IMG/VR virus record: IMGVR_UViG_3300009068_000024
Span: 1-64,000 of that record
Strand: one strand, 5' to 3'
Length of the DNA stretch: 64,000 nucleotides
From: a virus
A program made the position numbers and the translations under genes. This document shows positions 1 to 64,000 of this stretch, in pieces (positions within the stretch are counted from its first letter, which is position 1; every line of letters begins with the position of its first letter). Below the pieces are notes generated by a model. That model was not told the DNA's origin and did not search any database. It saw nothing but the letters and a program-made list of their open reading frames with translations.

Positions 1-3000
1 ACCTTGAATACCTTGAATACCTTGAACGCTAGTGCCTGTAGTACCTTGAATACCTTGAATACCTTGAACGCTAGTGCCTGTAGTACCTTGAATACCTTGA
101 ATAGATGCACCATTTGTACCTTGTAAACCTTGAGTACCTTGAATACCTTGTATGCTTGCACCGGTTGTACCTTGAAATCCTGTTGTACCCTGTGTGCCCG
201 TTGTACCTTGTAGTCCTTGGGTTCCTTGGGCTCCTGTTGTACCCTGTGTGCCAGCGCCTTGAAGCCCTTGTAGTCCTTGAAGCCCTTGTAGTCCAGTTAT
301 GCCTTGGATACCTTGCGAGCCAGTTGTTCCTTGGGCTCCAACTGGACTTATAGAATCAAGTGAGCCGTCACCCTTTACATACTGAGCAGAAGTTCCACCT
401 TGAGTGATGAACTTATCGGCGTTGATTAGCTGAAAATAGTCAATGGAGTTTGTTGTTCCACCGGTGCCCGATGAGGCAACTAAGGTTGAACTTGTCTTAT
501 TGTATACGCAGTTGAGGATTGAGTAGAAGCCGTTCAAAACGACTGGTGCGACATTGTTTAGTGCGGAAGTCAGTAGTTGACAGTTTGCTAAAGTAATCGT
601 ACTTGAGGCAGCCGATGTCACGGCATAGGTCACAGCAGCAGCGACTACAGAATCTACAATACTCAGTGTTCCTGCAGTTAGAACAGGGGCAACGGTGACA
701 GCACTTTTTACAATCACATTGGCACTAGCGTTGTTGACGGTTATGAAGTTTGGGTTACCACCAAAGATGGCAACTACACCAGACCCAGTAATGCTTGCGG
801 CAGCAAGGTCGCACAAACGAAGGACAACGTAGTCAGCGTTGCTACTTTTTGTAAAAGTTCCAGAAACCTCACAGTTAAGAATGTTTACGTTTCCCGTACC
901 AGTGGGCGTAGTGACAGTAAGGTTTGTCATCTTTATGCCCGCAATAGTACAGCCAGTACTTGTGCTTACAGTTCCAGAGATTACGATGTTTCCACCAATA
1001 AGACCAGGTCCAGTTATGGTCGTGTACTGAGTAGTTATTGATGGGCTTTCAGTGTAAGTTCCTGGGTGAACAACAATGGTTTTACGCTGTGAATCTACTA
1101 AAGTCAATGCCTTAGTAATAGAAGCGACTGGGGTTAGTAGGTCACCATTACCGGTGGTGTCATTTCCGTCTACCTGGCTGACGTGGATCTCGTAGTCATA
1201 GCCTGTGAAGGTTGTGCCTTGTACACCTTGAATACCTTGAATACCTTGAATACCCTGAGAACCTATGGTTCCCTGTATACCCTGAACACCCTGAGTACCC
1301 TGAGTTCCTTGTAGACCCTGAGTACCCTGAGTTCCTTGTAGACCCTGAACACCTTGAGTACCTGTAGTACCTTGTAAGCCAGTGGCACCTTGAGTACCTG
1401 TAGTACCTTGAGACCCTGTTAGGCCTTGTAGTCCAGTTAATCCTTGTAGTCCAGTTAATCCTTGGGTACCAGTAGTTCCCTGCAATCCTTGAACACCTTG
1501 AACGCCTTGGTCACCGTTGCCTCTAAACTCAACTACTACCGCACCAGAAGGTATGCTTCCAGAGACGTATGCAACTGGAATCTTGTAGTATCCGGTGCCG
1601 TTAATTATTGACCCGGTAATGTTAAAAATTATTGAGTTGGTGACTGCAGAGGTAAATGATTGAATTATCAGCTGGCCTTTTATAGCTGATGTCGAGTCAT
1701 CAAAGCTGTTGTACCAGGCTGTTTGGTCAGAGGAAGCTAAGTCGTTTTGATCGATGTAGATAAAGGTTGCTAACGAGTCGGTAGCGTTGTTAAATCTCAT
1801 GCTTCCGCTGCCGGGGTCGCCATCAGTAGTAGTAGCGCTTAAGGTATAGCGGACTCCGCCTCGAGCTCCTGTGGCGCTAATTCCCTGGATACCTTGCGTA
1901 CCTTGAGTACCTTGTACTCCTTGATTACCTTGAATACCCTGAGTACCTTGTACTCCTTGATTACCTTGGATACCTTGAGTACCTTGAGTTCCTGTTCCAG
2001 TTGTTCCCTGTAAACCTTGGATCCCTTGTATGCCTTGAATTCCCTGAATACCCTGCAACTGAGCGTAACCTAGCCCCTGTATACCTTGTAATCCTTGGAT
2101 TCCTTGTGCGCCTTGAATACCTTGGATACCTTGTAGACCAGTATTTCCCACAGCAACAATAATAAATATAAGTGAATGATTGCTTGCAAAGTTTGTTGTA
2201 CCAGTACCAGCACTATCCAAAAGAGTTACTGGAAAATTATCCCAAGTAGCGTTATAAGTTGGGGTTCCATTGACTTCCCATTTCTGGTAATTAGCCGAGT
2301 TGTTTTGATCCTGGATGATAAGGATGTCGCCTTGGTTGATTAGATCTAGGAATATGCTGTCGTCTTGGTTATCTGCGTCAATATGGCTTACTCGAAGAGC
2401 TGTAGAACTTATTTGAGTTGTGTTATTCCAACCTAATTGGTTATTAGTCGGGTCTCCCGAAATTGTGTTAGTTCTAGCGTTATAGTGGTAATGAGACGCT
2501 GAACCACCAGTAGGACCTGTCTCACCAGTAACGCCTTGGATACCTTGAATACCTTGTAAGCCAGTAGTACCTTGAGTACCTTGAGCAGCGATTTGTCCTT
2601 GAATACCTTGTAAACCTTGAACTCCTTGAACTCCTTGGATACCTTGTATCCCTTGTAAACCTTGAAGGCCTTGTGCTCCAGTTATGCCTTGTGTACCAGT
2701 TGTTCCTTGTGATCCTGTTGTACCTTGGTTGCCTTGAGTTCCCTGTACACCTTGCGTACCTTGCGCACCAGTCGTACCTTGCGTACCTTGCGCACCAGTC
2801 GTACCCTGATTGCCCTGAATGCCTTGTGTACCTTGTGTACCTTGTGTACCTGTCGCACCCTGTGTGCCTTGTATTCCCTGTGTACCTTGAAGTTGGGCAT
2901 ATCCAAAACCTTGTGTACCTTGTGTACCTTGTACGCCTTGTGTACCTTGTAGACCTTGAAAACCGGTAATGCCTTGTGTTCCCTGAGAACCTGTTGTTCC

Positions 3001-3492
3001 CTGAGAACCTGTTGTTCCCTGAGAACCTGTTGTTCCCTGAGAACCTGTTGTTCCCTGAGAACCTGTTGTTCCCTGAATTCCTTGTACGCCTTGTGCACCT
3101 ATTGTGCCTTGAGCACCTATTAATCCTTGAAGACCAGTTAATCCCTGAACTCCCTGAATTCCCTGAATTCCTTGAGTACCCTGTCTGCCTTGGATACCTT
3201 GAGTTCCTTGTACACCTTGAATACCTTGAATACCCTGAGAACCTATGGTTCCCTGTATACCCTGAACACCCTGAGTACCCTGAGTTCCTTGTAGTTGGGC
3301 ATATCCAAAACCTTGTAGTCCTTGGGTTCCTTGTGTACCTTGTACACCCTGAATACCTTGTAATCCAGTAGCACCTTGCGATCCAACAGTGGAAACAATT
3401 ACTTTATTTTCTTCATCTTGAATAATTATGTTATTTACATCTGAAGAGCTGATTATTACTTTATTTGGGAGATCTTCATATATTGGAGACAT
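1..3492 (-). CDS. Collagen-like (Gly-X-Y) tail/whisker fibre protein, partial (runs off left edge, >1160 aa)
   Basis: ATG at 3492 overlaps TAA of the upstream gene (TAATG). The frame reads [14 protein letters not shown] repeats down to base 1 and is absent from the ORF track because no stop is reached. Globular inserts at ~345-1215 (beta-helix-like start [15 protein letters not shown]...VHPGTY), ~1520-1860 and ~2150-2510. Confidence 0.9.
2981..3070. repeat. 5 x 18-bp tandem repeat CCCTGAGAACCTGTTGTT (codes GTTGSQ in the collagen gene)
   Basis: Directly visible perfect tandem copies. Confidence 0.95.
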
Positions 3493-3854
3493 TATCTAGT
3501 CACCTGAGCTTTTACTTTAAAATTCCCCTCTACAATGGTAGTCTTCTGTCCTCCTCCAGAAATTAGCTCAAGATCATAAACATACTGTCCGGCATTAACC
3601 ATTGACATATTAGCTGCTGGAACATTTAAAGTTACTGTACCGGCTGATCCGCCTAAAACTATGTAACCATTTGAAGTACTGAGTTCAATAACTACAGTAT
3701 CCGAGGTAGCAGAAGTTCTTACTTGCATTTTTGCAGTATATCCATTTAAATTATAGGGAACTTTGGCATTATTAGTCCAAGTAAGAACTCTTGAAAAAGT
3801 GTCTCCTTGTGTAGTGGTAATGTTGTAAGTTCCAGAAGATCCGCAACAGCTCAT
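3492..3854 (-). CDS. Virion structural protein, Ig-like/BppU-like fold
   Basis: YNIT..QGDTF..LTW...[13 protein letters not shown]...YVYDLEL pattern typical of phage fibre-associated proteins; translationally coupled to the fibre gene. Confidence 0.65.
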
Positions 3855-3950
3855 TGGAATTCCTTAAATTATAAGTTGTCCTATAATTTTACCTTATTTA
3901 ATCTGGTACTATTAGCCTATATAATATATTTTAAATTTGAAAGTAGTTAA

Positions 3951-4178
3951 ATGTTTGGTATTGACGTACTTGAACGAACTGATGTCTCTGATACTGATAA
4001 TTCAGAGGATTTTGCTCATTACGCAGAAGCTGCCAAAGTTACAGAGGGGTATATCATGGGAACTCCTGTAATAGCCCTATGCGGAATAGAGTTTGTACCC
4101 CATAGAGACCCTTTAAAATTAAGGGTATGTCCGATTTGCAAGCAGATCGTAGATGCACTATATTTAAATCACGACTAA
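3951..4178 (+). CDS. DUF3039 family protein (actinobacterial)
   Basis: HYA...V.EG..MGTPV.ALCG..FVP.RDP...VCPICK signature. Confidence 0.85.
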   Translation: MFGIDVLERTDVSDTDNSEDFAHYAEAAKVTEGYIMGTPVIALCGIEFVPHRDPLKLRVCPICKQIVDALYLNHD

Positions 4179-4251
4179 TACTCCTAATTCTTTTTATGGG
4201 GTATACTAGTAAAACATTAAATACTCCCCGAAGAAGAAGGTATAACTATAT

Positions 4252-6294
4252 ATGTTCTCATTTAAATTAAATGAAGAGTTCGTAGCGGAGTACAAGCAAA
4301 GAGAATCTCCTTTCGGTTACAAAGATGCCGCTGGCAACTCTGTAGGCGAGATTACATTCTTGCGCACGTACTCACGCAAAAAAGAAGATGGCACTAAGGA
4401 AACTTGGGCCGAAGTATGTGAGCGTGTTACTAACGGCACTTACTCAATCCAGAAAGACCACGCAAAGCAGAACCGCTTGCCATGGTCTGACGCTAAGGCT
4501 GCTGCCTCAGCTAAGGAGTTTTTTGACTCCCTATTTAACCTTAAGTGGTCTCCACCGGGACGTGGTCTCTGGGTCATGGGAACTCCAATTGTAAATATTC
4601 AAAAGAACTCGGCTGCTCTGCAGAACTGTGCTTTTGTTTCTACTTTAGAAATGACTAAGCAAAATCCAGCTAAACCTTTTGCGTTCCTTATGGAAGCATC
4701 GATGCTGGGTGTTGGCGTTGGTTTTGATGATAAGGGTGCTGATAAAGGCTTTGAGATCTACATTCCTGGTGAGTCTCAGGGTGCTTATGTTATCCCGGAC
4801 ACTCGTGAAGGTTGGCAGGAAAGCACTGTTGCTCTAATCAACTCATACCTAAAGCCAGAGCAAGCAAGCCTAGAGTTTGACTACAGCGAGATTCGTCCCT
4901 ATGGCACTCCTATTGCTACCTTTGGTGGTACTGCATCTGGTCCAGATCCTTTGATTTCTTTGCATGACAAGATTCGTGAGATCTTCAATGGACGTGCTGG
5001 CGAGCTTCTAACTACAGTTGATATTGCTGATATTGGAAACTTAATTGGTCGCTGTGTTGTATCTGGAAACGTTCGTCGTTCGGCTGAGCTTCTAATCGGT
5101 CGCATTGAAAATGATAACTTCCTAAACCTAAAGAATGCTGAGCAGTTCCCTGCTCGTAACTCTTACGACTCAGAGAATCCAGGTTGGGGTTGGATGTCTA
5201 ATAACTCAGTCATGGTTAACGTTGGGACTGACTTCTCAAAGATTATCGATGGAATTACCCTCAATGGTGAGCCAGGGGTTATTTGGGAAGACATTTCAAA
5301 GGCATATGGTCGTTTGGGAGATCCAATCAACAACAAGGATCACCGAATCATGGGCTACAACCCTTGTGCAGAGCAGTCTTTGGAGAGCTACGAAATGTGT
5401 ACTCTTGTTGAGACCTACCTAAACCGCCACGAGAGCAAGGAAGACTATCTTCGTACTTTGAAGTTTGCCTACCTATACGCTAAGACTGTAACTCTTCTAC
5501 CTACCCACTGGGAAGAGACCAACGCAATCATGCAGAGAAACCGTCGTATCGGAACTTCGATGTCTGGTATTGCTAACTTTGCTGACCGCAAGGGTCTTCC
5601 AGAGCTTCGTACTTGGATGGACGAGGGCTACGCAGTAGTAAAGAAGTATGACGTTACTTACTCTGAGTGGCTAGGTATCCGTGAGTCAATCAAAACCACA
5701 ACTGTAAAGCCATCAGGTACTGTATCTATCTTGGCTGGTGAGAGCCCAGGTGTTCACTGGACTCCAGGTGGTAAGTTCTTCAACCGTGCTATTCGTTTTG
5801 GAAACGATGACCCAATGTTGGCTCTATTTAAAATGGCTAACTACACGGTTGAGCCGGACGTATCTAATCCAGATCACACAACGGTTGTTTACTTTCCGAT
5901 TAAGTCTCTTGCAGAACGTGCAGAACGAGATGTAACTATCTTTGAGAAGATGGCACTTGCTGCTACTGCTCAGCGTTACTGGTCAGACAACTCTGTATCT
6001 GTGACTATCTCGTTTGACCCTGACACTGAATCACGCCACATTGAATCAGTGTTGCATATGTATGATGGTCAACTTAAGACTGTATCATTTTTGCCTTCAG
6101 GCAATATGACCTATCCTCAGATGCCGTATACACAGATCACTGAGGAGGAGTACTTAGCTGCAACTGAAAAGCTATTTCCTATCTCTCTTGACGGTATCTA
6201 CCGGGGTATGGGTCTAGAGGCCATCGGTGATGCCTACTGCACCACAGACGCCTGTGAGGTTAAGCTGATTACTGAAAATCTAAAAGATAAATAG
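4252..6294 (+). CDS. nrdJ: Class II (adenosylcobalamin-dependent) ribonucleotide reductase
   Basis: PPGRGLW, LQNC, VVSGNVRRSA, NPCAEQ.L, TTVKPSGT motifs and C-terminal CTTDAC redox pair. Confidence 0.95.
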   Translation: MFSFKLNEEFVAEYKQRESPFGYKDAAGNSVGEITFLRTYSRKKEDGTKETWAEVCERVTNGTYSIQKDHAKQNRLPWSDAKAAASAKEFFDSLFNLKWSPPGRGLWVMGTPIVNIQKNSAALQNCAFVSTLEMTKQNPAKPFAFLMEASMLGVGVGFDDKGADKGFEIYIPGESQGAYVIPDTREGWQESTVALINSYLKPEQASLEFDYSEIRPYGTPIATFGGTASGPDPLISLHDKIREIFNGRAGELLTTVDIADIGNLIGRCVVSGNVRRSAELLIGRIENDNFLNLKNAEQFPARNSYDSENPGWGWMSNNSVMVNVGTDFSKIIDGITLNGEPGVIWEDISKAYGRLGDPINNKDHRIMGYNPCAEQSLESYEMCTLVETYLNRHESKEDYLRTLKFAYLYAKTVTLLPTHWEETNAIMQRNRRIGTSMSGIANFADRKGLPELRTWMDEGYAVVKKYDVTYSEWLGIRESIKTTTVKPSGTVSILAGESPGVHWTPGGKFFNRAIRFGNDDPMLALFKMANYTVEPDVSNPDHTTVVYFPIKSLAERAERDVTIFEKMALAATAQRYWSDNSVSVTISFDPDTESRHIESVLHMYDGQLKTVSFLPSGNMTYPQMPYTQITEEEYLAATEKLFPISLDGIYRGMGLEAIGDAYCTTDACEVKLITENLKDK

Positions 6295-6305
6295 CTCTAA
6301 ATAGA

Positions 6306-6333
6306 AAGGCCGTCCTTCGGGACGGCTTTTTTA
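6306..6333 (+). terminator. Rho-independent terminator
   Basis: GCCGTCC-TTCG-GGACGGC followed by a T run. Confidence 0.9.
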
Positions 6334-6353
6334 TTATGCTATACAATTGCTTT

Positions 6354-6557
6354 ATGGCTACTTATGATTACAAGTGCTCGGAGCACCCAGAAGACAAAGA
6401 ACACAGATACTCTGAAGATCGGAGTATGAATGATCCATCCCCTCAGGATTTGATTTGCAAATTTGAAGGGTGTGATGCTAAGCTAATACGTATATTCACT
6501 GCCCCTCCTATTCAGTTTAAGGGGGGTGGGTATAGTACCTCTAAACCTTGGCGATAA
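6354..6557 (+). CDS. FmdB-family zinc-ribbon regulatory protein
   Basis: MATYDYKC...C...C...L.RIF.AP.I.FKG.G pattern; ATG just after a TACAAT -10 (leaderless). Confidence 0.8.
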   Translation: MATYDYKCSEHPEDKEHRYSEDRSMNDPSPQDLICKFEGCDAKLIRIFTAPPIQFKGGGYSTSKPWR

Positions 6558-6569
6558 GCCAGAAAGATA

Positions 6570-6890
6570 ATGACGCACATGGAAGACATCATACCTAAGG
6601 ATTACCCTGATTTTTTTAAGGAGGGAGACCCACCATGCTCTACTACAGATCCAGAAGCTTTTTTTCCTCAGGATATAGAGGGATATAGGGCCGCTCAATA
6701 CTATAATGAAGCTGGAGCAAAAAGTGTTTGTAGGGAATGCCCGTACATGATTGAATGTTTAACTTATGCTGTTAAATATGATGAGATGGGTATTTGGGGT
6801 GGAACTACTGAAGGTCAGAGGAGACAAATTCGTAGAAGTTTAAATGCGGGTAAATCCATCGAAGAAATAGCGGTTAGAATAAAGCGGTAA
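6570..6890 (+). CDS. whiB: WhiB-family Fe-S transcription factor
   Basis: C..TDPEAFFP...AKSVCRECP...EC...GIWGG with four Cys. Confidence 0.95.
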   Translation: MTHMEDIIPKDYPDFFKEGDPPCSTTDPEAFFPQDIEGYRAAQYYNEAGAKSVCRECPYMIECLTYAVKYDEMGIWGGTTEGQRRQIRRSLNAGKSIEEIAVRIKR

Positions 6891-6947
6891 ACTGGGTATA
6901 GGCCTGGGAGAGAGGTTAATTTAACCCTACTATCCCCGGGAGATCCC

Positions 6948-7211
6948 ATGAAAACAGCTTTAATTATTCTTAAGAGAACTATTGCTCTTGTAATTTTAAA
7001 AGTCAGTAGTGTTCTTGCTGCTGGTAGCATTGCTGGTATTGAACTTTGGAAGTCTTCACTTGTAGCTGCATTTGTTGGAGTTGCAGAAGTAGCTGAGTCT
7101 TTGGCTCGTGCTTACGTCGTAGACGGAAAACTTGACAATGATGAAATCAACGTTGCTTTTGCTAGCTCTGCTGAGGCAGCTTTGGCTGAAACTAAAAAAG
7201 TTAATAAATAA
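6948..7211 (+). CDS. Small membrane protein (holin-like), paralog of 19095..19388
   Basis: Two hydrophobic segments; shared DGKL..EIN.AF motif. Confidence 0.6.
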   Translation: MKTALIILKRTIALVILKVSSVLAAGSIAGIELWKSSLVAAFVGVAEVAESLARAYVVDGKLDNDEINVAFASSAEAALAETKKVNK

Positions 7212-7217
7212 CTAAAT

Positions 7218-7251
7218 AAAAAGCCCCCGGTATTCAGCCGGGGGTTTTTTG
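7218..7251. terminator. Bidirectional terminator
   Basis: A run, GCCCCCGG..CCGGGGGT stem, T run, between convergent genes. Confidence 0.85.
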
Positions 7252-7713
7252 TTAAACAATTTCTTTTTGTTTTATTTTTGTTTTTGCCACTGCATAATAG
7301 AGCGGATTAGCTGAACTTAACCCCATAGCTTTAGCGATCTTACTCAGGGATATACCGTTATCTTCATACTGAACCCTGATAGTTTCGTGGTAATTTTCAA
7401 CATCTCCTGTTCCCTTAGCAAAAAGAATAGATGTGACTGCTGAGCTAATCTCTTCTGCAGTAGCTTTGCTACGAGTTCTTTTGTCTTTTGGTCTTATGTC
7501 ATCAGTTAAAATTCTTCTGCGCAATCCGGCATAAGTTACTCCAAGGGCATCTGCTAGTTTTAACAGACTTCCACCTTTTGAATAGTATTCAATAGCTAGA
7601 CGGGTATATTCCCGGCTTGCATCGTGTTGAACTGAAACTGTATCTCTTGATCCATAAGCTTTACGGGCTAGGGGTAGTAGTGGACGCATTAGATCTGCGT
7701 ATTCTTCTGTCAT
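7252..7713 (-). CDS. Double HTH DNA-binding protein, related to 52941..53447
   Basis: SLLKLADALGVTY and SLSKIAKAMGLS helix-turn-helix segments. Confidence 0.6.
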   Translation of the reverse strand: MTEEYADLMRPLLPLARKAYGSRDTVSVQHDASREYTRLAIEYYSKGGSLLKLADALGVTYAGLRRRILTDDIRPKDKRTRSKATAEEISSAVTSILFAKGTGDVENYHETIRVQYEDNGISLSKIAKAMGLSSANPLYYAVAKTKIKQKEIV

Positions 7714-7810
7714 TTGTCTTCCTTAGTTATGTATTCATTATTGAATAAAATTATTATATACACGTGTTGATCTACATGTCAAATTAAAATGTGTTATTAT
7801 TTTTATACAT

Positions 7811-7884
7811 CGCGGGGTAGAGCAGTTCGGTAGCTCGCTAGCGTCATAAGCTAGAGGTCGTAGGTTCAAATCCTGCCCCCGCAA
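7811..7884 (+). tRNA. tRNA-Met(CAT), initiator-type body with altered anticodon arm
   Basis: CGCGGGG acceptor with C1:A72 mismatch, AGCAGTTCGGTAGCTC D arm, CAT anticodon, GGTTCAAATCC T arm; CCA not encoded. Confidence 0.93.
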
Positions 7885-7910
7885 CGCAGTAACGACAATA
7901 GGAGAATGAC

Positions 7911-8045
7911 ATGGCAAAAGGTAAACCTGGTGGAAAGCCGGTACCAGAAGTAAAAAGTTCTGGAAGACAGAACGGTAAGGCATTTAAAAAGCGTCCTAAG
8001 ATCTTTGATAAGATTAAACGTAAGCTAGTAAATATAACTAAATAG
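7911..8045 (+). CDS. 44-aa highly basic peptide (MAKGKPGGKP...)
   Basis: GGAG RBS, ATG to TAG, lies between tRNA and tmRNA. Confidence 0.6.
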   Translation: MAKGKPGGKPVPEVKSSGRQNGKAFKKRPKIFDKIKRKLVNITK

Positions 8046-8052
8046 TGAACAA

Positions 8053-8348
8053 GGGGATGACTGGTTTCGACAGTTATTCTGAAGTTGGTGAAGCAAGCAG
8101 AGATGACAGTATCTCTTGAATCTGTCAAAACAATAAATGCTAATACATCTGCATACGCTCTAGCCGCGTGATTTAATCGCAACGCTTAGGCCCCTGACAA
8201 AGCACTAGTTCTAGGTGGGCAGTCAGGTTTTAAATAAATAGAACAAACCCTCTCGTAATACCCTGCAGTACCGTGGCTGGTAAAGCCTAAGCTTGTAGAA
8301 GAACAATTGATCCATAGCTGGACCGGGGTTCGACTCCCCGCATCTCCA
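8053..8348 (+). ncRNA. ssrA: tmRNA, tag peptide ANTSAYALAA
   Basis: 5' GGGGATGA..GGTTTCGAC, 3' T arm CGGGGTTCGACTCCCCG-CATCTCCA; resume context ATAAAT-GCT, tag ORF 8139-8171 ending YALAA-stop. Confidence 0.95.
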
Positions 8349-8406
8349 CGCTTGTAGACAAAGGAGCGTAAAGCGGTCTACCCGTCCTAGGCAACGGAAT
8401 CTCCAA

Positions 8407-8478
8407 GGACTGGCGTAGCCAAGGTGCTACGAGTCGATTCGGTAAGTAGTAGTCGGTAGTGCAAATCTACACAGTCCA
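8407..8478 (+). ncRNA. tRNA-like element (acceptor stem + T arm, atypical body)
   Basis: GGACTG/CAGTCC-A ends, GTAG-TGCAAAT-CTAC T arm, CGTAGC/GCTACG hairpin; no canonical anticodon arm. Confidence 0.5.
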
Positions 8479-8500
8479 CGGATTAGATAAGGAGTAAGTA

Positions 8501-8692
8501 ATGGCTGGTGGCTTCATGAATCCTTACCCAGACCCCATTCCAGACGATTCACATCATAGGGAGAAGTATTGGACTGGTTGGCTTGGCTGGAGGAATGAAT
8601 GGAAGAGTTGTTTACTTCTAGTAGGTGGGCTTACTCTTTTTGGCTTGGTATTAATTGGGGCAATAGTTCTAGTAAACTACTTATACTCTTAA
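8501..8692 (+). CDS. Small membrane protein
   Basis: AGGAG RBS; C-terminal hydrophobic helix. Confidence 0.65.
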   Translation: MAGGFMNPYPDPIPDDSHHREKYWTGWLGWRNEWKSCLLLVGGLTLFGLVLIGAIVLVNYLYS

Positions 8693-8697
8693 ATAAC

Positions 8698-8812
8698 TAG
8701 AGGCTCTTTACTGCTGAGTCCACAAGACCAACCAGCAGAGCGAAAGCTTGAGACGACTCGAAAGAGTGGGAACCTCTGAAGCCAAGGTCCAAACTTGGTG
8801 GAAGTCAGTACT
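8698..8812 (+). ncRNA. Putative multibranch structured RNA
   Basis: Intergenic; CTGCTG/CAGCAG, AGC-GAAA-GCT, ACTC-GAAA-GAGT, GCCAAG/CTTGGT stems enclosed by TAGAGG/CCTCTG. Confidence 0.5.
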
Positions 8813-8845
8813 AGGTCAGCCAAACTTTTATGTTAGTATTTTTCT

Positions 8846-9187
8846 ATGAGTAAAAGTATTGAGCACAGAGTCTGGGAGATTGTTTCTACAGATGAAGATC
8901 TTTTAGAGAAAGAATTCTCGACGGAGTCTTTAGATGCGCAGCGTGATGCTGTTAGGTATGCTCTAGAACTTTGGATGAAGTTTAATGATCTTCAGCTTCA
9001 TTTTCATCACACCTATAACACAATCAGGTCTTCTGCAAATCAGTCAGATGATTTTAAAAAAGAATATTATAGTTTGATAGCTTCGCATCCTGAAAAGGAA
9101 GCTTTAGATCTTCTTTTTAAAAATGAAGAAATTGATAATTTAATATGGAAAAAACTTGAACCTAAATCAAGTTTTGATATAGAATAA
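8846..9187 (+). CDS. Hypothetical protein resembling the C-terminal helical domain of phage RNA ligase 1
   Basis: KKEY..LIASHP.K..L.LL..N..I...IWKKLEP ending; no ligase catalytic core. Confidence 0.4.
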   Translation: MSKSIEHRVWEIVSTDEDLLEKEFSTESLDAQRDAVRYALELWMKFNDLQLHFHHTYNTIRSSANQSDDFKKEYYSLIASHPEKEALDLLFKNEEIDNLIWKKLEPKSSFDIE

Positions 9188-9306
9188 AGAACTACCCTGA
9201 TATTAGGTAAATTTAATAGTCAGTAGTAGAGGTTATTGATTTGGTTGCAAACAAATCTTTTACTGAAGCTTGATCGTGCTGGATGGTTGGAGAAGAGGTT
9301 CCAGTG

Positions 9307-9404
9307 AGGCTGAATGGGGATGCCCGTCTAATCTCCCTCGGGAGTGTGTCCTTCTATGGTAATAGAAGTTCGGATGGTGGTTGGTTCGAGACCAACGCAG
9401 TCTG
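9307..9404 (+). ncRNA. Second tRNA-like element
   Basis: AGGCTG/CAGTCT ends, GTTGG-TTCGAGA-CCAAC T arm, three internal hairpins. Confidence 0.45.
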
Positions 9405-9437
9405 CGGAAGTACTATTAAAGATCTTTGGAGGTTTGT

Positions 9438-9626
9438 ATGAGCATTGAATCTTATAATCATGGTAAAAGAGATGGTTTTGATGAAGCCTGTAAAAAGATC
9501 CTAGATTGGATCGAAGAAAACAGGACTGGTATGGAACTAAGTGATGACGTTACTATGTATAGAGATCACTTTAGAAGTGAACATATAATCGAGTTTATTA
9601 ACTCTTTAAGATCTACTGAGGAGTAG
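9438..9626 (+). CDS. Hypothetical protein
   Basis: GGAGG RBS before ATG (MSIESY). Confidence 0.6.
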   Translation: MSIESYNHGKRDGFDEACKKILDWIEENRTGMELSDDVTMYRDHFRSEHIIEFINSLRSTEE

Positions 9627-10698
9627 CTTTATCCTCGGTGATTGGTCCACCAACAACCCAGGCATTACAGGTTCTTGAGGCAGCACACTTAAAGTCAAAT
9701 GCTTCGCAGTAGCCTAGCTCTGCTTTGTCGATGGCGTCCCAAGCGTTTTGCTCGCTTGAATCTCCTGCTTCTAGACCGCTACTAATGCAGTCCAGCATCT
9801 CTGGAGTACGAATAAACATTACACAAGTTCCGCATGTGCTCTTTTTAGCTTCTTCAATGCGAACTTTCCAGCGATCAGCTTTGGACTGCCAAAACTCTTC
9901 GTTAGGTTCTTTAGGATTTAGTGGGCCGTACTCGGCATCATCGATAGCCTTCTGTCGGTTGTCTAGGTTAGTCTTAATATCCTGAGTAGCTACAGGGCAT
10001 GAGTTATCGTCTAGAGCTGCAACTAGAGAAGCAAGTAGTGGTTGAATAGTAGAAGCTTCGTGACTTCTTGGGTGCATCTTTGGAAGTAGATCATTGTCTT
10101 GAACGTACTTAGAATTATTAGGCTTACCTGATTTGACTAGCTTTAGAAAAGCATTTACACGAGCCATAGCCCATGAGTTTCGGTTCTGATCTGGTCTGTG
10201 GGAAGATGAAAAAGCTCCAGCTCCTCGTCTATAAACAGCTTTTAGCTTTGTAAGAGTGACTTTGCGACCGTTTGGAGCTTTAGCGTTGTGGTCAGCTACC
10301 TTCTTTTCAAGAGCTTTGGTGATCTCTTCTGTGAATGTTACGCCTTTTCCGGTGTCTGCTGATCCTTTATCGTTCTTGTCAGAACCTTTGATCTGATCCT
10401 TTTTTGGTGCAGGTTTAGAGCCAGCAGTAGCAGTTACAGCTCCGTCTGGTAGAACTGCGAAGCGACATAAACCGCCTTCTTCGGTTTCGTGAGAAATGAT
10501 CTCACAACCGTTTGGAGCTTGCCAGAATACGCAGTTGCCGCACTTTACTCCTATGGAAGCGTTCTCTGCATTCTTCTCGGCAGAGTCATAGCCAGCCCAA
10601 ACTCCGGTGTTATCGGCATTAAACTTGCCATGCTTATTAACGACGGTGCGCAAAGCGTCCGCTAGATCGCGTTCTTCGGGTACGAGATTTTCTTCCAT
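9613..10698 (-). CDS. Probable head-associated protein: conserved LKAVYRRG...WAMARVNAFL...DNDLLP domain flanked by two Cys-rich domains
   Basis: 361-aa ORF; domain shared with 55959..57116 and the N-terminus of the 57134 ORF; CGNC and CGTC Cys clusters. Confidence 0.6.
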   Translation of the reverse strand: MEENLVPEERDLADALRTVVNKHGKFNADNTGVWAGYDSAEKNAENASIGVKCGNCVFWQAPNGCEIISHETEEGGLCRFAVLPDGAVTATAGSKPAPKKDQIKGSDKNDKGSADTGKGVTFTEEITKALEKKVADHNAKAPNGRKVTLTKLKAVYRRGAGAFSSSHRPDQNRNSWAMARVNAFLKLVKSGKPNNSKYVQDNDLLPKMHPRSHEASTIQPLLASLVAALDDNSCPVATQDIKTNLDNRQKAIDDAEYGPLNPKEPNEEFWQSKADRWKVRIEEAKKSTCGTCVMFIRTPEMLDCISSGLEAGDSSEQNAWDAIDKAELGYCEAFDFKCAASRTCNAWVVGGPITEDKATPQ

Positions 10699-10832
10699 AA
10701 AGACATTGTAAACCCTGTAAACATAAGCGATTTAGCTGTATAAACTTAGGTTTAAGTTTACATGGGGGATCTGAAAAAGCCTCTGTACAAAAATGATACC
10801 TTATATTATATAACTCTTCTGGGGAGGGATAT

Positions 10833-10848
10833 TCGTACATTTGTTCGA
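10833..10848. promoter_or_regulatory. Near-consensus actinobacterial LexA (SOS) box
   Basis: TCGTAC-ATTT-GTTCGA (1 mismatch to TCGAAC-N4-GTTCGA), upstream of TTGACA...TATACT promoter in a divergent intergenic region. Confidence 0.6.
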
Positions 10849-10948
10849 AGTTTTCATTGGAAGTTGGACTTGACATGGGTTTTCTTTTGTGTGTATACTA
10901 ATAGTGGATTAGGTAAGCCCAGACTAGTTTTAATTCTGTTTTGTCGAA

Positions 10949-11368
10949 GTGGCAACCTTGCCGGATCAGATATCCGGACACGCCAGTAAGAATCCTCTGG
11001 CTTCTAAGCTTTGGAGAAAAATGATCGACGTCCCTAAGTCAGTCAAAATCGGAGTTCAGATCTTCGATGTGATTGAGCGTACCCAGAAGGAAGATGGGAT
11101 GTTGAATGATGGTAGCTATGGCTACACTTTAGATACGCACAATCTTATTGTCATAGATTCTGGTATGCATATAACTAAGAAAAAGGTCACCGTCTTGCAT
11201 GAAGTTCTTCACGCGGCTAGAATGGTTTTTGATAACTCTGTCAAACCTAAGAAGTCAGATGATTTTGAAGCTTGGGAGCACTACTTCATCGGTGTTTGGG
11301 AGAACTCATTGATCATGGTTATGCGAGACAACCCGGAGCTAATACAATGGCTTGTATCGGAAGAGTGA
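10949..11368 (+). CDS. Phage zinc metallopeptidase-like protein
   Basis: TVLHEVLHA (HEXXH) motif; true start may be 11021. Confidence 0.7.
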   Translation: MATLPDQISGHASKNPLASKLWRKMIDVPKSVKIGVQIFDVIERTQKEDGMLNDGSYGYTLDTHNLIVIDSGMHITKKKVTVLHEVLHAARMVFDNSVKPKKSDDFEAWEHYFIGVWENSLIMVMRDNPELIQWLVSEE

Positions 11369-11524
11369 TTAAAAAGCGTCGACGTCCAGAAGAAAAGAAG
11401 ACAAATATGACAAACAAAGAATACGAAAAGCTTATAAAAGAGATCAGATTTGATCGTCAAATGCAGAAAAAAAGACTGTATGAACAGGCTAAGAGAGCCA
11501 ATGCAAAAGAAAAGAAAAAAGATA

Positions 11525-12442
11525 ATGTTTGAGTATAACCTCCAGTTTACCGGTGGTACTGAGTATATGGCTCTGAATTTCCATGAGAGGGTGGCATTTA
11601 ACGTTCCCAAGCTAAAGGATCATGTGTGCATTATTATCCCCGGAAAAGTTTTGAGTTGGGATAAAGATTTCTATCTAGATAAGAAAATAATCATATGGGC
11701 TCATAATGCTATGTACACTACTAGCATAAAAAAGTGGGCTCTTGAGACTTTTAATAGCCCTGAAATATCTAAGAATATTGTGCGTATTATAGGTATTTCC
11801 GAATTCCATAAAAAAACTCTGATGCAAGACTTTAATAAGGTTCCGGAGGATAGGTTTGTGGTTATCCCTAATGCGTTTGATCCTATAGCTTTTAATCCGC
11901 AAAAATTCGTCGACGTCCAGAAGGTAAAAATAGTACACGCCTCTCATAGTTCTAGAGGTATGGGTCTCTTATTGAAATCTTTAAAGTATGTAGATGAAGA
12001 CTTTGAGTTGAACATCTTTAATGACTACTATCCAGAAGATCTAGAGCACATGTTTGATGATTATCCGGATGATCCTAGGGTCACTTTTTGGGGGAAAACT
12101 CCTAGGAAAACAGTCCATAAGATTATGAGTGAGTCCCATATCCATGCTTATCCATCTACAGTAGAAGAAGCTTTTTGTCTAGTTCAAGTAGAAGCTATGT
12201 CTGCAGGATTACTGTCTGTGTATTCTGGCTATGGTGCTTTATCTGAAGTCTCTTTAGGGTATGGTGTCGAGGTTCCTTATAATGTTTTAAGTGCTACTTC
12301 TTATGCTAAAGCTCTAACTGAGGCTATTCTTACAATTAAGAATGGTCAACATAGTTTTGGTGATCAGAGCACCACTGTCAATGAGAAATACTCCTGGGAT
12401 GTTTTTGTAGAGAATTGGAAAGATTTAGAGAAGAACCTCTAA
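11525..12442 (+). CDS. Glycosyltransferase, GT-B/GT4 (group 1)
   Basis: ISEFHK, VIPNA, SSRGM, HAYPS..EEAFCL..VEAMSAG (EX7E) motifs. Confidence 0.85.
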   Translation: MFEYNLQFTGGTEYMALNFHERVAFNVPKLKDHVCIIIPGKVLSWDKDFYLDKKIIIWAHNAMYTTSIKKWALETFNSPEISKNIVRIIGISEFHKKTLMQDFNKVPEDRFVVIPNAFDPIAFNPQKFVDVQKVKIVHASHSSRGMGLLLKSLKYVDEDFELNIFNDYYPEDLEHMFDDYPDDPRVTFWGKTPRKTVHKIMSESHIHAYPSTVEEAFCLVQVEAMSAGLLSVYSGYGALSEVSLGYGVEVPYNVLSATSYAKALTEAILTIKNGQHSFGDQSTTVNEKYSWDVFVENWKDLEKNL

Positions 12443-12642
12443 TGGATGATGAAGAAGCTAGAGTCATTTGGATGGCCGGAGAAGAAGTTGGTCGACGTGA
12501 GGAACGTGTCAGAATAATTGAACTACTTGACAGCCTTACATGTAATCATGCATACTGTAGGGAAGCAAAGATAATGCGAACCCATGCAAGTTGCAGGGCT
12601 GTTCGTGAGCATATTGAATTGATTGAGAAAGATGCCATATAA
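12442..12642 (+). CDS. Hypothetical protein (ERxRIIxLL family)
   Basis: Coupled to the GT stop; motif shared with 13020..13385. Confidence 0.55.
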   Translation: MDDEEARVIWMAGEEVGRREERVRIIELLDSLTCNHAYCREAKIMRTHASCRAVREHIELIEKDAI

Positions 12643-13027
12643 AGATAAAGACAAACAACGTAAGTATCAAACTGAGTGGCTTAAAGCTAATCGTGATGCT
12701 TTTATAGCTTCTCGTGGTGGTTGCTGTGAGAAGTGTGGATCCGTTAATGCTTTAGAAGTGGATCATATAGATAGAAGTTTAAAGACTATGAACCCAACTA
12801 GAATATGGTCACGTACAGCTGAAATACAAGAAAAAGAGTTGTCTAATTGCCAAGTGTTATGCTATGGTTGCCATAAGAAAAAAACTAGTGAAGAACGACG
12901 TATAGATAATGCTCATGGGATTTATGCAAAATATAAAGAGGGCTGTAGATGTACAGACTGTCGTGCTGCCAATGCTGAACGTTCAAGAATTGCTAGAGCT
13001 AGACGTAAAGGATCTACAAATGAATGA
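12632..13027 (+). CDS. HNH endonuclease
   Basis: CEKCG...LEVDHID...NCQVLC..CHKKKT, plus HG...Y..GCRC..CR C-terminus. Confidence 0.9.
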   Translation: MPYKDKDKQRKYQTEWLKANRDAFIASRGGCCEKCGSVNALEVDHIDRSLKTMNPTRIWSRTAEIQEKELSNCQVLCYGCHKKKTSEERRIDNAHGIYAKYKEGCRCTDCRAANAERSRIARARRKGSTNE

Positions 13028-13385
13028 AGAAAACGCTAGAGCAATAGCAGTTGGCTGGGAAGCTGGTGAAGCTGCAGAGCAAGAGCGTATTATTAACTTG
13101 CTAAAAGATCGTCACAAGGCTTACACTGCTAAGCATTACATTGATGGCATTGTGGAAATGGAAGAGCTTATTGCTCTGATCAAAGGAGAACGAATGAGTG
13201 ATCCGGGCAACAGTGCTGCTCGTAATACTATGAGCGAGTTTGAACGCCAGTGTTATGACTGGGGGTTTGAAGATGCTGAGGAACGCATTATCAAATTGCT
13301 AGAGAATCATCATAACTTTGACCAAATCTTTTTGGATGCAGTAGATCAAGTTATTGCTCTTATCAAAGGAGAAAAGAATGAATGA
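13020..13385 (+). CDS. Hypothetical protein with two ERIIxLL...IALIKGE modules
   Basis: Internal duplication visible in the protein. Confidence 0.55.
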   Translation: MNEENARAIAVGWEAGEAAEQERIINLLKDRHKAYTAKHYIDGIVEMEELIALIKGERMSDPGNSAARNTMSEFERQCYDWGFEDAEERIIKLLENHHNFDQIFLDAVDQVIALIKGEKNE

Positions 13386-13572
13386 AAAAATAACTAAAAA
13401 AGAAGTTATTGCATTTGTGTTAATTGTTGTTGCAATGCTTGGATCTTTGGTTTATGGATATTTCTTGATAAAAGAGAACCAAAAGCCAGCTCCTCTAAAT
13501 TGCTGGGAGCAGTATGAGGATCAAGGTGAGGATGTGGCAATACAAATGTGTGAGGTTCATCCTGTTGAGTAG
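13378..13572 (+). CDS. Small membrane protein
   Basis: AGGAG RBS; one TM helix. Confidence 0.55.
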   Translation: MNEKITKKEVIAFVLIVVAMLGSLVYGYFLIKENQKPAPLNCWEQYEDQGEDVAIQMCEVHPVE

Positions 13573-13707
13573 CGAGGCAAAGATGGTAATCACTACTTTC
13601 ATGGTGATTCTTGGTGTTATTGGTGTATTGTATGTTTTTCAGCATTACAAATGTGATGTTGTTGAGTATCAAAACTTGAGTGGCCCTCACTCGGAAAGAG
13701 TCTGCAC

Positions 13708-13911
13708 ATGGGAAAAATAAATAAAGATGCTTTGATTGCCTTGCTATTTTGGTTTGGGTATCACGAAACAGTCGCAAGTATTGTTTCCTATGGTACTGGT
13801 TTTAATTGGTGGATTATGCAACCGTTTGTTGTGTTTGTATCCTTACTTATGTTTGGTGTAACATATGGTAGCCAAACAAAAATGGATACGGAATGGCATG
13901 AAGACAATTAA
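13708..13911 (+). CDS. Small membrane protein
   Basis: Two hydrophobic segments. Confidence 0.5.
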   Translation: MGKINKDALIALLFWFGYHETVASIVSYGTGFNWWIMQPFVVFVSLLMFGVTYGSQTKMDTEWHEDN

Positions 13912-13923
13912 GGAAAATACTTA

Positions 13924-14622
13924 ATGGAGCATTACAACGTTTTGATTGCAACTCCTGGAAAGCAGATGCACGCTTCTTATGTTAAAAGCTTGATTAAAAC
14001 TATTACATGGTTAGAGTCTGTTGGATTTACATACAGGTTTTTAACAATGGGTGGATCTTTTATCCCTTTAACTAGAGAAATGACAGCTTTAGATCGAGGT
14101 CCTGATTTTGATAAAAACAATTCTTTAAAACTGGAATACGGAACTGTTGGATCTAAGCAATACACTTATGACAAGATCTTTTGGATTGACTCTGATATCG
14201 AGTGGGAAGTTAAAGATTTTAAAAAACTATATGAGTCGGATTTTGATGTAATCTCTGGAATCACTGCACTGACCAGTGAGGGCGTTGTTAATGCTTCAAA
14301 TTTCAATCAAGACTACTATTCTCGTGGGATTGAAAGACCTACTACAAATTTACATGAGTTTGCTTTTTTTGGTAAAGTAGATCCAATTGAAGTCTTTGGG
14401 GTTGGATTCGGATTTATCACTATGAAAAGTGGAGTTTTTGAGAGTATGGATCGTCCTTGGTTTAGGATTGAACATCTGAGCTGGGATAACTCTGAACTTG
14501 AAACTTATGTAGGAGAAGATTACTCTTGGTGTATGAATGCTAGAAGAAATGGGTATAAAATATACATAGACCCTACAGTAAAACTTAAGCACCACAAAGA
14601 GACCGTTTATATAGTAAACTAG
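13924..14622 (+). CDS. Glycosyltransferase-like protein (GT-A fold)
   Basis: IATP, FWIDSDI (DxD), GVGFGF, GEDYSWC, G.KIYIDP...H motifs. Confidence 0.8.
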   Translation: MEHYNVLIATPGKQMHASYVKSLIKTITWLESVGFTYRFLTMGGSFIPLTREMTALDRGPDFDKNNSLKLEYGTVGSKQYTYDKIFWIDSDIEWEVKDFKKLYESDFDVISGITALTSEGVVNASNFNQDYYSRGIERPTTNLHEFAFFGKVDPIEVFGVGFGFITMKSGVFESMDRPWFRIEHLSWDNSELETYVGEDYSWCMNARRNGYKIYIDPTVKLKHHKETVYIVN

Positions 14623-14639
14623 AAGAAAGTTGCAGCAAA

Positions 14640-14966
14640 ATGATTAAGGATATTAAAACTGATGAATATGATCAAGAAGTGGTTGATGGTGGCGGGTTGG
14701 TACTTGTCGATTTCTGGGCTACTTGGTGTGGTCCTTGTAGGATGGTTGCTCCAATCCTTAATGAGCTTGCTGAAGAGTATTCTGGCAAACTAAAGATTGT
14801 GAAGGTAAATGCAGATGAAGAGCCTGATTTATTGGGTAGGTTCAATATTAGCTCTATCCCTACTATATTGGTTTACAATAACGGGGAGATAGTCAAGACT
14901 ATTATTGGTGCTAGGCCTAAGCCTGGCATTTTAAAAGATTTGGCAGAATATCTGGGTACGGAATAA
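14640..14966 (+). CDS. trxA: Thioredoxin
   Basis: VDFWATWCGPC active site, SIPT. Confidence 0.97.
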   Translation: MIKDIKTDEYDQEVVDGGGLVLVDFWATWCGPCRMVAPILNELAEEYSGKLKIVKVNADEEPDLLGRFNISSIPTILVYNNGEIVKTIIGARPKPGILKDLAEYLGTE

Positions 14967-15067
14967 TATATTAAATCGACCATAGTGCCTGTCAAAATAG
15001 AGCCCCTCGGGAGTTATGACCCGGGGGGTTTTTTATAGGGTAAGTAAAGTATTGGTAAGATTACTAT

Positions 15068-15580
15068 ATGAAGACTGCAATTGACACGGATGATCTGCTG
15101 ATGTGGGTTGGTGATGGTCGGGTTGTTACCGCCGACGTCCGTAAGGAGGGTTCCGGTTACTCTTGTGAGTGGTGGGTATCAGGTAACTTTAAGGGAAGTT
15201 TACAGGTTATGGGAGTTATGAACTTTCCGATCTATGGAAATAATGAGATAGAAGCTCGTCAACGTGCAGGATTTCTACTGGAAGACGTTCTTTATATTGC
15301 AAAAACGTTTTATGGTGGGGGTGGTGTAGTAGGTAATATCATTCCGGACTCTAAAAAGAGAACTGCACTAGCTATGATGCATCTTGCTGGTCATTGGAAA
15401 GATATGAGCATTGGTCTAACTGTGTTGGAGCGAACCGCTGAGGAATATTTATTTCTAAAGCAGTTTGGGATCTCTAATGTGGCTCAAACAATTGCTAATA
15501 TTGAAGGGGTTTCTTCCGTTAGAACTATTCACGAAAGAATATTTTTAGCAAAACAAAAAAGATTAATCAAGGAGAGTTAA
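15068..15580 (+). CDS. Hypothetical protein
   Basis: 170-aa ORF following a terminator at ~15000-15035. Confidence 0.6.
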   Translation: MKTAIDTDDLLMWVGDGRVVTADVRKEGSGYSCEWWVSGNFKGSLQVMGVMNFPIYGNNEIEARQRAGFLLEDVLYIAKTFYGGGGVVGNIIPDSKKRTALAMMHLAGHWKDMSIGLTVLERTAEEYLFLKQFGISNVAQTIANIEGVSSVRTIHERIFLAKQKRLIKES

Positions 15581-16270
15581 GTGATCAGTATTTTAATGCC
15601 AACTAGGGAGAGACCTTTAAATATATACAGATTGTGGCAGTCTATTCTAGAAACTGCTGATGATGTTTCTAACATAGAAATGATTTTATACATTGATGAA
15701 GACGATCACAGCTACGACAACTTAGAAGTTCCTTTTACAAAAGTGTCTGGTGAGAGAATTATTTTAAGTGAGATGTGGAACAAGTGCTATGAAAAAGCTT
15801 CTGGAGATATTCTTATGCATTGTGGGGATGACATTATTTTTAGAACTAAAGGGTGGGACACTATAGTTTCTAATAAATTTAAAGAGTACCCTGACAATAT
15901 TGCTTTTGTATATGGGAATGATGGTAGCCATTTTAATGGGGTTTTTGGTACTCATGGTTTTATTCACAGGGATTGGGTTGAAGCTGTAGGATACTTTGTT
16001 CCTCCGTATTTTGTTAGTGACTACAACGACACTTGGCTAAATGACGTAGCTAAGATGATAGGTCGTCATATCCATGTCGACATTTTTACTGAGCATATGC
16101 ACTACCTGTTTGGAAAAGCTGTGATCGATAAGAACACGCTTGATAGATTGGATAGACATAATCAGAATGGTGGAGTCGCTTCTCTTTATAGTAGTTTGGA
16201 AATGCAAAAAAAGCGAATTAGTGACGCTGAAAAACTAAAAGAAAAAATGCTAAAGAATGTAGGAAACTAA
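15581..16270 (+). CDS. Glycosyltransferase family 2
   Basis: ISILMPTR.R, YIDEDD, CGDD (DxD-like), YND.W motifs. Confidence 0.85.
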   Translation: MISILMPTRERPLNIYRLWQSILETADDVSNIEMILYIDEDDHSYDNLEVPFTKVSGERIILSEMWNKCYEKASGDILMHCGDDIIFRTKGWDTIVSNKFKEYPDNIAFVYGNDGSHFNGVFGTHGFIHRDWVEAVGYFVPPYFVSDYNDTWLNDVAKMIGRHIHVDIFTEHMHYLFGKAVIDKNTLDRLDRHNQNGGVASLYSSLEMQKKRISDAEKLKEKMLKNVGN

Positions 16271-16271
16271 G

Positions 16272-17465
16272 TTGAAAATAGGTTTTGTTGGGTTAGGAAA
16301 GCTTGGGTTCCCTGTAGCTTTGGCTATTGAGTCTAAAGGACATGAGATTTTTGGGTATGATGTAAACCCGGACATTCAAAAGTATTTGGATACTAAATCC
16401 ATTCCTTTTGTTGAAAAAGGTATTGAACCTCTTTTAGATTCTACGAAGCTTAAGCTAAAAAGTCTTGAGTACATAGTAGCCAGATCAGACATTATCTTTG
16501 TTCCGATCCAAACTCCTCACGATCCTCAGTATGAGGGCTCTACCTCTCTTCCGAAGCTTAGAAAGGATTTTGACTATTCGTACCTCATAGATGGCATTGA
16601 AAGTATTGCTAGGATCGCTAAAGAGGGGAAGAAGAAGACAATTGTTGCAGTTATCTCGACTTGCCTACCTACAACATACGAAAAGAAGATAAAGCCTCTA
16701 TTGAATGAGTATATTGAGTATGTCTATACTCCTCAGTTTATTGCAATGGGCACTGCTATTGAAGACTATTTAGATCCAGAATTTGCTTTAATTGGGGTAG
16801 AAAGTGATCGTGCTAGCTCTAAACTTCAAGAGTTTTATGGGACTCTGTTTGACAAGCCTCATATTGTTACTGATATAACAACTGCAGAGGGTATCAAAGT
16901 TTCATACAACACCTGGATTACTGCAAAAACGGTTATTGCAAATACTTGGGGAGAGCTTGCTCATAAGACTGGTATGAATTTTGATGACATCTTTAAAGCA
17001 TGGTCTGTCTCAACTAAAAGACTTATTTCCCCTAAGTATATGAGAGCTGGCATGAGTGACGGTGGCGGTTGCCACCCTAGAGATAATATTGCTCTAAGCT
17101 GGTTAGCCGAAAGTGTTGGGCTAAGCCACAACATATTTGAAGATCTTATGAAGTCTAGAGAAGATTATGAGAAGTGGCATGGAGAGTTTGCTGCGTCTGT
17201 AGCTGAAGAGAATGGTTTAGATCTTTACATTCTAGGTAAGGCATTTAAACCTGAAACAAATATTGAAACTGGAAGTCCGGCTATTTTAGTATCTAATCTG
17301 ATCGACTACCCTCACAAGCATGTAACTGAAATTGAAGGTGTTGGAGTCTATTTTGTTGCCACTGCCCATGAAAGATATACTGATGGCTACCCTGAAGGGT
17401 CGATTGTAATAGATCCTTTTGGATATGTAACCTATACTAATGTAATTAAATTAGGTAGAAAATAG
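16272..17465 (+). CDS. UDP-glucose/GDP-mannose dehydrogenase family protein
   Basis: GLGKLG Rossmann, IQTP, AEGIK..YN, GGGCHPRD catalytic Cys, LGKAFKPET. Confidence 0.92.
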   Translation: MKIGFVGLGKLGFPVALAIESKGHEIFGYDVNPDIQKYLDTKSIPFVEKGIEPLLDSTKLKLKSLEYIVARSDIIFVPIQTPHDPQYEGSTSLPKLRKDFDYSYLIDGIESIARIAKEGKKKTIVAVISTCLPTTYEKKIKPLLNEYIEYVYTPQFIAMGTAIEDYLDPEFALIGVESDRASSKLQEFYGTLFDKPHIVTDITTAEGIKVSYNTWITAKTVIANTWGELAHKTGMNFDDIFKAWSVSTKRLISPKYMRAGMSDGGGCHPRDNIALSWLAESVGLSHNIFEDLMKSREDYEKWHGEFAASVAEENGLDLYILGKAFKPETNIETGSPAILVSNLIDYPHKHVTEIEGVGVYFVATAHERYTDGYPEGSIVIDPFGYVTYTNVIKLGRK

Positions 17466-17510
17466 TAAATATATCTTGACAAATGTGGTAAACGTCAGTA
17501 TGGTTTGAGT

Positions 17511-17993
17511 ATGCAAACATTTCTACCGTATAAGGACTTCAACAAGTCCGCAGAAGTACTAGACAATAAGCGATTGAACAAGCAGATTCTAGAGGGTTAT
17601 CAGATCCTAAAAGTTCTATCGAGTGACGACCCTAAAGCCGGATGGCGTAATCACCCTGCAGTAAAGATGTGGAGGGGCCACGAAAAAGGTCTGCTCTCTT
17701 ACATCATGGCTTGCGTTGAAGAAGCTGATAAACGTGGCATAAAGACAGAGAACAATGTTGCCAACATCAAAGCTTTGTTCCTTGCTAACGCTGCTTCTTG
17801 GGGTGATGGTTTACCTGATTGGTTCCATGACAGTGAGAAGAGTTTTAGAGTTATGGCTACACACAAGGCTAATCTTTATAAGAAAGATCCAGTTTATTAC
17901 TTCCAGTTCTTTGAATCATTGGAAGACCCAAACAACAAACCTTGCTGTGAGCGTTGCAACTATTACTGGGTGACGCACGCCAGTGGGGTTTAA
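17511..17993 (+). CDS. Pyrimidine-dimer DNA glycosylase/DenV-like (MSMEG_6728 family)
   Basis: MQTFLPY..F..SA..LD.KRL.KQ..E..QIL...GW.NHPAVKMW.G; TTGACA promoter, leaderless. Confidence 0.85.
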   Translation: MQTFLPYKDFNKSAEVLDNKRLNKQILEGYQILKVLSSDDPKAGWRNHPAVKMWRGHEKGLLSYIMACVEEADKRGIKTENNVANIKALFLANAASWGDGLPDWFHDSEKSFRVMATHKANLYKKDPVYYFQFFESLEDPNNKPCCERCNYYWVTHASGV

Positions 17994-18277
17994 GAAACAA
18001 CCTTGGAGCTATAGGATTATGCATAAAGTAAGGTCTAAGTTGCCTAAAAGATTTCAGTTCACCTTTACACTAGTAGGATTTACTATCTTGGCTATTGTTT
18101 TGTCGGGATTTTATTTGTTTTTTACTGGTGTTTGGAAGCTGCTATGGCCGATTCGTAAGTTGGTTAATAAATTAAAAAAGAAGTAAAAGAAAACCCCCAT
18201 CCTCGTCAGGTGGGGGCTTCTTTCTACCGGTCAGGTTTATTACGTGTTAATTACACCTTTATCTCCGGGCTAGCTTA

Positions 18278-18814
18278 TTACGCCTTCTTGGTAGGAACTA
18301 CCTTCTTGACTGCGCCAACAACTTTAGATGCAACGCTTGCCTTACCTTCTTCACCATCTAGGTTTGCAAGGATGTGCTTTAGTGGGTCAACAAGCTTTTC
18401 GTATGGGGCAAGGTGGATGTCAACACCTGAGAATGCAGGGCCCATCTTTCCAATAGACAAGTGGAGGTGAGCTCCGGTTGAGGCTGATCCGCTTGGTGTG
18501 TTCTTACCGCCACCAACTAGACCAATTACTGTTTCTCCACCAACAACCTTGTCGCCCTTCTTTAGAGTTGACTCTACTGCTAGGTGTGCGTAGAGAACCC
18601 AGTGGTTATCAAATGTTGAGTGGATAACAGTCCAACCTAGAACATCAGACCAGAAAGACTTCTGTACTGTTCCAGATGTGATTGCCTTGATTGCTGACTT
18701 CTCCTTAGGAGACCAGTCTTGTCCTCTGTGTGGACGTCCGTTACGGTATGGTGCTAGGTTGCCAAACTCGTCATTACGAGTCTTAGCTGGGAATGGTTCA
18801 AAGTACTTTGCCAT
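18278..18814 (-). CDS. M23 family peptidase (peptidoglycan hydrolase/endolysin)
   Basis: HRGQD, YAHL, STGAHLH motifs. Confidence 0.9.
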   Translation of the reverse strand: MAKYFEPFPAKTRNDEFGNLAPYRNGRPHRGQDWSPKEKSAIKAITSGTVQKSFWSDVLGWTVIHSTFDNHWVLYAHLAVESTLKKGDKVVGGETVIGLVGGGKNTPSGSASTGAHLHLSIGKMGPAFSGVDIHLAPYEKLVDPLKHILANLDGEEGKASVASKVVGAVKKVVPTKKA

Positions 18815-18891
18815 TATTTATTATCCTTCGTTGAATGTGTAGATCTTGTGATCTATTTAATTTTACTGTGAGTTGTGCTTAGTTATTTGGA

Positions 18892-19092
18892 TTACTCTTC
18901 GTCTTCGTCTTTTTCACGACGAATAGGGAAGGTTAGAACCCAGATGAGAAGCGTAATGCCAATCAACTTACCTACGATATCACGAGCTGAGCCCTCTAGG
19001 AGTACCCAACCCAGGGCTAGACCCAATAAAGTCCAGGCTTGGTCGAGTAGGTCTTTAAAGAGTTCGGCTATGAATTTTGTTATCTTTTTCAT
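18892..19092 (-). CDS. Small two-TM membrane protein (holin-like)
   Basis: Two TM helices, charged tail, next to the M23 gene. Confidence 0.6.
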   Translation of the reverse strand: MKKITKFIAELFKDLLDQAWTLLGLALGWVLLEGSARDIVGKLIGITLLIWVLTFPIRREKDEDEE

Positions 19093-19094
19093 TG

Positions 19095-19388
19095 TTATTT
19101 TTCTTTCTTGCTAGTTGAGGTGGTTTCGTCTATGTCTTTGATCTTGGTGGTCTGGCGGAAAGCAGCGTTGATTTCTTCTCGGCTGAGTTTTCCATCTTCT
19201 AGGAACGCTAAAGATAGAAGTTCAACAACCTTGGCAACTGCCATGATTCCTCCCATAATTGCGCTAAACCAGATTGGGATATCAACACCGCTTACTGAGC
19301 CAGCAACAGAACCTGCACCAATAACTCCTAGTGCTGAGGCTACAAATGTGGCTATAACTCTTAGAAATACATTTCCAAATAACTTCAT
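19095..19388 (-). CDS. Two-TM membrane protein (holin-like)
   Basis: Hydrophobic; paralog of 6948..7211. Confidence 0.6.
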   Translation of the reverse strand: MKLFGNVFLRVIATFVASALGVIGAGSVAGSVSGVDIPIWFSAIMGGIMAVAKVVELLSLAFLEDGKLSREEINAAFRQTTKIKDIDETTSTSKKEK

Positions 19389-19392
19389 ATCT

Positions 19393-22263
19393 TTACTTTC
19401 TTCTACTTGTTCTACTTGATGAACCGCCTGAACTGGCGGTAGCTAGAGCTGCTGCTTGGGCAATTTGTCCAACAACAAGGGTGGTTACAACAAGGTTTTG
19501 AGCCTTTTTACGGGCTTTAGGTGAAATATCGGCTCCAACGTTGCCAACTAAGTTCAAAACGTTAGCAATGGCTACTGCAGCCTGTCCAACACCCGGAATA
19601 TTAGCTAGAGCTTCGTCAACAACTATGTCATCTTGCTCTGCTGCAAGGTAAAGGGCGTCTAGGGCTTGTTCGTACTCTGCTGAGCCTTCTGTGGCTGTTT
19701 CAAAGGTTTCTAAAGCGGCTTCTACAAGCAAAACGGCCTGTTCTGGGCTAAGTTCTGTTGGGTCAATTTGAGATAGATCTATTTCTTGTAGATTGCTTGC
19801 GTCTAGGTTCGTTGGAACTTCTGCTGAGCCCTGTGGGGTGTTGAAGATGTTGGTGGCTTCATTGATGATGTCTGGGATTGTGGAAGTGGTAGCCTGGGCA
19901 ACTTCCAATGAAGACTCGAATGAGGCTGATGCGTTGTCGGTGGTGGTTTGGGCTTCTTTCGCTGCAGTTGATGCTTCTTTTGATGTGATGTCAGCTTGGG
20001 TTGAGTTTGCTGCAGCTAGATCTGCGTCAACTTGAGCTTGGTCTTCGTTGGAAGTTGCAGAGCTTAGCAATCCTGTTTGTGTTTCTAGTTCTTGCTGGGC
20101 TTGAGCTTGGGTGGAGGATGCTTCTTCTAAAGCTGTCTGTGCTTGTTCGTTGGAAGTTTGGACGTCTTGACTTTTTCTGCTTTCTGTGTTATAAGCATCT
20201 TGAGCTGCCTGAAGCTGGGAGTTAGCTGTGCGTAAATTCTGATCTGCTTCGTTGGAAGTTGAGATGGCAGCTTTCTGGCTCCTGTCGGCCTCATCAAAGG
20301 CTTGTTGTGCATCTTGAGTTGCAGAGTGGGCTTCGTTTGAAGTTACCTGGTCCTGGTTGAATGCGTTTTGATAGACGTCCAGATTTGCAGAAAGGGTGTT
20401 TAAGGTGGTAGCAGTATCTATGACTTGGTAGTAAGCAGTTGTAGAGTTTTGGGCTGCTACCTGTTGGTCTGCTTGTGCGATCTGCCAGTCTTCCTCTGCT
20501 TGCTGGTTAGCAAGAACGGTTGCGTCGTAATAGATTTGTGCGTTCTGTAGAGCAGGGAGTAGAGCAGGGTCGTGGATTAGTGGGTGGACTTGTCCAGGGA
20601 CTACCTCTGTGGTGTAGTAGGTTTCGTAGTCCCATACAGTTTGTTCAACGTAGGTAGTTGTAGTGGTAGATGTTGTACCTAGGTAGGATGGCGGAACTAG
20701 AACATAGCCTGTCTGTGGGGTGTAGTAATAAAGCCAGACGTTAGCTCCGCCACCATTCTCGTAATAGTAGAGGGTTATGGTGTGGGTGGAGCCACCTTCA
20801 AAATAAACTGGTGCAGAGGTAGAACCGCCTCCACCTTTGTCTCGCCAGTCGCTGATGATTTGAACTCCGTCGATTTGGAGAATAGTTCCGTCATCTGCTG
20901 GTGAGTAGAACTGGTAGTTGCCGGAGGTTGGAAATGAGATGTTTCCCGTGAAACGTACAATGACATCTTCGCTTCTACCTGAGTTAAGAACCTGTCCTGA
21001 ACCCCAGTTGAAGTTGATGTCTGGAACTATGGTTGTGTAGATAGGTCGCTCTAATGAAGATGGGAGTGGTGGAGCATTGTTATAGCCTTGGCGATTAAAT
21101 ACGTCAGCGATTAGGCCGCCTGTAAGGGTTGTGGTTGTAACTGGAACAATGGTGGTGGTTGGAACTAAGCGTTCGTGCTCTTGTTCATAAGTAAGTGGAG
21201 TCCACGTTGGGTCAGGAATTAGGTTGTTGTCGTAGTTCCATTGTGCTTGGTTGAGTTGATCTTGAGCTGCCTCTAAGTTAGAACGAGTGATATTTACTAC
21301 ATCCTGTGCATATAGGTAGTCGTTGTAAACGGTGGTGTAGATATCTAATGTTTGATTGTAATTAGCAAGAACTTGGTTGTAAGTAGCTCTAGCTGCGTCA
21401 ACTTCTGATTGCTTCGTTTGAAGTTCTACGGTAGCTGCAGCTAGATCTTCCTGTGCCTGTGCTTCGTTTGAAGTTGCAGATGAGAGCTTTTGTTCTGCTT
21501 GTGCTTTCTGTGCTTGAGCATTTGAAAGTGCTTGTTGTGCTTGGGCGAGTGTTGATGCTGATTCGATGGCGTTTGTTTGACGTTCGTTTAAAGTTTGTAG
21601 CGCCTGAGCTGTGATGGAGTTCTGCTGCGTCAATGCTTCCGTCGAGTTCGTTAGAAGTTGTTGGGCCTGGAGTACACCCGCATTTGCGTTGTCTAGCTGA
21701 GTCTGGGCTTGAGCTACGGCGGCCTTCTGAACTTCTAATTTCTGTTTTGTGGCTTCGTGGGAAGTTTGAGAGGAGGTGAAAATCTTTCTCTTATCCTGTG
21801 CGTCTTTGTCTGCAAGAGTTTGTGTTTTTAGGGCGTAGGTAAGAGCTGTTTTTGCTTTGTTATAAGTGTCTAGGGCTGACTCAAGGTTAGAAACGTCAGT
21901 TTTCAGAGTTTGAATAGCTGTTTGAGCTTTTTTAATGGCTGTTTGGAGCTCTGGAGAATCATTTGTAGGCTGTTTTTCAAGAAGTGTGTTGAGTTGCGCT
22001 TGGTAGTCTGCTAGAGTAGACTTTAAAGTATTAAGATCTTCAACTGAAGGAGTTAGAGATGATTGTAACCGTTGACTTAGATAGTTTTTGGGTTGGTTTA
22101 GTAGTTGGTTGGATCTCACTGATTGTTGTGAGCTCGATTGCGTCTGTACTGGTAAACCGAAAGAAGAAGTAGCTAAAGCTGACTCTGCATAGCAGATCGG
22201 TAAGCCTGAAAGGAGTGTCGCAATTATGATTTGCGGCACTTTTTTTGATTTATTGCGTTTCAT
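19393..22263 (-). CDS. Secreted/surface coiled-coil protein with central PA14 carbohydrate-binding domain
   Basis: N-terminal signal-like MKRNKSKK-hydrophobic-ALA; Ala/Gln coiled coils; INFNWG.G...RFTG.I....G.Y.F...ADDG..L.IDG...YYENGGGA PA14 motifs. Confidence 0.8.
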   Translation of the reverse strand: MKRNKSKKVPQIIIATLLSGLPICYAESALATSSFGLPVQTQSSSQQSVRSNQLLNQPKNYLSQRLQSSLTPSVEDLNTLKSTLADYQAQLNTLLEKQPTNDSPELQTAIKKAQTAIQTLKTDVSNLESALDTYNKAKTALTYALKTQTLADKDAQDKRKIFTSSQTSHEATKQKLEVQKAAVAQAQTQLDNANAGVLQAQQLLTNSTEALTQQNSITAQALQTLNERQTNAIESASTLAQAQQALSNAQAQKAQAEQKLSSATSNEAQAQEDLAAATVELQTKQSEVDAARATYNQVLANYNQTLDIYTTVYNDYLYAQDVVNITRSNLEAAQDQLNQAQWNYDNNLIPDPTWTPLTYEQEHERLVPTTTIVPVTTTTLTGGLIADVFNRQGYNNAPPLPSSLERPIYTTIVPDINFNWGSGQVLNSGRSEDVIVRFTGNISFPTSGNYQFYSPADDGTILQIDGVQIISDWRDKGGGGSTSAPVYFEGGSTHTITLYYYENGGGANVWLYYYTPQTGYVLVPPSYLGTTSTTTTTYVEQTVWDYETYYTTEVVPGQVHPLIHDPALLPALQNAQIYYDATVLANQQAEEDWQIAQADQQVAAQNSTTAYYQVIDTATTLNTLSANLDVYQNAFNQDQVTSNEAHSATQDAQQAFDEADRSQKAAISTSNEADQNLRTANSQLQAAQDAYNTESRKSQDVQTSNEQAQTALEEASSTQAQAQQELETQTGLLSSATSNEDQAQVDADLAAANSTQADITSKEASTAAKEAQTTTDNASASFESSLEVAQATTSTIPDIINEATNIFNTPQGSAEVPTNLDASNLQEIDLSQIDPTELSPEQAVLLVEAALETFETATEGSAEYEQALDALYLAAEQDDIVVDEALANIPGVGQAAVAIANVLNLVGNVGADISPKARKKAQNLVVTTLVVGQIAQAAALATASSGGSSSRTSRRK

Positions 22264-22333
22264 ATGAGATATCTCTCTATAGAGGTGTATCTCTCCCAAA
22301 TCTATTTTACCGCAAAATAGATTTTATGACCTT

Positions 22334-22744
22334 TTAATTGAAGTTGTCGGGAATCCGTGCTGACCACTCTTCAATGGTCATTTCTCTTTGTTTTGCAATT
22401 GTTCCCTGTGCGAATCCAACTAAGAACCAGTGGAAAACTCCAAAAAATACGTTATAAAAGCCAATTAGGATATAAAGCTCGAAAGAAGTAAAAATGAAGC
22501 AAAACGTCAAAAGTATCGCTGATATCAAAAATGAGAAAATAGGCCAAATGTACGATTTTGTCCAATACCAGATCATTACGGGCCAAGCGGCTGCGCTCAA
22601 AATTATCGAAATTATGATGTCTGGCGGGTATTCGTCGCCTTTATATGTGGAGAAGATCCAAGCTCTTCCGGAGGATTTTTTGTGCAATTTTTTGTACAAA
22701 AGTACTTCAGAATCGGTTAAAACTGGCAGTTCACGGTGGCTCAT
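22334..22744 (-). CDS. Membrane protein
   Basis: Three hydrophobic segments; likely start MSHRE. Confidence 0.5.
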   Translation of the reverse strand: MSHRELPVLTDSEVLLYKKLHKKSSGRAWIFSTYKGDEYPPDIIISIILSAAAWPVMIWYWTKSYIWPIFSFLISAILLTFCFIFTSFELYILIGFYNVFFGVFHWFLVGFAQGTIAKQREMTIEEWSARIPDNFN

Positions 22745-22783
22745 CAGGGATCCTTTCTGGGGGTCTTGTGTACAATCTGTAAA

Positions 22784-22890
22784 AGATACTATCAGGTTTT
22801 TTGAAAAAATATGTAAAAAAGTCAATAGTATCTATGTTAGAGATACTATCGGAAAAAACAAAAGTTTTTGTAAAAAAGTTGATAGTATAA
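22784..22890. repeat. AT-rich duplicated unit with GATACTATC direct and inverted repeats at a strand switch
   Basis: AGATACTATC at 22784 and 22841, inverted copies at 22824 and 22881, TGTAAAAAAGT twice. Confidence 0.7.
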
Positions 22891-23048
22891 CTAATCCAAT
22901 ATACACTTTATGGATTATTGCAACTATATTTTCCCTTAATGCGGAATTTTTTCTCTATACGCGTAGTAAAAAAAGGTTGAAATAAACCAATAAATGGGTT
23001 TTTAGTTGTGTTATAGTTGTTTTGTAAGGTATCATTTTTAATTATCGA

Positions 23049-23498
23049 TTGGAGATAAAATTGGAAGAAAATAAGGATGCAATGAGCTTTTTCGATTTCT
23101 CGGAAGAAGAAGCTTTACAAGTTGCAGAAGAAGAAGTTATTCGAACTAGAGAACGTGATGGACGGATCTGTATCTGTGGACATCCAAATACCAGACACGC
23201 AACTTATGCTGATGTAGTGTCTTGTAACCCGACTAGGATGGCTTGCGATTGTAAGCAAATTCGTCTAGTTTTGGAAGTATCTGATACAAGACTGTTTTTG
23301 AGAAAAACTAATGGATCAGGAACTTCACACGCTTTGAGCAAATCTATGTCTAAGGCAAAATCTCTTGGAGTAGAGGTAAAGTGGCTGATCGACCCTAAAT
23401 GCGACAGATGTAATATAGTGAAGCCAGTTAGTCCAGTTGCAATCTCTCAAAATGGAAGACACGGATATAACGCATTTCTCTGTGTTGACTGCCGATAA
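23049..23498 (+). CDS. Cys-rich hypothetical protein
   Basis: CICGH...H..C...C.C and CDRC/CVDC motifs. Confidence 0.65.
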   Translation: MEIKLEENKDAMSFFDFSEEEALQVAEEEVIRTRERDGRICICGHPNTRHATYADVVSCNPTRMACDCKQIRLVLEVSDTRLFLRKTNGSGTSHALSKSMSKAKSLGVEVKWLIDPKCDRCNIVKPVSPVAISQNGRHGYNAFLCVDCR

Positions 23499-23522
23499 GA
23501 TAACCGATAGGATAAATACACA

Positions 23523-24008
23523 ATGACAATAGATAAACCGATAGTTCAAACCTACGCTGAGTTCAGATACACAAAACAAGGCTCCATCCTTGAGATCAAA
23601 TATCTTGATGAAGCATTAGTGATTGTTAGAGACACTATCTACGAAAACATAGGCGTTCGAGAAGATGTGAGTGGTAGAGCTACCTACTCGATCAGTAGCA
23701 AAGGAGTCTATCTCAAAGTTTGGATTGAGCAGTATATGAATACAATCAATGAGTTCAATGCCAATGAAATTATTCAGCAAATTATGGAAAACATAATCAA
23801 AGCTGGAATTGAGAATATAGAGTTGGAAAGTGTCTTTGAGTACGAAAACCTAAATGGTGAGATACTTATCACCTGCCCTAAATGTACAGGCACCGGAATA
23901 ATACATAGAGTAGATACGGAAGATTGCCCCCAATGCGAGGGTTGGGGTATAACCTTCTCCAACGATCCAAAACTTAAAATCGTTCCCTTAGTTGTGAAAG
24001 GCTCGTAA
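23523..24008 (+). CDS. Hypothetical protein with DnaJ-type CxxCxGxG zinc finger
   Basis: CPKCTGTG and CPQCEGWG. Confidence 0.65.
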   Translation: MTIDKPIVQTYAEFRYTKQGSILEIKYLDEALVIVRDTIYENIGVREDVSGRATYSISSKGVYLKVWIEQYMNTINEFNANEIIQQIMENIIKAGIENIELESVFEYENLNGEILITCPKCTGTGIIHRVDTEDCPQCEGWGITFSNDPKLKIVPLVVKGS

Positions 24009-24502
24009 TGGAGTATATAGTTTTAGAAATATCAGATATCGAGCTAGAAGTTATACCAATGCACGAACTTCCGGGACTCAAGGTTCTCCGTGTTTTAAGT
24101 TCTCCCCCGGATATGCAAAGACTAAAAATGTCAGCTGACTTACTTAGACTGGCTTTAAGAAATCCTGAAGATTGGAATGGGATTGTCAAGTTTCTTTCAA
24201 TGGGAGAACTTATGAAAATTATTGACCAATGGATGGAAAAAAGCCAAGAAGATTCGAATCGGAAATCTGAGGAAGAAGAATATTACAATGACCTTGTCAG
24301 AGAAGAACAGGAGTTTGAGGATGACCTAGACTTCGAACAAAAAGCTATGGAAGATTATGAAGATATAGATTCGGAGTATGAAGTTCCAGAACTTACCCCC
24401 GAAATCTTGTACGACGCATTCGTTGAGTATCTTTCAGAATACAAAGATCCAACTGAAATAATTAGTCCAGAGGAATATGATGAAGGCGAAGAATCCGAAT
24501 AG
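24008..24502 (+). CDS. Acidic hypothetical protein
   Basis: Coupled TAATG start; D/E-rich C-terminal half. Confidence 0.6.
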   Translation: MEYIVLEISDIELEVIPMHELPGLKVLRVLSSPPDMQRLKMSADLLRLALRNPEDWNGIVKFLSMGELMKIIDQWMEKSQEDSNRKSEEEEYYNDLVREEQEFEDDLDFEQKAMEDYEDIDSEYEVPELTPEILYDAFVEYLSEYKDPTEIISPEEYDEGEESE

Positions 24503-24633
24503 ACCAATGTGTGGTTTTTGCGCCACAGGTCATCACGAAAACTGTAAAACCGAAATCAAGTATTACGACAACATTTGGTACTGTGATTGCACGAAGTGTC
24601 ATCCGGACAAAAAAGAAGAAGTAGAGGAAACTA

Positions 24634-24879
24634 ATGAGTCTTAGTGAACCGCTAAGAGATTCTGCTGGAAGATGGGTCGGCACTCCTCATAGGGGAGTGG
24701 ATTTACCTAAAAGCTGGAGTCCGGGAATGTCCGATGAAGAACTAACCACCATTTGGGGATTCAATTCCGATTTGAGGGAACAGCGTAAATTAAAACTTCA
24801 AGCAGATAGAAATGCTAGGTTAGAAAAGACTCAGGAATGTTGGGGTGAAGTATGCAACTGCTCACACCGAAAGAAGTAG
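24634..24879 (+). CDS. Hypothetical protein
   Basis: GAGG RBS; RDSAGRW motif. Confidence 0.55.
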   Translation: MSLSEPLRDSAGRWVGTPHRGVDLPKSWSPGMSDEELTTIWGFNSDLREQRKLKLQADRNARLEKTQECWGEVCNCSHRKK

Positions 24880-25289
24880 CCAAAGAACTCTTCGTCACAG
24901 TTGGTATGGTTCAATATTGGATTCGGAAAGGTCGCCTCAAGAAGTATCCAACTTCCAACGGATATAACTATTTGGTCGATCTGGAAGAAGCTAAGTTTGC
25001 TTCCAAGTGGAAAGAGAATATTTTAAAAATTAATCCTGATTTGATAACAAGACAAGAAGCATCTGAAATCTTATTTCTAACAGAAAGATCTGTTTCGTAC
25101 CACATTTCCGTTGGACATCTGAAAAGGTATTATGTTTTGGGTGATGATAGACACTATTTACTTAATAAAAACGAAGTCATTGAGCTTTTATATAGCGAGC
25201 CTTATTACAAGAACAAAGACAGAAACGAGAAACTTCGTCAACTGGCACTTAATCAGAAAAAAGACAGAAAAGGTAAGTTTTGTAAATAG
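24852..25289 (+). CDS. Tandem excisionase/MerR-like HTH DNA-binding protein
   Basis: LLTPKEVAKEL.VT...V..WIRKGRL and LITRQEASEIL.LT.RSV...I..G.L repeats. Confidence 0.75.
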   Translation: MQLLTPKEVAKELFVTVGMVQYWIRKGRLKKYPTSNGYNYLVDLEEAKFASKWKENILKINPDLITRQEASEILFLTERSVSYHISVGHLKRYYVLGDDRHYLLNKNEVIELLYSEPYYKNKDRNEKLRQLALNQKKDRKGKFCK

Positions 25290-25580
25290 TTTTATTTAAA
25301 AAGTAAAACTTTCAAACTTTACTTAGTCCCCCCTAGAAGCCTTATAGTTTCAGGGGGATTTTTTTGTTTCTAAACCACAAAAAGTTGTCGTCTCACACCT
25401 CACGCCTAAAAAACTTTTCAAACTACCCCCATAATGAGAACTATCAACCTTGTATAAAAAAGGTTGCGGGAAGGCTCCCCTTACTAGCGTTTACAATATC
25501 GAACGCAAAAGAGGTCGGGTGGAGTCACGAGCCTCTCCCCGGTTGACTCCATCCGATCCAAACTTCGAACGAAGGAACAT

Positions 25581-26594
25581 ATGACAGAAGATAACTCAGA
25601 TCCAGGATCCTCATCCTCAACTTCTAATGAACGTCCATTGGAAGTTAAGATCGATCCTTTCGAAGCTCCTCCCGTAGAAGCTCCTATTATAGAAATCAAT
25701 GAACCTTTAAACATACGTCCAGACCTTTCCGAAATCGGAATCGAAGAAGTTGACCGCGGCGTTTGTGATGACACATTCGAAAACCGTCAACTCCTACGTC
25801 GAGCAAAGTTCAACTGGATTCCAGTGTACGCATCCAACGGAGTTCCAACGGGACTCATCCAAGCAATCTCAACCGAGATGGCAACCGAGAAACGTATCCT
25901 CTCCCTTGCCGAGAAAAAACCCATCCTCACAGATCCAACGAACAAAAACTCAGATTATCTAACGGGCCTCGATCTTCTAGCTGAAGAAGCGTCCGACTAC
26001 ATCTGCCCACCTTGGGTCATCGGCGCAACTCGTGCTTATATAAAAGAACAATCCGCGCCCCCGGTCTCATCAAAACGTAAACCGGCCGCACTTCCAACGA
26101 GATGTTCCAACGTAAAGGATGACGGGATCCGCTGCCAGCTCTGGTCTTCAGGACGTTTACAAGATGACGGTCTTTGCCGAATTCACCTGAGAAGCGTAAA
26201 ACACAGGCCAGGCGATGACATCGAACGAGCTCGTCAGAAGTTATTCCAGGCAGCGCCGTACGCCGTCGACGTTCTCGAAGATATGATGAGTAACGCAGAG
26301 TCTGAGCCAGTGAAGCTAAAAGCTGCGACTGAAATTCTTGACCGAGCCGGAGTCCGCGGCGGGATGGAGATCGACACAAACGTTTCGTTGGAAGTTCGTC
26401 CGGCCGCAAGCATCATTGCTGAACGTCTAAACAGACTTGCAACAAACGCAATCGACGCAGCCGCCAGGCTCAGTGAGGCAGGCATCCTGGTAACTTCCAA
26501 CGAAGTTGAACCGACCCAAGAAACTGCAGCGCACACTGCCGGATCTACAACTTCTAACGAAGACATTGTTGACGCAGAGATCCAGGAGGACTAA
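25581..26594 (+). CDS. Probable terminase small subunit
   Basis: RC...K.DG.RC...LC.IH Zn motif followed by AAPYAVDVL...ESEPVKLKAATEILDRAG, a pattern I associate with actinophage TerS-like proteins. Confidence 0.5.
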   Translation: MTEDNSDPGSSSSTSNERPLEVKIDPFEAPPVEAPIIEINEPLNIRPDLSEIGIEEVDRGVCDDTFENRQLLRRAKFNWIPVYASNGVPTGLIQAISTEMATEKRILSLAEKKPILTDPTNKNSDYLTGLDLLAEEASDYICPPWVIGATRAYIKEQSAPPVSSKRKPAALPTRCSNVKDDGIRCQLWSSGRLQDDGLCRIHLRSVKHRPGDDIERARQKLFQAAPYAVDVLEDMMSNAESEPVKLKAATEILDRAGVRGGMEIDTNVSLEVRPAASIIAERLNRLATNAIDAAARLSEAGILVTSNEVEPTQETAAHTAGSTTSNEDIVDAEIQED

Positions 26595-26599
26595 CCGAC

Positions 26600-26806
26600 A
26601 TGCATAGCTCGGATCCGCAACTTCTAACGAACGCACGTGAACTCGCATCCCAGCTTGCTGCAGACGTTAGCCAGGCGTCCACTAGACTGGAACATATAAG
26701 ACTTACAGCCAGAGCTAACGAAGCAGCGAATTTGCTGCAGGCCCTGGAGAAACTTCTAACGACCGGAGAGATTGATGACGAGAGCGAACCGCCAAGCGTT
26801 TCTTAA
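26600..26806 (+). CDS. Hypothetical protein
   Basis: GGAGG RBS; helical 68 aa. Confidence 0.65.
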   Translation: MHSSDPQLLTNARELASQLAADVSQASTRLEHIRLTARANEAANLLQALEKLLTTGEIDDESEPPSVS

Positions 26807-27557
26807 TGAAGCCGAAAAGCACATTGGGTATCAAGCACGTATGAATAAAGGTTCAACGTACGGAGAACTAGTTGGTCACCCAGACAGGGATTGGAACGGC
26901 AGCTTCATCGACGTGATCGCACGAACCGTTGGTTTGAACTTGCCATCGCATGTGCACACAGCTGCAGCTCTGAGCTACTACTTCCAACGAGGGATGACGC
27001 ACGTTCGACCAAAACCAGGCGACATCGTCTTCTTCAGTTTTTCTCACGGAGACCCTCAGGGTATGCCTCACGTAGGAATTGTCACTGACGTCGAGCACTT
27101 TTCAAAGCATGGGATGTTTCAGACGATCGAAGCTCAAACTTCCAACGGAACTCCAAAAGGCAGCGCAGCTAACGACGGCGTCTACAGACGAAACCGTTAT
27201 GTTTACGAAGTACTCGCCTTCGCCAGGCCAAACTTCAAACGAACATTTCCGAAGAAGCAGGATGCTGCAGCTCATCCGGATCCAGGTAAACTTCCAACGA
27301 AGCCGTCCGTTAAAAGTTCCATCATTATTCCAGGACTCAAACACCCTTGCATTATTACCGTCCAACTTGCACTTGGCATGACCGTCGGTCTGCGCGGAGC
27401 TAAGCGAGGAGAGTGGGACCACAAGACGGCTGCAGCCTTCGCTAACTTCCAACGAAGAATCGGATATATCGGAAGCAGTGTCAACGGGATTCCTGACCTC
27501 CCGAGTCTCGAACGTCTGTCTCTAGAAACCGGAAACTTTTTTATAACGATTCCATAA
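26772..27557 (+). CDS. CHAP-like amidase domain + peptidoglycan-binding domain
   Basis: A..HIGY, W(N)GSF, PKPGDIVFF, HVGIV, TIE..T; C-terminal G.W...T.AA...FQRR. Confidence 0.75.
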   Translation: MMTRANRQAFLNEAEKHIGYQARMNKGSTYGELVGHPDRDWNGSFIDVIARTVGLNLPSHVHTAAALSYYFQRGMTHVRPKPGDIVFFSFSHGDPQGMPHVGIVTDVEHFSKHGMFQTIEAQTSNGTPKGSAANDGVYRRNRYVYEVLAFARPNFKRTFPKKQDAAAHPDPGKLPTKPSVKSSIIIPGLKHPCIITVQLALGMTVGLRGAKRGEWDHKTAAAFANFQRRIGYIGSSVNGIPDLPSLERLSLETGNFFITIP

Positions 27558-27597
27558 CGGGGTTGCGTTCTTTTATATAACGTGCTAACTTTCTTAT

Positions 27598-28353
27598 ATG
27601 GAAGAAAATTTGAAATGCACGCGGTGCCTAGTATGGAAACCGACGTCCACTATATTCACTGAACTAGGCGAGCTAACTGCTTGCATAGACTGCAAAGATA
27701 CCTGCAGAGACTGCTCAACCGAGACTCCAGAAGAACTGCTCGAACACGGATTGTGCCTAAGTTGTTGCCAAGAAATGGACGAAGAGGCCGAAGAGAATGG
27801 ATACTACGATGAGTAAGCAATGCTACTCCTGCCCCGACCTAATATCCAACATCGGGACAGCGTCAATGTTTATAAGCGGAAATAAACAGTATTATCAATG
27901 CGCTAACTGTATGGAAGGTTCAAACTGTTTCACGTGTGAGGGATGTGGAGACGGACTAGCCAGCGAATGCGTTGATTATGTTCCTAGCCGATACAGAGAG
28001 TGGTGGTGCATTAGTTGCGCCGAAGACCACGAAAGTGTTAGGCTTGATTTTGAAAACAATTGGATTTTCAAGGAGGAAAACTAATGCGTATAGGCACCAA
28101 CAAACAGTGGGAACTAAGCGTTTGCGATTCCTGCGCATATTTCATCATTGACCATTTAGGCGAATGGATAGCATTTCAAAGCAAATCGCCACACTATTGC
28201 ATTGACTATCTAGAAGACGCAAACACTAGAGTCAGAGAACCCCACAAACCGTCAAAGTTGTACGACGATGACTGGATAAAAAAACTGTGGACGTCTGCAA
28301 ATAGAACAGTAGCAATAGCTTTTCGACATTGGTATATGACAGAACTCGACTAA
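27598..28353 (+). CDS. Three small Cys-rich hypothetical genes (27598..27816, ~27809..28084, ~28084..28353)
   Basis: Overlapping start/stop codons, CxxC pairs; terminator at ~28354-28386. Confidence 0.6.
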
Positions 28354-28641
28354 AAATTCCCCGCCTAAACAGCGGGGATTTTTTTTGCCAAACCGGGAAT
28401 AAATCTGAAAGTAGCTTTCCAGGCAAAAACTTCCAACGAACGTCCATACGAAGTTTTCTACCGAATGCGTAATTTTTTTCTCATCCAGGCAAAACTTCCA
28501 ACGAACCTACGTGCGAAGTTCAGAAGGGATCCGGATCCGGCAGCGGGCGCAACTTTCAACGAGCTTCATTGGAAGTTGTAGTTTTCACAGTCGATGACAA
28601 AATCTTCTTGACTTTTAGAACTAAACCGATAACATAGAAAT

Positions 28642-30067
28642 ATGTTTAATCCCGACCTAATAAGAGAGTTCTCAATGGGGTTCAGATTTGATTTAACCAA
28701 GGACTCCGATTGCTTGCATCAATACAGAAGATACCTACACAAATCAAGCCTTGAGTGTACCGAGAGGTGCGACGCCGACAATGAGGGTTTTTGTCTAGAA
28801 AAAATTTGCACCGTTTGCTTAGATAAGGTAATGTAAAGCTATGACCGATTTTATAAACGACCCTGAACGCAACTCCGACCTAGCCGACTGGCTAGACTAC
28901 GGAAAGAAACAAGGCTGGATAGTTCCACAAGTTGTGTGCAACACACACGACGGAGTGCCTATGACTGCGACCGAACAGAACGAGTTTGACGAGGGTGGAG
29001 ACCCTTGTATTCACGTTATCCGTATCTTTGAAAGTGAAGAAGAACAAAAGCAGTGTCTCGAACACTGGGAGTAGCCAAATCACCATTTAAAAACGTCCCG
29101 TAAAATGTAATTAACCCTACAACGGAGACGATAATGCAACACATAGAGCTACACGTTATTAACAACGAGGCTGACGCTAGCCAAGCCGAAGAGCTTGGGC
29201 TAACTACGTTTGGCGTCTTTGAAGTATGCGAAAACTGCGACGAGCCGATTGGTTATACACCTAATGGTTTCTACCCTTGCGTCATTGTTTTAATGATCGA
29301 CCACAACGACGAGGACATTGAGTTCCTGCTATGTGACGGTTGCGTTTCACCTATTCTTTCGCCCGGATTTGTGGCTTGATTTTCTTTTATAAAACCTGTA
29401 TCATTTAGATATGGAACCTCAAAAACAATTCATCACACCTGCTCAATTGAACTGGCGATTACTACACCGAACCTACGGATTTGTAGATGGCGAGTGGTAT
29501 TACATACACAAAAATAAACCTACATTTAGTATCGTAATAGAGTTTATTGACAGTAATCCCGACATAGACAAAAGATACCAAGAGTGGTTGGACACTCTTT
29601 TTAACCCTTTAGACGAGAATTTTTAATATGGACATACACAAAAGAAAAGAAACCGAGATCTCGCTGAAATACAAAATTCGCACAAGAAGTTATGGATTTA
29701 TAGATGGTCAGTGGTGGTTTATTATGAACAACCGAAAACTTTTTGAAGTGGAAATAGAACTTTACATTTCAGCTGACGACGACAAGCTGTATGAAGCTGG
29801 GTTGAAATACGGTAATCCGTTAGCCGAGTGGTGGTAATTGCTATGATACGAGCTTATTTAGAGGTAGATCCGGATTTATTGAACGCATATATCTATTCTG
29901 GACAACTGAAATACATAAACGGTGAGTGGCGTTGGGATAAAAATGGATTTGCCAACGACATAGTTTTTACTGAACCGACATCTAGGGGTTATTCGTTAGG
30001 AGTTTCACTCAAACAATACTTACAAAGTCAAGGTGATCTAATTCACGAATTGACTTACCAAGACTAA
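28642..30067 (+). CDS. Six small hypothetical early genes (28642, 28841, 29134, 29411, 29628, ~29843)
   Basis: Consecutive ORFs after a TTGACT promoter; the last three share (R)xYG(F)(V/I)DG(E/Q)W. Confidence 0.6.
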
Positions 30068-30107
30068 AAGTTATACAATAAAACTACAAAGACGGAAGGA
30101 CACTAAA

Positions 30108-30641
30108 ATTCACACTTCACAAATAATGCTAGTTGTAGCAAACACTCACGAACAGGCGAGAGGAATAGTAGCCGACAAGTTTAGCGATAGCGAACCACGC
30201 TGGTCTGACTGGTGCGAGGTTTCATCTAATACAGGTATCAGTTTCGCTGGGCGTTGGGAAAGTGAAAACATCTTAGGCACACAAGCCGAGCTGGATACAC
30301 TATGCTACGCAGATGATCCTGAAACTGCTGAACAGGCGATTACTGCTTATCTAAAACACCGATATATGGACATAGACCAATACAGAAAAAAGCTCTATGA
30401 CGAGGGTAAGCAAGATATCTTATTTAGCCACAACTACGACCACGAGGCAGAATGGTCTAGGACAGACGATATGCCACTTTATTACGCCAAGAAACTAGCT
30501 GAACTTTTATCTAACGAATGGACATCTGATAGTGCTATATATGATCTGGAAACTTGGGATACCAACTTAGCTGACTTCCGTAAGCGTGTAGATAACAGCC
30601 CTCAACATCAGTTCTTAGTTTTAGTGGATTTCCACTTCTAA
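30108..30641 (+). CDS. Hypothetical phage protein (possible ATT start; first ATG at 30126)
   Basis: GAAGGA RBS 7 nt before in-frame ATT-CAC; WSDW...AGRW and LVDFHF end are common in phage early proteins. Confidence 0.7.
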   Translation: MHTSQIMLVVANTHEQARGIVADKFSDSEPRWSDWCEVSSNTGISFAGRWESENILGTQAELDTLCYADDPETAEQAITAYLKHRYMDIDQYRKKLYDEGKQDILFSHNYDHEAEWSRTDDMPLYYAKKLAELLSNEWTSDSAIYDLETWDTNLADFRKRVDNSPQHQFLVLVDFHF

Positions 30642-30742
30642 AAACTTTTCCAAAAAACTTTTATAGAAACTTGACAAACTTCTAACAAAAGACTTAGACT
30701 TTCTAAGTAAGCCGAAATCAACCCTGAAAGGACACAAACAAA

Positions 30743-31264
30743 ATGGCTGAAACAAACAACGCAAACATCTTGGTAGGTTATGCCCTATACACAGAGTTTC
30801 GCAAAGACGGACACACTTTACAGGTAATCTTTACACCTGAAAGTATGTCTGAAACTGCTGACGGAACAAGTGTGTATGTTCCTGCTTCTGTATGGCGTAG
30901 GCAAGTATCAAGCTACAACCCTCGCCGACCTTGGCGTTCATACTCGCAAGAGTGGAACACCATAAACAACAGGAAAGAGTATCGCCTTGCTAATGGTGGT
31001 TCTGCCGAAACACTAGACGAGGACTTGGCTAAAAAGTATTCTGTTGCTGGTCTTGTATTTATGGACAGAACTTTTGAGAGCCTAGTTGCTCAAAGTTGGG
31101 AACTTCACAAAGAACCTATTGTTGTTGAGTTCTCAAAAGAGGATCTAGTGGACACTCAAAGTTGGAACACCCCTAATGCTCTTATCCGTAGAATTATGCG
31201 TTCTCGTAAAGCTCTTGGATTTTCTGACGAACTATTTGCTATTCCTACTACTACTGCTGTATAG
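30743..31264 (+). CDS. Hypothetical protein
   Basis: TTGACA promoter, GAAAGGA RBS. Confidence 0.75.
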   Translation: MAETNNANILVGYALYTEFRKDGHTLQVIFTPESMSETADGTSVYVPASVWRRQVSSYNPRRPWRSYSQEWNTINNRKEYRLANGGSAETLDEDLAKKYSVAGLVFMDRTFESLVAQSWELHKEPIVVEFSKEDLVDTQSWNTPNALIRRIMRSRKALGFSDELFAIPTTTAV

Positions 31265-31297
31265 TCAAACTATCAACCCCGAAAGGACACAAAACAA

Positions 31298-32335
31298 ATG
31301 ACTATAACCATTACTGCTACCCTCAACGAAAATGAGAAAGTAGCACTAGATAGGCTAAACAACCTAGAAAAGTTATCTGGGAAGTTGCCTGAACTGCTAA
31401 TCGCAGTTGGCTCGCAAGCTGTAAATGCTGACCAAGCCGAGATCATCAAAAACAACCTATCCAAATCTGGTGGGCTTACTATGCGTGGGTCTGCCGAAAC
31501 AACCAAAAAGAAAGTAAAGGAAAAAGTGGCTGAAACACTAAACGCTGACGAGGCTCTAATGCGACCTAATGGCGAAATGTATTACACTCGCAGTTGGGGC
31601 GAACACAAAGATAGTGCTGTCCTAAAACAACTCCGTTCTATCAACCAATTCGCACTATTCTATGGAAGTCCCGGAACAGGTAAAACTGCTCTTGTTGAGG
31701 CTACTTTCGGTGAGGAAGTCCATACAATTCTCGGTTCTGGCGATACCGAAGTTGCTGACCTAGTCGGTGGCTATGTCCAAACTCCTAGTGGCAATTTTGA
31801 GTGGATAGACGGGGCATTGGTAAAAGCAGCCGAAAGAGGCGAGGTCTTGTTCATTGACGAGATCGGTCTTATTGACCCGAAAGTTCTATCGGTTGTCTAT
31901 GGTCTAATGGACGGCAGACGAGAACTGCCAATTACTCAAAATCCCGAAAGAGGCACTATCAAAGCCAAAGACGGATTTTATGTTGTCGGTGCTACTAACC
32001 CTAACGCTGTCGGTGTTGTTCTATCAGAGGCGTTGCTCTCACGATTTACAGCACAGGTAGAAATCACTACCGATTGGGTGCTTGCTAAGAAGTTGGGCGT
32101 TCCTGCCATTATCACAACTGCTAGTCAGAACTTAGCTAAGAAGTTTAGTTCTGGCGAAGTTTCTTGGTGTCCTCAAATGCGAGAGCTACTTGCTTTTAGA
32201 GATCTGGAAAAAGTGTTCGGAACTAAGTGGGCTGTTAGCAACCTAATCTCGTCAGCACCCGAACTAGATAGACCTATCGTTGCCGAAGTTCTATCTAGGG
32301 TTTATGGCGAGGAAGTAAAAACTGCCAAAATCTAG
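31298..32335 (+). CDS. MoxR/CbbQ/CobS-type AAA+ ATPase
   Basis: Walker A GSPGTGKT, Walker B LFIDEI, ATNP, EALLSRF. Confidence 0.92.
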   Translation: MTITITATLNENEKVALDRLNNLEKLSGKLPELLIAVGSQAVNADQAEIIKNNLSKSGGLTMRGSAETTKKKVKEKVAETLNADEALMRPNGEMYYTRSWGEHKDSAVLKQLRSINQFALFYGSPGTGKTALVEATFGEEVHTILGSGDTEVADLVGGYVQTPSGNFEWIDGALVKAAERGEVLFIDEIGLIDPKVLSVVYGLMDGRRELPITQNPERGTIKAKDGFYVVGATNPNAVGVVLSEALLSRFTAQVEITTDWVLAKKLGVPAIITTASQNLAKKFSSGEVSWCPQMRELLAFRDLEKVFGTKWAVSNLISSAPELDRPIVAEVLSRVYGEEVKTAKI

Positions 32336-32466
32336 GTCGTGTCCTACCTAGCGTTTTGGTCGGGGGTAGGTAGTTATGGTTGGCTACCTACCCTCAATTT
32401 CCAACTTGACAAAATCTAAATCAACCCTCTAAAATCTAAATACGACAACTGAAAGGAAAAAATCTT

Positions 32467-34305
32467 ATGTCGCATTTCGGAACTAACTCAAATGGCGTAA
32501 AGAATACACCGAAAGAGTGGCTACCTATTGGTAAGACCATTGGTGAGCTTGCTAACAAGTGGTCAGGTAGAACTGACTTGATCGCTTATGTTGGAACAAA
32601 ACTAGACGCACCCGTTCCTGCTCTATACAACCCTATTTCGTCAGAGATAGAAGTAAATACGGAAATTGCTTTTGGCACTATTCCACCTAGTTTTATTACT
32701 GACTTGTCCGATAGAGATAACCAATACGAGTTTCCAAAGGCAGTAGGGGCTATCTACCACGAGGCTTGCCACGCTAAGTTCTCTCGTTGGTCATTGGAAC
32801 AAAGTTCTAAGGACTTGACTAGAAAACAAAATCAAGCTCTCCACTTGTTAGAGGAAAGTCGCATTGAGAAGTTTGGTGCTATGGCTATTCCAACTAATCG
32901 TTATTTCCTAACCTCTTGTGCCTTAGAGATCGTATTAGCCGAGTGTGATGTTGATACGCTTTCTAAGATGTCTGAAACTAGGGCATTAGCACAACTATCA
33001 GGGTTAGTGTTGGCAAGAGTAGATGCTGGTATTCTTTACAGAAGTGATGTTGAGGGTATTGCTGAAATGCTAGAAACAAAGTTGGGTCTTGACTTTATTG
33101 AGAAGTTGAGAGAACTATGGCTAAAAGCACAAGCTCATACTGACCACCACAACGCTACTGAACTTTACCCTCTCGCTATTGAGTGGGACAGACTTGTATC
33201 TGAACGAGCCAAAGAAAAGGGCGAGGACGATACAGGTTGTTCTTGGGGCGAGGGCGAGGGCGAAAGTTCTGGCGAGGGCGAGGGCGAGGGCGAGGGCAAG
33301 AGCAAGGGTCGCAGTAAGACCATTGAGGAAATGCTAAAAGAAGTTCAGAACGCCAAAGAGAACGCTGAAACTACTGCTAATGACGAACTATCAGAACAGC
33401 AGACAGGCGAGAAGTCCAAAGAAAAGGCAAAAGCACGATCTAGTGAAAATGCCGAAAAGCAGAAACACCAACAGGTAGGTCAGCGTGTATTTGGTGAGCC
33501 TGAAACTACAAGAGCAAGTGGTTCAGGTTCTAGTCTTGTAGAAACTCGTAAGCCTACTTCTGCCGAAAGAGCTAGTGCTGTTCTAATCTCTAAGTTGCTT
33601 ATGAAAGCAAAATACAGGAACAGAACTGAAACTAAGATCAACTCGGTTCTGCCACAGGGTAGGTTGCGTTCTAGGGCTATGGTTCAGCGTGAGGCTCTTA
33701 GGTCTAAGGGCGTTATGTCGCAGGTAGAAACTTGGCGACACAAAACTCGTAAGCACACCGAAACACCTAACTTGTCTATCGGGATTATGGTAGATGTTTC
33801 AGGTTCTATGGGTTCTGCTATGAAACCTATGGGTTCTACTGCTTGGATTTTGAGTGAGGCAGGTAGGCGTGTTCAGGCTAAAACTGCTATGGTCTATTTT
33901 GGTTCAGGCGTGTTTCCAACCTTGCGTGTTGGACAACACTTAGAGGAAGTTAGTATCTACACAGCACCAGACGGAACTGAAAAGTTTGACTTGGGCTTTC
34001 AGGCACTAGACGGACAACTAAACCTACTTGGTGGCAATAGTGCTAGGTTGCTAGTTGTTGTTTCTGACGCTTGCTACACCAACGAGGAAATCCGAGCTTG
34101 TAAGTCTTGGCTACAACGCTGTAAGCAAGTTGGCGTTGGTGTTGTTTGGATTACTTACGATCAGGGCGTTTATGCTAGTGCTGTTATTGAGGGTTCAGGG
34201 GCAGAACTCGTAAAGGTCAAAGGTGCGATTACCGAAGTTGCTGAAATCGTTGGCAAGGCAGGGGCAGAGGCTCTTACCAAAGCAGGTATGCGAGTAGGGC
34301 GATAG
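32467..34305 (+). CDS. CobT-like protein: N-terminal HEXXH domain + C-terminal vWA domain
   Basis: YHEACH, LEESRIE, EG-rich linker, MIDAS DVSGSM, VVSD. Confidence 0.88.
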   Translation: MSHFGTNSNGVKNTPKEWLPIGKTIGELANKWSGRTDLIAYVGTKLDAPVPALYNPISSEIEVNTEIAFGTIPPSFITDLSDRDNQYEFPKAVGAIYHEACHAKFSRWSLEQSSKDLTRKQNQALHLLEESRIEKFGAMAIPTNRYFLTSCALEIVLAECDVDTLSKMSETRALAQLSGLVLARVDAGILYRSDVEGIAEMLETKLGLDFIEKLRELWLKAQAHTDHHNATELYPLAIEWDRLVSERAKEKGEDDTGCSWGEGEGESSGEGEGEGEGKSKGRSKTIEEMLKEVQNAKENAETTANDELSEQQTGEKSKEKAKARSSENAEKQKHQQVGQRVFGEPETTRASGSGSSLVETRKPTSAERASAVLISKLLMKAKYRNRTETKINSVLPQGRLRSRAMVQREALRSKGVMSQVETWRHKTRKHTETPNLSIGIMVDVSGSMGSAMKPMGSTAWILSEAGRRVQAKTAMVYFGSGVFPTLRVGQHLEEVSIYTAPDGTEKFDLGFQALDGQLNLLGGNSARLLVVVSDACYTNEEIRACKSWLQRCKQVGVGVVWITYDQGVYASAVIEGSGAELVKVKGAITEVAEIVGKAGAEALTKAGMRVGR

Positions 34306-34454
34306 CACAAAAGTTCCGAGCAAGTCAAGTTTCTATTTCCTTTCTCTTGGCTTGCTCGGAAATCGTTATCAAAAAAGAATTGGAAAAATCCTTGACAAAT
34401 CTTTATTAGGAAAAGTAAAGTTGGATTACAACCCGAAATGGAAGGAACTACCAA

Positions 34455-34778
34455 ATGTGCGACAACCCGAACCACGACCACAGCTCTAACGAGAACTTGT
34501 TAGACCTAATCAAACAAGAGATCAACGAACCAGAGGACATAGCCTCGGTTGCTATCCAAATCTTTTGTGCTATGTCCTCGGCTCTAATCCAAATTGACCA
34601 GCCGAACCCTGCTATCTATTCTGCTTTTGAGCCTATGAAACTTCTAGCTGAAAAGTTAGGCGATCAGGAACTAAGCGACATAGTTATCACTTGCGAAATG
34701 GAACACCACGAGGCTATTTCTAAGCTGATTTCTAAAATGGGACACCCTGCCAACAAGAGAAAGAAGTGGGGTAAATAA
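34455..34778 (+). CDS. Hypothetical protein
   Basis: Promoter + GAAGGA RBS. Confidence 0.7.
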   Translation: MCDNPNHDHSSNENLLDLIKQEINEPEDIASVAIQIFCAMSSALIQIDQPNPAIYSAFEPMKLLAEKLGDQELSDIVITCEMEHHEAISKLISKMGHPANKRKKWGK

Positions 34779-35579
34779 ATGCCAAATTGGGTCTATAACA
34801 CGCTAACTATTTCAGGCAAGCCTGACGAGATAAAAGCCTTTACGGAAAAAGCTGATAAGGCAATACCGACAAGTAATAACAATGGCAAGACTATTGAGTT
34901 AGGGGAAACTGACGGACTTTCTTTCTGGAACTTCATAGCACCACCCGAGGAAAAATACGATCTCTATTTCGCCACTTCTGACGGAACAGCAGACCAAACT
35001 TGGGGCTGGTATGGCTGGAACAGCGAGAATTGGGGAACTAAGTGGGACGCTAACGATACGAGTATGTCCCCGTCCCCTGACGAGATAACCGAACATACCG
35101 GTAGTGTGATTTATTATTTCTCTACTGCTTGGAGTTATCCTGAACCTGTTTTTAGAGCTATGGCAGAACAGCACCCGAACTTACACTTTCACTTGCGTTC
35201 CGTTGAGGAACAAGGCTGGGGTGCTGAACTATCGGGAGCTGACGGAAAAATCTACACCGATAAGACCTGGGACATACCGAGTAGTCATCAGGAGTGGGTT
35301 GATACCGACCAAGAGGGAAGTTGCTCTTGCCAAAATGACGATGAGGAAAATTGGTATGATGACTGCCCGAGAGATGATCAAGAGTTTATTGTTGTTATTC
35401 AGAAGTCTTACCGAGTAAGAACCAACACAGCAGAAAACGCTTACGAGCTTGCTATGGAACAGGGGAACGACCCTGACGAGCAAATGGAAGTTCTTGACGA
35501 AACGATAGCTTGGGTTCTTGACGATCAGAGAGTTAGGCAGTATCCTCTTTTGAGCAATAAAGTTCCTGAATTGGAATAA
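34779..35579 (+). CDS. DUF1281/YubB ferredoxin-like (Api92-like) protein
   Basis: MPNWVYN.L.I.G, WY.W...NWGTKWD, F.TAWS.P motifs. Confidence 0.85.
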   Translation: MPNWVYNTLTISGKPDEIKAFTEKADKAIPTSNNNGKTIELGETDGLSFWNFIAPPEEKYDLYFATSDGTADQTWGWYGWNSENWGTKWDANDTSMSPSPDEITEHTGSVIYYFSTAWSYPEPVFRAMAEQHPNLHFHLRSVEEQGWGAELSGADGKIYTDKTWDIPSSHQEWVDTDQEGSCSCQNDDEENWYDDCPRDDQEFIVVIQKSYRVRTNTAENAYELAMEQGNDPDEQMEVLDETIAWVLDDQRVRQYPLLSNKVPELE

Positions 35580-35762
35580 ACAAACTTCGGTGAGTTTATG
35601 CTTTCTCTCACCGAGAACGGATAGTCATTTCCCCTCTGCTATCCGTTCAGGGACTAGGTAATTTTTTGGTGGTTCTCTTTCTTACCTAGTCCCTCACTAA
35701 ACTTGACAAAACTTGACACAGGGGTATAGGCTAAACAAACCGAAACCGAAAAGGAAAATGAA

Positions 35763-36047
35763 ATGCTATTTAGACAAGCTCTCGGACACATAATCGCTGA
35801 CCACCGATACGACAACAAGCTCACACTACGCCAAGTAGTAAATAGAGGATCAGGGCGTATCTCACTTACTTACCTATGGGAGATAGAGAAAGCTCGCAAA
35901 GAAGTCAGTAGTGAAATGCTTATAGAAGTTGCTCAATGTTTAGCTATCGAGCCTAGTGATCTAGTAATCAAAATCGGTATGGTTATGTGTGGTGGAGTTC
36001 CAAACTACTTGCCGAAAGAACTTGACGAACAGCTTGTAAATCTATAA
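35763..36047 (+). CDS. XRE HTH regulator, ClgR-like
   Basis: LFRQALG.I....R....LTLRQV....ISL.YL.EIE..RKE.SSE.L..VA..L matches the actinobacterial ClgR pattern. Confidence 0.75.
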   Translation: MLFRQALGHIIADHRYDNKLTLRQVVNRGSGRISLTYLWEIEKARKEVSSEMLIEVAQCLAIEPSDLVIKIGMVMCGGVPNYLPKELDEQLVNL

Positions 36048-36078
36048 ACTGAACTTATCCAACTGAAAGGAAATCAAA

Positions 36079-36498
36079 ATGGATAACAGAACTGAACCAC
36101 AGGCAACAGAAATGAAAATGTCTAACACTTGCTCTTGCGAGGTCGAGGACGAAACAACAGGCGAAATGACTTGGAGTGAGGAGTGTTTCGGTTGTTTTGA
36201 TGATGATAAGCAATACTTCACAGACGAGTTCCTAATGCCATACCTGACCAGTAAAGGTTGGGACGAGGACACGATCATCAGAGTTGTTGGCGAGAAAATG
36301 AATTGGGACAACACGAGTGGTTGGACAGAAGTTCCTGCTAAGGACTTACTAAAAGCTCTTGCCATAAATGGCGAATACACACTAAGCGTTGAGATTACGC
36401 CTGAAAAGGAAATGGTAATTACCCGATCAAGCCACGATGAATACGGAGCTAGTTTTAGATTTGAGTTATCACCTGAACAGGACTATAATCCTGAATAG
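36079..36498 (+). CDS. Hypothetical protein
   Basis: GAAAGGA RBS; SSHDEYG motif. Confidence 0.7.
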   Translation: MDNRTEPQATEMKMSNTCSCEVEDETTGEMTWSEECFGCFDDDKQYFTDEFLMPYLTSKGWDEDTIIRVVGEKMNWDNTSGWTEVPAKDLLKALAINGEYTLSVEITPEKEMVITRSSHDEYGASFRFELSPEQDYNPE

Positions 36499-36511
36499 GA
36501 TAACTAAATAA

Positions 36512-36826
36512 ACTTTCATTAGGCATACCGAAACCTAAACCTAGAAGTCTTAGTTTTAGGTGGAGAACCAGAGGTGTTCGTAGAACCGATGTTGGTGGTA
36601 TGGGGATTACTACCCTGAAAACCTAGTGAAATCCGACCAATGTATGTCGCTAAACTACGCTTGTTCCTTAGCAAGAGAAAAAACTAAGGGTCTTGACTTC
36701 CAGACCTAAACTATAAGCCCTATTGGAGTTGATGGTAAGAACTATCCGGTTTTCTTTTTTTGTATTTTATTCTCTCTCCCTAAAAGAAAAAAATGCTAAA
36801 CCTGAGTAAGTTGATAAACTGCTCAC
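36512..36826 (+). ncRNA. Putative structured intergenic RNA ending in a pseudoknot
   Basis: TTTCATTAGG/CCTAGTGAAA enclosing three hairpins, four further hairpins, no ORF. Confidence 0.5.
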
Positions 36827-36850
36827 CTAACTTCTTAGAAAAGGAAATCT

Positions 36851-37150
36851 ATGAAATACGATCTATACGCAAATGAGGACAACAACTTTATCCCTGATGT
36901 AGTCATTACAAAAGTTGAGGGAGCTTGGCTAGAAAATGCTGGCAGACAGATTTGGTTTGAGTGGCGAGAAACTGAACAATGGTGTCAAATGGAAATTGAC
37001 GAGGGCTTTTGGCTAATCACCAACATAAAATACACACCGGATTTTGAGGAATGGCTTGACGAAAACCTAGACCAATACGACAGCTTAGAGTTTATGTTTG
37101 ACCTAAATGACCTAGTGCCGAACCACTACAAGATAGAGCTTGATAAGTGA
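36851..37150 (+). CDS. Hypothetical protein
   Basis: AAGGA RBS. Confidence 0.7.
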   Translation: MKYDLYANEDNNFIPDVVITKVEGAWLENAGRQIWFEWRETEQWCQMEIDEGFWLITNIKYTPDFEEWLDENLDQYDSLEFMFDLNDLVPNHYKIELDK

Positions 37151-37347
37151 TCAATTGCGAAACCTGTAAGGGCAGACCCCTAGTTTGTAAAATGTATGCT
37201 CACGCTAATCGGTGGTATTACTTCTGGTGGTGGCGTGGAGTTGATAGCTTGTTTTGGAAAATCCATCAAAAACTTTGTAAAGAAATTTGATTTATTCTTG
37301 GTTATCTGCTAATTTGGAAACATAACCCGAATGAAAGGAAAACAAAA

Positions 37348-37863
37348 ATGGGTATGGATGTTTATGGAAAAAATCCAAAAAGCGAAAAGGGAACTTACTT
37401 CCGTAGAAATGTATGGGGTTGGAGACCACTATGGGACTATTGCGTAGATAGATACGAGGACTTAGTTGGTGATGTTTCAGGACACTACAACGATGGTGAT
37501 GGCTTAGACGATACAGGTTCATTAGAACTAGCTAAAAGAATAAAAGCCGATCTAGCAGACGGAACAGCAAAAACTTACATAACAGCAAGGAACATTCACC
37601 TTTCTATCTTGCCGAGAGAAACTTGCGAACTCTGTAAAGAAACAGGTATTAGAACCGATAAGGTTGGCGTGGAAAATGGTATGCCTGAACAAAAGCTAGA
37701 ACCCGAAATGGCTATTTTGCTAGGTAGAGAACAGGGTTGGTGTAATGGCTGTAATGGCGAGGGCAAGAAAGATAGTTGGGAAACTAACTACGATTTGGAG
37801 CTTGATGACATAAAAGAGTTTGCCGAGTTTCTAGCCGATAGTGGTGGATTTGAAATTTGCTAG
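37348..37863 (+). CDS. Hypothetical phage protein with CxxC pair
   Basis: MGMDVYG...YFRRNVWGWRPLW...FAEFL..SGGFEIC. Confidence 0.75.
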   Translation: MGMDVYGKNPKSEKGTYFRRNVWGWRPLWDYCVDRYEDLVGDVSGHYNDGDGLDDTGSLELAKRIKADLADGTAKTYITARNIHLSILPRETCELCKETGIRTDKVGVENGMPEQKLEPEMAILLGREQGWCNGCNGEGKKDSWETNYDLELDDIKEFAEFLADSGGFEIC

Positions 37864-37955
37864 TGAAACCACTACACTAAGACCATAGGCTTACGCCTGA
37901 ACACCTAAGCAAGTGTCTAAACTGCTTACCAAAACAACAACCAATTAGGAGCAAA

Positions 37956-38363
37956 ATGGAACAAAAAATAAGTGTTGCTGGATTAGTAGCAACAACACCA
38001 AGACACCTAGTAACAGCAGACGGACTAGACATTGTTAGTTTCCGTCTAGCGTCTAGCAGTAGAACTTATGACCGAGCAAAAGGTAGATGGGTTGATGGAA
38101 ATACAAATTGGTTCACTATCACAGGGTTCAAAAGTTTAGCAACTACCACAAGTGCGAGTGTTGGCAAAGGCGATAGAGTTATCGTCATTGGAAGTGTCAG
38201 AGTTAGAGATTGGGATAATGGCGATAGAGCAGGAACTAGCGTTGAAATTGAAGCTGACGCCATTGGACACGATCTAAATTGGGGAACGAGTAAGTTTGAG
38301 AGAACTATTCCTAGCAGACTAGACCCTGAACCAGACCGAGAAGATTTGACCCTAGAAGTTTAG
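37956..38363 (+). CDS. ssb: Single-stranded DNA-binding protein (actinobacterial SsbB-like)
   Basis: FRLAS..R..D...W.DG.TNWFT...F..LA...S..KGDRVIV.G..R...W...EIEADAIGHDL.WG. Confidence 0.92.
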   Translation: MEQKISVAGLVATTPRHLVTADGLDIVSFRLASSSRTYDRAKGRWVDGNTNWFTITGFKSLATTTSASVGKGDRVIVIGSVRVRDWDNGDRAGTSVEIEADAIGHDLNWGTSKFERTIPSRLDPEPDREDLTLEV

Positions 38364-38477
38364 GGACAGAAAAGAATTCGCCAAACTAAAAACTTGGCGA
38401 ATTTTTTTTGCCGACACGCTTGACTTACCGATACCGATAAGGAACAATAGAACTATCCCGAAACTAAGGAGAAAAAA

Positions 38478-38861
38478 ATGGGAGAACAAAAGCAAGCCCT
38501 AGTTATCAAGACAGCAGGGGACATTGAGGTTGTGAGCTTTACTGCCGAAACCGAATACGAAGTTATCAAGGAAGTCGTTGGCGGTTATTTAGAGATCGTT
38601 AGATTATCGCCAACTATGACTATGTGGATAAACGAGGAAGGCAAATTAGACAAACTGCCTTACAACCACAGAGCAACTGCTATTTGGAACTTTTATTTTG
38701 GAGCTACGGACATAATCGCTGGTAATGTAATCATCACCGGTGGAACTGATACTAACGGAAACTGCTTAGGACTAAGCTTGGCAGACGGAAACAAAATTCA
38801 GGTTTTAGTATCGGCTACTAGACTAGAAAAAGCCGAGATGAAAAAAGGGGAAACCAAGTGA
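38478..38861 (+). CDS. DUF3846-like protein
   Basis: VGGYLE.V...M.INEEGKL..LPYN.RAT...D.I.G.V..TG. Confidence 0.75.
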   Translation: MGEQKQALVIKTAGDIEVVSFTAETEYEVIKEVVGGYLEIVRLSPTMTMWINEEGKLDKLPYNHRATAIWNFYFGATDIIAGNVIITGGTDTNGNCLGLSLADGNKIQVLVSATRLEKAEMKKGETK

Positions 38862-41782
38862 AAGTGGATTACGAAGTATCAAGAATAGCGATCTGGAAAG
38901 TAGAGAACGCTAAGACAAAGTTAGAACTTACCTATTCTGCCGAGTATGGAGCAGAGATAAAAGCAAGCTTGACTTACCGAACACTAGGGGGAGAGTGGAT
39001 AAAAACTATCAGGTATTACAACCGAGCCGAGTGTCTAATGGATTTCGCTACCCTAACCAATAATAAAAAACTGATCAGGGTAATAGAGAGAACAGAGCAG
39101 TATCAAAGCTATTTAGAGAATAGTTAGACACGCCAAAAAATAAATGAAAATAAACTTGACTTAGATTAGACAAAAGACTAAGTTAGAAGTATTGGAAGTT
39201 CCAATAGCCAAAATCGGCACAGAACTAAGGAAGTAAATAAATGGAAAATCAAGAACCACAAGAACCACAAGAAGTAAAAATCACAAGCAAGAAAGCAAAA
39301 GAAGCTTACGCTTTACTAAAAGCCATAAAGGAACAAATGGCAGACTTGGAAAAGCAGAAAGCACAGGCTAACGAAATCTTGGCACAGGCTCTAAATGGTG
39401 CCAAGCGTGGAGTTGTTGCTGGACAGGGATCGTTTATTATGGCAAGTGGTAAAAACACTAGTTTTGACCGAACCCTGATGAAAGAGAAGTTTCCGTTGGC
39501 GTTCCAAGAGTGCCTAAGAACTACGGAATACGAATACATCAAGCTTGTCTAACAAGAAGTAGTTATCCCCTAATAAACCACACCGAGAGTTTGGATTAGG
39601 GGATTTACTTTTTACCGAGAGAAGTGGTAATGTAGAGATACCACCGAAAATGAAAGTAGAAAAATGACCAAGTATGTAAAACACCTAAACAATGATGAAC
39701 TACTACAACGCCTAGCAGACGAGTTAGTTCAGGCACACAAGGAAACAGGCATAGACCTAGGCTATTGGGAAACAGCCAGAGAAGTTGTAGAACGCTTTTA
39801 CAGCGTGGAAGTAAAACTAACTATCAGGAAAGCAAAGAAAAAATGACCGAACAGGAAAAGCCGAAAGGCGATTTTAGTGATCCAAAAAGTTTCTATTTCA
39901 ATGACTACCTAAGCAACCACATAGGACACAAGCTTGAAGTTGTTGAGTATTGTTGTGGAGTGTGTGGAAAGACCACCGACTTTATGCTCCGTTGTTTCCA
40001 AGATGACATAGATGATACTTGTTTCAACGACCCTGCCGGTATTGCTAGGGAATGGGTGAAACCACATTGCGAGTGTAATCACAGCCCTTGGACAAAAAAT
40101 GACTAAGTGTAAGTGTTGTAATGGCGAAAATGTATTCACTTGCGAGAGTTGTGGAAACGGATTAGCAAGTGAAAGAAAAGCTTTTACCGATAGTTCAGGG
40201 ATAGAGTTTGACCCGACTACCGAACACGCTATTTATGTTTGTGTAGATTGTAAAAAAGAACTTGACAAAAAATAATCAAGTTTAGTAAAGTGGAACTACC
40301 ACCGAAAAACAAGGAGTAAAAAGTGGAACTAAATGAAACCGAACAAAAGACCATAAAGCGTATTTATGATTTCTACGCTACTAAGGAAATCAACGCTGAT
40401 GAAGCTTTACAAAAGTTAGAAATGCTGATCAACGAAAATGAAATCTGTCAGGGTTGTCTTGCCGAGATAGACGAGAATAATCCACTCATAGACGCTGAAC
40501 GCTATGCTGTAAGCGACAAAATCGGTTATTGCGATAATTGCTATGACCCGACACCAGACTAAAAACAAGCTTGGCAGTTAGTCCCCCCTAACACTACTGC
40601 CAACGAGCAAGGGTTTTTCTCATTTCTCCCTTGCTCCACACCTAAGCAAGTGTATAAAAGGCTTATTTTTATTTAGGGAACACACCGAGAAATAATCTTG
40701 ACTAATCTTAGGCAGTTGTGGTTAGATTAGTTAGCACCAAAAAAAATAAACCACCGAAAAAGGAGAAACAAAAATGGGCGATAGAGCAACTATCCACATC
40801 ACAAGCCAGAGCTTTAGTTCACCGATAGAACTTTATGGGCATTGGTCAGGAACAGATAACGCCAAAGCAGTTGCCAAGGTATTAGAGAGAACCGACAGAA
40901 TTGGAGATGCCAATTATCTAACAGCACAGGTATTCTATGAATACGCTGTAATTCTAGGTGGTTATACAGGACACCTAAGTTTTGGCATTAGAGCAACTAA
41001 CGCTGAACCTAGCGACACTTGGGACGATAATCCGGTCGTTATCCTAAATGCCGATACAGGTTCAGTTGAGTATGACGGACAGACTTACACAGCTAATCAG
41101 TTTGCGTTAGCGTATGCCGATAAGGTAAGTTAGAACTACACCGATAAGGGTGGTAATCCATAAGGGTTATCACCTTTATCACTAACAAGGGAAAGAAAAA
41201 TGGACGAGCAATTAGAACAACTAAAAGAAAAATTACTAGATCTAAAATCTAGACGAGCAGGGTTGTTATCTTTATTGGAAGGTATTACCGAGCAAGTAAA
41301 AACAACACCAAATAAAGACCTAGCGTTTCTAGACAACTTGCTAGCACAGCTAGAACAGGCAACAATAAAATCTAATCAACTAGGCGAGATAATTGCCGAA
41401 ACTAGATTAGAAATTGCTAAGTTTAGAAAAGAGTTTGGCTTAGACTAGCCAAGCTGGTAAAGTTAGAACACAACCAAAAGAGGAGAACCAAATGAAAACA
41501 CTTGCCGAATTCAAAAGAGTATTGGCTCAACCAGACACCACACTAACTATCATCAAATACCTAAACACCAAAACAGGTGCCGAGATGAACCACAAGTTTC
41601 TAAATCAGGTTAGAACTATCGGGAAACTACAAACCAATAGCGTTGCCCTGAAAGACAAGGCAGGGAAACTATCGTGGTTAGATCTTGATAAAGCTAGTAA
41701 GTGGAGTTTCACCGAGAACATAGCAACTTTCGCTGATGAGTATGTAATTCTGGTTTATCGGGTTGAGAAACACGCTGAATAA
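38858..41782 (+). CDS. Run of small hypothetical early genes (38858, 39241, 39664, 39843, 40099, 40323, 40774, 41200, 41492)
   Basis: Most have their own promoter or AGGA/GGAG RBS; several are Cys-rich. Confidence 0.65.
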
Positions 41783-41863
41783 GCTTGACTATTCCCGAAT
41801 AGGTTTAGTAAAGTTGAGAGTAGTTAGGTAATCGCCTAACCTAAATGAGAGTAAGGAACTCAA

Positions 41864-42337
41864 ATGAACATAACACTTATCGCAGTAATGCCATTGGTTT
41901 ATCTGGCTGTTGTTGCTATCCCCCTAATCACCATAGACATTAGAGAACACCGACTACCGAACAAAATTGTTCTCCCTTTTGTTGCTATGGGTCTGGTTAC
42001 CGACATTGGTGCTAGTTTCGCTGGTGGAGAGTGGTGGAGATTAGGACTAGCTCTGGCAGTTGCGTTCGGTATCGGTATCTTAGGTATGTTTGCTAACTAC
42101 TTTGACTTTATCGGTATGGGGGACATCAAACTATTCTTTGGTAGTTCCCTAGTAATCGGCTGGTTCGTCTGGTGGTTGCCGTTGGTATTGGTAATCGCAA
42201 CGCTCATTACCGGTAGTATCGCAATTTTCTATCAGGTATTTATTCGTAAGGCTAATGCTGGAACTAGCGTTCCACTAGGACCTTATGCCATTGTTCTAGC
42301 CCTAATCATTGGAACTTACGGAGTTATGAGTATCTAG
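41864..42337 (+). CDS. Prepilin peptidase (A24 family)
   Basis: IDIREHRLPN and GMGDIKL catalytic Asp motifs, VPLGPY, multi-TM. Confidence 0.9.
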   Translation: MNITLIAVMPLVYLAVVAIPLITIDIREHRLPNKIVLPFVAMGLVTDIGASFAGGEWWRLGLALAVAFGIGILGMFANYFDFIGMGDIKLFFGSSLVIGWFVWWLPLVLVIATLITGSIAIFYQVFIRKANAGTSVPLGPYAIVLALIIGTYGVMSI

Positions 42338-42519
42338 GGAAGTAAGCCGAACCCCTTAGCCTAAATGGTTAGGGGGTTTAGCTTTACCCGAAAAAAGACG
42401 ATCTGGTGAAACTTGCGACACGCCAAAAAATAAATAATCTAAATACTTGACTATTTCCATACGGAGAGAGTAATCTGGAAGTAGTTAGGCAAACGACCTA
42501 ACAGAATACGGAGATAAAA

Positions 42520-42729
42520 ATGAGTGGATACGACATTGGTGGTGGCTATGATGGCTGGAAACTATCTACCCCTTGGGATAACGAGCGAGAGATTAGCGTT
42601 AGCTTTGAGTGTGCCGAGTGTGAAGTTGAGAATGAAACCGAAGTTGTCGTTGGTGGCAGGTCGGGAGATGTTGATGTTGAGTGTGCCGAGTGTGGCAAGA
42701 ACAACAGCGTCAGTTTTGGTGATGACTAA
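42520..42729 (+). CDS. Small acidic zinc-ribbon protein
   Basis: YDGWKL; two CAEC motifs. Confidence 0.65.
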   Translation: MSGYDIGGGYDGWKLSTPWDNEREISVSFECAECEVENETEVVVGGRSGDVDVECAECGKNNSVSFGDD

Positions 42730-43285
42730 ATGGACGAGTTTATCAGAACTACAACAGGACAGATAGCACTTTGCCCTAAATGCGAAACAGAACTAGATGT
42801 ATTCTGTGTTTGCGCAAACAGCAACCCTATTGCTTGCGATAACTGCTGTGGATGTGAACAGCACTAACTAGCAACAACACCCGAGCAAGTGTCTAAAAGG
42901 CTCAACCTAAATCTTTGGAAAGGCAAAAGTGAAAGATAGAAAATCTAAGATCGCTTGTTGGTCTTGTGGCAAACTCACCGAAGTAAAATACATTGGTGAA
43001 AACACACATAAACAAGAGTGCCAAGAGTGTAAAAATTGGCGAGCTGAACGCTATGCTGTATTGTGTAAGAACACCGAAAAAGAAAGATCTAAAAATGCTA
43101 AATAAAGTTGCGAGATTACTTAGGGGAATTAGTAAAGTGCTAATGACCACAGGACACCGACTTAGTTGGTATGCGAACAAGCTTGACAGCACAGCAAGAA
43201 AAATTAGAAACGCTAGAAAATAAACTTGACAAAGTTTCCATACAGCAACTAAACTAAATACATCAAGACGAAAAGAGGTGAGAAA

Positions 43286-43513
43286 ATGGGAAAAAAAGTT
43301 GATACTTGGACTTGGTTTGTTGCTCGCTATGAGCAACAGGGATACAAATCTCTAAACCAATTCGCTATCGCAACAGGCTTACAAAAGTCTAGCCTTAGCC
43401 GATACTTTCATAATCAACGACACATTCCGTCAAATACTTTGGCTGTGTTGTGTCGTGAGCTGGAAGTTTCTCCAACTGAACTACTGATCGCAATTGGCGA
43501 GAAAGTAAAGTAA
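43286..43513 (+). CDS. XRE/Cro-like HTH protein
   Basis: SLNQFAIATGLQKSSLSRYF...P...L..LCR.L.VSP.EL; TTGACA promoter. Confidence 0.85.
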   Translation: MGKKVDTWTWFVARYEQQGYKSLNQFAIATGLQKSSLSRYFHNQRHIPSNTLAVLCRELEVSPTELLIAIGEKVK

Positions 43514-43579
43514 GTGCCGAACCTGAGCAAGTTCTAAAAAGGCTCAACTAAAAAACTAATAGAAAGTTGCTGTGAAGTT

Positions 43580-46500
43580 ATGAAAACATTTTTGTTGTTG
43601 CTAGGTCTATGGTCTGCTGGTTGCGGTGTTTATTGGGGGATTATAGTTGAGCATAATCACCGAGCATTAGAAATAGGTCTTAGTCTGGCGTTCCTGATAC
43701 TATTTGTTGATACACTATTAGCAGTTGCCGAGCTTCCTAGATTTATTGGAAAGCGTAATAGGCGTAAATAGACTTGGTAGAGGGTTTCTTTCATTTCCCC
43801 TCTGCCGAACACACCTGAACAAGTGTCTAAAAGGTTCATTTATTTTTTAGAGATCGGGAATTTTTTATGCCGATTAGAAGTTATTATTTATGTAATGACT
43901 AACTACAAAGGAGACAAAATGAAAAGAACTAAATTCACACCAGAACGAGTTGTTGAGCTGGACAGACTAGACAGACTTAGAACCTATGACTTACTTTATA
44001 GGGCTATGTTTGCCGGTCTAATCCCCTTTGAGCCGAACCTAAGACTAAAGCGTATGGTCAGGGTAAAGAAGTCTTAGAGAGATTTCTAGAGATCCAAAAA
44101 ATAAATGCCGACACGCTTGCTTATTTCCATTTGGAAATGCTAAAGTTGTATTAGTTAGGTAAATCGCCTAACAGATACGGAGATAAAAATGAAAAAAGCA
44201 TTAGACAACATTGGGCTTGATAAAGAAAACTTTGAGAGCAACCTTGATGATGGAATTACGATCACCGATAATCAGTGGGAAAAAATTGCCGGTGAGATAG
44301 ATGGCAGAGTTGAGAACTTTGTTTTGGAACTGCTAAACATTTTGGCAGCCGAAGTCCAAGAAGGAAATTGGGACTAAAAATAAATTGCGACACGCTTGAT
44401 TATTTCCATACGGAGATGCTAAAGTTGGAGTAGTTAGGTAAGTTGCCTAGCAGTTACGGAGTAAAAATGAGCAAGCAAGATTACAAGGTATTCTGGTGGA
44501 TACAGATTTATCCATACGGATACGAAAAGGACAGCGAACTTAGAAACATTGAGTTCTCTGGTGTTATTAGTGCCGATAATGAAGATGATGCTATGGATCA
44601 GGTTAGGGAAGATAACGACATTATTGGTGATGATTTCATTGGCTATCCTGAACCTGACTACATTGATAGTCACCCCGACATTGAGATAGTTTGGACAGAG
44701 GATATGTCTGCCGAGCCTGTGTTGGACTTGACTAAAGACGAGTAAGCCCTGCGAGTAGAAAGCCCTTAGCCGAAACGCTAGGGGTTTTTTACTGCTGAAC
44801 ACGCCTAGATAATCTTGACTAAATGCCGATAAGTGATCTAGGATTTTAGTAGTTAGGTAATCGCCTAATAAAAATAAAGAAAGTAGAAAAATGAAACTAC
44901 AAGCAACCAAGTCAAGTCCAGTCTGGCAAAAGATTATTGCCGATAATAAAGAGTGGTTTTCTAAATCAACACTGGAGTTTTTCAAATCAACTATTTTTTG
45001 GTCAAGCCTGAAAGAAACTGAACAGGGTCTAAAGTTTGTAACTAGCGAGTGGGATTACCAGCAGGAGACTAAGGTATTCACCATTAGGTTAGTTACCGAT
45101 AGGGGCATAGAAACTATCAGTCTATACGGAGAGTATTCCAGCCTTATAGAAGCCTTACGAGCCTTATAGAGATCGTAAAACTGAACCCTTGCCGAAGCTC
45201 AGGCAGGGGTTTAGTTCTATCTAGACACGCCAAAATAAATTAGTTAGATACTTGACGGAATAAAATTGGTGGTGGTAGAGTTTTATTATTAGTTAGGTAA
45301 GTTGCCTAACGGAAATGAGAAAAATGGAAAACTTTCTAGACATCAACAAGGTTGCTAAAATTGTTGGACTGCCAGCAACACAGGAAACTTGCCCAGGCTG
45401 TTCCGAACTTATTACGGACACTAATCCCCTAATTGACGCTGAACGCTACACCGTAAATTCTTACACTGGTTATTGTGAGAACTGCTACGACCCAACCCCT
45501 TACTATCCCAAGATAGATTAGGGGGGGGGGGATAATCCAGATCTGGTTTATCAACACGCCAAAACTAAATAAAGAAAATGTTTGACTATTCCCAGCTGGA
45601 ACCGATAAGATTTTATTAGTTAGGAAAAATCACCTAGCGGAAATGAGAAAAAATGTTTTACTTACAGACAACATCAACCCTAGTAAGACTTTCTAATGGA
45701 GAAACTTTTACTCAATGCGAAATCTGCGGTAGATGTTATGAGAACGAACACTGGGACAGAACCAAGATAACCAGGACTGACTGGGCTTGGACTTGCGACC
45801 ACAGCGACCAGGACACCGGAATACTAGATTAGCCTGGTTGCCGATAAGTCCCCTGGTAGAGATACCGGGGGATTTATCTTTACCAGGTGCGACCTGGTGC
45901 CAGGATCTAAAATCCAGGGACAAGCTTGCCAGGATAAATTATTAGACACGCCAGGAAAAGATTTGACTATTCCCAGGTGGAACTGGTAGATTTTTATTAG
46001 CCAGGTAAAACCCCCTGGCAGAAAGAAAAAAATGAACCAGGAACAAATTGAATTGTTTGGAATGATAGCTGATGACGCCGGTATGTCTATTGACTACTGG
46101 GCAGACACAGCGCACCACGACACAGAAAAGCACACTTACCAGATTACTTTATTACCGGACTGCGTTGATGAAACTGCCGGTGTTGTGAGCAAAACAATTT
46201 CTTACCAGGATTTACTAGACGCTACCAGGAAGCTAGCAACCGGTGAAGTAAGCGTGAACCCGGCCACCAAGTCAGTTTGCCAGGCTATCATTAGCGACCC
46301 GGCAGACGTTGATTATGACGCTACTGATACCGATGTTATTGTCCAGGTTGCGATGTTTGGTGAAATCGTATTCGGCTAGACAGCTAAGAGATGTCCCCCT
46401 GGTGAGAGCCGGGGGGGGGGGGATTATTTCTATTCTGGCCAGGACTGCCAGGGCGAGCTAGCCAGGAGCCAGGAGCCAGGAGCTAGATACGGATAATAAA

Positions 46501-46852
46501 CCAGGAACCAGGATCTAAATAATTAACCAGGTCAAGCCGGACACACTAGGTTTAGATTAAAGCCGGTTAGGTTAGTTATTATATGCTTAGATTATTAAGC
46601 AACTTTATTTAGTTATACGGAAGGTATAAAATGAAAAAATTTATTACAAGAGCTGCAATTGCTTTACTACTAGCTATTGCCGGAATTCTTTCAACACAGA
46701 TATCCAGGCTTTATCTAGAGCAATATGTTTTCTTTGATGACAATGCCGAAACCCTGGCTATGTACGCCAGGTGGCAAGTTGGTACCTGGATTTTTGCCAG
46801 CCTATCTTTGATCTCCCTGGCCTGGGCTATTGTTTCTACCAGGAAAGATTAG
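43580..46852 (+). CDS. Small hypothetical early genes (43580, 43919, 44189, 44467, 44891, 45324, 45653, 46032, 46631)
   Basis: Mostly monocistronic promoter-gene-terminator units; 45324 shares a Zn module with 40323. Confidence 0.65.
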
Positions 46853-46923
46853 CCTGGAGTACCTGGTTTAATGCGGTAGATTATATAAATCTAAGTTACT
46901 CCCCTGGGGCGTGTTCGCCCTGG
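45770..46923. repeat. Dense CCWGG cluster (~38 sites)
   Basis: Manual count of CCAGG/CCTGG in coding and non-coding DNA, including (GCCAGGA)x3 at 46461-46481. Confidence 0.85.
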
Positions 46924-47298
46924 GGGATTACCTCTATTCGGTATAAGGTAAAATGTATTGAGATTGGAGTGTGCTATGGAAATACCGAGCCCGAAACTTA
47001 ACGCCGCTTATCAAGAATATAAGAATGGAACTCTTGACCCTAAAGAGCTAACCATAGAAGAAAGTCTTGATCTGCAGTATGAATACTTTTTACATCAAAA
47101 GCAAATTAATGATGCCGATGTGATAAAGTTTGTAAAGCTTGTGATGATTGCTTCAGAATCTGAAGTAAACGATCAAGAGTAGCTATTAACAGTGCTACAA
47201 TCTAAAAATACCGTTTAAAGACAAACGGTTATGGGAGAACCCAACCAATAACGACCGAGTACTAACTCACCTCAAAAATCAGGAAAGGTAGGTCGCCA

Positions 47299-47874
47299 AT
47301 GAGAAAGTTCGCAACATTACTAATAGCGGTGGTATTAACCATTGCCGGATGCTCAGCCTCTGCAGCTATAGCATCCAAATATCCAGTAGCGAAAACAACA
47401 GAAACACCGGTGGTTGTCGTAGAAACACAGCCGCTACCTGTCAGTCAGTTAAAGCTAATGCAAAAAACATCTAACTTTAAAGAGGTTAGAAATTATGCAC
47501 GAATGAATCTGATTGTTAGGTATCTGAAGACACGCGTCGGGAAGACATCATATGTTTTCTCTGGCTCGTCAACCAGAGGATGGGACTGTTCCGGAATGGT
47601 TCGCTGGACTTATAAACAGTTCGGTATAACTCTTCCTCACTCTGCTAATAAACAAGGTCATCTTGGTAGCCGAGTATCTAACCCTAACGTTGGAGATATC
47701 GTTGTGTTTGCATACAACGGTAGCACCAACTTCTATCATGCTGCCATCTATATTGGCAACAATAAAATAGTTAACGCTAACTACGCATACGGTACAACTA
47801 TCATTGAACCGTTATCTAACTACAAACACAGTCAGATCCGCTTTGTTCGTGTTATCAGGCAGCAGAAGAACTAA
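47299..47874 (+). CDS. Secreted NlpC/P60 peptidoglycan endopeptidase
   Basis: Signal peptide; YVFSG....GWDCSG, LPHSA..Q, GDIV.F, HAAIYIG. Confidence 0.92.
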   Translation: MRKFATLLIAVVLTIAGCSASAAIASKYPVAKTTETPVVVVETQPLPVSQLKLMQKTSNFKEVRNYARMNLIVRYLKTRVGKTSYVFSGSSTRGWDCSGMVRWTYKQFGITLPHSANKQGHLGSRVSNPNVGDIVVFAYNGSTNFYHAAIYIGNNKIVNANYAYGTTIIEPLSNYKHSQIRFVRVIRQQKN

Positions 47875-47987
47875 GGTGGAACGGCTATAAGCTGCTTAGA
47901 TTCTAGGGAAGGCCTTCGGTGTAATGCCGGGGGCCTTCTCACATTTTTGAACACACTATAGAATTAGTACATACGAGAGGATGATCG

Positions 47988-48581
47988 ATGGATCCCATAT
48001 ATGCATTAGCCATTGCCGTAACTATTACCATAGCTGTGGTGGGTTCAATCGCTCTACTTGGGCTAGCAATTGTTAGTCTTACAATCAATAGAACGGTAGA
48101 CAATGCCGACTTTATATCTGACATCGAGGAGTGACATGGAAATATTTATTAACCTAGGTCTACTGGCATTAGCCGTAGGCTTTGTATCTGCAGTGCTATA
48201 CAGCTTTGTATATCGCACTCGGAATAAGAAGATCAAAACTGTAAACATTACTATCGAGGTGCCAAAATGTGCTTGCGGTGGCAATTGTGCTTGCGGTAGT
48301 AAGAAGCCGAAAGGCAAGAAGGTTCAGCCTTTGCTTGGCGTAGTTGCACCTAAGCTAGAAGACTCATACGGTCCAATAGTTTCAACACCTAAGAAGAAGG
48401 CGGTCAAGTAATGCCGGGCTGGTTCATTAAACTTAGAGACATCGTTTGGCCTTCAGTTGCATCTGTAGTACTTGCGGTAGTCGCTATTGTGCTTGCGGTA
48501 GCAAGTGTCGGATCTCCAGTACTCCCAATTGTATTTGGACTAACTTCGATCTCGATGGCCCTACTCGCTCAGCGGGTATAA
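47988..48581 (+). CDS. Three small membrane proteins (47988..48134, ~48136..48411, 48411..48581)
   Basis: Coupled ORFs with TM helices. Confidence 0.55.
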
Positions 48582-48610
48582 TAAAGATCTAATCTTACAA
48601 AGGAGGCCTT

Positions 48611-49183
48611 ATGGCAGAGAAGAAAACAGATGCGGCTCAAGAAGCCGTCATTGAAGAAGTCGTAGCAGTGGTTGAAGAGCCAGCTGCTGTCGAAGAAGTA
48701 GTAGTTGAAGATGCGGTAGAGCCTACAGTCGAAGCTGTTGTCGAAGAACCTGTAGTTGAAACTATTACTGAATCCGTAGTTGAAGAAGCGGTAGTAGAAC
48801 CTACTGTAGATTCAGTTGAAGATCTCAAGTATGCTGTTCCAGTTGCAGTAACTAGAGAGGACATCGAGAACTATCTACCTACACCAGCTGGCCCAGCTGT
48901 AGTTGGAACTGGCGTAGTTGATGATGTAATCCTATCTTCATGCGTCTACAAGAATGATGCAAACCGTAGATCACTAACCGTGTATCACGTTCAGCGTAGG
49001 CTGATCGAGCTAGAGCTATTGCAAGATGGCTTAGTCAAAGCCGGTTACTATGGAGATCTAACTAAGCAAGCGGTAGCTGTGTTTCAATCTAATAATGGCA
49101 TTGTAGGCGATGGCCTTATGAATGCGGAGACCTTTACTGCATTGTTTGATGGCGATCCAAACGTAAACGTAGTGCTTGCTTAA
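48611..49183 (+). CDS. Acidic low-complexity protein with C-terminal peptidoglycan-binding domain
   Basis: E/V-rich N-terminus; VQRRL...GYYG..T..AV..FQ..NGI..DG.M..ET..AL. Confidence 0.75.
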   Translation: MAEKKTDAAQEAVIEEVVAVVEEPAAVEEVVVEDAVEPTVEAVVEEPVVETITESVVEEAVVEPTVDSVEDLKYAVPVAVTREDIENYLPTPAGPAVVGTGVVDDVILSSCVYKNDANRRSLTVYHVQRRLIELELLQDGLVKAGYYGDLTKQAVAVFQSNNGIVGDGLMNAETFTALFDGDPNVNVVLA

Positions 49184-49251
49184 GCTGCACACCTTAGAGG
49201 CGGTCCTGCTAATGCGGGGCCGTTTCTACTATCATGGATGTAGGAGACTAA

Positions 49252-50649
49252 ATGGCTAAAAGTATCATGGAGCAGATCGCAATGCTTCCACCTGAAGAAC
49301 AGGCTAAAGTGCTATCCGGTATGGATGCAGACTCACTCATGTGGGACTGGTCAGTCTGGGGTAGGCCAGAGCAGCAAGCACCTGAAGGTGACTGGAACAT
49401 CTGGGCTTATATAGCCGGTCGTGGTGCTGGTAAGACTAGAACTGCTGCTGAGTGGGTTCGTGAAGAAGCTAAGTACACAACTACAGGGCAGAGACGCTTT
49501 GCTCTGGTTGCTCGTACTGCAGCTGACGTACGTGACGTTATCGTTGAAGGTGAGTCTGGCATTATGAATGTCACTCCACCTAGCGAGAGGCCATTGTATG
49601 AGCCATCTAAGCGAAGACTAACTTGGCCTAATGGCAATACGGCTACTTGTTTCACTGCTGATGAACCTGACTCACTTCGTGGTCCTCAGTTTACTCATTC
49701 CTGGGGTGACGAGATTGCAGCCTGGAGACAGACTCCTGATGCTGCAGGTATGACTGCCTTTGACAACCTTCGTGTTGGTACTCGTCTTGGATCTAATCCT
49801 AAGATCATGGTCACTACTACACCTAAGCGTGTACCTTTGCTTTATAAGCTTATCGAAGAAGCTAAGACCGGTCGTGTTGTGATTACTCGTGGTTCTACTC
49901 TTGACAATTCAGGTAACCTATCCGGTGCTTATCTTGATGCTATTACAGGAGTCTATGCGGGTACTCGTTTAGCTCAGCAGGAAATCTATGGAGAGATGCT
50001 TGACGATGTCGAAGGTGCACTTTGGACTTCTGAAGTTATTGATCTAGGTAGACAGTCCGGTATGCCTCTTGGAACTCCACTTAGAGTTATTGGAGTAGAC
50101 CCTAGCGTTGCTGAGAATCCTAGAGATGAATGCGGCATTGTTGTATGTGCCTCTACTTCTGAAAGAGATCTTTATAAGCGTCAGGCTTGGGTGCTTGAGG
50201 ACGCTAGCGTTCTTGGCTCTCCAACTGTTTGGGCTGAGAAAGTCGTTGAGATGGCTCGTAAGTGGGGCTGCCCTGTTGTTGCTGAGGTAAACCAAGGTGG
50301 AGCATTAGTGAAGAATGCTATTCACACTATCGACCCGAACATTGTAGTTCTTGAGGTTCATAGTAAATACGGTAAGGCTCTTCGAGCTGAGCCTGTTACT
50401 CTTGCCTACGAGCAAGGTCGTGTCCATCACGTTGGCTTCTTGGCAGACTTAGAGTCTCAAATGTATTCTTGGATTCCAGGCGAAGGCAAGTCGCCAGACA
50501 GAGTTGACGCATTGGTCCATGCTATGACTGCTCTACTTATCAAACCTCCTTCAGGCTTTACAGGTGGAAAGATTACTGCCCGTTCTATGGGAAGCCGAAA
50601 GATAGACACAGGCAGCAAGACTAGCCGATCAATCTTTAGGCTTAGATAA
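49252..50649 (+). CDS. terL: Terminase large subunit
   Basis: AGRGAGKTR Walker A, LRGPQF..WGDE, TTTP, nuclease IGVDP, AEVNQGG, SPDRVDA. Confidence 0.95.
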   Translation: MAKSIMEQIAMLPPEEQAKVLSGMDADSLMWDWSVWGRPEQQAPEGDWNIWAYIAGRGAGKTRTAAEWVREEAKYTTTGQRRFALVARTAADVRDVIVEGESGIMNVTPPSERPLYEPSKRRLTWPNGNTATCFTADEPDSLRGPQFTHSWGDEIAAWRQTPDAAGMTAFDNLRVGTRLGSNPKIMVTTTPKRVPLLYKLIEEAKTGRVVITRGSTLDNSGNLSGAYLDAITGVYAGTRLAQQEIYGEMLDDVEGALWTSEVIDLGRQSGMPLGTPLRVIGVDPSVAENPRDECGIVVCASTSERDLYKRQAWVLEDASVLGSPTVWAEKVVEMARKWGCPVVAEVNQGGALVKNAIHTIDPNIVVLEVHSKYGKALRAEPVTLAYEQGRVHHVGFLADLESQMYSWIPGEGKSPDRVDALVHAMTALLIKPPSGFTGGKITARSMGSRKIDTGSKTSRSIFRLR

Positions 50650-50773
50650 ACTAAACCCCCTAGCCTAGTAAGGCTAAGGGGCTTAGTGTCTAAGGATAAA
50701 TGAAAGTAAAACCTTAGACTTTTGGGGGAGAGATTAGTCCCCCTGCCTATTAGCAAGGGGACTAACCCAACGC

Positions 50774-52720
<1,947 letters not shown>

Positions 52721-52762
52721 TTGAAACACCAATTTTTTATTACAAATTGATAACAACTATTC

Positions 52763-52810
52763 TCGAACACTTGTTCGAAATTCGATACAAACTTTCGAAC
52801 ACTTGTTCGA
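52763..52810. promoter_or_regulatory. Two perfect actinobacterial LexA (SOS) boxes
   Basis: TCGAAC-ACTT-GTTCGA at 52763-52778 and 52795-52810. Confidence 0.8.
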
Positions 52811-52940
52811 AGCTGGAAACAAATTTGGACAAGCCGAAATATACCCATTGGCGGATCGCAGGCCAAAGTCAAAAAAAGTTAAGGTATCATTTTTAAATAA
52901 AGTACGTAAACTTAGGACGAAAAGATGATACACTAGATCC

Positions 52941-53447
52941 ATGACTAGACGTTTAGCAAGAGATCTTCCTCTCCCCCAATCCGAAGTCGACCTCCTCAAC
53001 AAACTGGACCGACGTCGACTACTTTCCAGAGTCCACCAGCTCTATCACGCCGGCTGGACTCTTTCGGCTATTGGGAATGCCTTCACGCCCCCAAAGGGTC
53101 GCTCGACCATCAAGGCTTGGGTTGATCAGAACGACACGTTCAACCAGATCGACGTCCCCATTCCAAATCCTACTCACAAGACCCCTAAAAACGGTTACCA
53201 ACGTCTGACTCCCGTTTCTCCCGGAGTTCCTCCGATCACCGCTGAGCAGCTACGCCAACTAGCCCCCGTTGCCCAACAGTATCGAGCCCGTACTCCAAGC
53301 GGATCTAAACCTGCTATTGCAAACGCCCTTATGAACCAGATCATCCGCGATCTACGTTCCATCGACGTCTCTATTGCCGACATTGCTCGTGCAGCTGGAG
53401 TTACTCACCGTGCAATCGCAAAACGAGTTTCTAAGCTAGGATTGTGA
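52941..53447 (+). CDS. Double HTH DNA-binding protein
   Basis: GWTLSAIG..F...RSTIK.W and VSIADIARAAGVTHRAI. Confidence 0.7.
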   Translation: MTRRLARDLPLPQSEVDLLNKLDRRRLLSRVHQLYHAGWTLSAIGNAFTPPKGRSTIKAWVDQNDTFNQIDVPIPNPTHKTPKNGYQRLTPVSPGVPPITAEQLRQLAPVAQQYRARTPSGSKPAIANALMNQIIRDLRSIDVSIADIARAAGVTHRAIAKRVSKLGL

Positions 53448-53448
53448 C

Positions 53449-53817
53449 ATGCAAATACTTCACGACGTTTTCCCAGCTCACGTTGCTTTAGTTCCGGCAA
53501 ACGCTATCACCGACGTCCACACCTTAGTTTCCTATCCGAACTCTCTCGGAAGCTACTACATTCAGACTGCCCGAGTCATTGTTACCGACACTAGCATCAC
53601 CATTGCAGCAGATGCCCCTGAAGGCCCGCAAATAGTTTTCAACGAACGTTATACGTTCTTTGAAAAGGCAGTAACTCCAGAAACAGACTCATACGTTATC
53701 ACCGAATCTGGAAAAATGCTTGCCTACAAGAAAGACACCAACTGCGGTTGTGGATCACGTCTACGTTCTTGGAATCCATATAAAACCCTAACATCGAATC
53801 GAGACCCAATTGCTTAA
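53449..53817 (+). CDS. Hypothetical protein
   Basis: CGCGSRL motif; coupled to neighbours. Confidence 0.65.
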   Translation: MQILHDVFPAHVALVPANAITDVHTLVSYPNSLGSYYIQTARVIVTDTSITIAADAPEGPQIVFNERYTFFEKAVTPETDSYVITESGKMLAYKKDTNCGCGSRLRSWNPYKTLTSNRDPIA

Positions 53818-54097
53818 TGATCCATACTTGACGTTTATCATCCTTGCTCTAGCCAGTTTTAGATTGACGCGACTAGTCACCACCGACGTAATTTTTGACG
53901 CCCCTAGACAATGGATTTGGAAAAAATTTCCGCCTTCCACAACGCTAGGCTACCTCTTTACCTGCGACTGGTGTACAAGCATTTGGGTTGCATCAGCTAT
54001 CACAATTTCGTATACAATAGTACCAACGATAACTTTGATCGGGGCATTACCTTTTGCTCTATCTGCAGTTGTCGGAATATTGGCCGCACGTGTTTAA
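53810..54097 (+). CDS. DUF1360-like membrane protein
   Basis: LASFRLTRLVTTD.I...R...LFTCDWC.S.W. Confidence 0.8.
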   Translation: MLNDPYLTFIILALASFRLTRLVTTDVIFDAPRQWIWKKFPPSTTLGYLFTCDWCTSIWVASAITISYTIVPTITLIGALPFALSAVVGILAARV

Positions 54098-54135
54098 CCA
54101 TAACAACGTTCCGCTACTAATGACAGGAGAAAATT

Positions 54136-55941
54136 TTGGGCATCTTTAGCCGTAACCAGGATGATAAAAATCCTCAAAAGCCACGCCAAGGCATTCGAGC
54201 AACCTCTGCCAATCAGCGTACTACCACCAACCCAACCGGTCTCCCGTCTAACTCAGTTTTTCTAAACCCAAACTACACTCCTGTTGAGCCAACCGCTTAT
54301 TCAGCCTTACGTCCACTTACTGCAGCTGCAGTTCAAGTACCGCTTAATGACCGTGGTGAAGCAGAACGCTTCCGTAGCCGTAGAACTTCAACATCTTCTA
54401 GCTGGCAATCAGACGCCTGGGAGTATTACGATGCAATTGGCGAGATCAAGTACGCTTTTAACCTAGTTTCTAGCGTTGTTTCTCGTATTCGCCTTTACGC
54501 AGCCGTTATTCAAGACCCTGCAGAAGCTCCAACTCCTGTACGTCTAGCAGATAACATCTCCCCCGACCTAGCTTCTGCTGCAGAACGTGCCCTAGCTCGC
54601 CTAGACTCTGCCTACGGAGGTCAGGCAGGTCTTCTTCGCGACGCTGCTTTGAACCTTGCAGTTGCTGGAGAATGCTATTTAGTCCAATCTCCTGCTCGTG
54701 TTGGCTCAAACGTTCCAGAATCTTGGGATATTCGCTCTGTAGACGAACTTAGCGTTGACGGAAAAGGCAATTATTTGATTGCTGGACGTCGAGACTACAA
54801 TCAGGGTAACTCGGCGATGTCTTCTACTAACAAAAACATCATCAAACTTGCTCCAAACGCATTTGTTGGACGTATTTGGCGAGCTCACCCACGTTTTTCT
54901 GATGAAGCTGACTCCAGTTTGAAGGGTATGCTCGATCTTTGCGCTGAATTGTTGCTTCTAAACCGCACATTCCGTGCAACTGCAAGAAGCCGACTAAACG
55001 CAGGTGCTCTATACCTACCAGATGGCCTTTCTGTAGCCTCTACACCGGACCCAAACTACCCTTACGAGGATGCTGACGGCCTTTATTCTGACCCAACTCC
55101 TGAAGAATTGCAAGATGAGTTCGAAGATCAGCTAATTGACGCGATGACAACCCCGATTCGTGACGAAGATTCAGCTTCAGCAGTTGTTCCACTGATTATT
55201 CGTGGTCCAGCAGACCTTGGAGACAAGATTAAGCAGTTCAAGTTCGAGCGTAGCTTCGATCCAGCCCTTGCAGAGCGTTCAGATCGTGTTTTAGAGCGTA
55301 TTTTGCAAGGAATCGACGTCCCTAAGGACATTGTTACCGGTCTAGCCAACGTAAAGTATTCAAATGCGATGCAAATCGATGAATCTCTCTACAAAGCACA
55401 CATTGAACCTCTAATGTTGCTCATTGCAGACGCTTTTACCGTTGTTTACCTACGTCCTTACCTCTTAGCTAACGGTTACAACCCTGCAGACGTTGACAGA
55501 CTCGTAATTTGGTACGATCCAAGTGCTGTAGCGACTCGTAATGACCGCGCAATGGATGCTGACTCTGGTTTTGACAAGATGGCAGTGTCTTACGACACTT
55601 GGAGACGTGCTCATGGCTTTACTGACCAGGATGCACCGGGCCCAACAGAGCTTGGATTGCGTCTTTTGGTCGAAAAGGGTGTAATTACCCCAGAATTGAC
55701 GGAAGCTTTGCTTTCGGCAGTAGCTCCGGAGATGATGGCAAAGGCTAGAGAGGCTCAACAAGCCTCTAGCGTTGCTCCAATGCCTCAGGATGTGTCACAG
55801 ATGCTCCAGGGCGTCCAGCCAGGCGCAGAAGCTCCTACAGGGGCACCTGAAGCAGCTCCTGCCGCCCCTGAAGCGGCTGCACCAGCTGAAGAGGTTACTC
55901 CAATTCAGTTAGCGGAACCAACAACAACCCCTCAACAATAA
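54136..55941 (+). CDS. Portal protein
   Basis: WQ.DAW.YYD.IGE..YA.....SR.RLY, RIW..HPR...ADS, AS.VVP, G.D.P...G; position after terL, as in actinophage portals. Confidence 0.8.
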   Translation: MGIFSRNQDDKNPQKPRQGIRATSANQRTTTNPTGLPSNSVFLNPNYTPVEPTAYSALRPLTAAAVQVPLNDRGEAERFRSRRTSTSSSWQSDAWEYYDAIGEIKYAFNLVSSVVSRIRLYAAVIQDPAEAPTPVRLADNISPDLASAAERALARLDSAYGGQAGLLRDAALNLAVAGECYLVQSPARVGSNVPESWDIRSVDELSVDGKGNYLIAGRRDYNQGNSAMSSTNKNIIKLAPNAFVGRIWRAHPRFSDEADSSLKGMLDLCAELLLLNRTFRATARSRLNAGALYLPDGLSVASTPDPNYPYEDADGLYSDPTPEELQDEFEDQLIDAMTTPIRDEDSASAVVPLIIRGPADLGDKIKQFKFERSFDPALAERSDRVLERILQGIDVPKDIVTGLANVKYSNAMQIDESLYKAHIEPLMLLIADAFTVVYLRPYLLANGYNPADVDRLVIWYDPSAVATRNDRAMDADSGFDKMAVSYDTWRRAHGFTDQDAPGPTELGLRLLVEKGVITPELTEALLSAVAPEMMAKAREAQQASSVAPMPQDVSQMLQGVQPGAEAPTGAPEAAPAAPEAAAPAEEVTPIQLAEPTTTPQQ

Positions 55942-55958
55942 ACTAAGGAAATATTCAA

Positions 55959-57116
55959 ATGGATATGATAATTAACCCAGAAGGAGCTTCAAGCAAGCAA
56001 GATCTTGCTCAGATGCTAGCTGTTCTGTTGTCAGATACAGTAACCTTCAAATTCCTAGCCCATGGCTATCACTGGAACGTACGTGGAATTAATTTTCCGC
56101 AGTTCCACGACAAATTCGCTGAGATTTACGAAGATGCAGACGATGCAATTGACCCATTTGCAGAAAATATTCGTAAGCTAGGATTTGACGCACCATTCTT
56201 GCTAACTGACTACGTATCTCTTACAGGAATTCAAGCAACTCCAGTTTCAGCCGATCCAGTTGATATGTCTGCTTCGCTTTACCAAGCAAATGCTTACATT
56301 ATTAGCGTAATCAGGGCTACTTTTGAGATTGCCAATGCTCTTAACGAGCAGGGTATTGCAAACTTCCTTGCAGAACGTGATGACCAGCACAACAAGTGGG
56401 CATGGCAGCTAGGCACAATCATTGGAGCTGATTCAACAGCTCAGGGCGACTTGGGAAAATCTGAGGCTGACCTACCTATAACAGCATCGCAAGATGTGGT
56501 AGATCAGCCTGAAACTCCTGTTTACGTTTCAGCTGCAAAGAATGATGATGCTTATCCAACTAAGAAAGTAACCTTCTCGAATGAAACCGAGAAGCAACTT
56601 TCAAGTTTGACTAAGGAACATAATGCCGGAAAAGATCTAGACGATCTTGTTTCAATTGCAACTTTGCGTGCAGTGTATAGACGAGGTGTTCGTGCTTTCA
56701 CTGCTAGTGGTAAGCCAGACACTGAACTCTCCGTTTGGGCAGAAGCTAGAGTAAAAGCATTCTTGTCTTTAGTAGAAAACAAACGTCCATCAAATGCGCG
56801 TTACACGCAGGATAACGATCTGCTACCTACTAGCCACCCTTGCAGCACAGTAGACACTAGTCAAGGCTTGACTGCATCTATTGCTGCTAGTAGAGATCTT
56901 GCTATCTCTATTAAATCTGAATTGGAATATAACGGTCCAGAAGACGCAATCTATTCTCTAGCTGAATATTCAGGATTGGGATATGAAGTAGTTCCAGCAC
57001 TGCGTGCTGTTTGGAAGAGGGCTATCGACGAGTTCGAGCCTCCTTTTGATAGAGCAGTCGGACTAGCTACTAAACTGTATCAAAGTAAAGACGCTGACCT
57101 TCTACCGACTAAATAG
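55959..57116 (+). CDS. dps: Dps/ferritin domain fused to the LRAVYRRG...DNDLLP domain
   Basis: HGYHWNVRG..F...H..F..IY......D..AE.IR.LG ferroxidase motif; HNKWAW. Confidence 0.88.
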   Translation: MDMIINPEGASSKQDLAQMLAVLLSDTVTFKFLAHGYHWNVRGINFPQFHDKFAEIYEDADDAIDPFAENIRKLGFDAPFLLTDYVSLTGIQATPVSADPVDMSASLYQANAYIISVIRATFEIANALNEQGIANFLAERDDQHNKWAWQLGTIIGADSTAQGDLGKSEADLPITASQDVVDQPETPVYVSAAKNDDAYPTKKVTFSNETEKQLSSLTKEHNAGKDLDDLVSIATLRAVYRRGVRAFTASGKPDTELSVWAEARVKAFLSLVENKRPSNARYTQDNDLLPTSHPCSTVDTSQGLTASIAASRDLAISIKSELEYNGPEDAIYSLAEYSGLGYEVVPALRAVWKRAIDEFEPPFDRAVGLATKLYQSKDADLLPTK

Positions 57117-57133
57117 TAAGAAAGATCTCCCCA

Positions 57134-60100
57134 GTGAGTAAGAAAATTAATCTAATTAAGCAGTTTGATGACCAACTAGCAGTCGAGATGCCCGAAGATA
57201 TTTCGGTATCAGAACTAATATTCAACTTCACCCTAGAACAAAACGCTAGAGTGGAAGAGATTCGTCGTGTCACCGAACAGCAATTAGAAACTGTTGCGCT
57301 GAGATCACTCACTGCTTCTGCGACAGAAAATCTTACTACCGACGTACGTTATTTCAACGTTCTACGTGAACTTTCGCATTTCCTTAGTTTGGCTACAGAA
57401 GGTCCACGTCCAAACGGTGAAGACCGTAATACTGATCTACTCCCTGAATACCACCCAAGTTCTACGGCTGAGCTATCACTTGATCCAATCACGTTTCGTG
57501 CTCGCCGTGGGGCTTGGTACTCAGCCGACCCACGAATTGAAGACGAAGAAGTTCGCTCACTAGTTGCATCTGTCTATGGCTCCCACCCGATGGATGTACA
57601 GTTCCAACACGCTTATACACGTCTGCTAGCTCTTCCAGCTGGAAGTCTTCCAGTTGACATTATCGTCAGCCCGCTTACAGCCGGTGTTTGGGGTAAAGTA
57701 AAAAGCACATACAGCAAAGCAATGAATGTTTTTAAAGGAAAGAACTCTAGTTTCTGGCGTTCACTTCGTGCCAAGCGTCAGCTCCGTGACTCTAAGGGTC
57801 GCTGGATCGAGATGGGCGGCGGAGGCCAAGTAAACGTTCGTTTCCCTAGAGGAAATGTTAGAGCTGTCTCAGGTAAAGTTGCTGGCTACTCTACAAAGGG
57901 TGGATATATTGATTTTGAAGTTACAGACATCCCAGGGCTAAAGAATGGTCTGTATAGAGTTCCAGCCGCAGCCTTTGAAGGTGTTGCCGCTATTCTTCCT
58001 GCAGAAGCAGTTAAGGGTCTTCCAGTCGGAAATGCAATTCCTGATGACAACCAGATTATTGACATTAAAGATCTTGTTCCTGCAGAAATGCCTGAGGGCT
58101 GGGTAAAAAGTCCATACACTCCAACCAGCTCGGTTTTTGACAACAATGAACTTGATTCTGACTCAGTTTATGACTCTGCAGACGGCTACACAGCTACTGT
58201 AGTAAATAAGCCAGGGAAAGTTTCTGAAGGATTTGTAAACAAGGCTAAAGAAACATATGGCGATACTCTAGAAATTGTTGGCTCAGATGGTACTGAAAAC
58301 CTAGACATGAGTAAGCCACTAATCACAGTTTGGGCATCAAAGCGTGGTAAAGGAGCCAAGAGCCCTATTGGTTTTGCTCAGGACTGGGCTGGCGTACAAA
58401 AAATTGCTGGAGATGAAGACGATAGATTTGGTGACAAAGATAACCAAGATCTAACTCCAGAAGAAAAGCCTAAGGCTATGATTCCTGCTCAGCCTAGCCA
58501 AAGAAGGGAAAAGCCTGAAGACGAGGGAGAGCCTAATAAGCCGTATGACGATGGATCTAATCCAGACGCTTCTATGCCAGAAGGTTGGAACAAGATCGGC
58601 GATCACACTTACCTATCTAAGGATCGTAGATTCCGAGTAACTTATGGATTTGGCCAGTCTGATGTTGTTTTGGTGTATGACCAAAGAACTGGAAACGTTT
58701 CATTCCAACCAATTATGTCTGACGGTGTGTATACCCTAACCGAACGTGACGGCAATGGTGACTTCACTATGGACACTCAGATTCCATTCTTTAACTGGGA
58801 GCAGGTTGAAGACCAGGTCCATGCTATTAAATATCTAGAAGCTTTAGACCCGCTGTTTAACCCTAACATTGCCAACGTTCCGGACTACCAAAGAGAGATG
58901 TATTCTAAGCTAGACCCATCAGAACGTTTCCAGTACGATTACTTCGGCCCAGGTTCTGACATGATCAAGAAAGCTGATGCAATTATTGCACAGTTCCTGC
59001 AAGACTTCTATCCTGGAGACTTCACCTCACCAAAATTCAATGACAATGGTTTCTGGTCTGGAAAAGGAGCAAGGTCTGATACTTCTGCAAGAATTGTAGA
59101 TTCTGGAGATAACCTAAGAAGCGTTCAAATTATAGACAAACGCATAGGTCCTCTCAAGACACACCCTATCTACCCTGGAGAAGACGAGAATGAGGTTCTT
59201 ACACAGGCTCTTAGGGATTGGTTCGTACTTCCAGATAATCTACAAAGGTTCAGTTTGTATTCAGAGTTTAAAGACTTTGACATTACTAACGGTAGAAGTG
59301 CAGAAAAAACTCGAAAAGCTGTTGCAGAAATATACTACGAGATGCATGTTGCTTCCGAGAATGAACCGAACAAATTTAATGATGATACTTATTATGTATC
59401 TAGACTACATTCAGGGCTAAGAAAATATGTAGACTCTAAAGAAGCAAAAAATACAGATCTAGGTCCTTCTCAGAATAGAGCCAATGATGATTTCATTCCT
59501 AACGAGGGTCAGGTCCGTCGTCTAGTTGCAATCCTAAACTCTAGATACGTTCAAGATGAGCCAGAGCTTTGGGATAAAGTTAGAGCGATCAGAAAGAATC
59601 CTGAAGAGCACACTGTAAAAGAAGTAAATGATCTTGCAGCGTATATTGAAAAGAACTTCCGTGAACTGACCTCACCTGAAAAGGGTCTGGCTTCATGGCT
59701 ACAAAAGTCTTATCTCAAGTGGGCTCTAGATAACAAAAACTGGAGCAAAGAAGAAGCAGAAGAGATCAGAAAAAAGATCGATAACAATACTCTAACTAGA
59801 GCAGAATATGATCAGCTTCACGAGAGAGCTTATAATCTACCTTTTAAACCACTTCAGGCTCCAGAACCTACGCCAGAAGAAATAGCTGAATTAGAAAAAC
59901 TTAGAGCAGCCGAGAACACTGTAAACGGTAAGCCTGACTACTGGCTAGCAGATCAGCCAACTGAAAGCCCTAAATACCTTCGCAGTAATATTCCGCAAGA
60001 GGCTATGGGGCCTAGCGATGGGCAACTGGTTGGTATCGAAAGATTCTTAGAGGATAGAAATATTCCTGAAGAGTTAGTCCAAGAGTTTATGGACAACTAC

Positions 60101-63100
60101 AAGGACATGAATGCTCGTGAAATCCGTGAATGGTATTACACCTTTAAGGAGCACCCTTTTAAAGATCAGTACAAGCCTAAGAACAAGTATGGCCTAGTTG
60201 CTAGAGATTTTGACGGTGCATCTGACAGGATGCTTGCCAGCATTGAACGTATCTTTGACAAAGGATTAGCAAGCGATCGAGAGATAGCTGCAATTGTTAA
60301 GTCTGTTCCTAGAATGAACAAGTACGAGGTAAGCACTCAGATCATGTCTGAGCTTAAAGCTCGTGAAGATGCTTATGACAGCGTTCTAATCAAGAAGGCC
60401 GTTGAAGGCGGAAAGTCAATCAATGATCTAGATTTAGTAGATCTTATCGGCAGACCTAATGCACCTGAAGGCTGGGAAGATTTCAAGCCAAACGATGAAG
60501 CTCGTAAAGAGATTCTCGCTGATCAAAAAGACGAGGAAGAGGTCAAGCAGTTTGTTGACAAGCAAGCTCGTAAGAATGCTGCCCGCAGATCTCGATACGC
60601 TCTAGCTCGTCTAGCAGCTTTTATTGCTAACAATAGGGACCTAGTTAATGCTGATGGCAAGAGAATTATCGACGGAGCACTCGACGACATTAGAGACCTT
60701 AAGCGTATGCTTGACCTACGTAGAAAGTATGTAATCAAGCCTGCTAAGGTTATGGAACGTCTAGAGACCATTAAGAAGGGTCTAACTGATTCAGACAATG
60801 CTCACACTTATGGACGTCTTAAGAATAAGAAGCCTAAGACAGTAGACACTCTTGAAAGACTTGCAGCTGAAGTTGGATCTGTAATTGGAAGAGACGGTTA
60901 CCACAACGGTCCTTACGAAAACGACTATGACCCATCTCTAGAAGATGAAGTAGATCACAGCACATCGGCAGAAGTATTTGAGCCAAACCCTGCTGAATCT
61001 CCAGAGATTCCAGCTGTTGATGATCCAGTTCCTGGACTTATTGACTACTCTAACCACCCAAACAGACCTAGAGGTCCAAGAAGACTTAAGCCTAAGGCTT
61101 TCTGGGGTGTAGTAAGAGATTGGGTAGCCGGAGCTAAGACATTTGACGATGTTGAGAATGCCCTTAAAGATAAAGAACTGCATTTCATAGACTTCGAAAC
61201 TACTGGAGTTTTTGACCCGCTACAGCCACACGTTAAGAACGACCCTATCCAGATTGCTATCTACAAAGTTAAAAACGGAGAAATTCTTGACAAGTTTGTA
61301 GCTTACATGAACCCTGGATCTATCCCAAGTTCCTGGGCTATGACAACTCTGAGAGATGACAAAGGTAATCGAATTACTCCAGAATGGCTAGCAAGTCTTC
61401 CAAGTAAAAGCGAGGTTATAGCTAAGGCCGTAGAATTCCTAGGTCCAAATGCTGTACTAGCCGGACATAATATTGCTGATTTTGACTTAGAGGTTCTAAA
61501 CAGAACTCTTAGAGAAGCAGGGCTAAATGAATACTCTCCTGCCGGAATGGTTGATACTCTAGGTTTAGCTGACTACATTTATAACGTATTTAGTAAGATT
61601 AACCCTAGCGGTCCTTACAAGATGGACACCTTTGGACCATTCGGTTCAACTGCTATCGAAGCTCTAGCTAGATATGAAGGAATTCCTTTCCAAGAGTTGC
61701 ACGACTCTGCTAAGGATCTAGAAATCAACATTCAGCTTCTAGACAAGATGCTTCAGAGAGCTAAATCTGGGACTGACTTGATTAAAGACAATGTCTTTGA
61801 CCTCGACGCTTCAGATAAAGATTACGATGCAAAACTTCCTAAATACCTTGCAGGTAGAGAAGCCTTTATTGAACGTGCTGTTAAGTTCATAGCTGATATG
61901 GCAGTTAAAGAAGCACTTAAGGGCTCGGAACCTGATCCTAAGGATCTTGAAGAAGAAGTACGCAATGCTTTGAATGGAGGGGCGGCTGATGGAAACCCTC
62001 AGGGAGATGGTCCTCCTGCGATTATCCTTCCAGTAGTCGACGGTGAGCAACCTATCACCGAGAGCAACGTTATTCCAGACCCTATTAACAGAATCAAGCC
62101 TCCAAGCCCTAAGCAGCTAAAGAGCGTTGAAAGACGTCTTCTAGACACTAGAGGTCTAGTTTCAGCTGAAAGAGCAGCCGAGATCTGGGATCTTCTACCT
62201 AACGTCAACTCCAACGAGATCGGTGATCTAGTTCGAGAGATGGATGCAGCGGAACTTGACTATGCTATTGCAAACAACTTGCCAATAGATAATTTCCGTA
62301 TTCCACTTGACTACGACATGGAGAAACTTGAGGCTTACAAGGATAAGATGTATCCTGACCGCAACAAGAAAGATGGCCCTAGCCAACTACGTCAAGGTCT
62401 AAACTCACAGAGCGTTTTGTCTGAGATTTCATATGCTATGACTAACTTGCAAGATGCTTTAGGTTCTACTAGTAGTCCAGCAGAAAAGCGTGTTATCAAC
62501 TCTGCCATTAAAAAGCTAGAACAAGCTGCTCAAGACGAGATCAATAATCCATCTCAGAACAGAGAGCGTCCTGCAGATACCAAGGATAAGGCTGAACTGG
62601 CTACAGGTAGACACGACATTGGATTCTTGGATAAGGAATACACTGCACAGCAACAAGATGCTATTGAAGCCGGTATTCGCGGTTGGTCAGTTGTTATCAA
62701 GGCTCTAGCCGGTACAGGTAAGACTACCACTTTGATCGGTCTTGCAAAAGCAATACTTCACTACTTCCCTAAGAAGAGAATTCTTGCTATGGCTTTCAAC
62801 AAAGCTATTGCAGATGAAAACAGACTTAAGTTCCCTGGAAATACTGAAATTAGAACTATGGACTCTGTATCTTTCAAAGCTCCTGTAAATAGCAAACTTT
62901 CTAAGAAGTTTACTGCTATGAAGAAGCAGTCGGATGCAAAAAATAGACCGATCAATGGCTTTTTGGACATAGCTGATTACTTCAAGATTCCAAACGAAGT
63001 AGAGCTAAGTAATGGACAAAGAATTTCTAAGTTCTTAGCAGTAAAAATTACACTTAAGGGTCTAAACAACTGGACTATTAGTGCAGATGACATGATCGAA

Positions 63101-64000
63101 AGAAAACACTTCGACGATGCAATTGGAGAAAGAATAGGCGGTCCTGAGGCTTATACCCCATTCTTCCTAGAGCTAGCTCAGAAAATATGGAAAGAAAAAC
63201 TAGAGCCGCACGATGACAGCGTTCGTCAGATTCCTGTAACTTTCAACGATATGATGAAGAACTTCGCTCTTAGCCACCCTAATCTAAAAGAAGTTAACTC
63301 TAAGGGAGAAAGCGCCCACGGTCTTGGTGCAATCCCAGACATTATTCTGATTGATGAGGCTCAGGACGTTAACGGAGTATTCTTTAGACTTATGGATGAG
63401 CAAGAGACTCTACACAACAATGGCATACAACTTGTTGTTGTTGGAGATCCTCACCAATCTATCTATCAGTTCCGTGGAGCCGTCAACAGCCTAAATATGT
63501 TTAGAAGAATGGTAACCCTACCTCTAACCATGATGTTCCGTGCCGGACAAGATGTTGCTGATTTTGCTAACCAGGTTTTGGAGATTAAGGACGAGGATGA
63601 CGAACGTCTAGTCGGAAATCCAAATAAGACTTCAAGTCTTGCAACTCCTGGAAGTATGACAGATGCAGACATGATTCTTACCACAACCAACGCTGATGCT
63701 CTACTAGAAATTATGACTATGGTTGGTAGAGGTCAACGTGCTGGTGTTATTAGAGAATTTAAAGCTGAAATGAATAGTTTCTTGGCTACAGCTAAGTGGC
63801 TATTCTTCGGTGCTAACCCTAAGTACCGCCCATCAAATGCGCATGAGGACTTAGATTCCTACGACAGCTGGAAGCAAATGCTTGAACTTCACCAAGAAGA
63901 TTCTGATCCAGCAGTAGGAAGATTGCTAGGCATTATGGAGTTGACTCAAGCTCGCCTAGAGGAGCAAGAAAGAGACAGCGATGGTAAGGCAGTATTTGCT
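57134..64000 (+). CDS. Giant multidomain protein (>2280 aa, partial) with DEDDh 3'-5' exonuclease and UvrD/SF1 helicase domains
   Basis: GTG start. The same frame holds HFIDFETTG (61181), GHN..FD, LHDSAKD, ALAGTGKTT (62702), IDEAQD and VGDPHQSIYQFRGA. Absent from the ORF track, consistent with no stop before the window end. Confidence 0.88.
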   Translation, partial: MSKKINLIKQFDDQLAVEMPEDISVSELIFNFTLEQNARVEEIRRVTEQQLETVALRSLTASATENLTTDVRYFNVLRELSHFLSLATEGPRPNGEDRNTDLLPEYHPSSTAELSLDPITFRARRGAWYSADPRIEDEEVRSLVASVYGSHPMDVQFQHAYTRLLALPAGSLPVDIIVSPLTAGVWGKVKSTYSKAMNVFKGKNSSFWRSLRAKRQLRDSKGRWIEMGGGGQVNVRFPRGNVRAVSGKVAGYSTKGGYIDFEVTDIPGLKNGLYRVPAAAFEGVAAILPAEAVKGLPVGNAIPDDNQIIDIKDLVPAEMPEGWVKSPYTPTSSVFDNNELDSDSVYDSADGYTATVVNKPGKVSEGFVNKAKETYGDTLEIVGSDGTENLDMSKPLITVWASKRGKGAKSPIGFAQDWAGVQKIAGDEDDRFGDKDNQDLTPEEKPKAMIPAQPSQRREKPEDEGEPNKPYDDGSNPDASMPEGWNKIGDHTYLSKDRRFRVTYGFGQSDVVLVYDQRTGNVSFQPIMSDGVYTLTERDGNGDFTMDTQIPFFNWEQVEDQVHAIKYLEALDPLFNPNIANVPDYQREMYSKLDPSERFQYDYFGPGSDMIKKADAIIAQFLQDFYPGDFTSPKFNDNGFWSGKGARSDTSARIVDSGDNLRSVQIIDKRIGPLKTHPIYPGEDENEVLTQALRDWFVLPDNLQRFSLYSEFKDFDITNGRSAEKTRKAVAEIYYEMHVASENEPNKFNDDTYYVSRLHSGLRKYVDSKEAKNTDLGPSQNRANDDFIPNEGQVRRLVAILNSRYVQDEPELWDKVRAIRKNPEEHTVKEVNDLAAYIEKNFRELTSPEKGLASWLQKSYLKWALDNKNWSKEEAEEIRKKIDNNTLTRAEYDQLHERAYNLPFKPLQAPEPTPEEIAELEKLRAAENTVNGKPDYWLADQPTESPKYLRSNIPQEAMGPSDGQLVGIERFLEDRNIPEELVQEFMDNYKDMNAREIREWYYTFKEHPFKDQYKPKNKYGLVARDFDGASDRMLASIERIFDKGLASDREIAAIVKSVPRMNKYEVSTQIMSELKAREDAYDSVLIKKAVEGGKSINDLDLVDLIGRPNAPEGWEDFKPNDEARKEILADQKDEEEVKQFVDKQARKNAARRSRYALARLAAFIANNRDLVNADGKRIIDGALDDIRDLKRMLDLRRKYVIKPAKVMERLETIKKGLTDSDNAHTYGRLKNKKPKTVDTLERLAAEVGSVIGRDGYHNGPYENDYDPSLEDEVDHSTSAEVFEPNPAESPEIPAVDDPVPGLIDYSNHPNRPRGPRRLKPKAFWGVVRDWVAGAKTFDDVENALKDKELHFIDFETTGVFDPLQPHVKNDPIQIAIYKVKNGEILDKFVAYMNPGSIPSSWAMTTLRDDKGNRITPEWLASLPSKSEVIAKAVEFLGPNAVLAGHNIADFDLEVLNRTLREAGLNEYSPAGMVDTLGLADYIYNVFSKINPSGPYKMDTFGPFGSTAIEALARYEGIPFQELHDSAKDLEINIQLLDKMLQRAKSGTDLIKDNVFDLDASDKDYDAKLPKYLAGREAFIERAVKFIADMAVKEALKGSEPDPKDLEEEVRNALNGGAADGNPQGDGPPAIILPVVDGEQPITESNVIPDPINRIKPPSPKQLKSVERRLLDTRGLVSAERAAEIWDLLPNVNSNEIGDLVREMDAAELDYAIANNLPIDNFRIPLDYDMEKLEAYKDKMYPDRNKKDGPSQLRQGLNSQSVLSEISYAMTNLQDALGSTSSPAEKRVINSAIKKLEQAAQDEINNPSQNRERPADTKDKAELATGRHDIGFLDKEYTAQQQDAIEAGIRGWSVVIKALAGTGKTTTLIGLAKAILHYFPKKRILAMAFNKAIADENRLKFPGNTEIRTMDSVSFKAPVNSKLSKKFTAMKKQSDAKNRPINGFLDIADYFKIPNEVELSNGQRISKFLAVKITLKGLNNWTISADDMIERKHFDDAIGERIGGPEAYTPFFLELAQKIWKEKLEPHDDSVRQIPVTFNDMMKNFALSHPNLKEVNSKGESAHGLGAIPDIILIDEAQDVNGVFFRLMDEQETLHNNGIQLVVVGDPHQSIYQFRGAVNSLNMFRRMVTLPLTMMFRAGQDVADFANQVLEIKDEDDERLVGNPNKTSSLATPGSMTDADMILTTTNADALLEIMTMVGRGQRAGVIREFKAEMNSFLATAKWLFFGANPKYRPSNAHEDLDSYDSWKQMLELHQEDSDPAVGRLLGIMELTQARLEEQERDSDGKAVFA

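Follow-up and report, generated by a model that had tools for sequence, protein, structure and literature searches.

A polar array of 13-bp motifs in two operons of a large freshwater phage, with a possible stoperator-like function

Genes and elements of the array region

The array described here belongs to a large uncultured freshwater phage whose record is complete at 137,503 bp; the window, that is, the whole 64,000-nucleotide stretch of DNA that was analysed, comprises bases 1-64000 of this virus record. A search of the phage genome found no tyrosine integrase, and the phage is therefore not evidently temperate. The copies of the array (19808-28577, 8.8 kb) are confined to two operons, 6.7% of the genome, and the features of the region are collected in Table 1.

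The 968-aa PA14 protein contains Q/A/S/T-rich coiled-coil-like stretches, into which the motif copies fall, and inspection of the sequence suggests a secretion or lipoprotein signal at the N-terminus. The centre has different repeats of its own, GATACTATC, and a motif scan found no copy with 0-1 mismatch between 21767 and 24949. The tandem winged-helix gene is the final gene of the central operon and has one copy (24950) inside it. Copy 25561, the first of the right arm outside this regulator gene, lies behind the structured leader, overlapping the TerS-like gene's ribosome-binding site. The initial annotation had placed a TerS candidate inside the array, in agreement with the match of the 25581-26594 protein profile to the PaP3 small terminase (7JOQ, E = 6.9e-4; E = 0.15 for the single sequence). 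The non-coding cluster at the right end has three forward copies: 28551 forms a tail-to-tail pair with 28565, a true reverse copy, and the tail-to-tail partners of 28428 and 28493 are degenerate reverse copies (2 and 1 mismatches, respectively). The copy number in this cluster differs among strains. The sequences that could be aligned to this DNA were assembled contigs, and no RNA run containing it was found.

Table 1. Features of the array and its surroundings; (1) marks a copy with one mismatch
Feature	Position	Strand	Remarks
Outlying tandem pair	10840..10865	-	1 mismatch each; divergent intergenic region
PA14-domain gene, 968 aa	19393..22299	-	PA14 match, E 2.1e-13
Left arm	19808..21766	-	10 sense copies, all in the 968-aa PA14 gene
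Left-arm sense copies	19808(1), 20044, 20146, 20248, 20332, 21413, 21463, 21583, 21647, 21754(1)	-	
Left-arm antisense copy	19900(1)	+	
Motif-free centre	22826..24949	+	Divergent promoter region and central operon of small genes (23049-24879)
Tandem winged-helix gene, candidate reader, 145 aa	24852..25289	+	Two HTH_17 domains, BldC/Xis-like
Right arm	24950..28577	+	14 sense, 3 antisense copies
Right-arm sense copies, first seven	24950(1), 25561, 25619(1), 26492, 26549, 26619, 26751(1)	+	
Right-arm sense copies, remaining seven	27137(1), 27231, 27289, 27444, 28428, 28493, 28551(1)	+	
Right-arm antisense copies	26384, 27306(1), 28565(1)	-	
Right-arm two-mismatch copies	26089, 26979	+	Read from sequence
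G+C hairpin then T-run, closing the central operon	25328..25366	+	Conserved in L010, L011 (alignment)
Conserved structured leader preceding the TerS-like gene	25400..25560	+	
TerS-like gene, 337 aa	25581..26594	+	Profile matches PaP3 small terminase
68-aa protein gene	26600..26806	+	Two copies, L-L-T frame
CHAP/NlpC-P60 endolysin gene	26772..27557	+	Four sense and one antisense copy
Non-coding cluster	28428..28577	+	Between operon terminator (28358-28378) and promoter-like site (28608-28635)
Outlying promoter-spacer copy	30677..30689	+	Fills spacer of promoter-like site 30671-30700 (TTGACA-N18-TAGACT)

A clustered and polar 13-bp motif

The motif, AACTTYNAACGAA(S), occurs in 18 exact copies against the 0.07 expected from shuffles (AACTTNNAACGAA, 18 exact matches in the window; 100 shuffles, mean 0.07, maximum 1, 0/100 reaching 18). 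In second-order Markov simulations of the array region, the motif turned up 1.5 times on average and never more than 5 times, versus the 30 copies observed. Aligned copies hold no information in the flanks beyond the 13 bases except S at +14, and the 13-mer contains AAC twice, 7 bp apart. The even genome-wide spread that the initial annotation had named as speaking against its proposal was not seen: all 18 exact matches in the complete record cluster at 20044-28505. With up to one mismatch allowed, there are 39 copies genome-wide, and 28 of them, 24 sense and 4 antisense, fall within 19808-28577. The motif, earlier put at about 25 copies, proved real, and 26 of the 28 positions originally listed carry 0-1 mismatch (the listed 28566 being 28565). 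The remaining two, 26089 and 26979, are motif-like with 2 mismatches each (CACTTCCAACGAG and TACTTCCAACGAG), and the list had omitted 19808 and 27306, both on the minus strand. Elsewhere in the window the motif is nearly absent, as had been claimed, with no exact copy and six 1-mismatch copies (10840, 10853, 29992, 30677, 52909 and 63238).

The array is polar and clustered, two mirror arms flanking a motif-free central operon; the genome scan and the strand counts bear out what had been reported of its layout. Exact AACTTNNAACGNA copies in the array number 19 sense versus 2 antisense (binomial p = 2.2e-4), and 24 to 6 with up to one mismatch. Polarity alone cannot single out transcription, because the direction of transcription, the direction away from the centre and the identity of the lagging-strand template all coincide. 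The spacing between array copies is irregular (13 to >1000 bp) and the majority are intragenic. In the window genes the motif is read 11 times as T-S-N-E/G, 6 times as L-x-T and twice as N-F-x-R, so that copies use three reading frames as well as non-coding DNA (25561, 28428, 28493, 28551/28565).

Some copies lie away from the arms. The tandem pair 10840/10853 sits 4 bp off the -35 element of a TTGACA...TATACT promoter-like site, and copy 30677, which has 1 mismatch here, is exact at the same place in the relative G001. Among the consensus copies outside the arrays in G001, G004 and G005, 6 of 8 are not within any ORF of at least 70 aa. Judged by sequence context, a few outlying copies are placed in an operator-like manner, at promoter-like sites.

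Conservation in relatives and the candidate reader

In near relatives, identity at third codon positions was higher for the fixed motif positions than for other third positions (L010, 69/72 vs 1094/1549; L011, 28/32 vs 364/628; L013, 21/28 vs 232/595; L017, 21/28 vs 245/601), the synonymous-site conservation that the initial annotation had proposed to look for. This excess was absent in comparisons with L022 (26/58 vs 639/1241) and L040 (4/13 vs 183/531), and site positions turn over among more distant relatives. When relatives are aligned, the copies stand as conserved islands amid diverged, indel-rich linkers. Within the TerS-like protein the copies fall in insertions of the N- and C-terminal tails, lineage-specific codons missing in motif-free relatives, and some copies were placed through codon addition. 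The use of three frames and non-coding DNA, the synonymous-site conservation and the extra codons together support selection on the nucleic acid rather than on the protein, as had been claimed for the DNA. Tail-to-tail pairs with 0-1 mismatch in both copies (n = 16) have spacers of 1 to 5 bp, and their free position 7 is pairable in 5/16, about the chance level. This missing covariation and the variable spacers speak against a hairpin reading of the inverted pairs; having no compensatory changes, the pairs are read as double-stranded DNA sites.

The mirrored, syntenic confinement recurs in relatives, where a sector of ~10 kb holds 19/19 copies in G001, 15/15 in G002 and 13/13 in G003. In G012, a 24-kb sector with the winged-helix genes at its centre contains all 15 copies, and all 12 of G011 are on the plus strand, the first one 311 bp past the end of the winged-helix match. 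When 2.9 million viral contigs were searched for pairs of copies spaced 40-70 bp apart, 16 stretches in 13 contigs came up, all of this phage family, which argues for a phage-encoded reader over a general host reader.

The 24852-25289 protein is the sole HTH_17 match in the genome. Its AlphaFold2 model (145 aa, pLDDT 80.9) has two beta-alpha-alpha-beta-beta-alpha domains, each predicted to resemble in fold BldC (probability 1.00, TM 0.63-0.73), RacA and Pukovnik Xis (TM 0.75), with E-values of 0.011-0.08 and none at or below 0.001. Nine of the 11 motif-bearing records contain the winged-helix family, and none of the 3 complete motif-free relatives does; common descent confounds this association, as the lineages with the motif mostly form a single clade. 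No winged-helix match was found in the 31-kb record G006 or the 91-kb record G007, fragments that are 22% and 53% complete. In the alignment of L011 (record G006), the gene is cleanly absent between a Cys-rich gene and the terminator; L011 retains 11 exact copies, with 88% third-position identity at motif positions. These two motif-bearing records weaken the link between motif and protein, though both are fragmentary. In G012 the winged-helix gene lies 3.4 kb from the TerS-like gene, so its place is not fixed. Phyletic profiling gave no other convincing phage DNA-binding candidate.

Possible functions of the array

Three functions had been proposed for the array: packaging recognition, origin organisation or partition, and stoperator-like roadblocks. 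From the sequence evidence the last fits best, because the asymmetric 13-mers are co-oriented with transcription, outliers lie at promoter-like sites and a tandem winged-helix gene is linked, whereas a classical pac site and an iteron origin fit poorly. In a packaging-recognition field, the TerS-like protein (25581-26594) would bind the 13-mers and mark or organise the DNA at the packaging start. Its profile matches the oligomerisation helices of 7JOQ and a second TerS, 6W7T (E = 0.22), and no other TerS candidate lies beside the large terminase (49252-50649), whose upstream neighbour looks endolysin-like. Recognition sites for pac and cos phages are commonly in or beside terS (P22, SPP1, lambda cosB), and here too the TerS-like gene is inside the array with some sites within it. 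The winged-helix protein weakly matches a TerS PHROG (phrog_57, E = 3.4e-4) and could perhaps be a separate DNA-recognition subunit beside the TerS-like protein; lambda gpNu1, for its part, binds DNA through a MerR-like winged helix. However, the pac and cosB regions known so far each form one compact block, whereas this field extends over 8.8 kb in two mirrored arms with a 3.2-kb gap and reaches an unrelated surface-protein gene, and packaging gives no role to the copies at promoter-like sites. Moreover, motif-free relatives keep a 59-67% identical TerS-like protein with no such array in or around it, and the motif-bearing L040 has a TerS-like protein of the motif-free type; this protein is therefore not the specificity determinant. 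We consider packaging recognition unlikely. It is decidedly improbable that the array organises an origin, acts in partition or anchors the segment, flanking a bidirectional origin near 22.8-23.0 kb, with sites on the lagging-strand template that load or guide a replication, priming or segregation factor. The arms are mirrored about the divergent centre in every relative examined, and by geometry the motif strand would be the lagging-strand template for forks leaving it; phage P4, whose two clusters of iterons (ori and crr) are separated by 4.5 kb, offers a parallel. The candidate reader is also predicted to resemble RacA, a winged-helix protein of the MerR-like type with many binding sites in the centromere region (PMC12266134). 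Against this, GC skew has no switch at 23 kb, the spacing is irregular with most sites intragenic, the centre holds its own different repeats, a general scan identified no replication-initiator or ParB-like gene adjoining the array, and the promoter-spacer copy is left unexplained.

The strong sense bias, and the copy overlapping the TerS-like ribosome-binding site, whose placement is kept in L010, L011 and L021, would also suit a signal read during or after transcription. This could be an RNA word, AACUUYNAACGAA, bound or cut by an RNA-binding protein or nuclease, or a non-template strand read in the transcription bubble by an RNA polymerase-modifying factor, as with the ops element of RfaH, which is 12 nt long, strand-specific and within transcribed DNA. 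We regard such a signal as quite unlikely. True antisense copies are kept beside forward ones (27289/27306; 470/488 in G001; 4963/4978 in L011) with no compensatory pairing, which counts against an RNA reader because it would not select them, and one copy, set in a promoter spacer, precedes the point where transcription from that promoter starts. The genome was found to have neither a NusG-like nor an AlpA-family gene, and there was no Rfam family match. Very improbable, in our view, is that the sites bind a host protein, serving as its decoy or sink or recruiting it as a hijacked regulator, and that a phage reader does not exist. The two motif-bearing records without the winged-helix gene and the outcome of phyletic profiling favour a host protein, but paired copies are confined to one phage family and the motif is wholly missing in close relatives sharing most genes, which leaves no obvious role for a common host factor.

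We tentatively favour, at somewhat short of an even chance, polar regulator sites of a stoperator-like kind through which two late operons are silenced or timed. The binding sites of L5-type repressors are more than 20 asymmetric 13-mers, oriented in step with transcription, and site reversal abolishes repression (PMC9283540). The array is like the operator/stoperator sites of Cluster A mycobacteriophages (L5 gp71, TipsytheTRex repressor) in its asymmetric 13-bp sites, its >20 copies per genome, its orientation with transcription, its sites at promoters, its probably actinobacterial host and its proposed reader, one polypeptide with two DNA-binding domains. Unlike Cluster A stoperators, which lie mainly in short intergenic spaces over the whole genome, the sites here are mostly in coding sequence, in all three frames and sometimes in added codons, are confined to two operons and are 5-10 times as dense; the candidate reader combines two BldC/Xis-type winged helices in tandem, whereas the Cluster A repressor has an HTH plus a 'stoperator' domain. 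BldC binds direct repeats head-to-tail and directionally (PMC5859096), and in phage D29 the Xis/MerR-like protein Gp36 represses genes that lie beyond its direct repeats on the downstream side (PMC12266134). Both have a single domain and oligomerise at one or a few sites in promoter regions, unlike the ~28 intragenic sites here, and the candidate reader family has two domains fused in some lineages and single in others. Half-site spacing and sequence also differ from the AATTNNNN(C) and AGGCGGC-N13-AGGCGGC of the BldC/Gp36 systems.

If the array is stoperator-like, the 13-mer would be recognised by a phage-encoded protein that binds double-stranded DNA in a sequence-specific manner, most likely the 145-aa tandem BldC/Xis-like winged-helix protein. 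Once made, this reader would occupy ~28 asymmetric sites across two operons read outward from the centre, covering the PA14 surface-protein gene on the left and the TerS-like, 68-aa and CHAP lysin genes on the right, together with a few promoter sites (30677, 10840/10853). Since nearly all sites face RNA polymerase alike, we infer that they would act as polar roadblocks or silencers, like stoperators, holding the lysis, packaging and envelope genes off, probably by repression rather than activation. Upon replication, ~30 sites per genome copy could titrate the reader, and the array may thus double as a timer.

Extent and anatomy of the motif array

The 13-mer AACTTNNAACGAA occurs in the window in 18 exact copies versus 0.07 expected. 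The virus record is complete (137,503 bp, with a terminal overlap of 103 bp; the window is its first 64 kb), and the interval 20044-28505 holds every exact copy of the whole genome (18/18). With up to one mismatch allowed, 39 copies were found genome-wide, 28 of them at 19808-28577. A slightly looser pattern gives 30 copies in the array region, compared with a mean of 1.5 and a maximum of 5 in second-order Markov simulations, and a stretch making up 6.7% of the genome contains 21 of its 23 exact copies. The initial annotation had listed 28 positions, of which 26 carry the motif with 0-1 mismatch; the sites at 26089 and 26979 have two mismatches, and the list was incomplete, since copies at 19808 and 27306 (both on the minus strand) were not in it. 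The column profile reads AACTT(C>T)N AA(C>T)G(A>G)A and then S; positions farther out are uninformative, so the motif is a discrete word of 13-14 bp and not a piece of a longer repeat. The word is asymmetric, carries AAC at positions 1-3 and again at 8-10, and recurs at intervals of 13 to >1000 bp, among which 57-58 bp stands out as no more than a loose mode.

Two arms of copies flank a motif-free centre (see table), and the orientation of the copies tracks that of the genes (19 sense vs 2 antisense exact copies, p = 2.2e-4). Of the sense copies in both arms, 19 with an assigned reading frame lie within four genes and 4 are non-coding. Promoter-like sites hold few copies; in the gene of the 337-aa TerS-like protein (25581-26594) copies lie at the ribosome-binding site, the 5′ end and the 3′ end.

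Features of the array and its centre (window coordinates)
Feature	Coordinates	Strand	Description
Left arm	19808-21766; gene 19393-22299	-	968-aa PA14-domain protein; 10 sense and 1 antisense copies
Motif-free centre	21767-24949		divergent promoter region and operon of small genes
Winged-helix gene	24852-25289	+	last gene of the motif-free central operon; 145 aa, HTH_17 (Pfam, E = 1.2e-8)
Right arm	24950-28577; genes 24852-25289, 25581-26594, 26600-26806, 26772-27557	+	14 sense and 3 antisense copies
Endolysin gene	26772-27557	+	CHAP/NlpC-P60; carries right-arm copies
Non-coding continuation of the right arm	between 28358-28378 and 28608-28635		bounded by a terminator and a promoter-like site

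A few copies lie outside the arms. That at 30677 occupies the spacer of a TTGACA-N18-TAGACT promoter-like site and is exact at the same place in the relative record G001, and a tandem pair (10840 and 10853) lies 4 bp from the -35 element of a TTGACA...TATACT site in a divergent intergenic region. Of the consensus copies outside the arrays of G001, G004 and G005, 6 of 8 are outside any open reading frame of at least 70 aa. These locations are where the operators of a regulator would sit.

Other repeats and variable stretches accompany the array. The divergent promoter region (22780-22900) contains (A)GATACTATC repeats and their inverse; GATACTATC is among the most repeated words also in the relatives' loci L025 and L040, and is probably the operator of a different regulator. 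The number of units in the non-coding cluster seems to differ between strains, because a contig from sequencing run X3 skips 66 bp (28417-28484) between two of its copies and because the relatives' loci L010 and L011 have fewer units than the window. The 17 sequencing runs listed with this DNA are all available as assembled contigs, and none is an RNA run. Comparison of contigs from four runs with the window revealed no molecule ends. Several 'joints' had an edge at a motif copy (such as 20159 to 20330 and 27153 to 28599), which we attribute to faulty joining of relatives' contigs by the aligner wherever the word recurs rather than to real deletions. The sequence GGATCC is crowded at 25605-28533 (6 of the genome's 18 sites within 3 kb), and CTGCAG and CCAGG are also frequent beside motif copies. 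Among 12-mers, words of the AGGTATTCAAGG type recur most often genome-wide (up to 18 copies), suggesting that some coding sequence outside the array contains a long, collagen-like tandem repeat. The phage also encodes tRNA-Met (7811-7885) and a tmRNA (8053-8349, tag ANTSAYALAA).

Selection on the motif and its distribution in relatives

Within genes the motif is read as T-S-N-E/G (11 copies), L-x-T (6) or N-F-x-R (2), and in the last of these frames position 7 is C or A, avoiding a TAA stop. A three-way DNA alignment with L010 and L011 revealed the copies as conserved islands amid diverged, indel-rich stretches. In codon alignments of the window with each relative, third-position identity was higher at fixed motif positions than at other positions for L010 (69/72 vs 1094/1549), L011 (28/32 vs 364/628), L013 (21/28 vs 232/595), L017 (21/28 vs 245/601) and L018 (19/31 vs 245/609), and no excess was seen for L022 (26/58 vs 639/1241), L023 (12/31 vs 216/597) and L040 (4/13 vs 183/531), suggesting that individual sites turn over with distance while the array persists. 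Copies coding for TSNE lie in N- and C-terminal tail segments of the 337-aa protein that are absent from motif-free relatives, and in the PA14 protein copies substitute for other residues within Q/A/S/T-rich stretches. Judged from sequence comparison, selection acts on the nucleic acid.

Some forward copies have a reverse copy 1-5 bp downstream, tail-to-tail (25619, 27289/27306 and 28551/28565), an arrangement resembling a hairpin. We gathered such inverted pairs from 13 motif-bearing sequences and obtained 70 candidates. In 16 of them neither copy had more than one mismatch; these 16 are not independent, as several come from corresponding positions of related genomes. The free position 7 was able to pair, by Watson-Crick or G-U pairing, in only 5 of these 16; at 25619 the pair is U-G in the window, and the G001 counterpart has an uncompensated change. 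An RNA or single-strand hairpin was therefore rejected, on the position-7 pairing, the 1-5-bp spacers and the lack of compensatory changes. The variable spacers and lack of compensation instead suggest that each copy is selected as a duplex DNA sequence and that the stem is not selected. An Rfam scan of 18-31 kb (E up to 1) returned only three sub-threshold chance matches.

A search with the 337-aa protein found 39 loci in viral contigs (59-90% identity). Fifteen of them (L009-L023) carry 3-15 exact copies of the motif, L040 has 1 exact and 6 one-mismatch copies, and the other 23 have none. The word varies slightly by lineage: positions 6-7 are CC/CT, TT or TC, and position 12 is A or G. In the longer records the copies remain in syntenic, mirrored arms, site orientation agrees with transcription also in G001-G003, G011 and G012, and the array sector contains 19/19 copies in G001, 15/15 in G002, 13/13 in G003 and 9/14 in G004; all 15 copies of G012 are in a 24-kb sector, and all 12 of G011 are on one strand. 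The complete relatives G008, G009 and G010 have 1, 0 and 0 copies. A scan for two copies spaced by 40-70 bp, covering 2.9 million viral contigs, identified 16 stretches on 13 contigs, of which 11 were known relatives and the 2 new ones encode lysin homologues (one also a homologue of the 337-aa protein), suggesting that the word pair is private to this phage family. Megablast of the 19-29 kb region against deposited phages gave no match, and the 13-mer was absent from the literature searched.

The motif-free relatives have features of their own. A Mom-like DNA-modification gene (L036:8758-9387; phrog_1384, E = 1.9e-59) lies in their variable centre, upstream of the TerS-like gene. By tblastn it was found in 3/3 motif-free complete records (G008-G010) vs 0/8 motif-bearing ones, and hence, in this sample, never coexists with the 13-mer array or the winged-helix gene. 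These relatives also carry another one-strand word, ACGGC[AG]AGC (G010:71499-84259 and G008:68794-81303), with ACGGCAAGC on the plus strand in 18/18 cases in G010 and 11/11 in G008. It is found in several frames of the lysin gene, in a cluster within the non-coding DNA behind that gene, and again in the early region. In position it might correspond to the array, but a left arm is missing and the word continues for 13 kb into early genes; it may represent another polar signal, specific to that lineage.

The candidate reader and the TerS-like protein

No other protein of the genome matches HTH_17. Among PHROGs, the winged-helix protein scores best against an excisionase family (E = 3.1e-10) and weakly against a small-terminase family. 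An excisionase role is, however, unlikely, because no tyrosine integrase was found in the genome and the sole resolvase-type gene encodes 218 aa. An AlphaFold2 model (9-row alignment, pLDDT 80.9) predicts two tandem winged-helix domains of 55-60 residues each. In Foldseek searches with single domains the best matches were DNA-bound BldC (probability 1.00, TM 0.63-0.73, E = 0.011-0.019, 29-30% identity), RacA and the Xis of mycobacteriophage Pukovnik (TM 0.75), and both domains together loosely matched TraN of pIP501; no Foldseek match to the model had an E as low as 0.001. Downstream of the gene lie a hairpin with a T-run and, beyond it, the next operon's promoter region and structured leader.

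In relatives the protein has either two domains or a single one, which then corresponds in alignments to the second. A winged-helix profile detected a single gene in each of G000-G005 and, with E values up to 10 admitted, none in G006, G007 and G008-G010; a second search added G011, G012 (two genes) and G013. The gene is thus present in 9/11 motif-bearing records vs 0/3 complete motif-free records, the two motif-bearing exceptions being fragments (22% and 53% complete). In L011, which belongs to G006, the gene is cleanly gone from its usual place and the array is intact, which is the main evidence against a link between this protein and the motif; the association is also inflated by shared ancestry. 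Phyletic profiling (present in motif-bearing records, absent from G008-G010) also picked the open reading frames 34779-35579 and 40774-41133; we rejected them as readers, both being acidic and without a DNA-binding family. A basic 41-aa frame (about 11407-11532) was not convincing as an alternative reader, and the NusG and AlpA families are absent from the genome.

The sole resolvase/invertase-type serine recombinase (218-aa frame, E = 1.5e-33; G000:C1:115199-115639, outside the window) is encoded ~1 kb downstream of a 1524-aa open reading frame (109635-114209) and may be a tail-fibre invertase rather than an integrase. A peptide R-D-x-x-G-(R/K/N)-(W/F) is found at the C-termini of the winged-helix proteins (25230-25289 in the window) and also at the N-termini of small Cys-rich, often lysine-rich proteins (24634-24879), which are encoded just upstream of the TerS-like gene in the window and in relatives; it may be a shared docking peptide.

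The TerS candidate that had been proposed to lie inside the array stood up to a profile search, which returned the PaP3 small terminase, aligned at its oligomerisation helices (E = 6.9e-4), and, at E = 0.22, another TerS; no other candidate was found beside the large terminase. The protein is 59-67% identical in motif-free relatives, and the motif-bearing L040 has the motif-free type, suggesting that it is not the specificity determinant. Its predicted structure (22-row alignment, pLDDT 50.4) was too poor to use, Pfam searches at E up to 5 were empty, and the ESM Atlas returned only unnamed viral clusters. Prediction of a complex between the TerS-like and winged-helix proteins scored 0.00, which is evidence neither way. 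The TerS-like gene is preceded by a structured 5′ leader (25400-25560) that folds better than 200/200 shuffles (z = -4.5) and is present in all 23 relatives aligned, motif-bearing or motif-free. Its core CTCTCCCC is nearly invariant, and its long-range stem GAGRC/GYCTC has one covarying pair (A-U in 16 sequences, G-C in 5); both sides of a second stem differ visibly between lineages and are out of register in the alignment.

Possible function of the array

Our preferred, tentative reading is that a DNA-binding regulator of the phage, probably the protein with tandem winged helices, uses the copies as polar sites and would thereby silence the two operons that read outward, or set their timing. 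As replication raises the number of sites, they could titrate the protein, and the array might then also act as a timer. By analogy, the array would work most like the stoperators of Cluster A mycobacteriophages. L5-type repressors bind >20 asymmetric 13-mers oriented with transcription, and a reversed site loses repression (PMC9283540). The two systems have in common an asymmetric word of ~13 bp in many copies (28 here at 0-1 mismatch) and an orientation that correlates with transcription; unlike stoperators, the sites here are neither genome-wide nor mainly intergenic. In predicted fold class, tandem BldC/Xis-like, the candidate reader also differs from the gp71-type immunity repressor (HTH plus stoperator domain, in a temperate phage). 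As modelled, it resembles the BldC family in being a small winged HTH protein without the MerR coiled-coil or effector domain. Binding of BldC to direct repeats is head-to-tail and directional (PMC5859096), and D29 Gp36, an Xis/MerR-like protein, represses genes that lie downstream of its repeats (PMC12266134).

Polarity alone cannot separate this reading from others, since the direction of transcription, the direction from the centre and the lagging-strand template coincide in every genome seen. A field for packaging by TerS would fit the location of the motif in and beside a small-terminase-like gene, as at pac or cosB; these, however, are compact single loci coinciding with the packaging cut or DNA ends, whereas the field here spans 8.8 kb in two mirrored arms, and we consider packaging unlikely. 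An origin, partition or anchoring array is quite improbable. Iteron origins have tandem direct repeats at regular spacing, next to an initiator gene and an AT-rich stretch for unwinding; here spacing is irregular, most copies are in genes and there is no switch of GC skew. By the features tested, the array is neither a classical pac site nor an iteron origin. A signal at the RNA level or on the non-template strand is rather improbable, and a site for a host protein has very little probability. An ECF-sigma promoter, a phage RNA-polymerase promoter, an invertase crossover site, a Chi-like site and a DNA-uptake sequence were set aside because of length, density, the lack of conserved flanks, variable pair spacing or clustering. 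It is also conceivable, though doubtful, that the array is more than a plain repressor target and represents a new type of DNA-organising field, in which a fused BldC/Xis-like pair reads ~30 one-way sites forced into coding sequence on either side of a control centre. With the protein titrated as replication multiplies the sites, such a field would serve as a copy-number-coupled timer turning on lysis and packaging at once, and it could pass the segment to the TerS-like protein.

If the regulator reading is true, stoperator-type polar silencing would not be peculiar to temperate mycobacteriophages, and large, probably lytic freshwater phages of actinobacteria would have arrived at it anew with another fold, namely winged helices of the BldC/Xis type in tandem. 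The density of sites would then have required rewriting of coding sequence, including added codons in protein tails. The array would also be a clear and testable example of protein coding overridden by a signal in the DNA, and would offer a candidate timing mechanism for the lysis and packaging genes of uncultured phages; the 13-mer and the 145-aa protein could become a portable, orientation-dependent transcription block for Actinobacteria.

Follow-up and report, generated by a model that had tools for sequence, protein, structure and literature searches.

Several genes in the early region of an uncultured phage are followed almost immediately by strong hairpins with pyrimidine-rich loops, which raises the question of whether these loops address the phage's own ribosome-binding sites (RBS), or match them merely because C/U-rich loops and purine-rich leaders are complementary by composition. 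An earlier note on this DNA had proposed the former, in the shape of an RNA feedback network extending across 32-44 kb. The window, i.e. the whole stretch of 64,000 nucleotides that was analysed, covers the early region of a phage whose complete genome measures 137.5 kb, and its nearest named relative is an actinobacterial lake phage; comparison with named phages returned three weak matches only. A search of bacterial and archaeal species genomes returned 83 pattern matches, none of which is related to the vWA protein considered below, and thus gave no clue to the host.

Predicted terminal hairpins of early transcription units

Hairpins H1 to H5 (Table 1) appear to be 3'-end stem-loops that close short early transcription units. 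The order of elements, with unit limits taken from the sequence alone, would be that of a promoter, one to three genes and then one or more hairpins. Promoter-like sites lie at 30050, 30671, 32406 and 34392, the next such site being encountered beyond H1 and beyond H2, respectively, and a sequence scan of the hairpin regions revealed none between a gene and its hairpin. The hairpins start 2-8 nt 3' of stop codons, with the exception of H1, which overlaps the stop, the ATPase stop codon being located within its stem. All five hairpin regions fold strongly (z from -3.0 to -7.9), and each has the G+C-rich hairpin of an intrinsic terminator. None of the Rfam 15 covariance models reached its gathering score within 32200-46600; the best matches there (E up to 5) were five in number, to unrelated families, and far below thresholds. 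The genome contains 430 hairpins with a loop of at least 10 nt, nine of which have loops that are at least 80% pyrimidine, and H2, H3a, H3b, H3c, H4b and H5 account for six of these nine.

Table 1. Coordinates of hairpins, complementary leader segments and promoter-like sites in the window
Feature	Position	Strand	Basis or remark
Promoter-like site 5' of g0 box	30050-30079		
AGGACAC box, g0 leader (gene 30126-30641)	30097..30103	+	antisense to H1 loop
Promoter-like site 5' of g1	30671-30700		
AGGACAC, g1 initiation region (gene 30743-31264)	30729..30735	+	
AGGACAC, initiation region of AAA_5 (MoxR-like) ATPase gene 31298-32335	31284..31290	+	
H1, terminal hairpin of g0-g1-ATPase unit	32324..32360	+	fold, terminator-like site
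H1b, second strong hairpin, 15 bp	32362..32395	+	fold
vWA promoter-like site, directly 3' of H1b	32406-32435		
GAAAGGAAA, SD region of vWA-type gene 32467-34305, antisense to H2 loop	32451..32459	+	
H2, 16-bp-stem hairpin 8 nt 3' of vWA stop	34314..34361	+	fold z -7.0
GAACUACCAAA, candidate partner of H3c loop, extends to A of 34455 start codon	34445..34455	+	
H3a, H3b, H3c, tandem hairpins after gene 34779-35579	35586..35694	+	fold z -7.9
H4a and H4b, after gene 40323-40562 (compensatory stem change in L178 and L182)	40571..40636	+	fold
H5, after gene 43580-43771	43774..43808	+	fold; pseudoknot-like hairpin with U run next
GAAAUGAGAAAAA, leader of small gene, 13-nt antisense of H4b loop	45312..45324	+	second copy 45640-45652

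The g0-g1-ATPase unit, in which the g1 product is a 173-aa protein without a Pfam family, ends in H1. The loop of this hairpin, CGUGUCCU (32338-32345, 3-10 nt 3' of the ATPase stop), is the antisense of all three AGGACAC boxes of the unit, the GGACAC cores of which lie at 30098, 30730 and 31285, with a loop-RBS duplex energy of -11.5 kcal/mol. The box in the g0 leader is kept in the relatives L003, L004, L005 and L017. H1 is followed directly by a U run, CGUUUUGG; together, H1 and H1b have a folding energy of -41 kcal/mol (z -6.5). The vWA unit ends in H2, from which a U tail is absent. The 16-nt loop of H2, UUUCUAUUUCCUUUCU (34330-34345, 25-40 nt 3' of the vWA stop), is complementary to 9 nt in the leader of the vWA gene that it follows and to 10 nt in the leader at 36079; the 3' part of the loop, AUUUCCUUUCU, is unchanged in G001 and G002, and the stem changes found in these two relatives preserve pairs. 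The hairpins and matches described in the earlier note are present, among them those of H1 to 30097, 30729 and 31284, both of those of H2, and an 11-bp pairing, with one G:U, of the H3c loop before the 34455 start. Its remark that most of the hairpins lack U tails holds for H2 and H3, but not for H1, and H4b and H5 each precede a U-tailed hairpin.

Comparison with shuffled C/U-rich loops, which the earlier note had proposed as a check, was conducted first with 65 initiation regions and then with 119 (200 shuffles in the 119-region test); most of the matches listed in that note do not exceed what composition yields. In the latter, H4b beat the shuffles (1-2 of 200 as good) and H3c did so weakly (14 of 200), whereas the other seven of the nine loops, those of H1, H1b, H2, H3a, H3b, H4a and H5, were not above shuffled loops. 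Indeed, the 7-nt match of H1 was equalled by 45 of 200 shuffles and the 9-nt match of H2 by 74 of 200. When all loops of the genome were considered, the best partner was situated within 3 kb upstream for 20 of 191 (25.4 expected), and 6 of 139 units attained p<0.05 (6.95 expected; Fisher p 0.9996). Against same-locus decoys, the H1 and H2 units reached only p 0.24 and 0.063. There is no general own-unit loop/RBS rule across this genome.

Covariation of loops and initiation regions in related phages

In a first survey of relatives, eight of ten lineages had a spacer loop complementary to 7-9 nt of the g1 initiation region, with the g1 match ranking first or second among 48-181 RBS-like sites. 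The matched words are lineage-specific (AGGACAC, GGACACAA, GAGACAGG, GACACCCA and AAGGACACU). Two lineages are without the feature at vWA, L017 having no hairpin after this gene and L009 no match there, and L014 has none at the spacer. The correspondence of SD and loop flavours from lineage to lineage was also considered; it is suggestive in some (AAGGGG leaders with CCCCUUUC loops), but is contradicted by L014, and this comparison was replaced by a per-locus test.

For the larger set, 80 loci were kept from 225 relatives, making 81 with the window; an ATPase ORF was obtained in 77 of these and a g1 call in 63, and the removal of identical spacers left 55 distinct loci for the test of the ATPase-vWA spacer, which amount to fewer than 55 independent events because the loci are phylogenetically related. 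Every hairpin with a 5-bp stem in the spacer contributed a loop, with the null handled identically, and start codons were assigned by a simple rule, errors in which are expected to weaken the signal rather than to create it. The longest match between spacer loops and their own g1 region averaged 8.00 nt within loci and 5.83 nt between loci (0/5000 permutations, 55 loci), while the corresponding values for the ATPase region were 7.55 and 5.76 nt (0/5000 permutations, 55 loci). A match of at least 8 nt to g1 or the ATPase was present in 46 of the 55 loci, the best match being shorter than 8 nt in nine. Duplex energies within and between loci were -15.4 and -11.9 kcal/mol for g1, and -14.7 and -11.7 kcal/mol for the ATPase (0/5000 in each case).

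The matched words of at least 8 nt in these spacers are of 38 different kinds, and many are not purine runs (CACCCAATG, TAACCTAGAGAG, AAACAACTATGA, GATAGGACAA and CAACCTACAA, for example). Coverage by the matches is highest at -14 to +3 relative to the start codon. In 63 of 70 cases the MFE fold places the antisense segment inside a hairpin loop, and antisense segments are 73% unpaired, as opposed to 42% for whole spacers. Analysis of the vWA unit gave a comparable result, in that loops located after vWA match the gene's own RBS over 7.25 nt within loci versus 5.50 nt between loci (0/5000 permutations, 61 distinct loci), with a match of at least 8 nt in 33 of the 61 (examples being TGACGGAAGGAC and AACGAAAGGAAA). 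Two controls were devoid of signal: matches of the spacer loops to the vWA initiation region that lies downstream averaged 5.51 versus 5.28 nt (282/5000) and no energy gain, and the unit 3' of vWA, in 53 loci, gave 4.77 versus 4.69 nt (1333/5000). Matched words are almost confined to initiation regions within their locus.

In dozens of related phages the loops have evolved in concert with their sites, and the H1 and H2 messages therefore probably throttle their own translation. In both units, complementarity to the unit's own SD/start region has been kept by selection. The claim of the earlier note that loops change in step with the RBS that they match is borne out for H1 and H2 across relatives, but fails for H4b.

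Readings of the loop-leader complementarity

The best explanation of the data, to which a probability of about 0.62 is attached, is autogenous pairing between the 3' loop and the RBS in the g0-g1-ATPase (H1) and vWA (H2) units. Here, two adjacent and widely conserved units each display, in the terminal loop, the antisense of their own SD-to-start-codon stretch. Once the 3' end has been transcribed, the loop could pair over 7-12 bp with the initiation region or regions of its unit, either in cis on the same mRNA or via a stable 3' fragment, with the effect of blocking 30S binding. Each message would then be translated mostly during its transcription, resulting in autogenous dampening and fast shut-off. 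The sequences themselves show the hairpins, their complementarity to the leaders, its presentation in loops and its co-evolution, and predict the transcript ends, the pairing in vivo and its repressive sign.

A wider and decidedly tentative extension of this reading is that mRNAs are self-addressed in a large group of lake actinophages, with several early operons each carrying, in the loop of the terminal hairpin, the antisense of its own SD-to-AUG stretch. Translation of a message would then be confined to the time of its transcription, which amounts to an RNA-only timer for each operon. In lineages that have one leader word (AACGACGAAAGGA) in many genes, the loops could then function as a phage-wide shut-off, and the pyrimidine-loop hairpins H3 to H5 could belong to the design as well, with partners yet to be recognised. 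The loops of H3a, H3b and H3c are pyrimidine-rich (12, 12-14 and 20 nt, respectively) and have no U tail. Pairing of the H3c loop with 34445-34455 has an energy of -19.5 kcal/mol, the best among 119 partners, and an A to G change in the partner region in L004 retains the pair as G:U; this pairing is suggestive only.

It is unlikely that the 3' hairpins are instead excised as small RNAs that act in trans on other units, and perhaps on messages of the host or of rival phages. The H4b loop, UUUUUCUCAUUUCU (40614-40627, with a pseudoknot-like hairpin and U run next), lends some weight to this idea, given its 13-nt match to two distant leaders, at 45312 and 45640, and its performance against shuffles. 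Nine of the 13 nt are retained in relatives, including G001, G002, L147, L168 and L178. However, the 13-nt match is peculiar to this genome; in relatives it shrinks to 9 nt without compensation, and where G001 and G002 have a T to C substitution in the H4b loop, neither target has changed to match. The H5 loop, UUUCUUUCAUUUC (43785-43797), does match AAATGAAAG over 9 nt, but the match is generic, such as shuffled loops give, and H3a, H3b and H4a are likewise not above shuffles. Action in trans is also consistent with the reappearance of the UUUCUCUCAUUUC loop on unrelated stems in the L005 lineage, and with the spacer-loop word AACGACGAA, which in three relatives is found also in initiation regions outside the unit (4-6 sites per locus). 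Conversely, H1-type loops do not match the adjoining vWA leader, and the matched word is restricted to leaders of genes upstream of vWA in seven of ten loci checked. With both genome-wide tests null, the H4b match genome-specific and that of H5 generic, the network across 32-44 kb is not sustained, nor is one that is phage-wide or directed at the host supported, and what covariation upholds of the proposed feedback from 3' loop to RBS is its operation in two units, those of H1 and H2; the other hairpins lack such proof.

Covariation equal to that expected of autogenous repression would also result if the pairing were real but its role positive, with the joined 3' and 5' ends protecting the message from nucleases or returning terminating ribosomes to the start, since covariation proves selection for pairing and not its sign. 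The probability of a positive role is nevertheless considered low, as the paired stretch is the SD-to-AUG spacer, and often the AUG (peak at -14 to +3), which are needed for 30S binding, and the one studied precedent is a case of repression (PMC3868564).

That the hairpins are plain terminators or stability hairpins, and all loop-RBS matches an effect of composition, is very unlikely. The failure of seven of the nine loops to exceed shuffles, the null genome-wide tests, the U run of H1 and the U-tailed hairpins that H4b and H5 precede are all compatible with this view, but for H1 and H2 it is rejected by the within-locus excess (0/5000) and by same-locus and next-unit controls that are null. 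It is the likeliest reading for H3a, H3b, H4a and H5, the RBS matches of which, together with those of H4b, are largely as expected of any C/U-rich loop among purine-rich leaders. However, H3a, H3b, H4a, H4b and H5 constitute one conserved family of long pyrimidine loops ending in UUUC, and these loops are not free to vary, because TTTC lies within the last five loop bases in 14 of 18 family loops compared with 0 of 2000 shuffles. The likeness of family loops to CCTCCTTTC, the anti-SD word of the 16S tail, is weak (mean 5.06 versus 4.62 when shuffled, with 72 of 2000 shuffles as high). The 14-mer GTTTCTCTCATTTC was located in at least 117 stretches of viral contigs, nearly all by chance, since a flanking stem of at least 7 bp is present in two of those listed. 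A Rho loading site was considered also, and was dropped as not decisive: among 78-nt windows ordered by C/G ratio H4 is ninth and H2 outside the top 20, and H3, which ranks first by pyrimidine content, has a C/G ratio of only 1.57.

The weakest reading places the function in the DNA: complementarity on one strand being by definition an inverted repeat, short repeats flanking the genes would be targets of a DNA-binding protein or of recombination, with the RNA interpretation a by-product. This is highly improbable, as 38 words would demand a protein specificity that shifts in every lineage. Moreover, one copy is always situated between SD and start codon and the other, in 63 of 70 cases, in a local hairpin loop, and the repeats, which are only 7-12 bp long, are separated by about 1.0-2.2 kb.

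Comparison with known RNA regulators

The statement in the earlier note that no system of this form has been described was too strong, given the precedent of S. aureus icaR mRNA, in which a UCCCCUG motif in the 3'-UTR pairs with the message's own SD region and blocks the initiation complex (PMC3868564). The likeness lies in a C/U-rich motif of the 3' untranslated end that pairs, or in the phage would pair, with the SD region of its own mRNA; in H1 and H2 alike, the anti-SD motif is found 3' of the stop codon of its own unit, with units as read from the sequence. The phage case differs in that the terminal hairpin, a few bases 3' of the stop, presents the motif in its loop, and in that the match is not limited to the SD but includes spacer and start codon. 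It differs also in that a single loop would serve as many as three cistrons, each of the two neighbouring units has its own address, and the evidence consists of covariation in 55-61 loci. Because pairing extends past the SD into spacer and start codon, the phage loop would be unit-specific. A duplex of the icaR type is an RNase III substrate; the phage duplexes are only 7-12 bp, a short length that was counted against the autogenous explanation.

The C-rich-loop sRNAs of Gram-positive bacteria include 6C of M. tuberculosis, and RsaE and RNAIII with their UCCC loops. RNAs of the 6C/RsaE type resemble the phage hairpins in that their pyrimidine-rich loops need no chaperone to pair with purine-rich initiation regions, but are free-standing sRNA genes with many targets, whereas the phage loops are mRNA 3' ends directed at their own unit; the phage hairpins do not have a promoter and terminator of their own separate from the mRNA. 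Phages P1 and P7 provide a further parallel in their c4 antisense RNA, the single-stranded loops of which complement an RBS of the same transcript; loop and target differ in step between related phages, as they do here. However, c4 lies 5' of its target, undergoes processing and governs an antirepressor, and the c4 family of Rfam had no match in the region at E up to 5.

Very few cases of pairing between a 3' end and an RBS within one bacterial message are known, each of them studied singly, and no phage example was found in the literature, coverage of which was partial, such that a prior description is possible. Here, at least 55-61 distinct phage loci, from the 80 kept of 225 relatives, retain the complementarity, and the variety of matched words, 38 in all, makes the pairing legible in the sequence alone. 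The relatives constitute a natural series of compensatory variants for the control of initiation by short loop-leader duplexes. The data suggest that phages may limit and time early proteins without a protein regulator, and that a terminator loop addressing one leader could serve as a portable, programmable part.

Finally, the hairpins resemble intrinsic terminators and stability hairpins in that strong stems are situated right after the stop and before the next promoter, with a U run in the case of H1. They differ in that H2 and H3 are without U runs, and in their loops of 8-20 nt, which are under selection, whereas the ordinary U-tailed terminators of this phage have loops of 3-9 nt.

Source DNA and the pyrimidine-loop hairpins

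The virus record is 137,503 bp long with direct terminal repeats and is rated complete, the window being its first 64 kb. Similarity to named phages is limited to weak matches in the ATPase gene, to Actinomycetia phage DSL-LC01 and to a Microbacterium phage. Genes from 28 to 47 kb, many of them small, succeed one another on the plus strand, and TTGACA-N18-TAnnnT-like sites precede many of the small ones; the stretch looks like an early region transcribed by the host polymerase. The 612-aa gene labelled vWA in the earlier note has no Pfam match. The genome also encodes tRNA-Met and a tmRNA (tag peptide ANTSAYALAA). In gene g0 the GGAAGGACAC box lies 23 nt upstream of the ATG, and an in-frame ATT at 30108, kept in the related locus L003, is at normal SD distance from the box; the real start may be other than this ATG.

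Features of the window
Feature	Position	Strand	Source
tRNA-Met gene	7811-7885		
tmRNA gene	8053-8349		
GGAAGGACAC box to g0 start	30097-30128		
g0	30126-30641		
g1	30743-31264		
ATPase (AAA_5)	31298-32335	+	Pfam
H1, hairpin ending the g0-g1-ATPase unit	32324-32360		
H1b, next hairpin	32362-32395		
vWA gene	32467-34305		
H2, hairpin after vWA	34314-34361		
H3a, H3b, H3c, tandem hairpins	35586-35694		
HTH	35763-36047	+	Pfam
SSB	37956-38363	+	Pfam
H4a, H4b, hairpins	40571-40636		
A24 peptidase	41864-42337	+	Pfam
HTH	43286-43513	+	Pfam
H5, hairpin	43774-43808		
Pseudoknot-like motif copies	about 37901-37928, 40638-40665, 42877-42904, 43519-43546, 43811-43838		
Repeated cassettes	41780-46030		
Dense CCAGG/CCTGG	about 45800-46930		

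The hairpins and antisense matches quoted in the earlier note were all found in the window sequence, and the five hairpin regions fold far more strongly than shuffled sequences (z -3.0 to -7.9). Hairpins with loops of at least 10 nt number 430 genome-wide, and in nine of them pyrimidines make up 80% or more of the loop; H2, H3a, H3b, H3c, H4b and H5 account for six of the nine, all intergenic, in sense orientation and within 34.3-43.8 kb. The long-pyrimidine-loop hairpins are a real class, and hairpins of this type recur in relatives, where the stems are unrelated in sequence. No Rfam family matched the hairpin region. Among 18 loops collected by rule, a set that includes some orthologues and excludes H5 and three L007/L014 loops removed by the ORF filter, TTTC occurs inside the last five bases in 14 (0/2000 shuffles) and 12 begin with TT (2/2000 shuffles). 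The UUUC loop ends directly abut the 3' arm in 14/18 (window 34330-43797; loci L005, L006, L009, L012 and L014), and the 3' arms of these hairpins are pyrimidine-rich too.

Complementarity between loops and leaders

In the g0-g1-ATPase unit AGGACAC is present in all three leaders, and H1, whose eight-base loop contains GUGUCCU, has a stem that includes the ATPase stop codon and is followed by a U run. The vWA unit has GAAAGGAAA in its leader and H2 at its end; the invariant part of the H2 loop, AUUUCCUUUCU, is antisense to the vWA leader, and two related genomes (G001 and G002) have substitutions in the H2 stem that preserve its pairs.

The proposal that such loops are antisense to the phage's own ribosome-binding sites fared poorly when loops were compared with shuffled loops against 119 initiation regions of this genome. 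Seven of nine (H1, H1b, H2, H3a, H3b, H4a and H5) did no better than shuffles in longest match and duplex energy alike, H3c was marginal (shuffles as good in 14/200) and H4b, with a 13-nt match, was the sole loop to stand out (1-2/200). Two unbiased tests of own-unit preference among 3' loops were null, with 20/191 loops against 25.4 expected and p<0.05 in 6/139 units against 6.95 expected. Within this genome, the antisense matches are mostly not beyond chance.

The g1-ATPase-vWA trio is conserved in relatives, a first set comprising 15 loci (protein identity 42-88%). The ATPase-vWA spacer has a loop matching the g1 initiation region over 7-9 nt in 8/10 lineages, ranking first or second there among 48-181 RBS-like sites, and the matched word varies from lineage to lineage.

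Matched leader and loop words by lineage
Locus	Leader	Loop
Window	AGGACAC	GUGUCCU
L003	GGACACAA	UUGUGUCC
L007	GAGACAGG	CCUGUCUC
L008 and L015	GACACCCA	UGGGUGUC
L012	AAGGACACU	AGUGUCCUU

A larger set was drawn by profile search from the best 80 of 225 relatives, giving 81 loci with the window (ATPase ORF in 77, g1 call in 63), of which 55 were distinct after identical spacers were dropped; the spacer loops of each locus were matched to its own initiation regions and compared with those of other loci.

Spacer loops against initiation regions, within and between loci
Region and measure	Within	Between	Permutations	Loci
g1, longest match (nt)	8.00	5.83	0/5000	55
ATPase, longest match (nt)	7.55	5.76	0/5000	55
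g1, duplex energy (kcal/mol)	-15.4	-11.9	0/5000	55
ATPase, duplex energy (kcal/mol)	-14.7	-11.7	0/5000	55
Control, downstream vWA, longest match (nt)	5.51	5.28	282/5000	
Control, downstream vWA, duplex energy (kcal/mol)	-10.5	-10.8	no gain	

A match of at least 8 nt to the g1 or ATPase region occurs in 46/55 loci, and most of the 38 distinct matched words are more than plain stretches of purines, among them CACCCAATG, TAACCTAGAGAG, AAACAACTATGA, GATAGGACAA and CAACCTACAA. Matched coverage peaks at -14 to +3 relative to the start codon. When the spacers are folded to minimum free energy (MFE), the antisense segment falls within a hairpin loop in 63/70 cases; 73% of it is unpaired, compared with 42% of the spacers as a whole. 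Loops within 150 nt past the vWA stop likewise match their own vWA leader (7.25 vs 5.50 nt, 0/5000, 61 distinct loci), by at least 8 nt in 33 loci, e.g. TGACGGAAGGAC and AACGAAAGGAAA, and the unit after vWA, a negative control of the entire procedure, gave 4.77 vs 4.69 nt (1333/5000). The matched word is confined to leaders of genes upstream of vWA in 7/10 loci checked, and in the other three the word AACGACGAA is present in leaders outside the unit as well. The leader word AACGACGAAAGGA is common to many genes of several related phages (L204, L207, L229 and others), perhaps as an extended ribosome-binding signal peculiar to the group.

The suggestion that loops change in step with the sites they match thus holds across relatives for H1 and H2 (0/5000 permutations) but not for H4b. 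Selection for loop-leader complementarity is demonstrated; that loop and leader pair in the cell, with which sign, and in cis or in trans, is inferred.

The H4b loop is UUUCUCUCAUUUC in G001, G002, L147, L168 and L178, and also in two L005-lineage hairpins with quite different stems. In the window a U replaces a C of UUUCUCUCAUUUC, creating the 13-nt match; both target leaders are unchanged in relatives, so that only 9 nt pair there and the C/U difference is compensated in neither leader. The H5 match proved generic relative to shuffled loops. H3c finds its best partner in the leader that opens its own unit, and a single A-to-G substitution in L004 retains a G:U pair; since no divergent lineage carries the H3c unit, this putative pairing stays a lead.

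Proposed reading and precedent

The simplest reading, and the one favoured here, is that the completed 3' end would pair with the initiation region of its own unit and that this pairing would hinder 30S binding. The same logic, 3' end to own RBS, is found in icaR of S. aureus, where such pairing was experimentally shown to hinder initiation (PMC3868564); the phage case is drawn from sequence comparison. A literature search for phage terminator loops antisense to an RBS returned, as judged largely from listings, only the icaR work and reviews. Pairing of a 3' end with an RBS is as such already known; what sets the phage case apart is the placement of the predicted pairing in terminator loops, its unit specificity and its spread over the whole phage group, and the covariation behind it is unusually rich.

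Neighbouring motifs and cassettes

The motif ACAC-C-TAAGC-AA-GUGU-CUAAAAG-GCUUA fits an H-type pseudoknot, and the U-tailed hairpins after H4b and after H5 are two copies of it. Compensatory variants are seen in the first stem (ACAC/GUGU, AUAC/GUAU in L003, GAAC/GUUC) and the second (TAAGC, GAGC, UGAAC). Across viral contigs, 45 stretches (42 distinct contexts) contain its core, often right past a stop codon or next to tRNA genes.

Repeated cassettes upstream of small genes run in the order terminator, GACACGCCAAAAAATAAAT box, TTGACT-type promoter-like site, 5' leader hairpin (UAGUUAGGUAAnnnCCUAAC) and SD, and are reminiscent of the promoter/stem-loop cassettes of T4-type phages. CCAGG/CCTGG is dense at about 45800-46930, where it also lies within cassette hairpins and promoter boxes whose copies elsewhere are without it.
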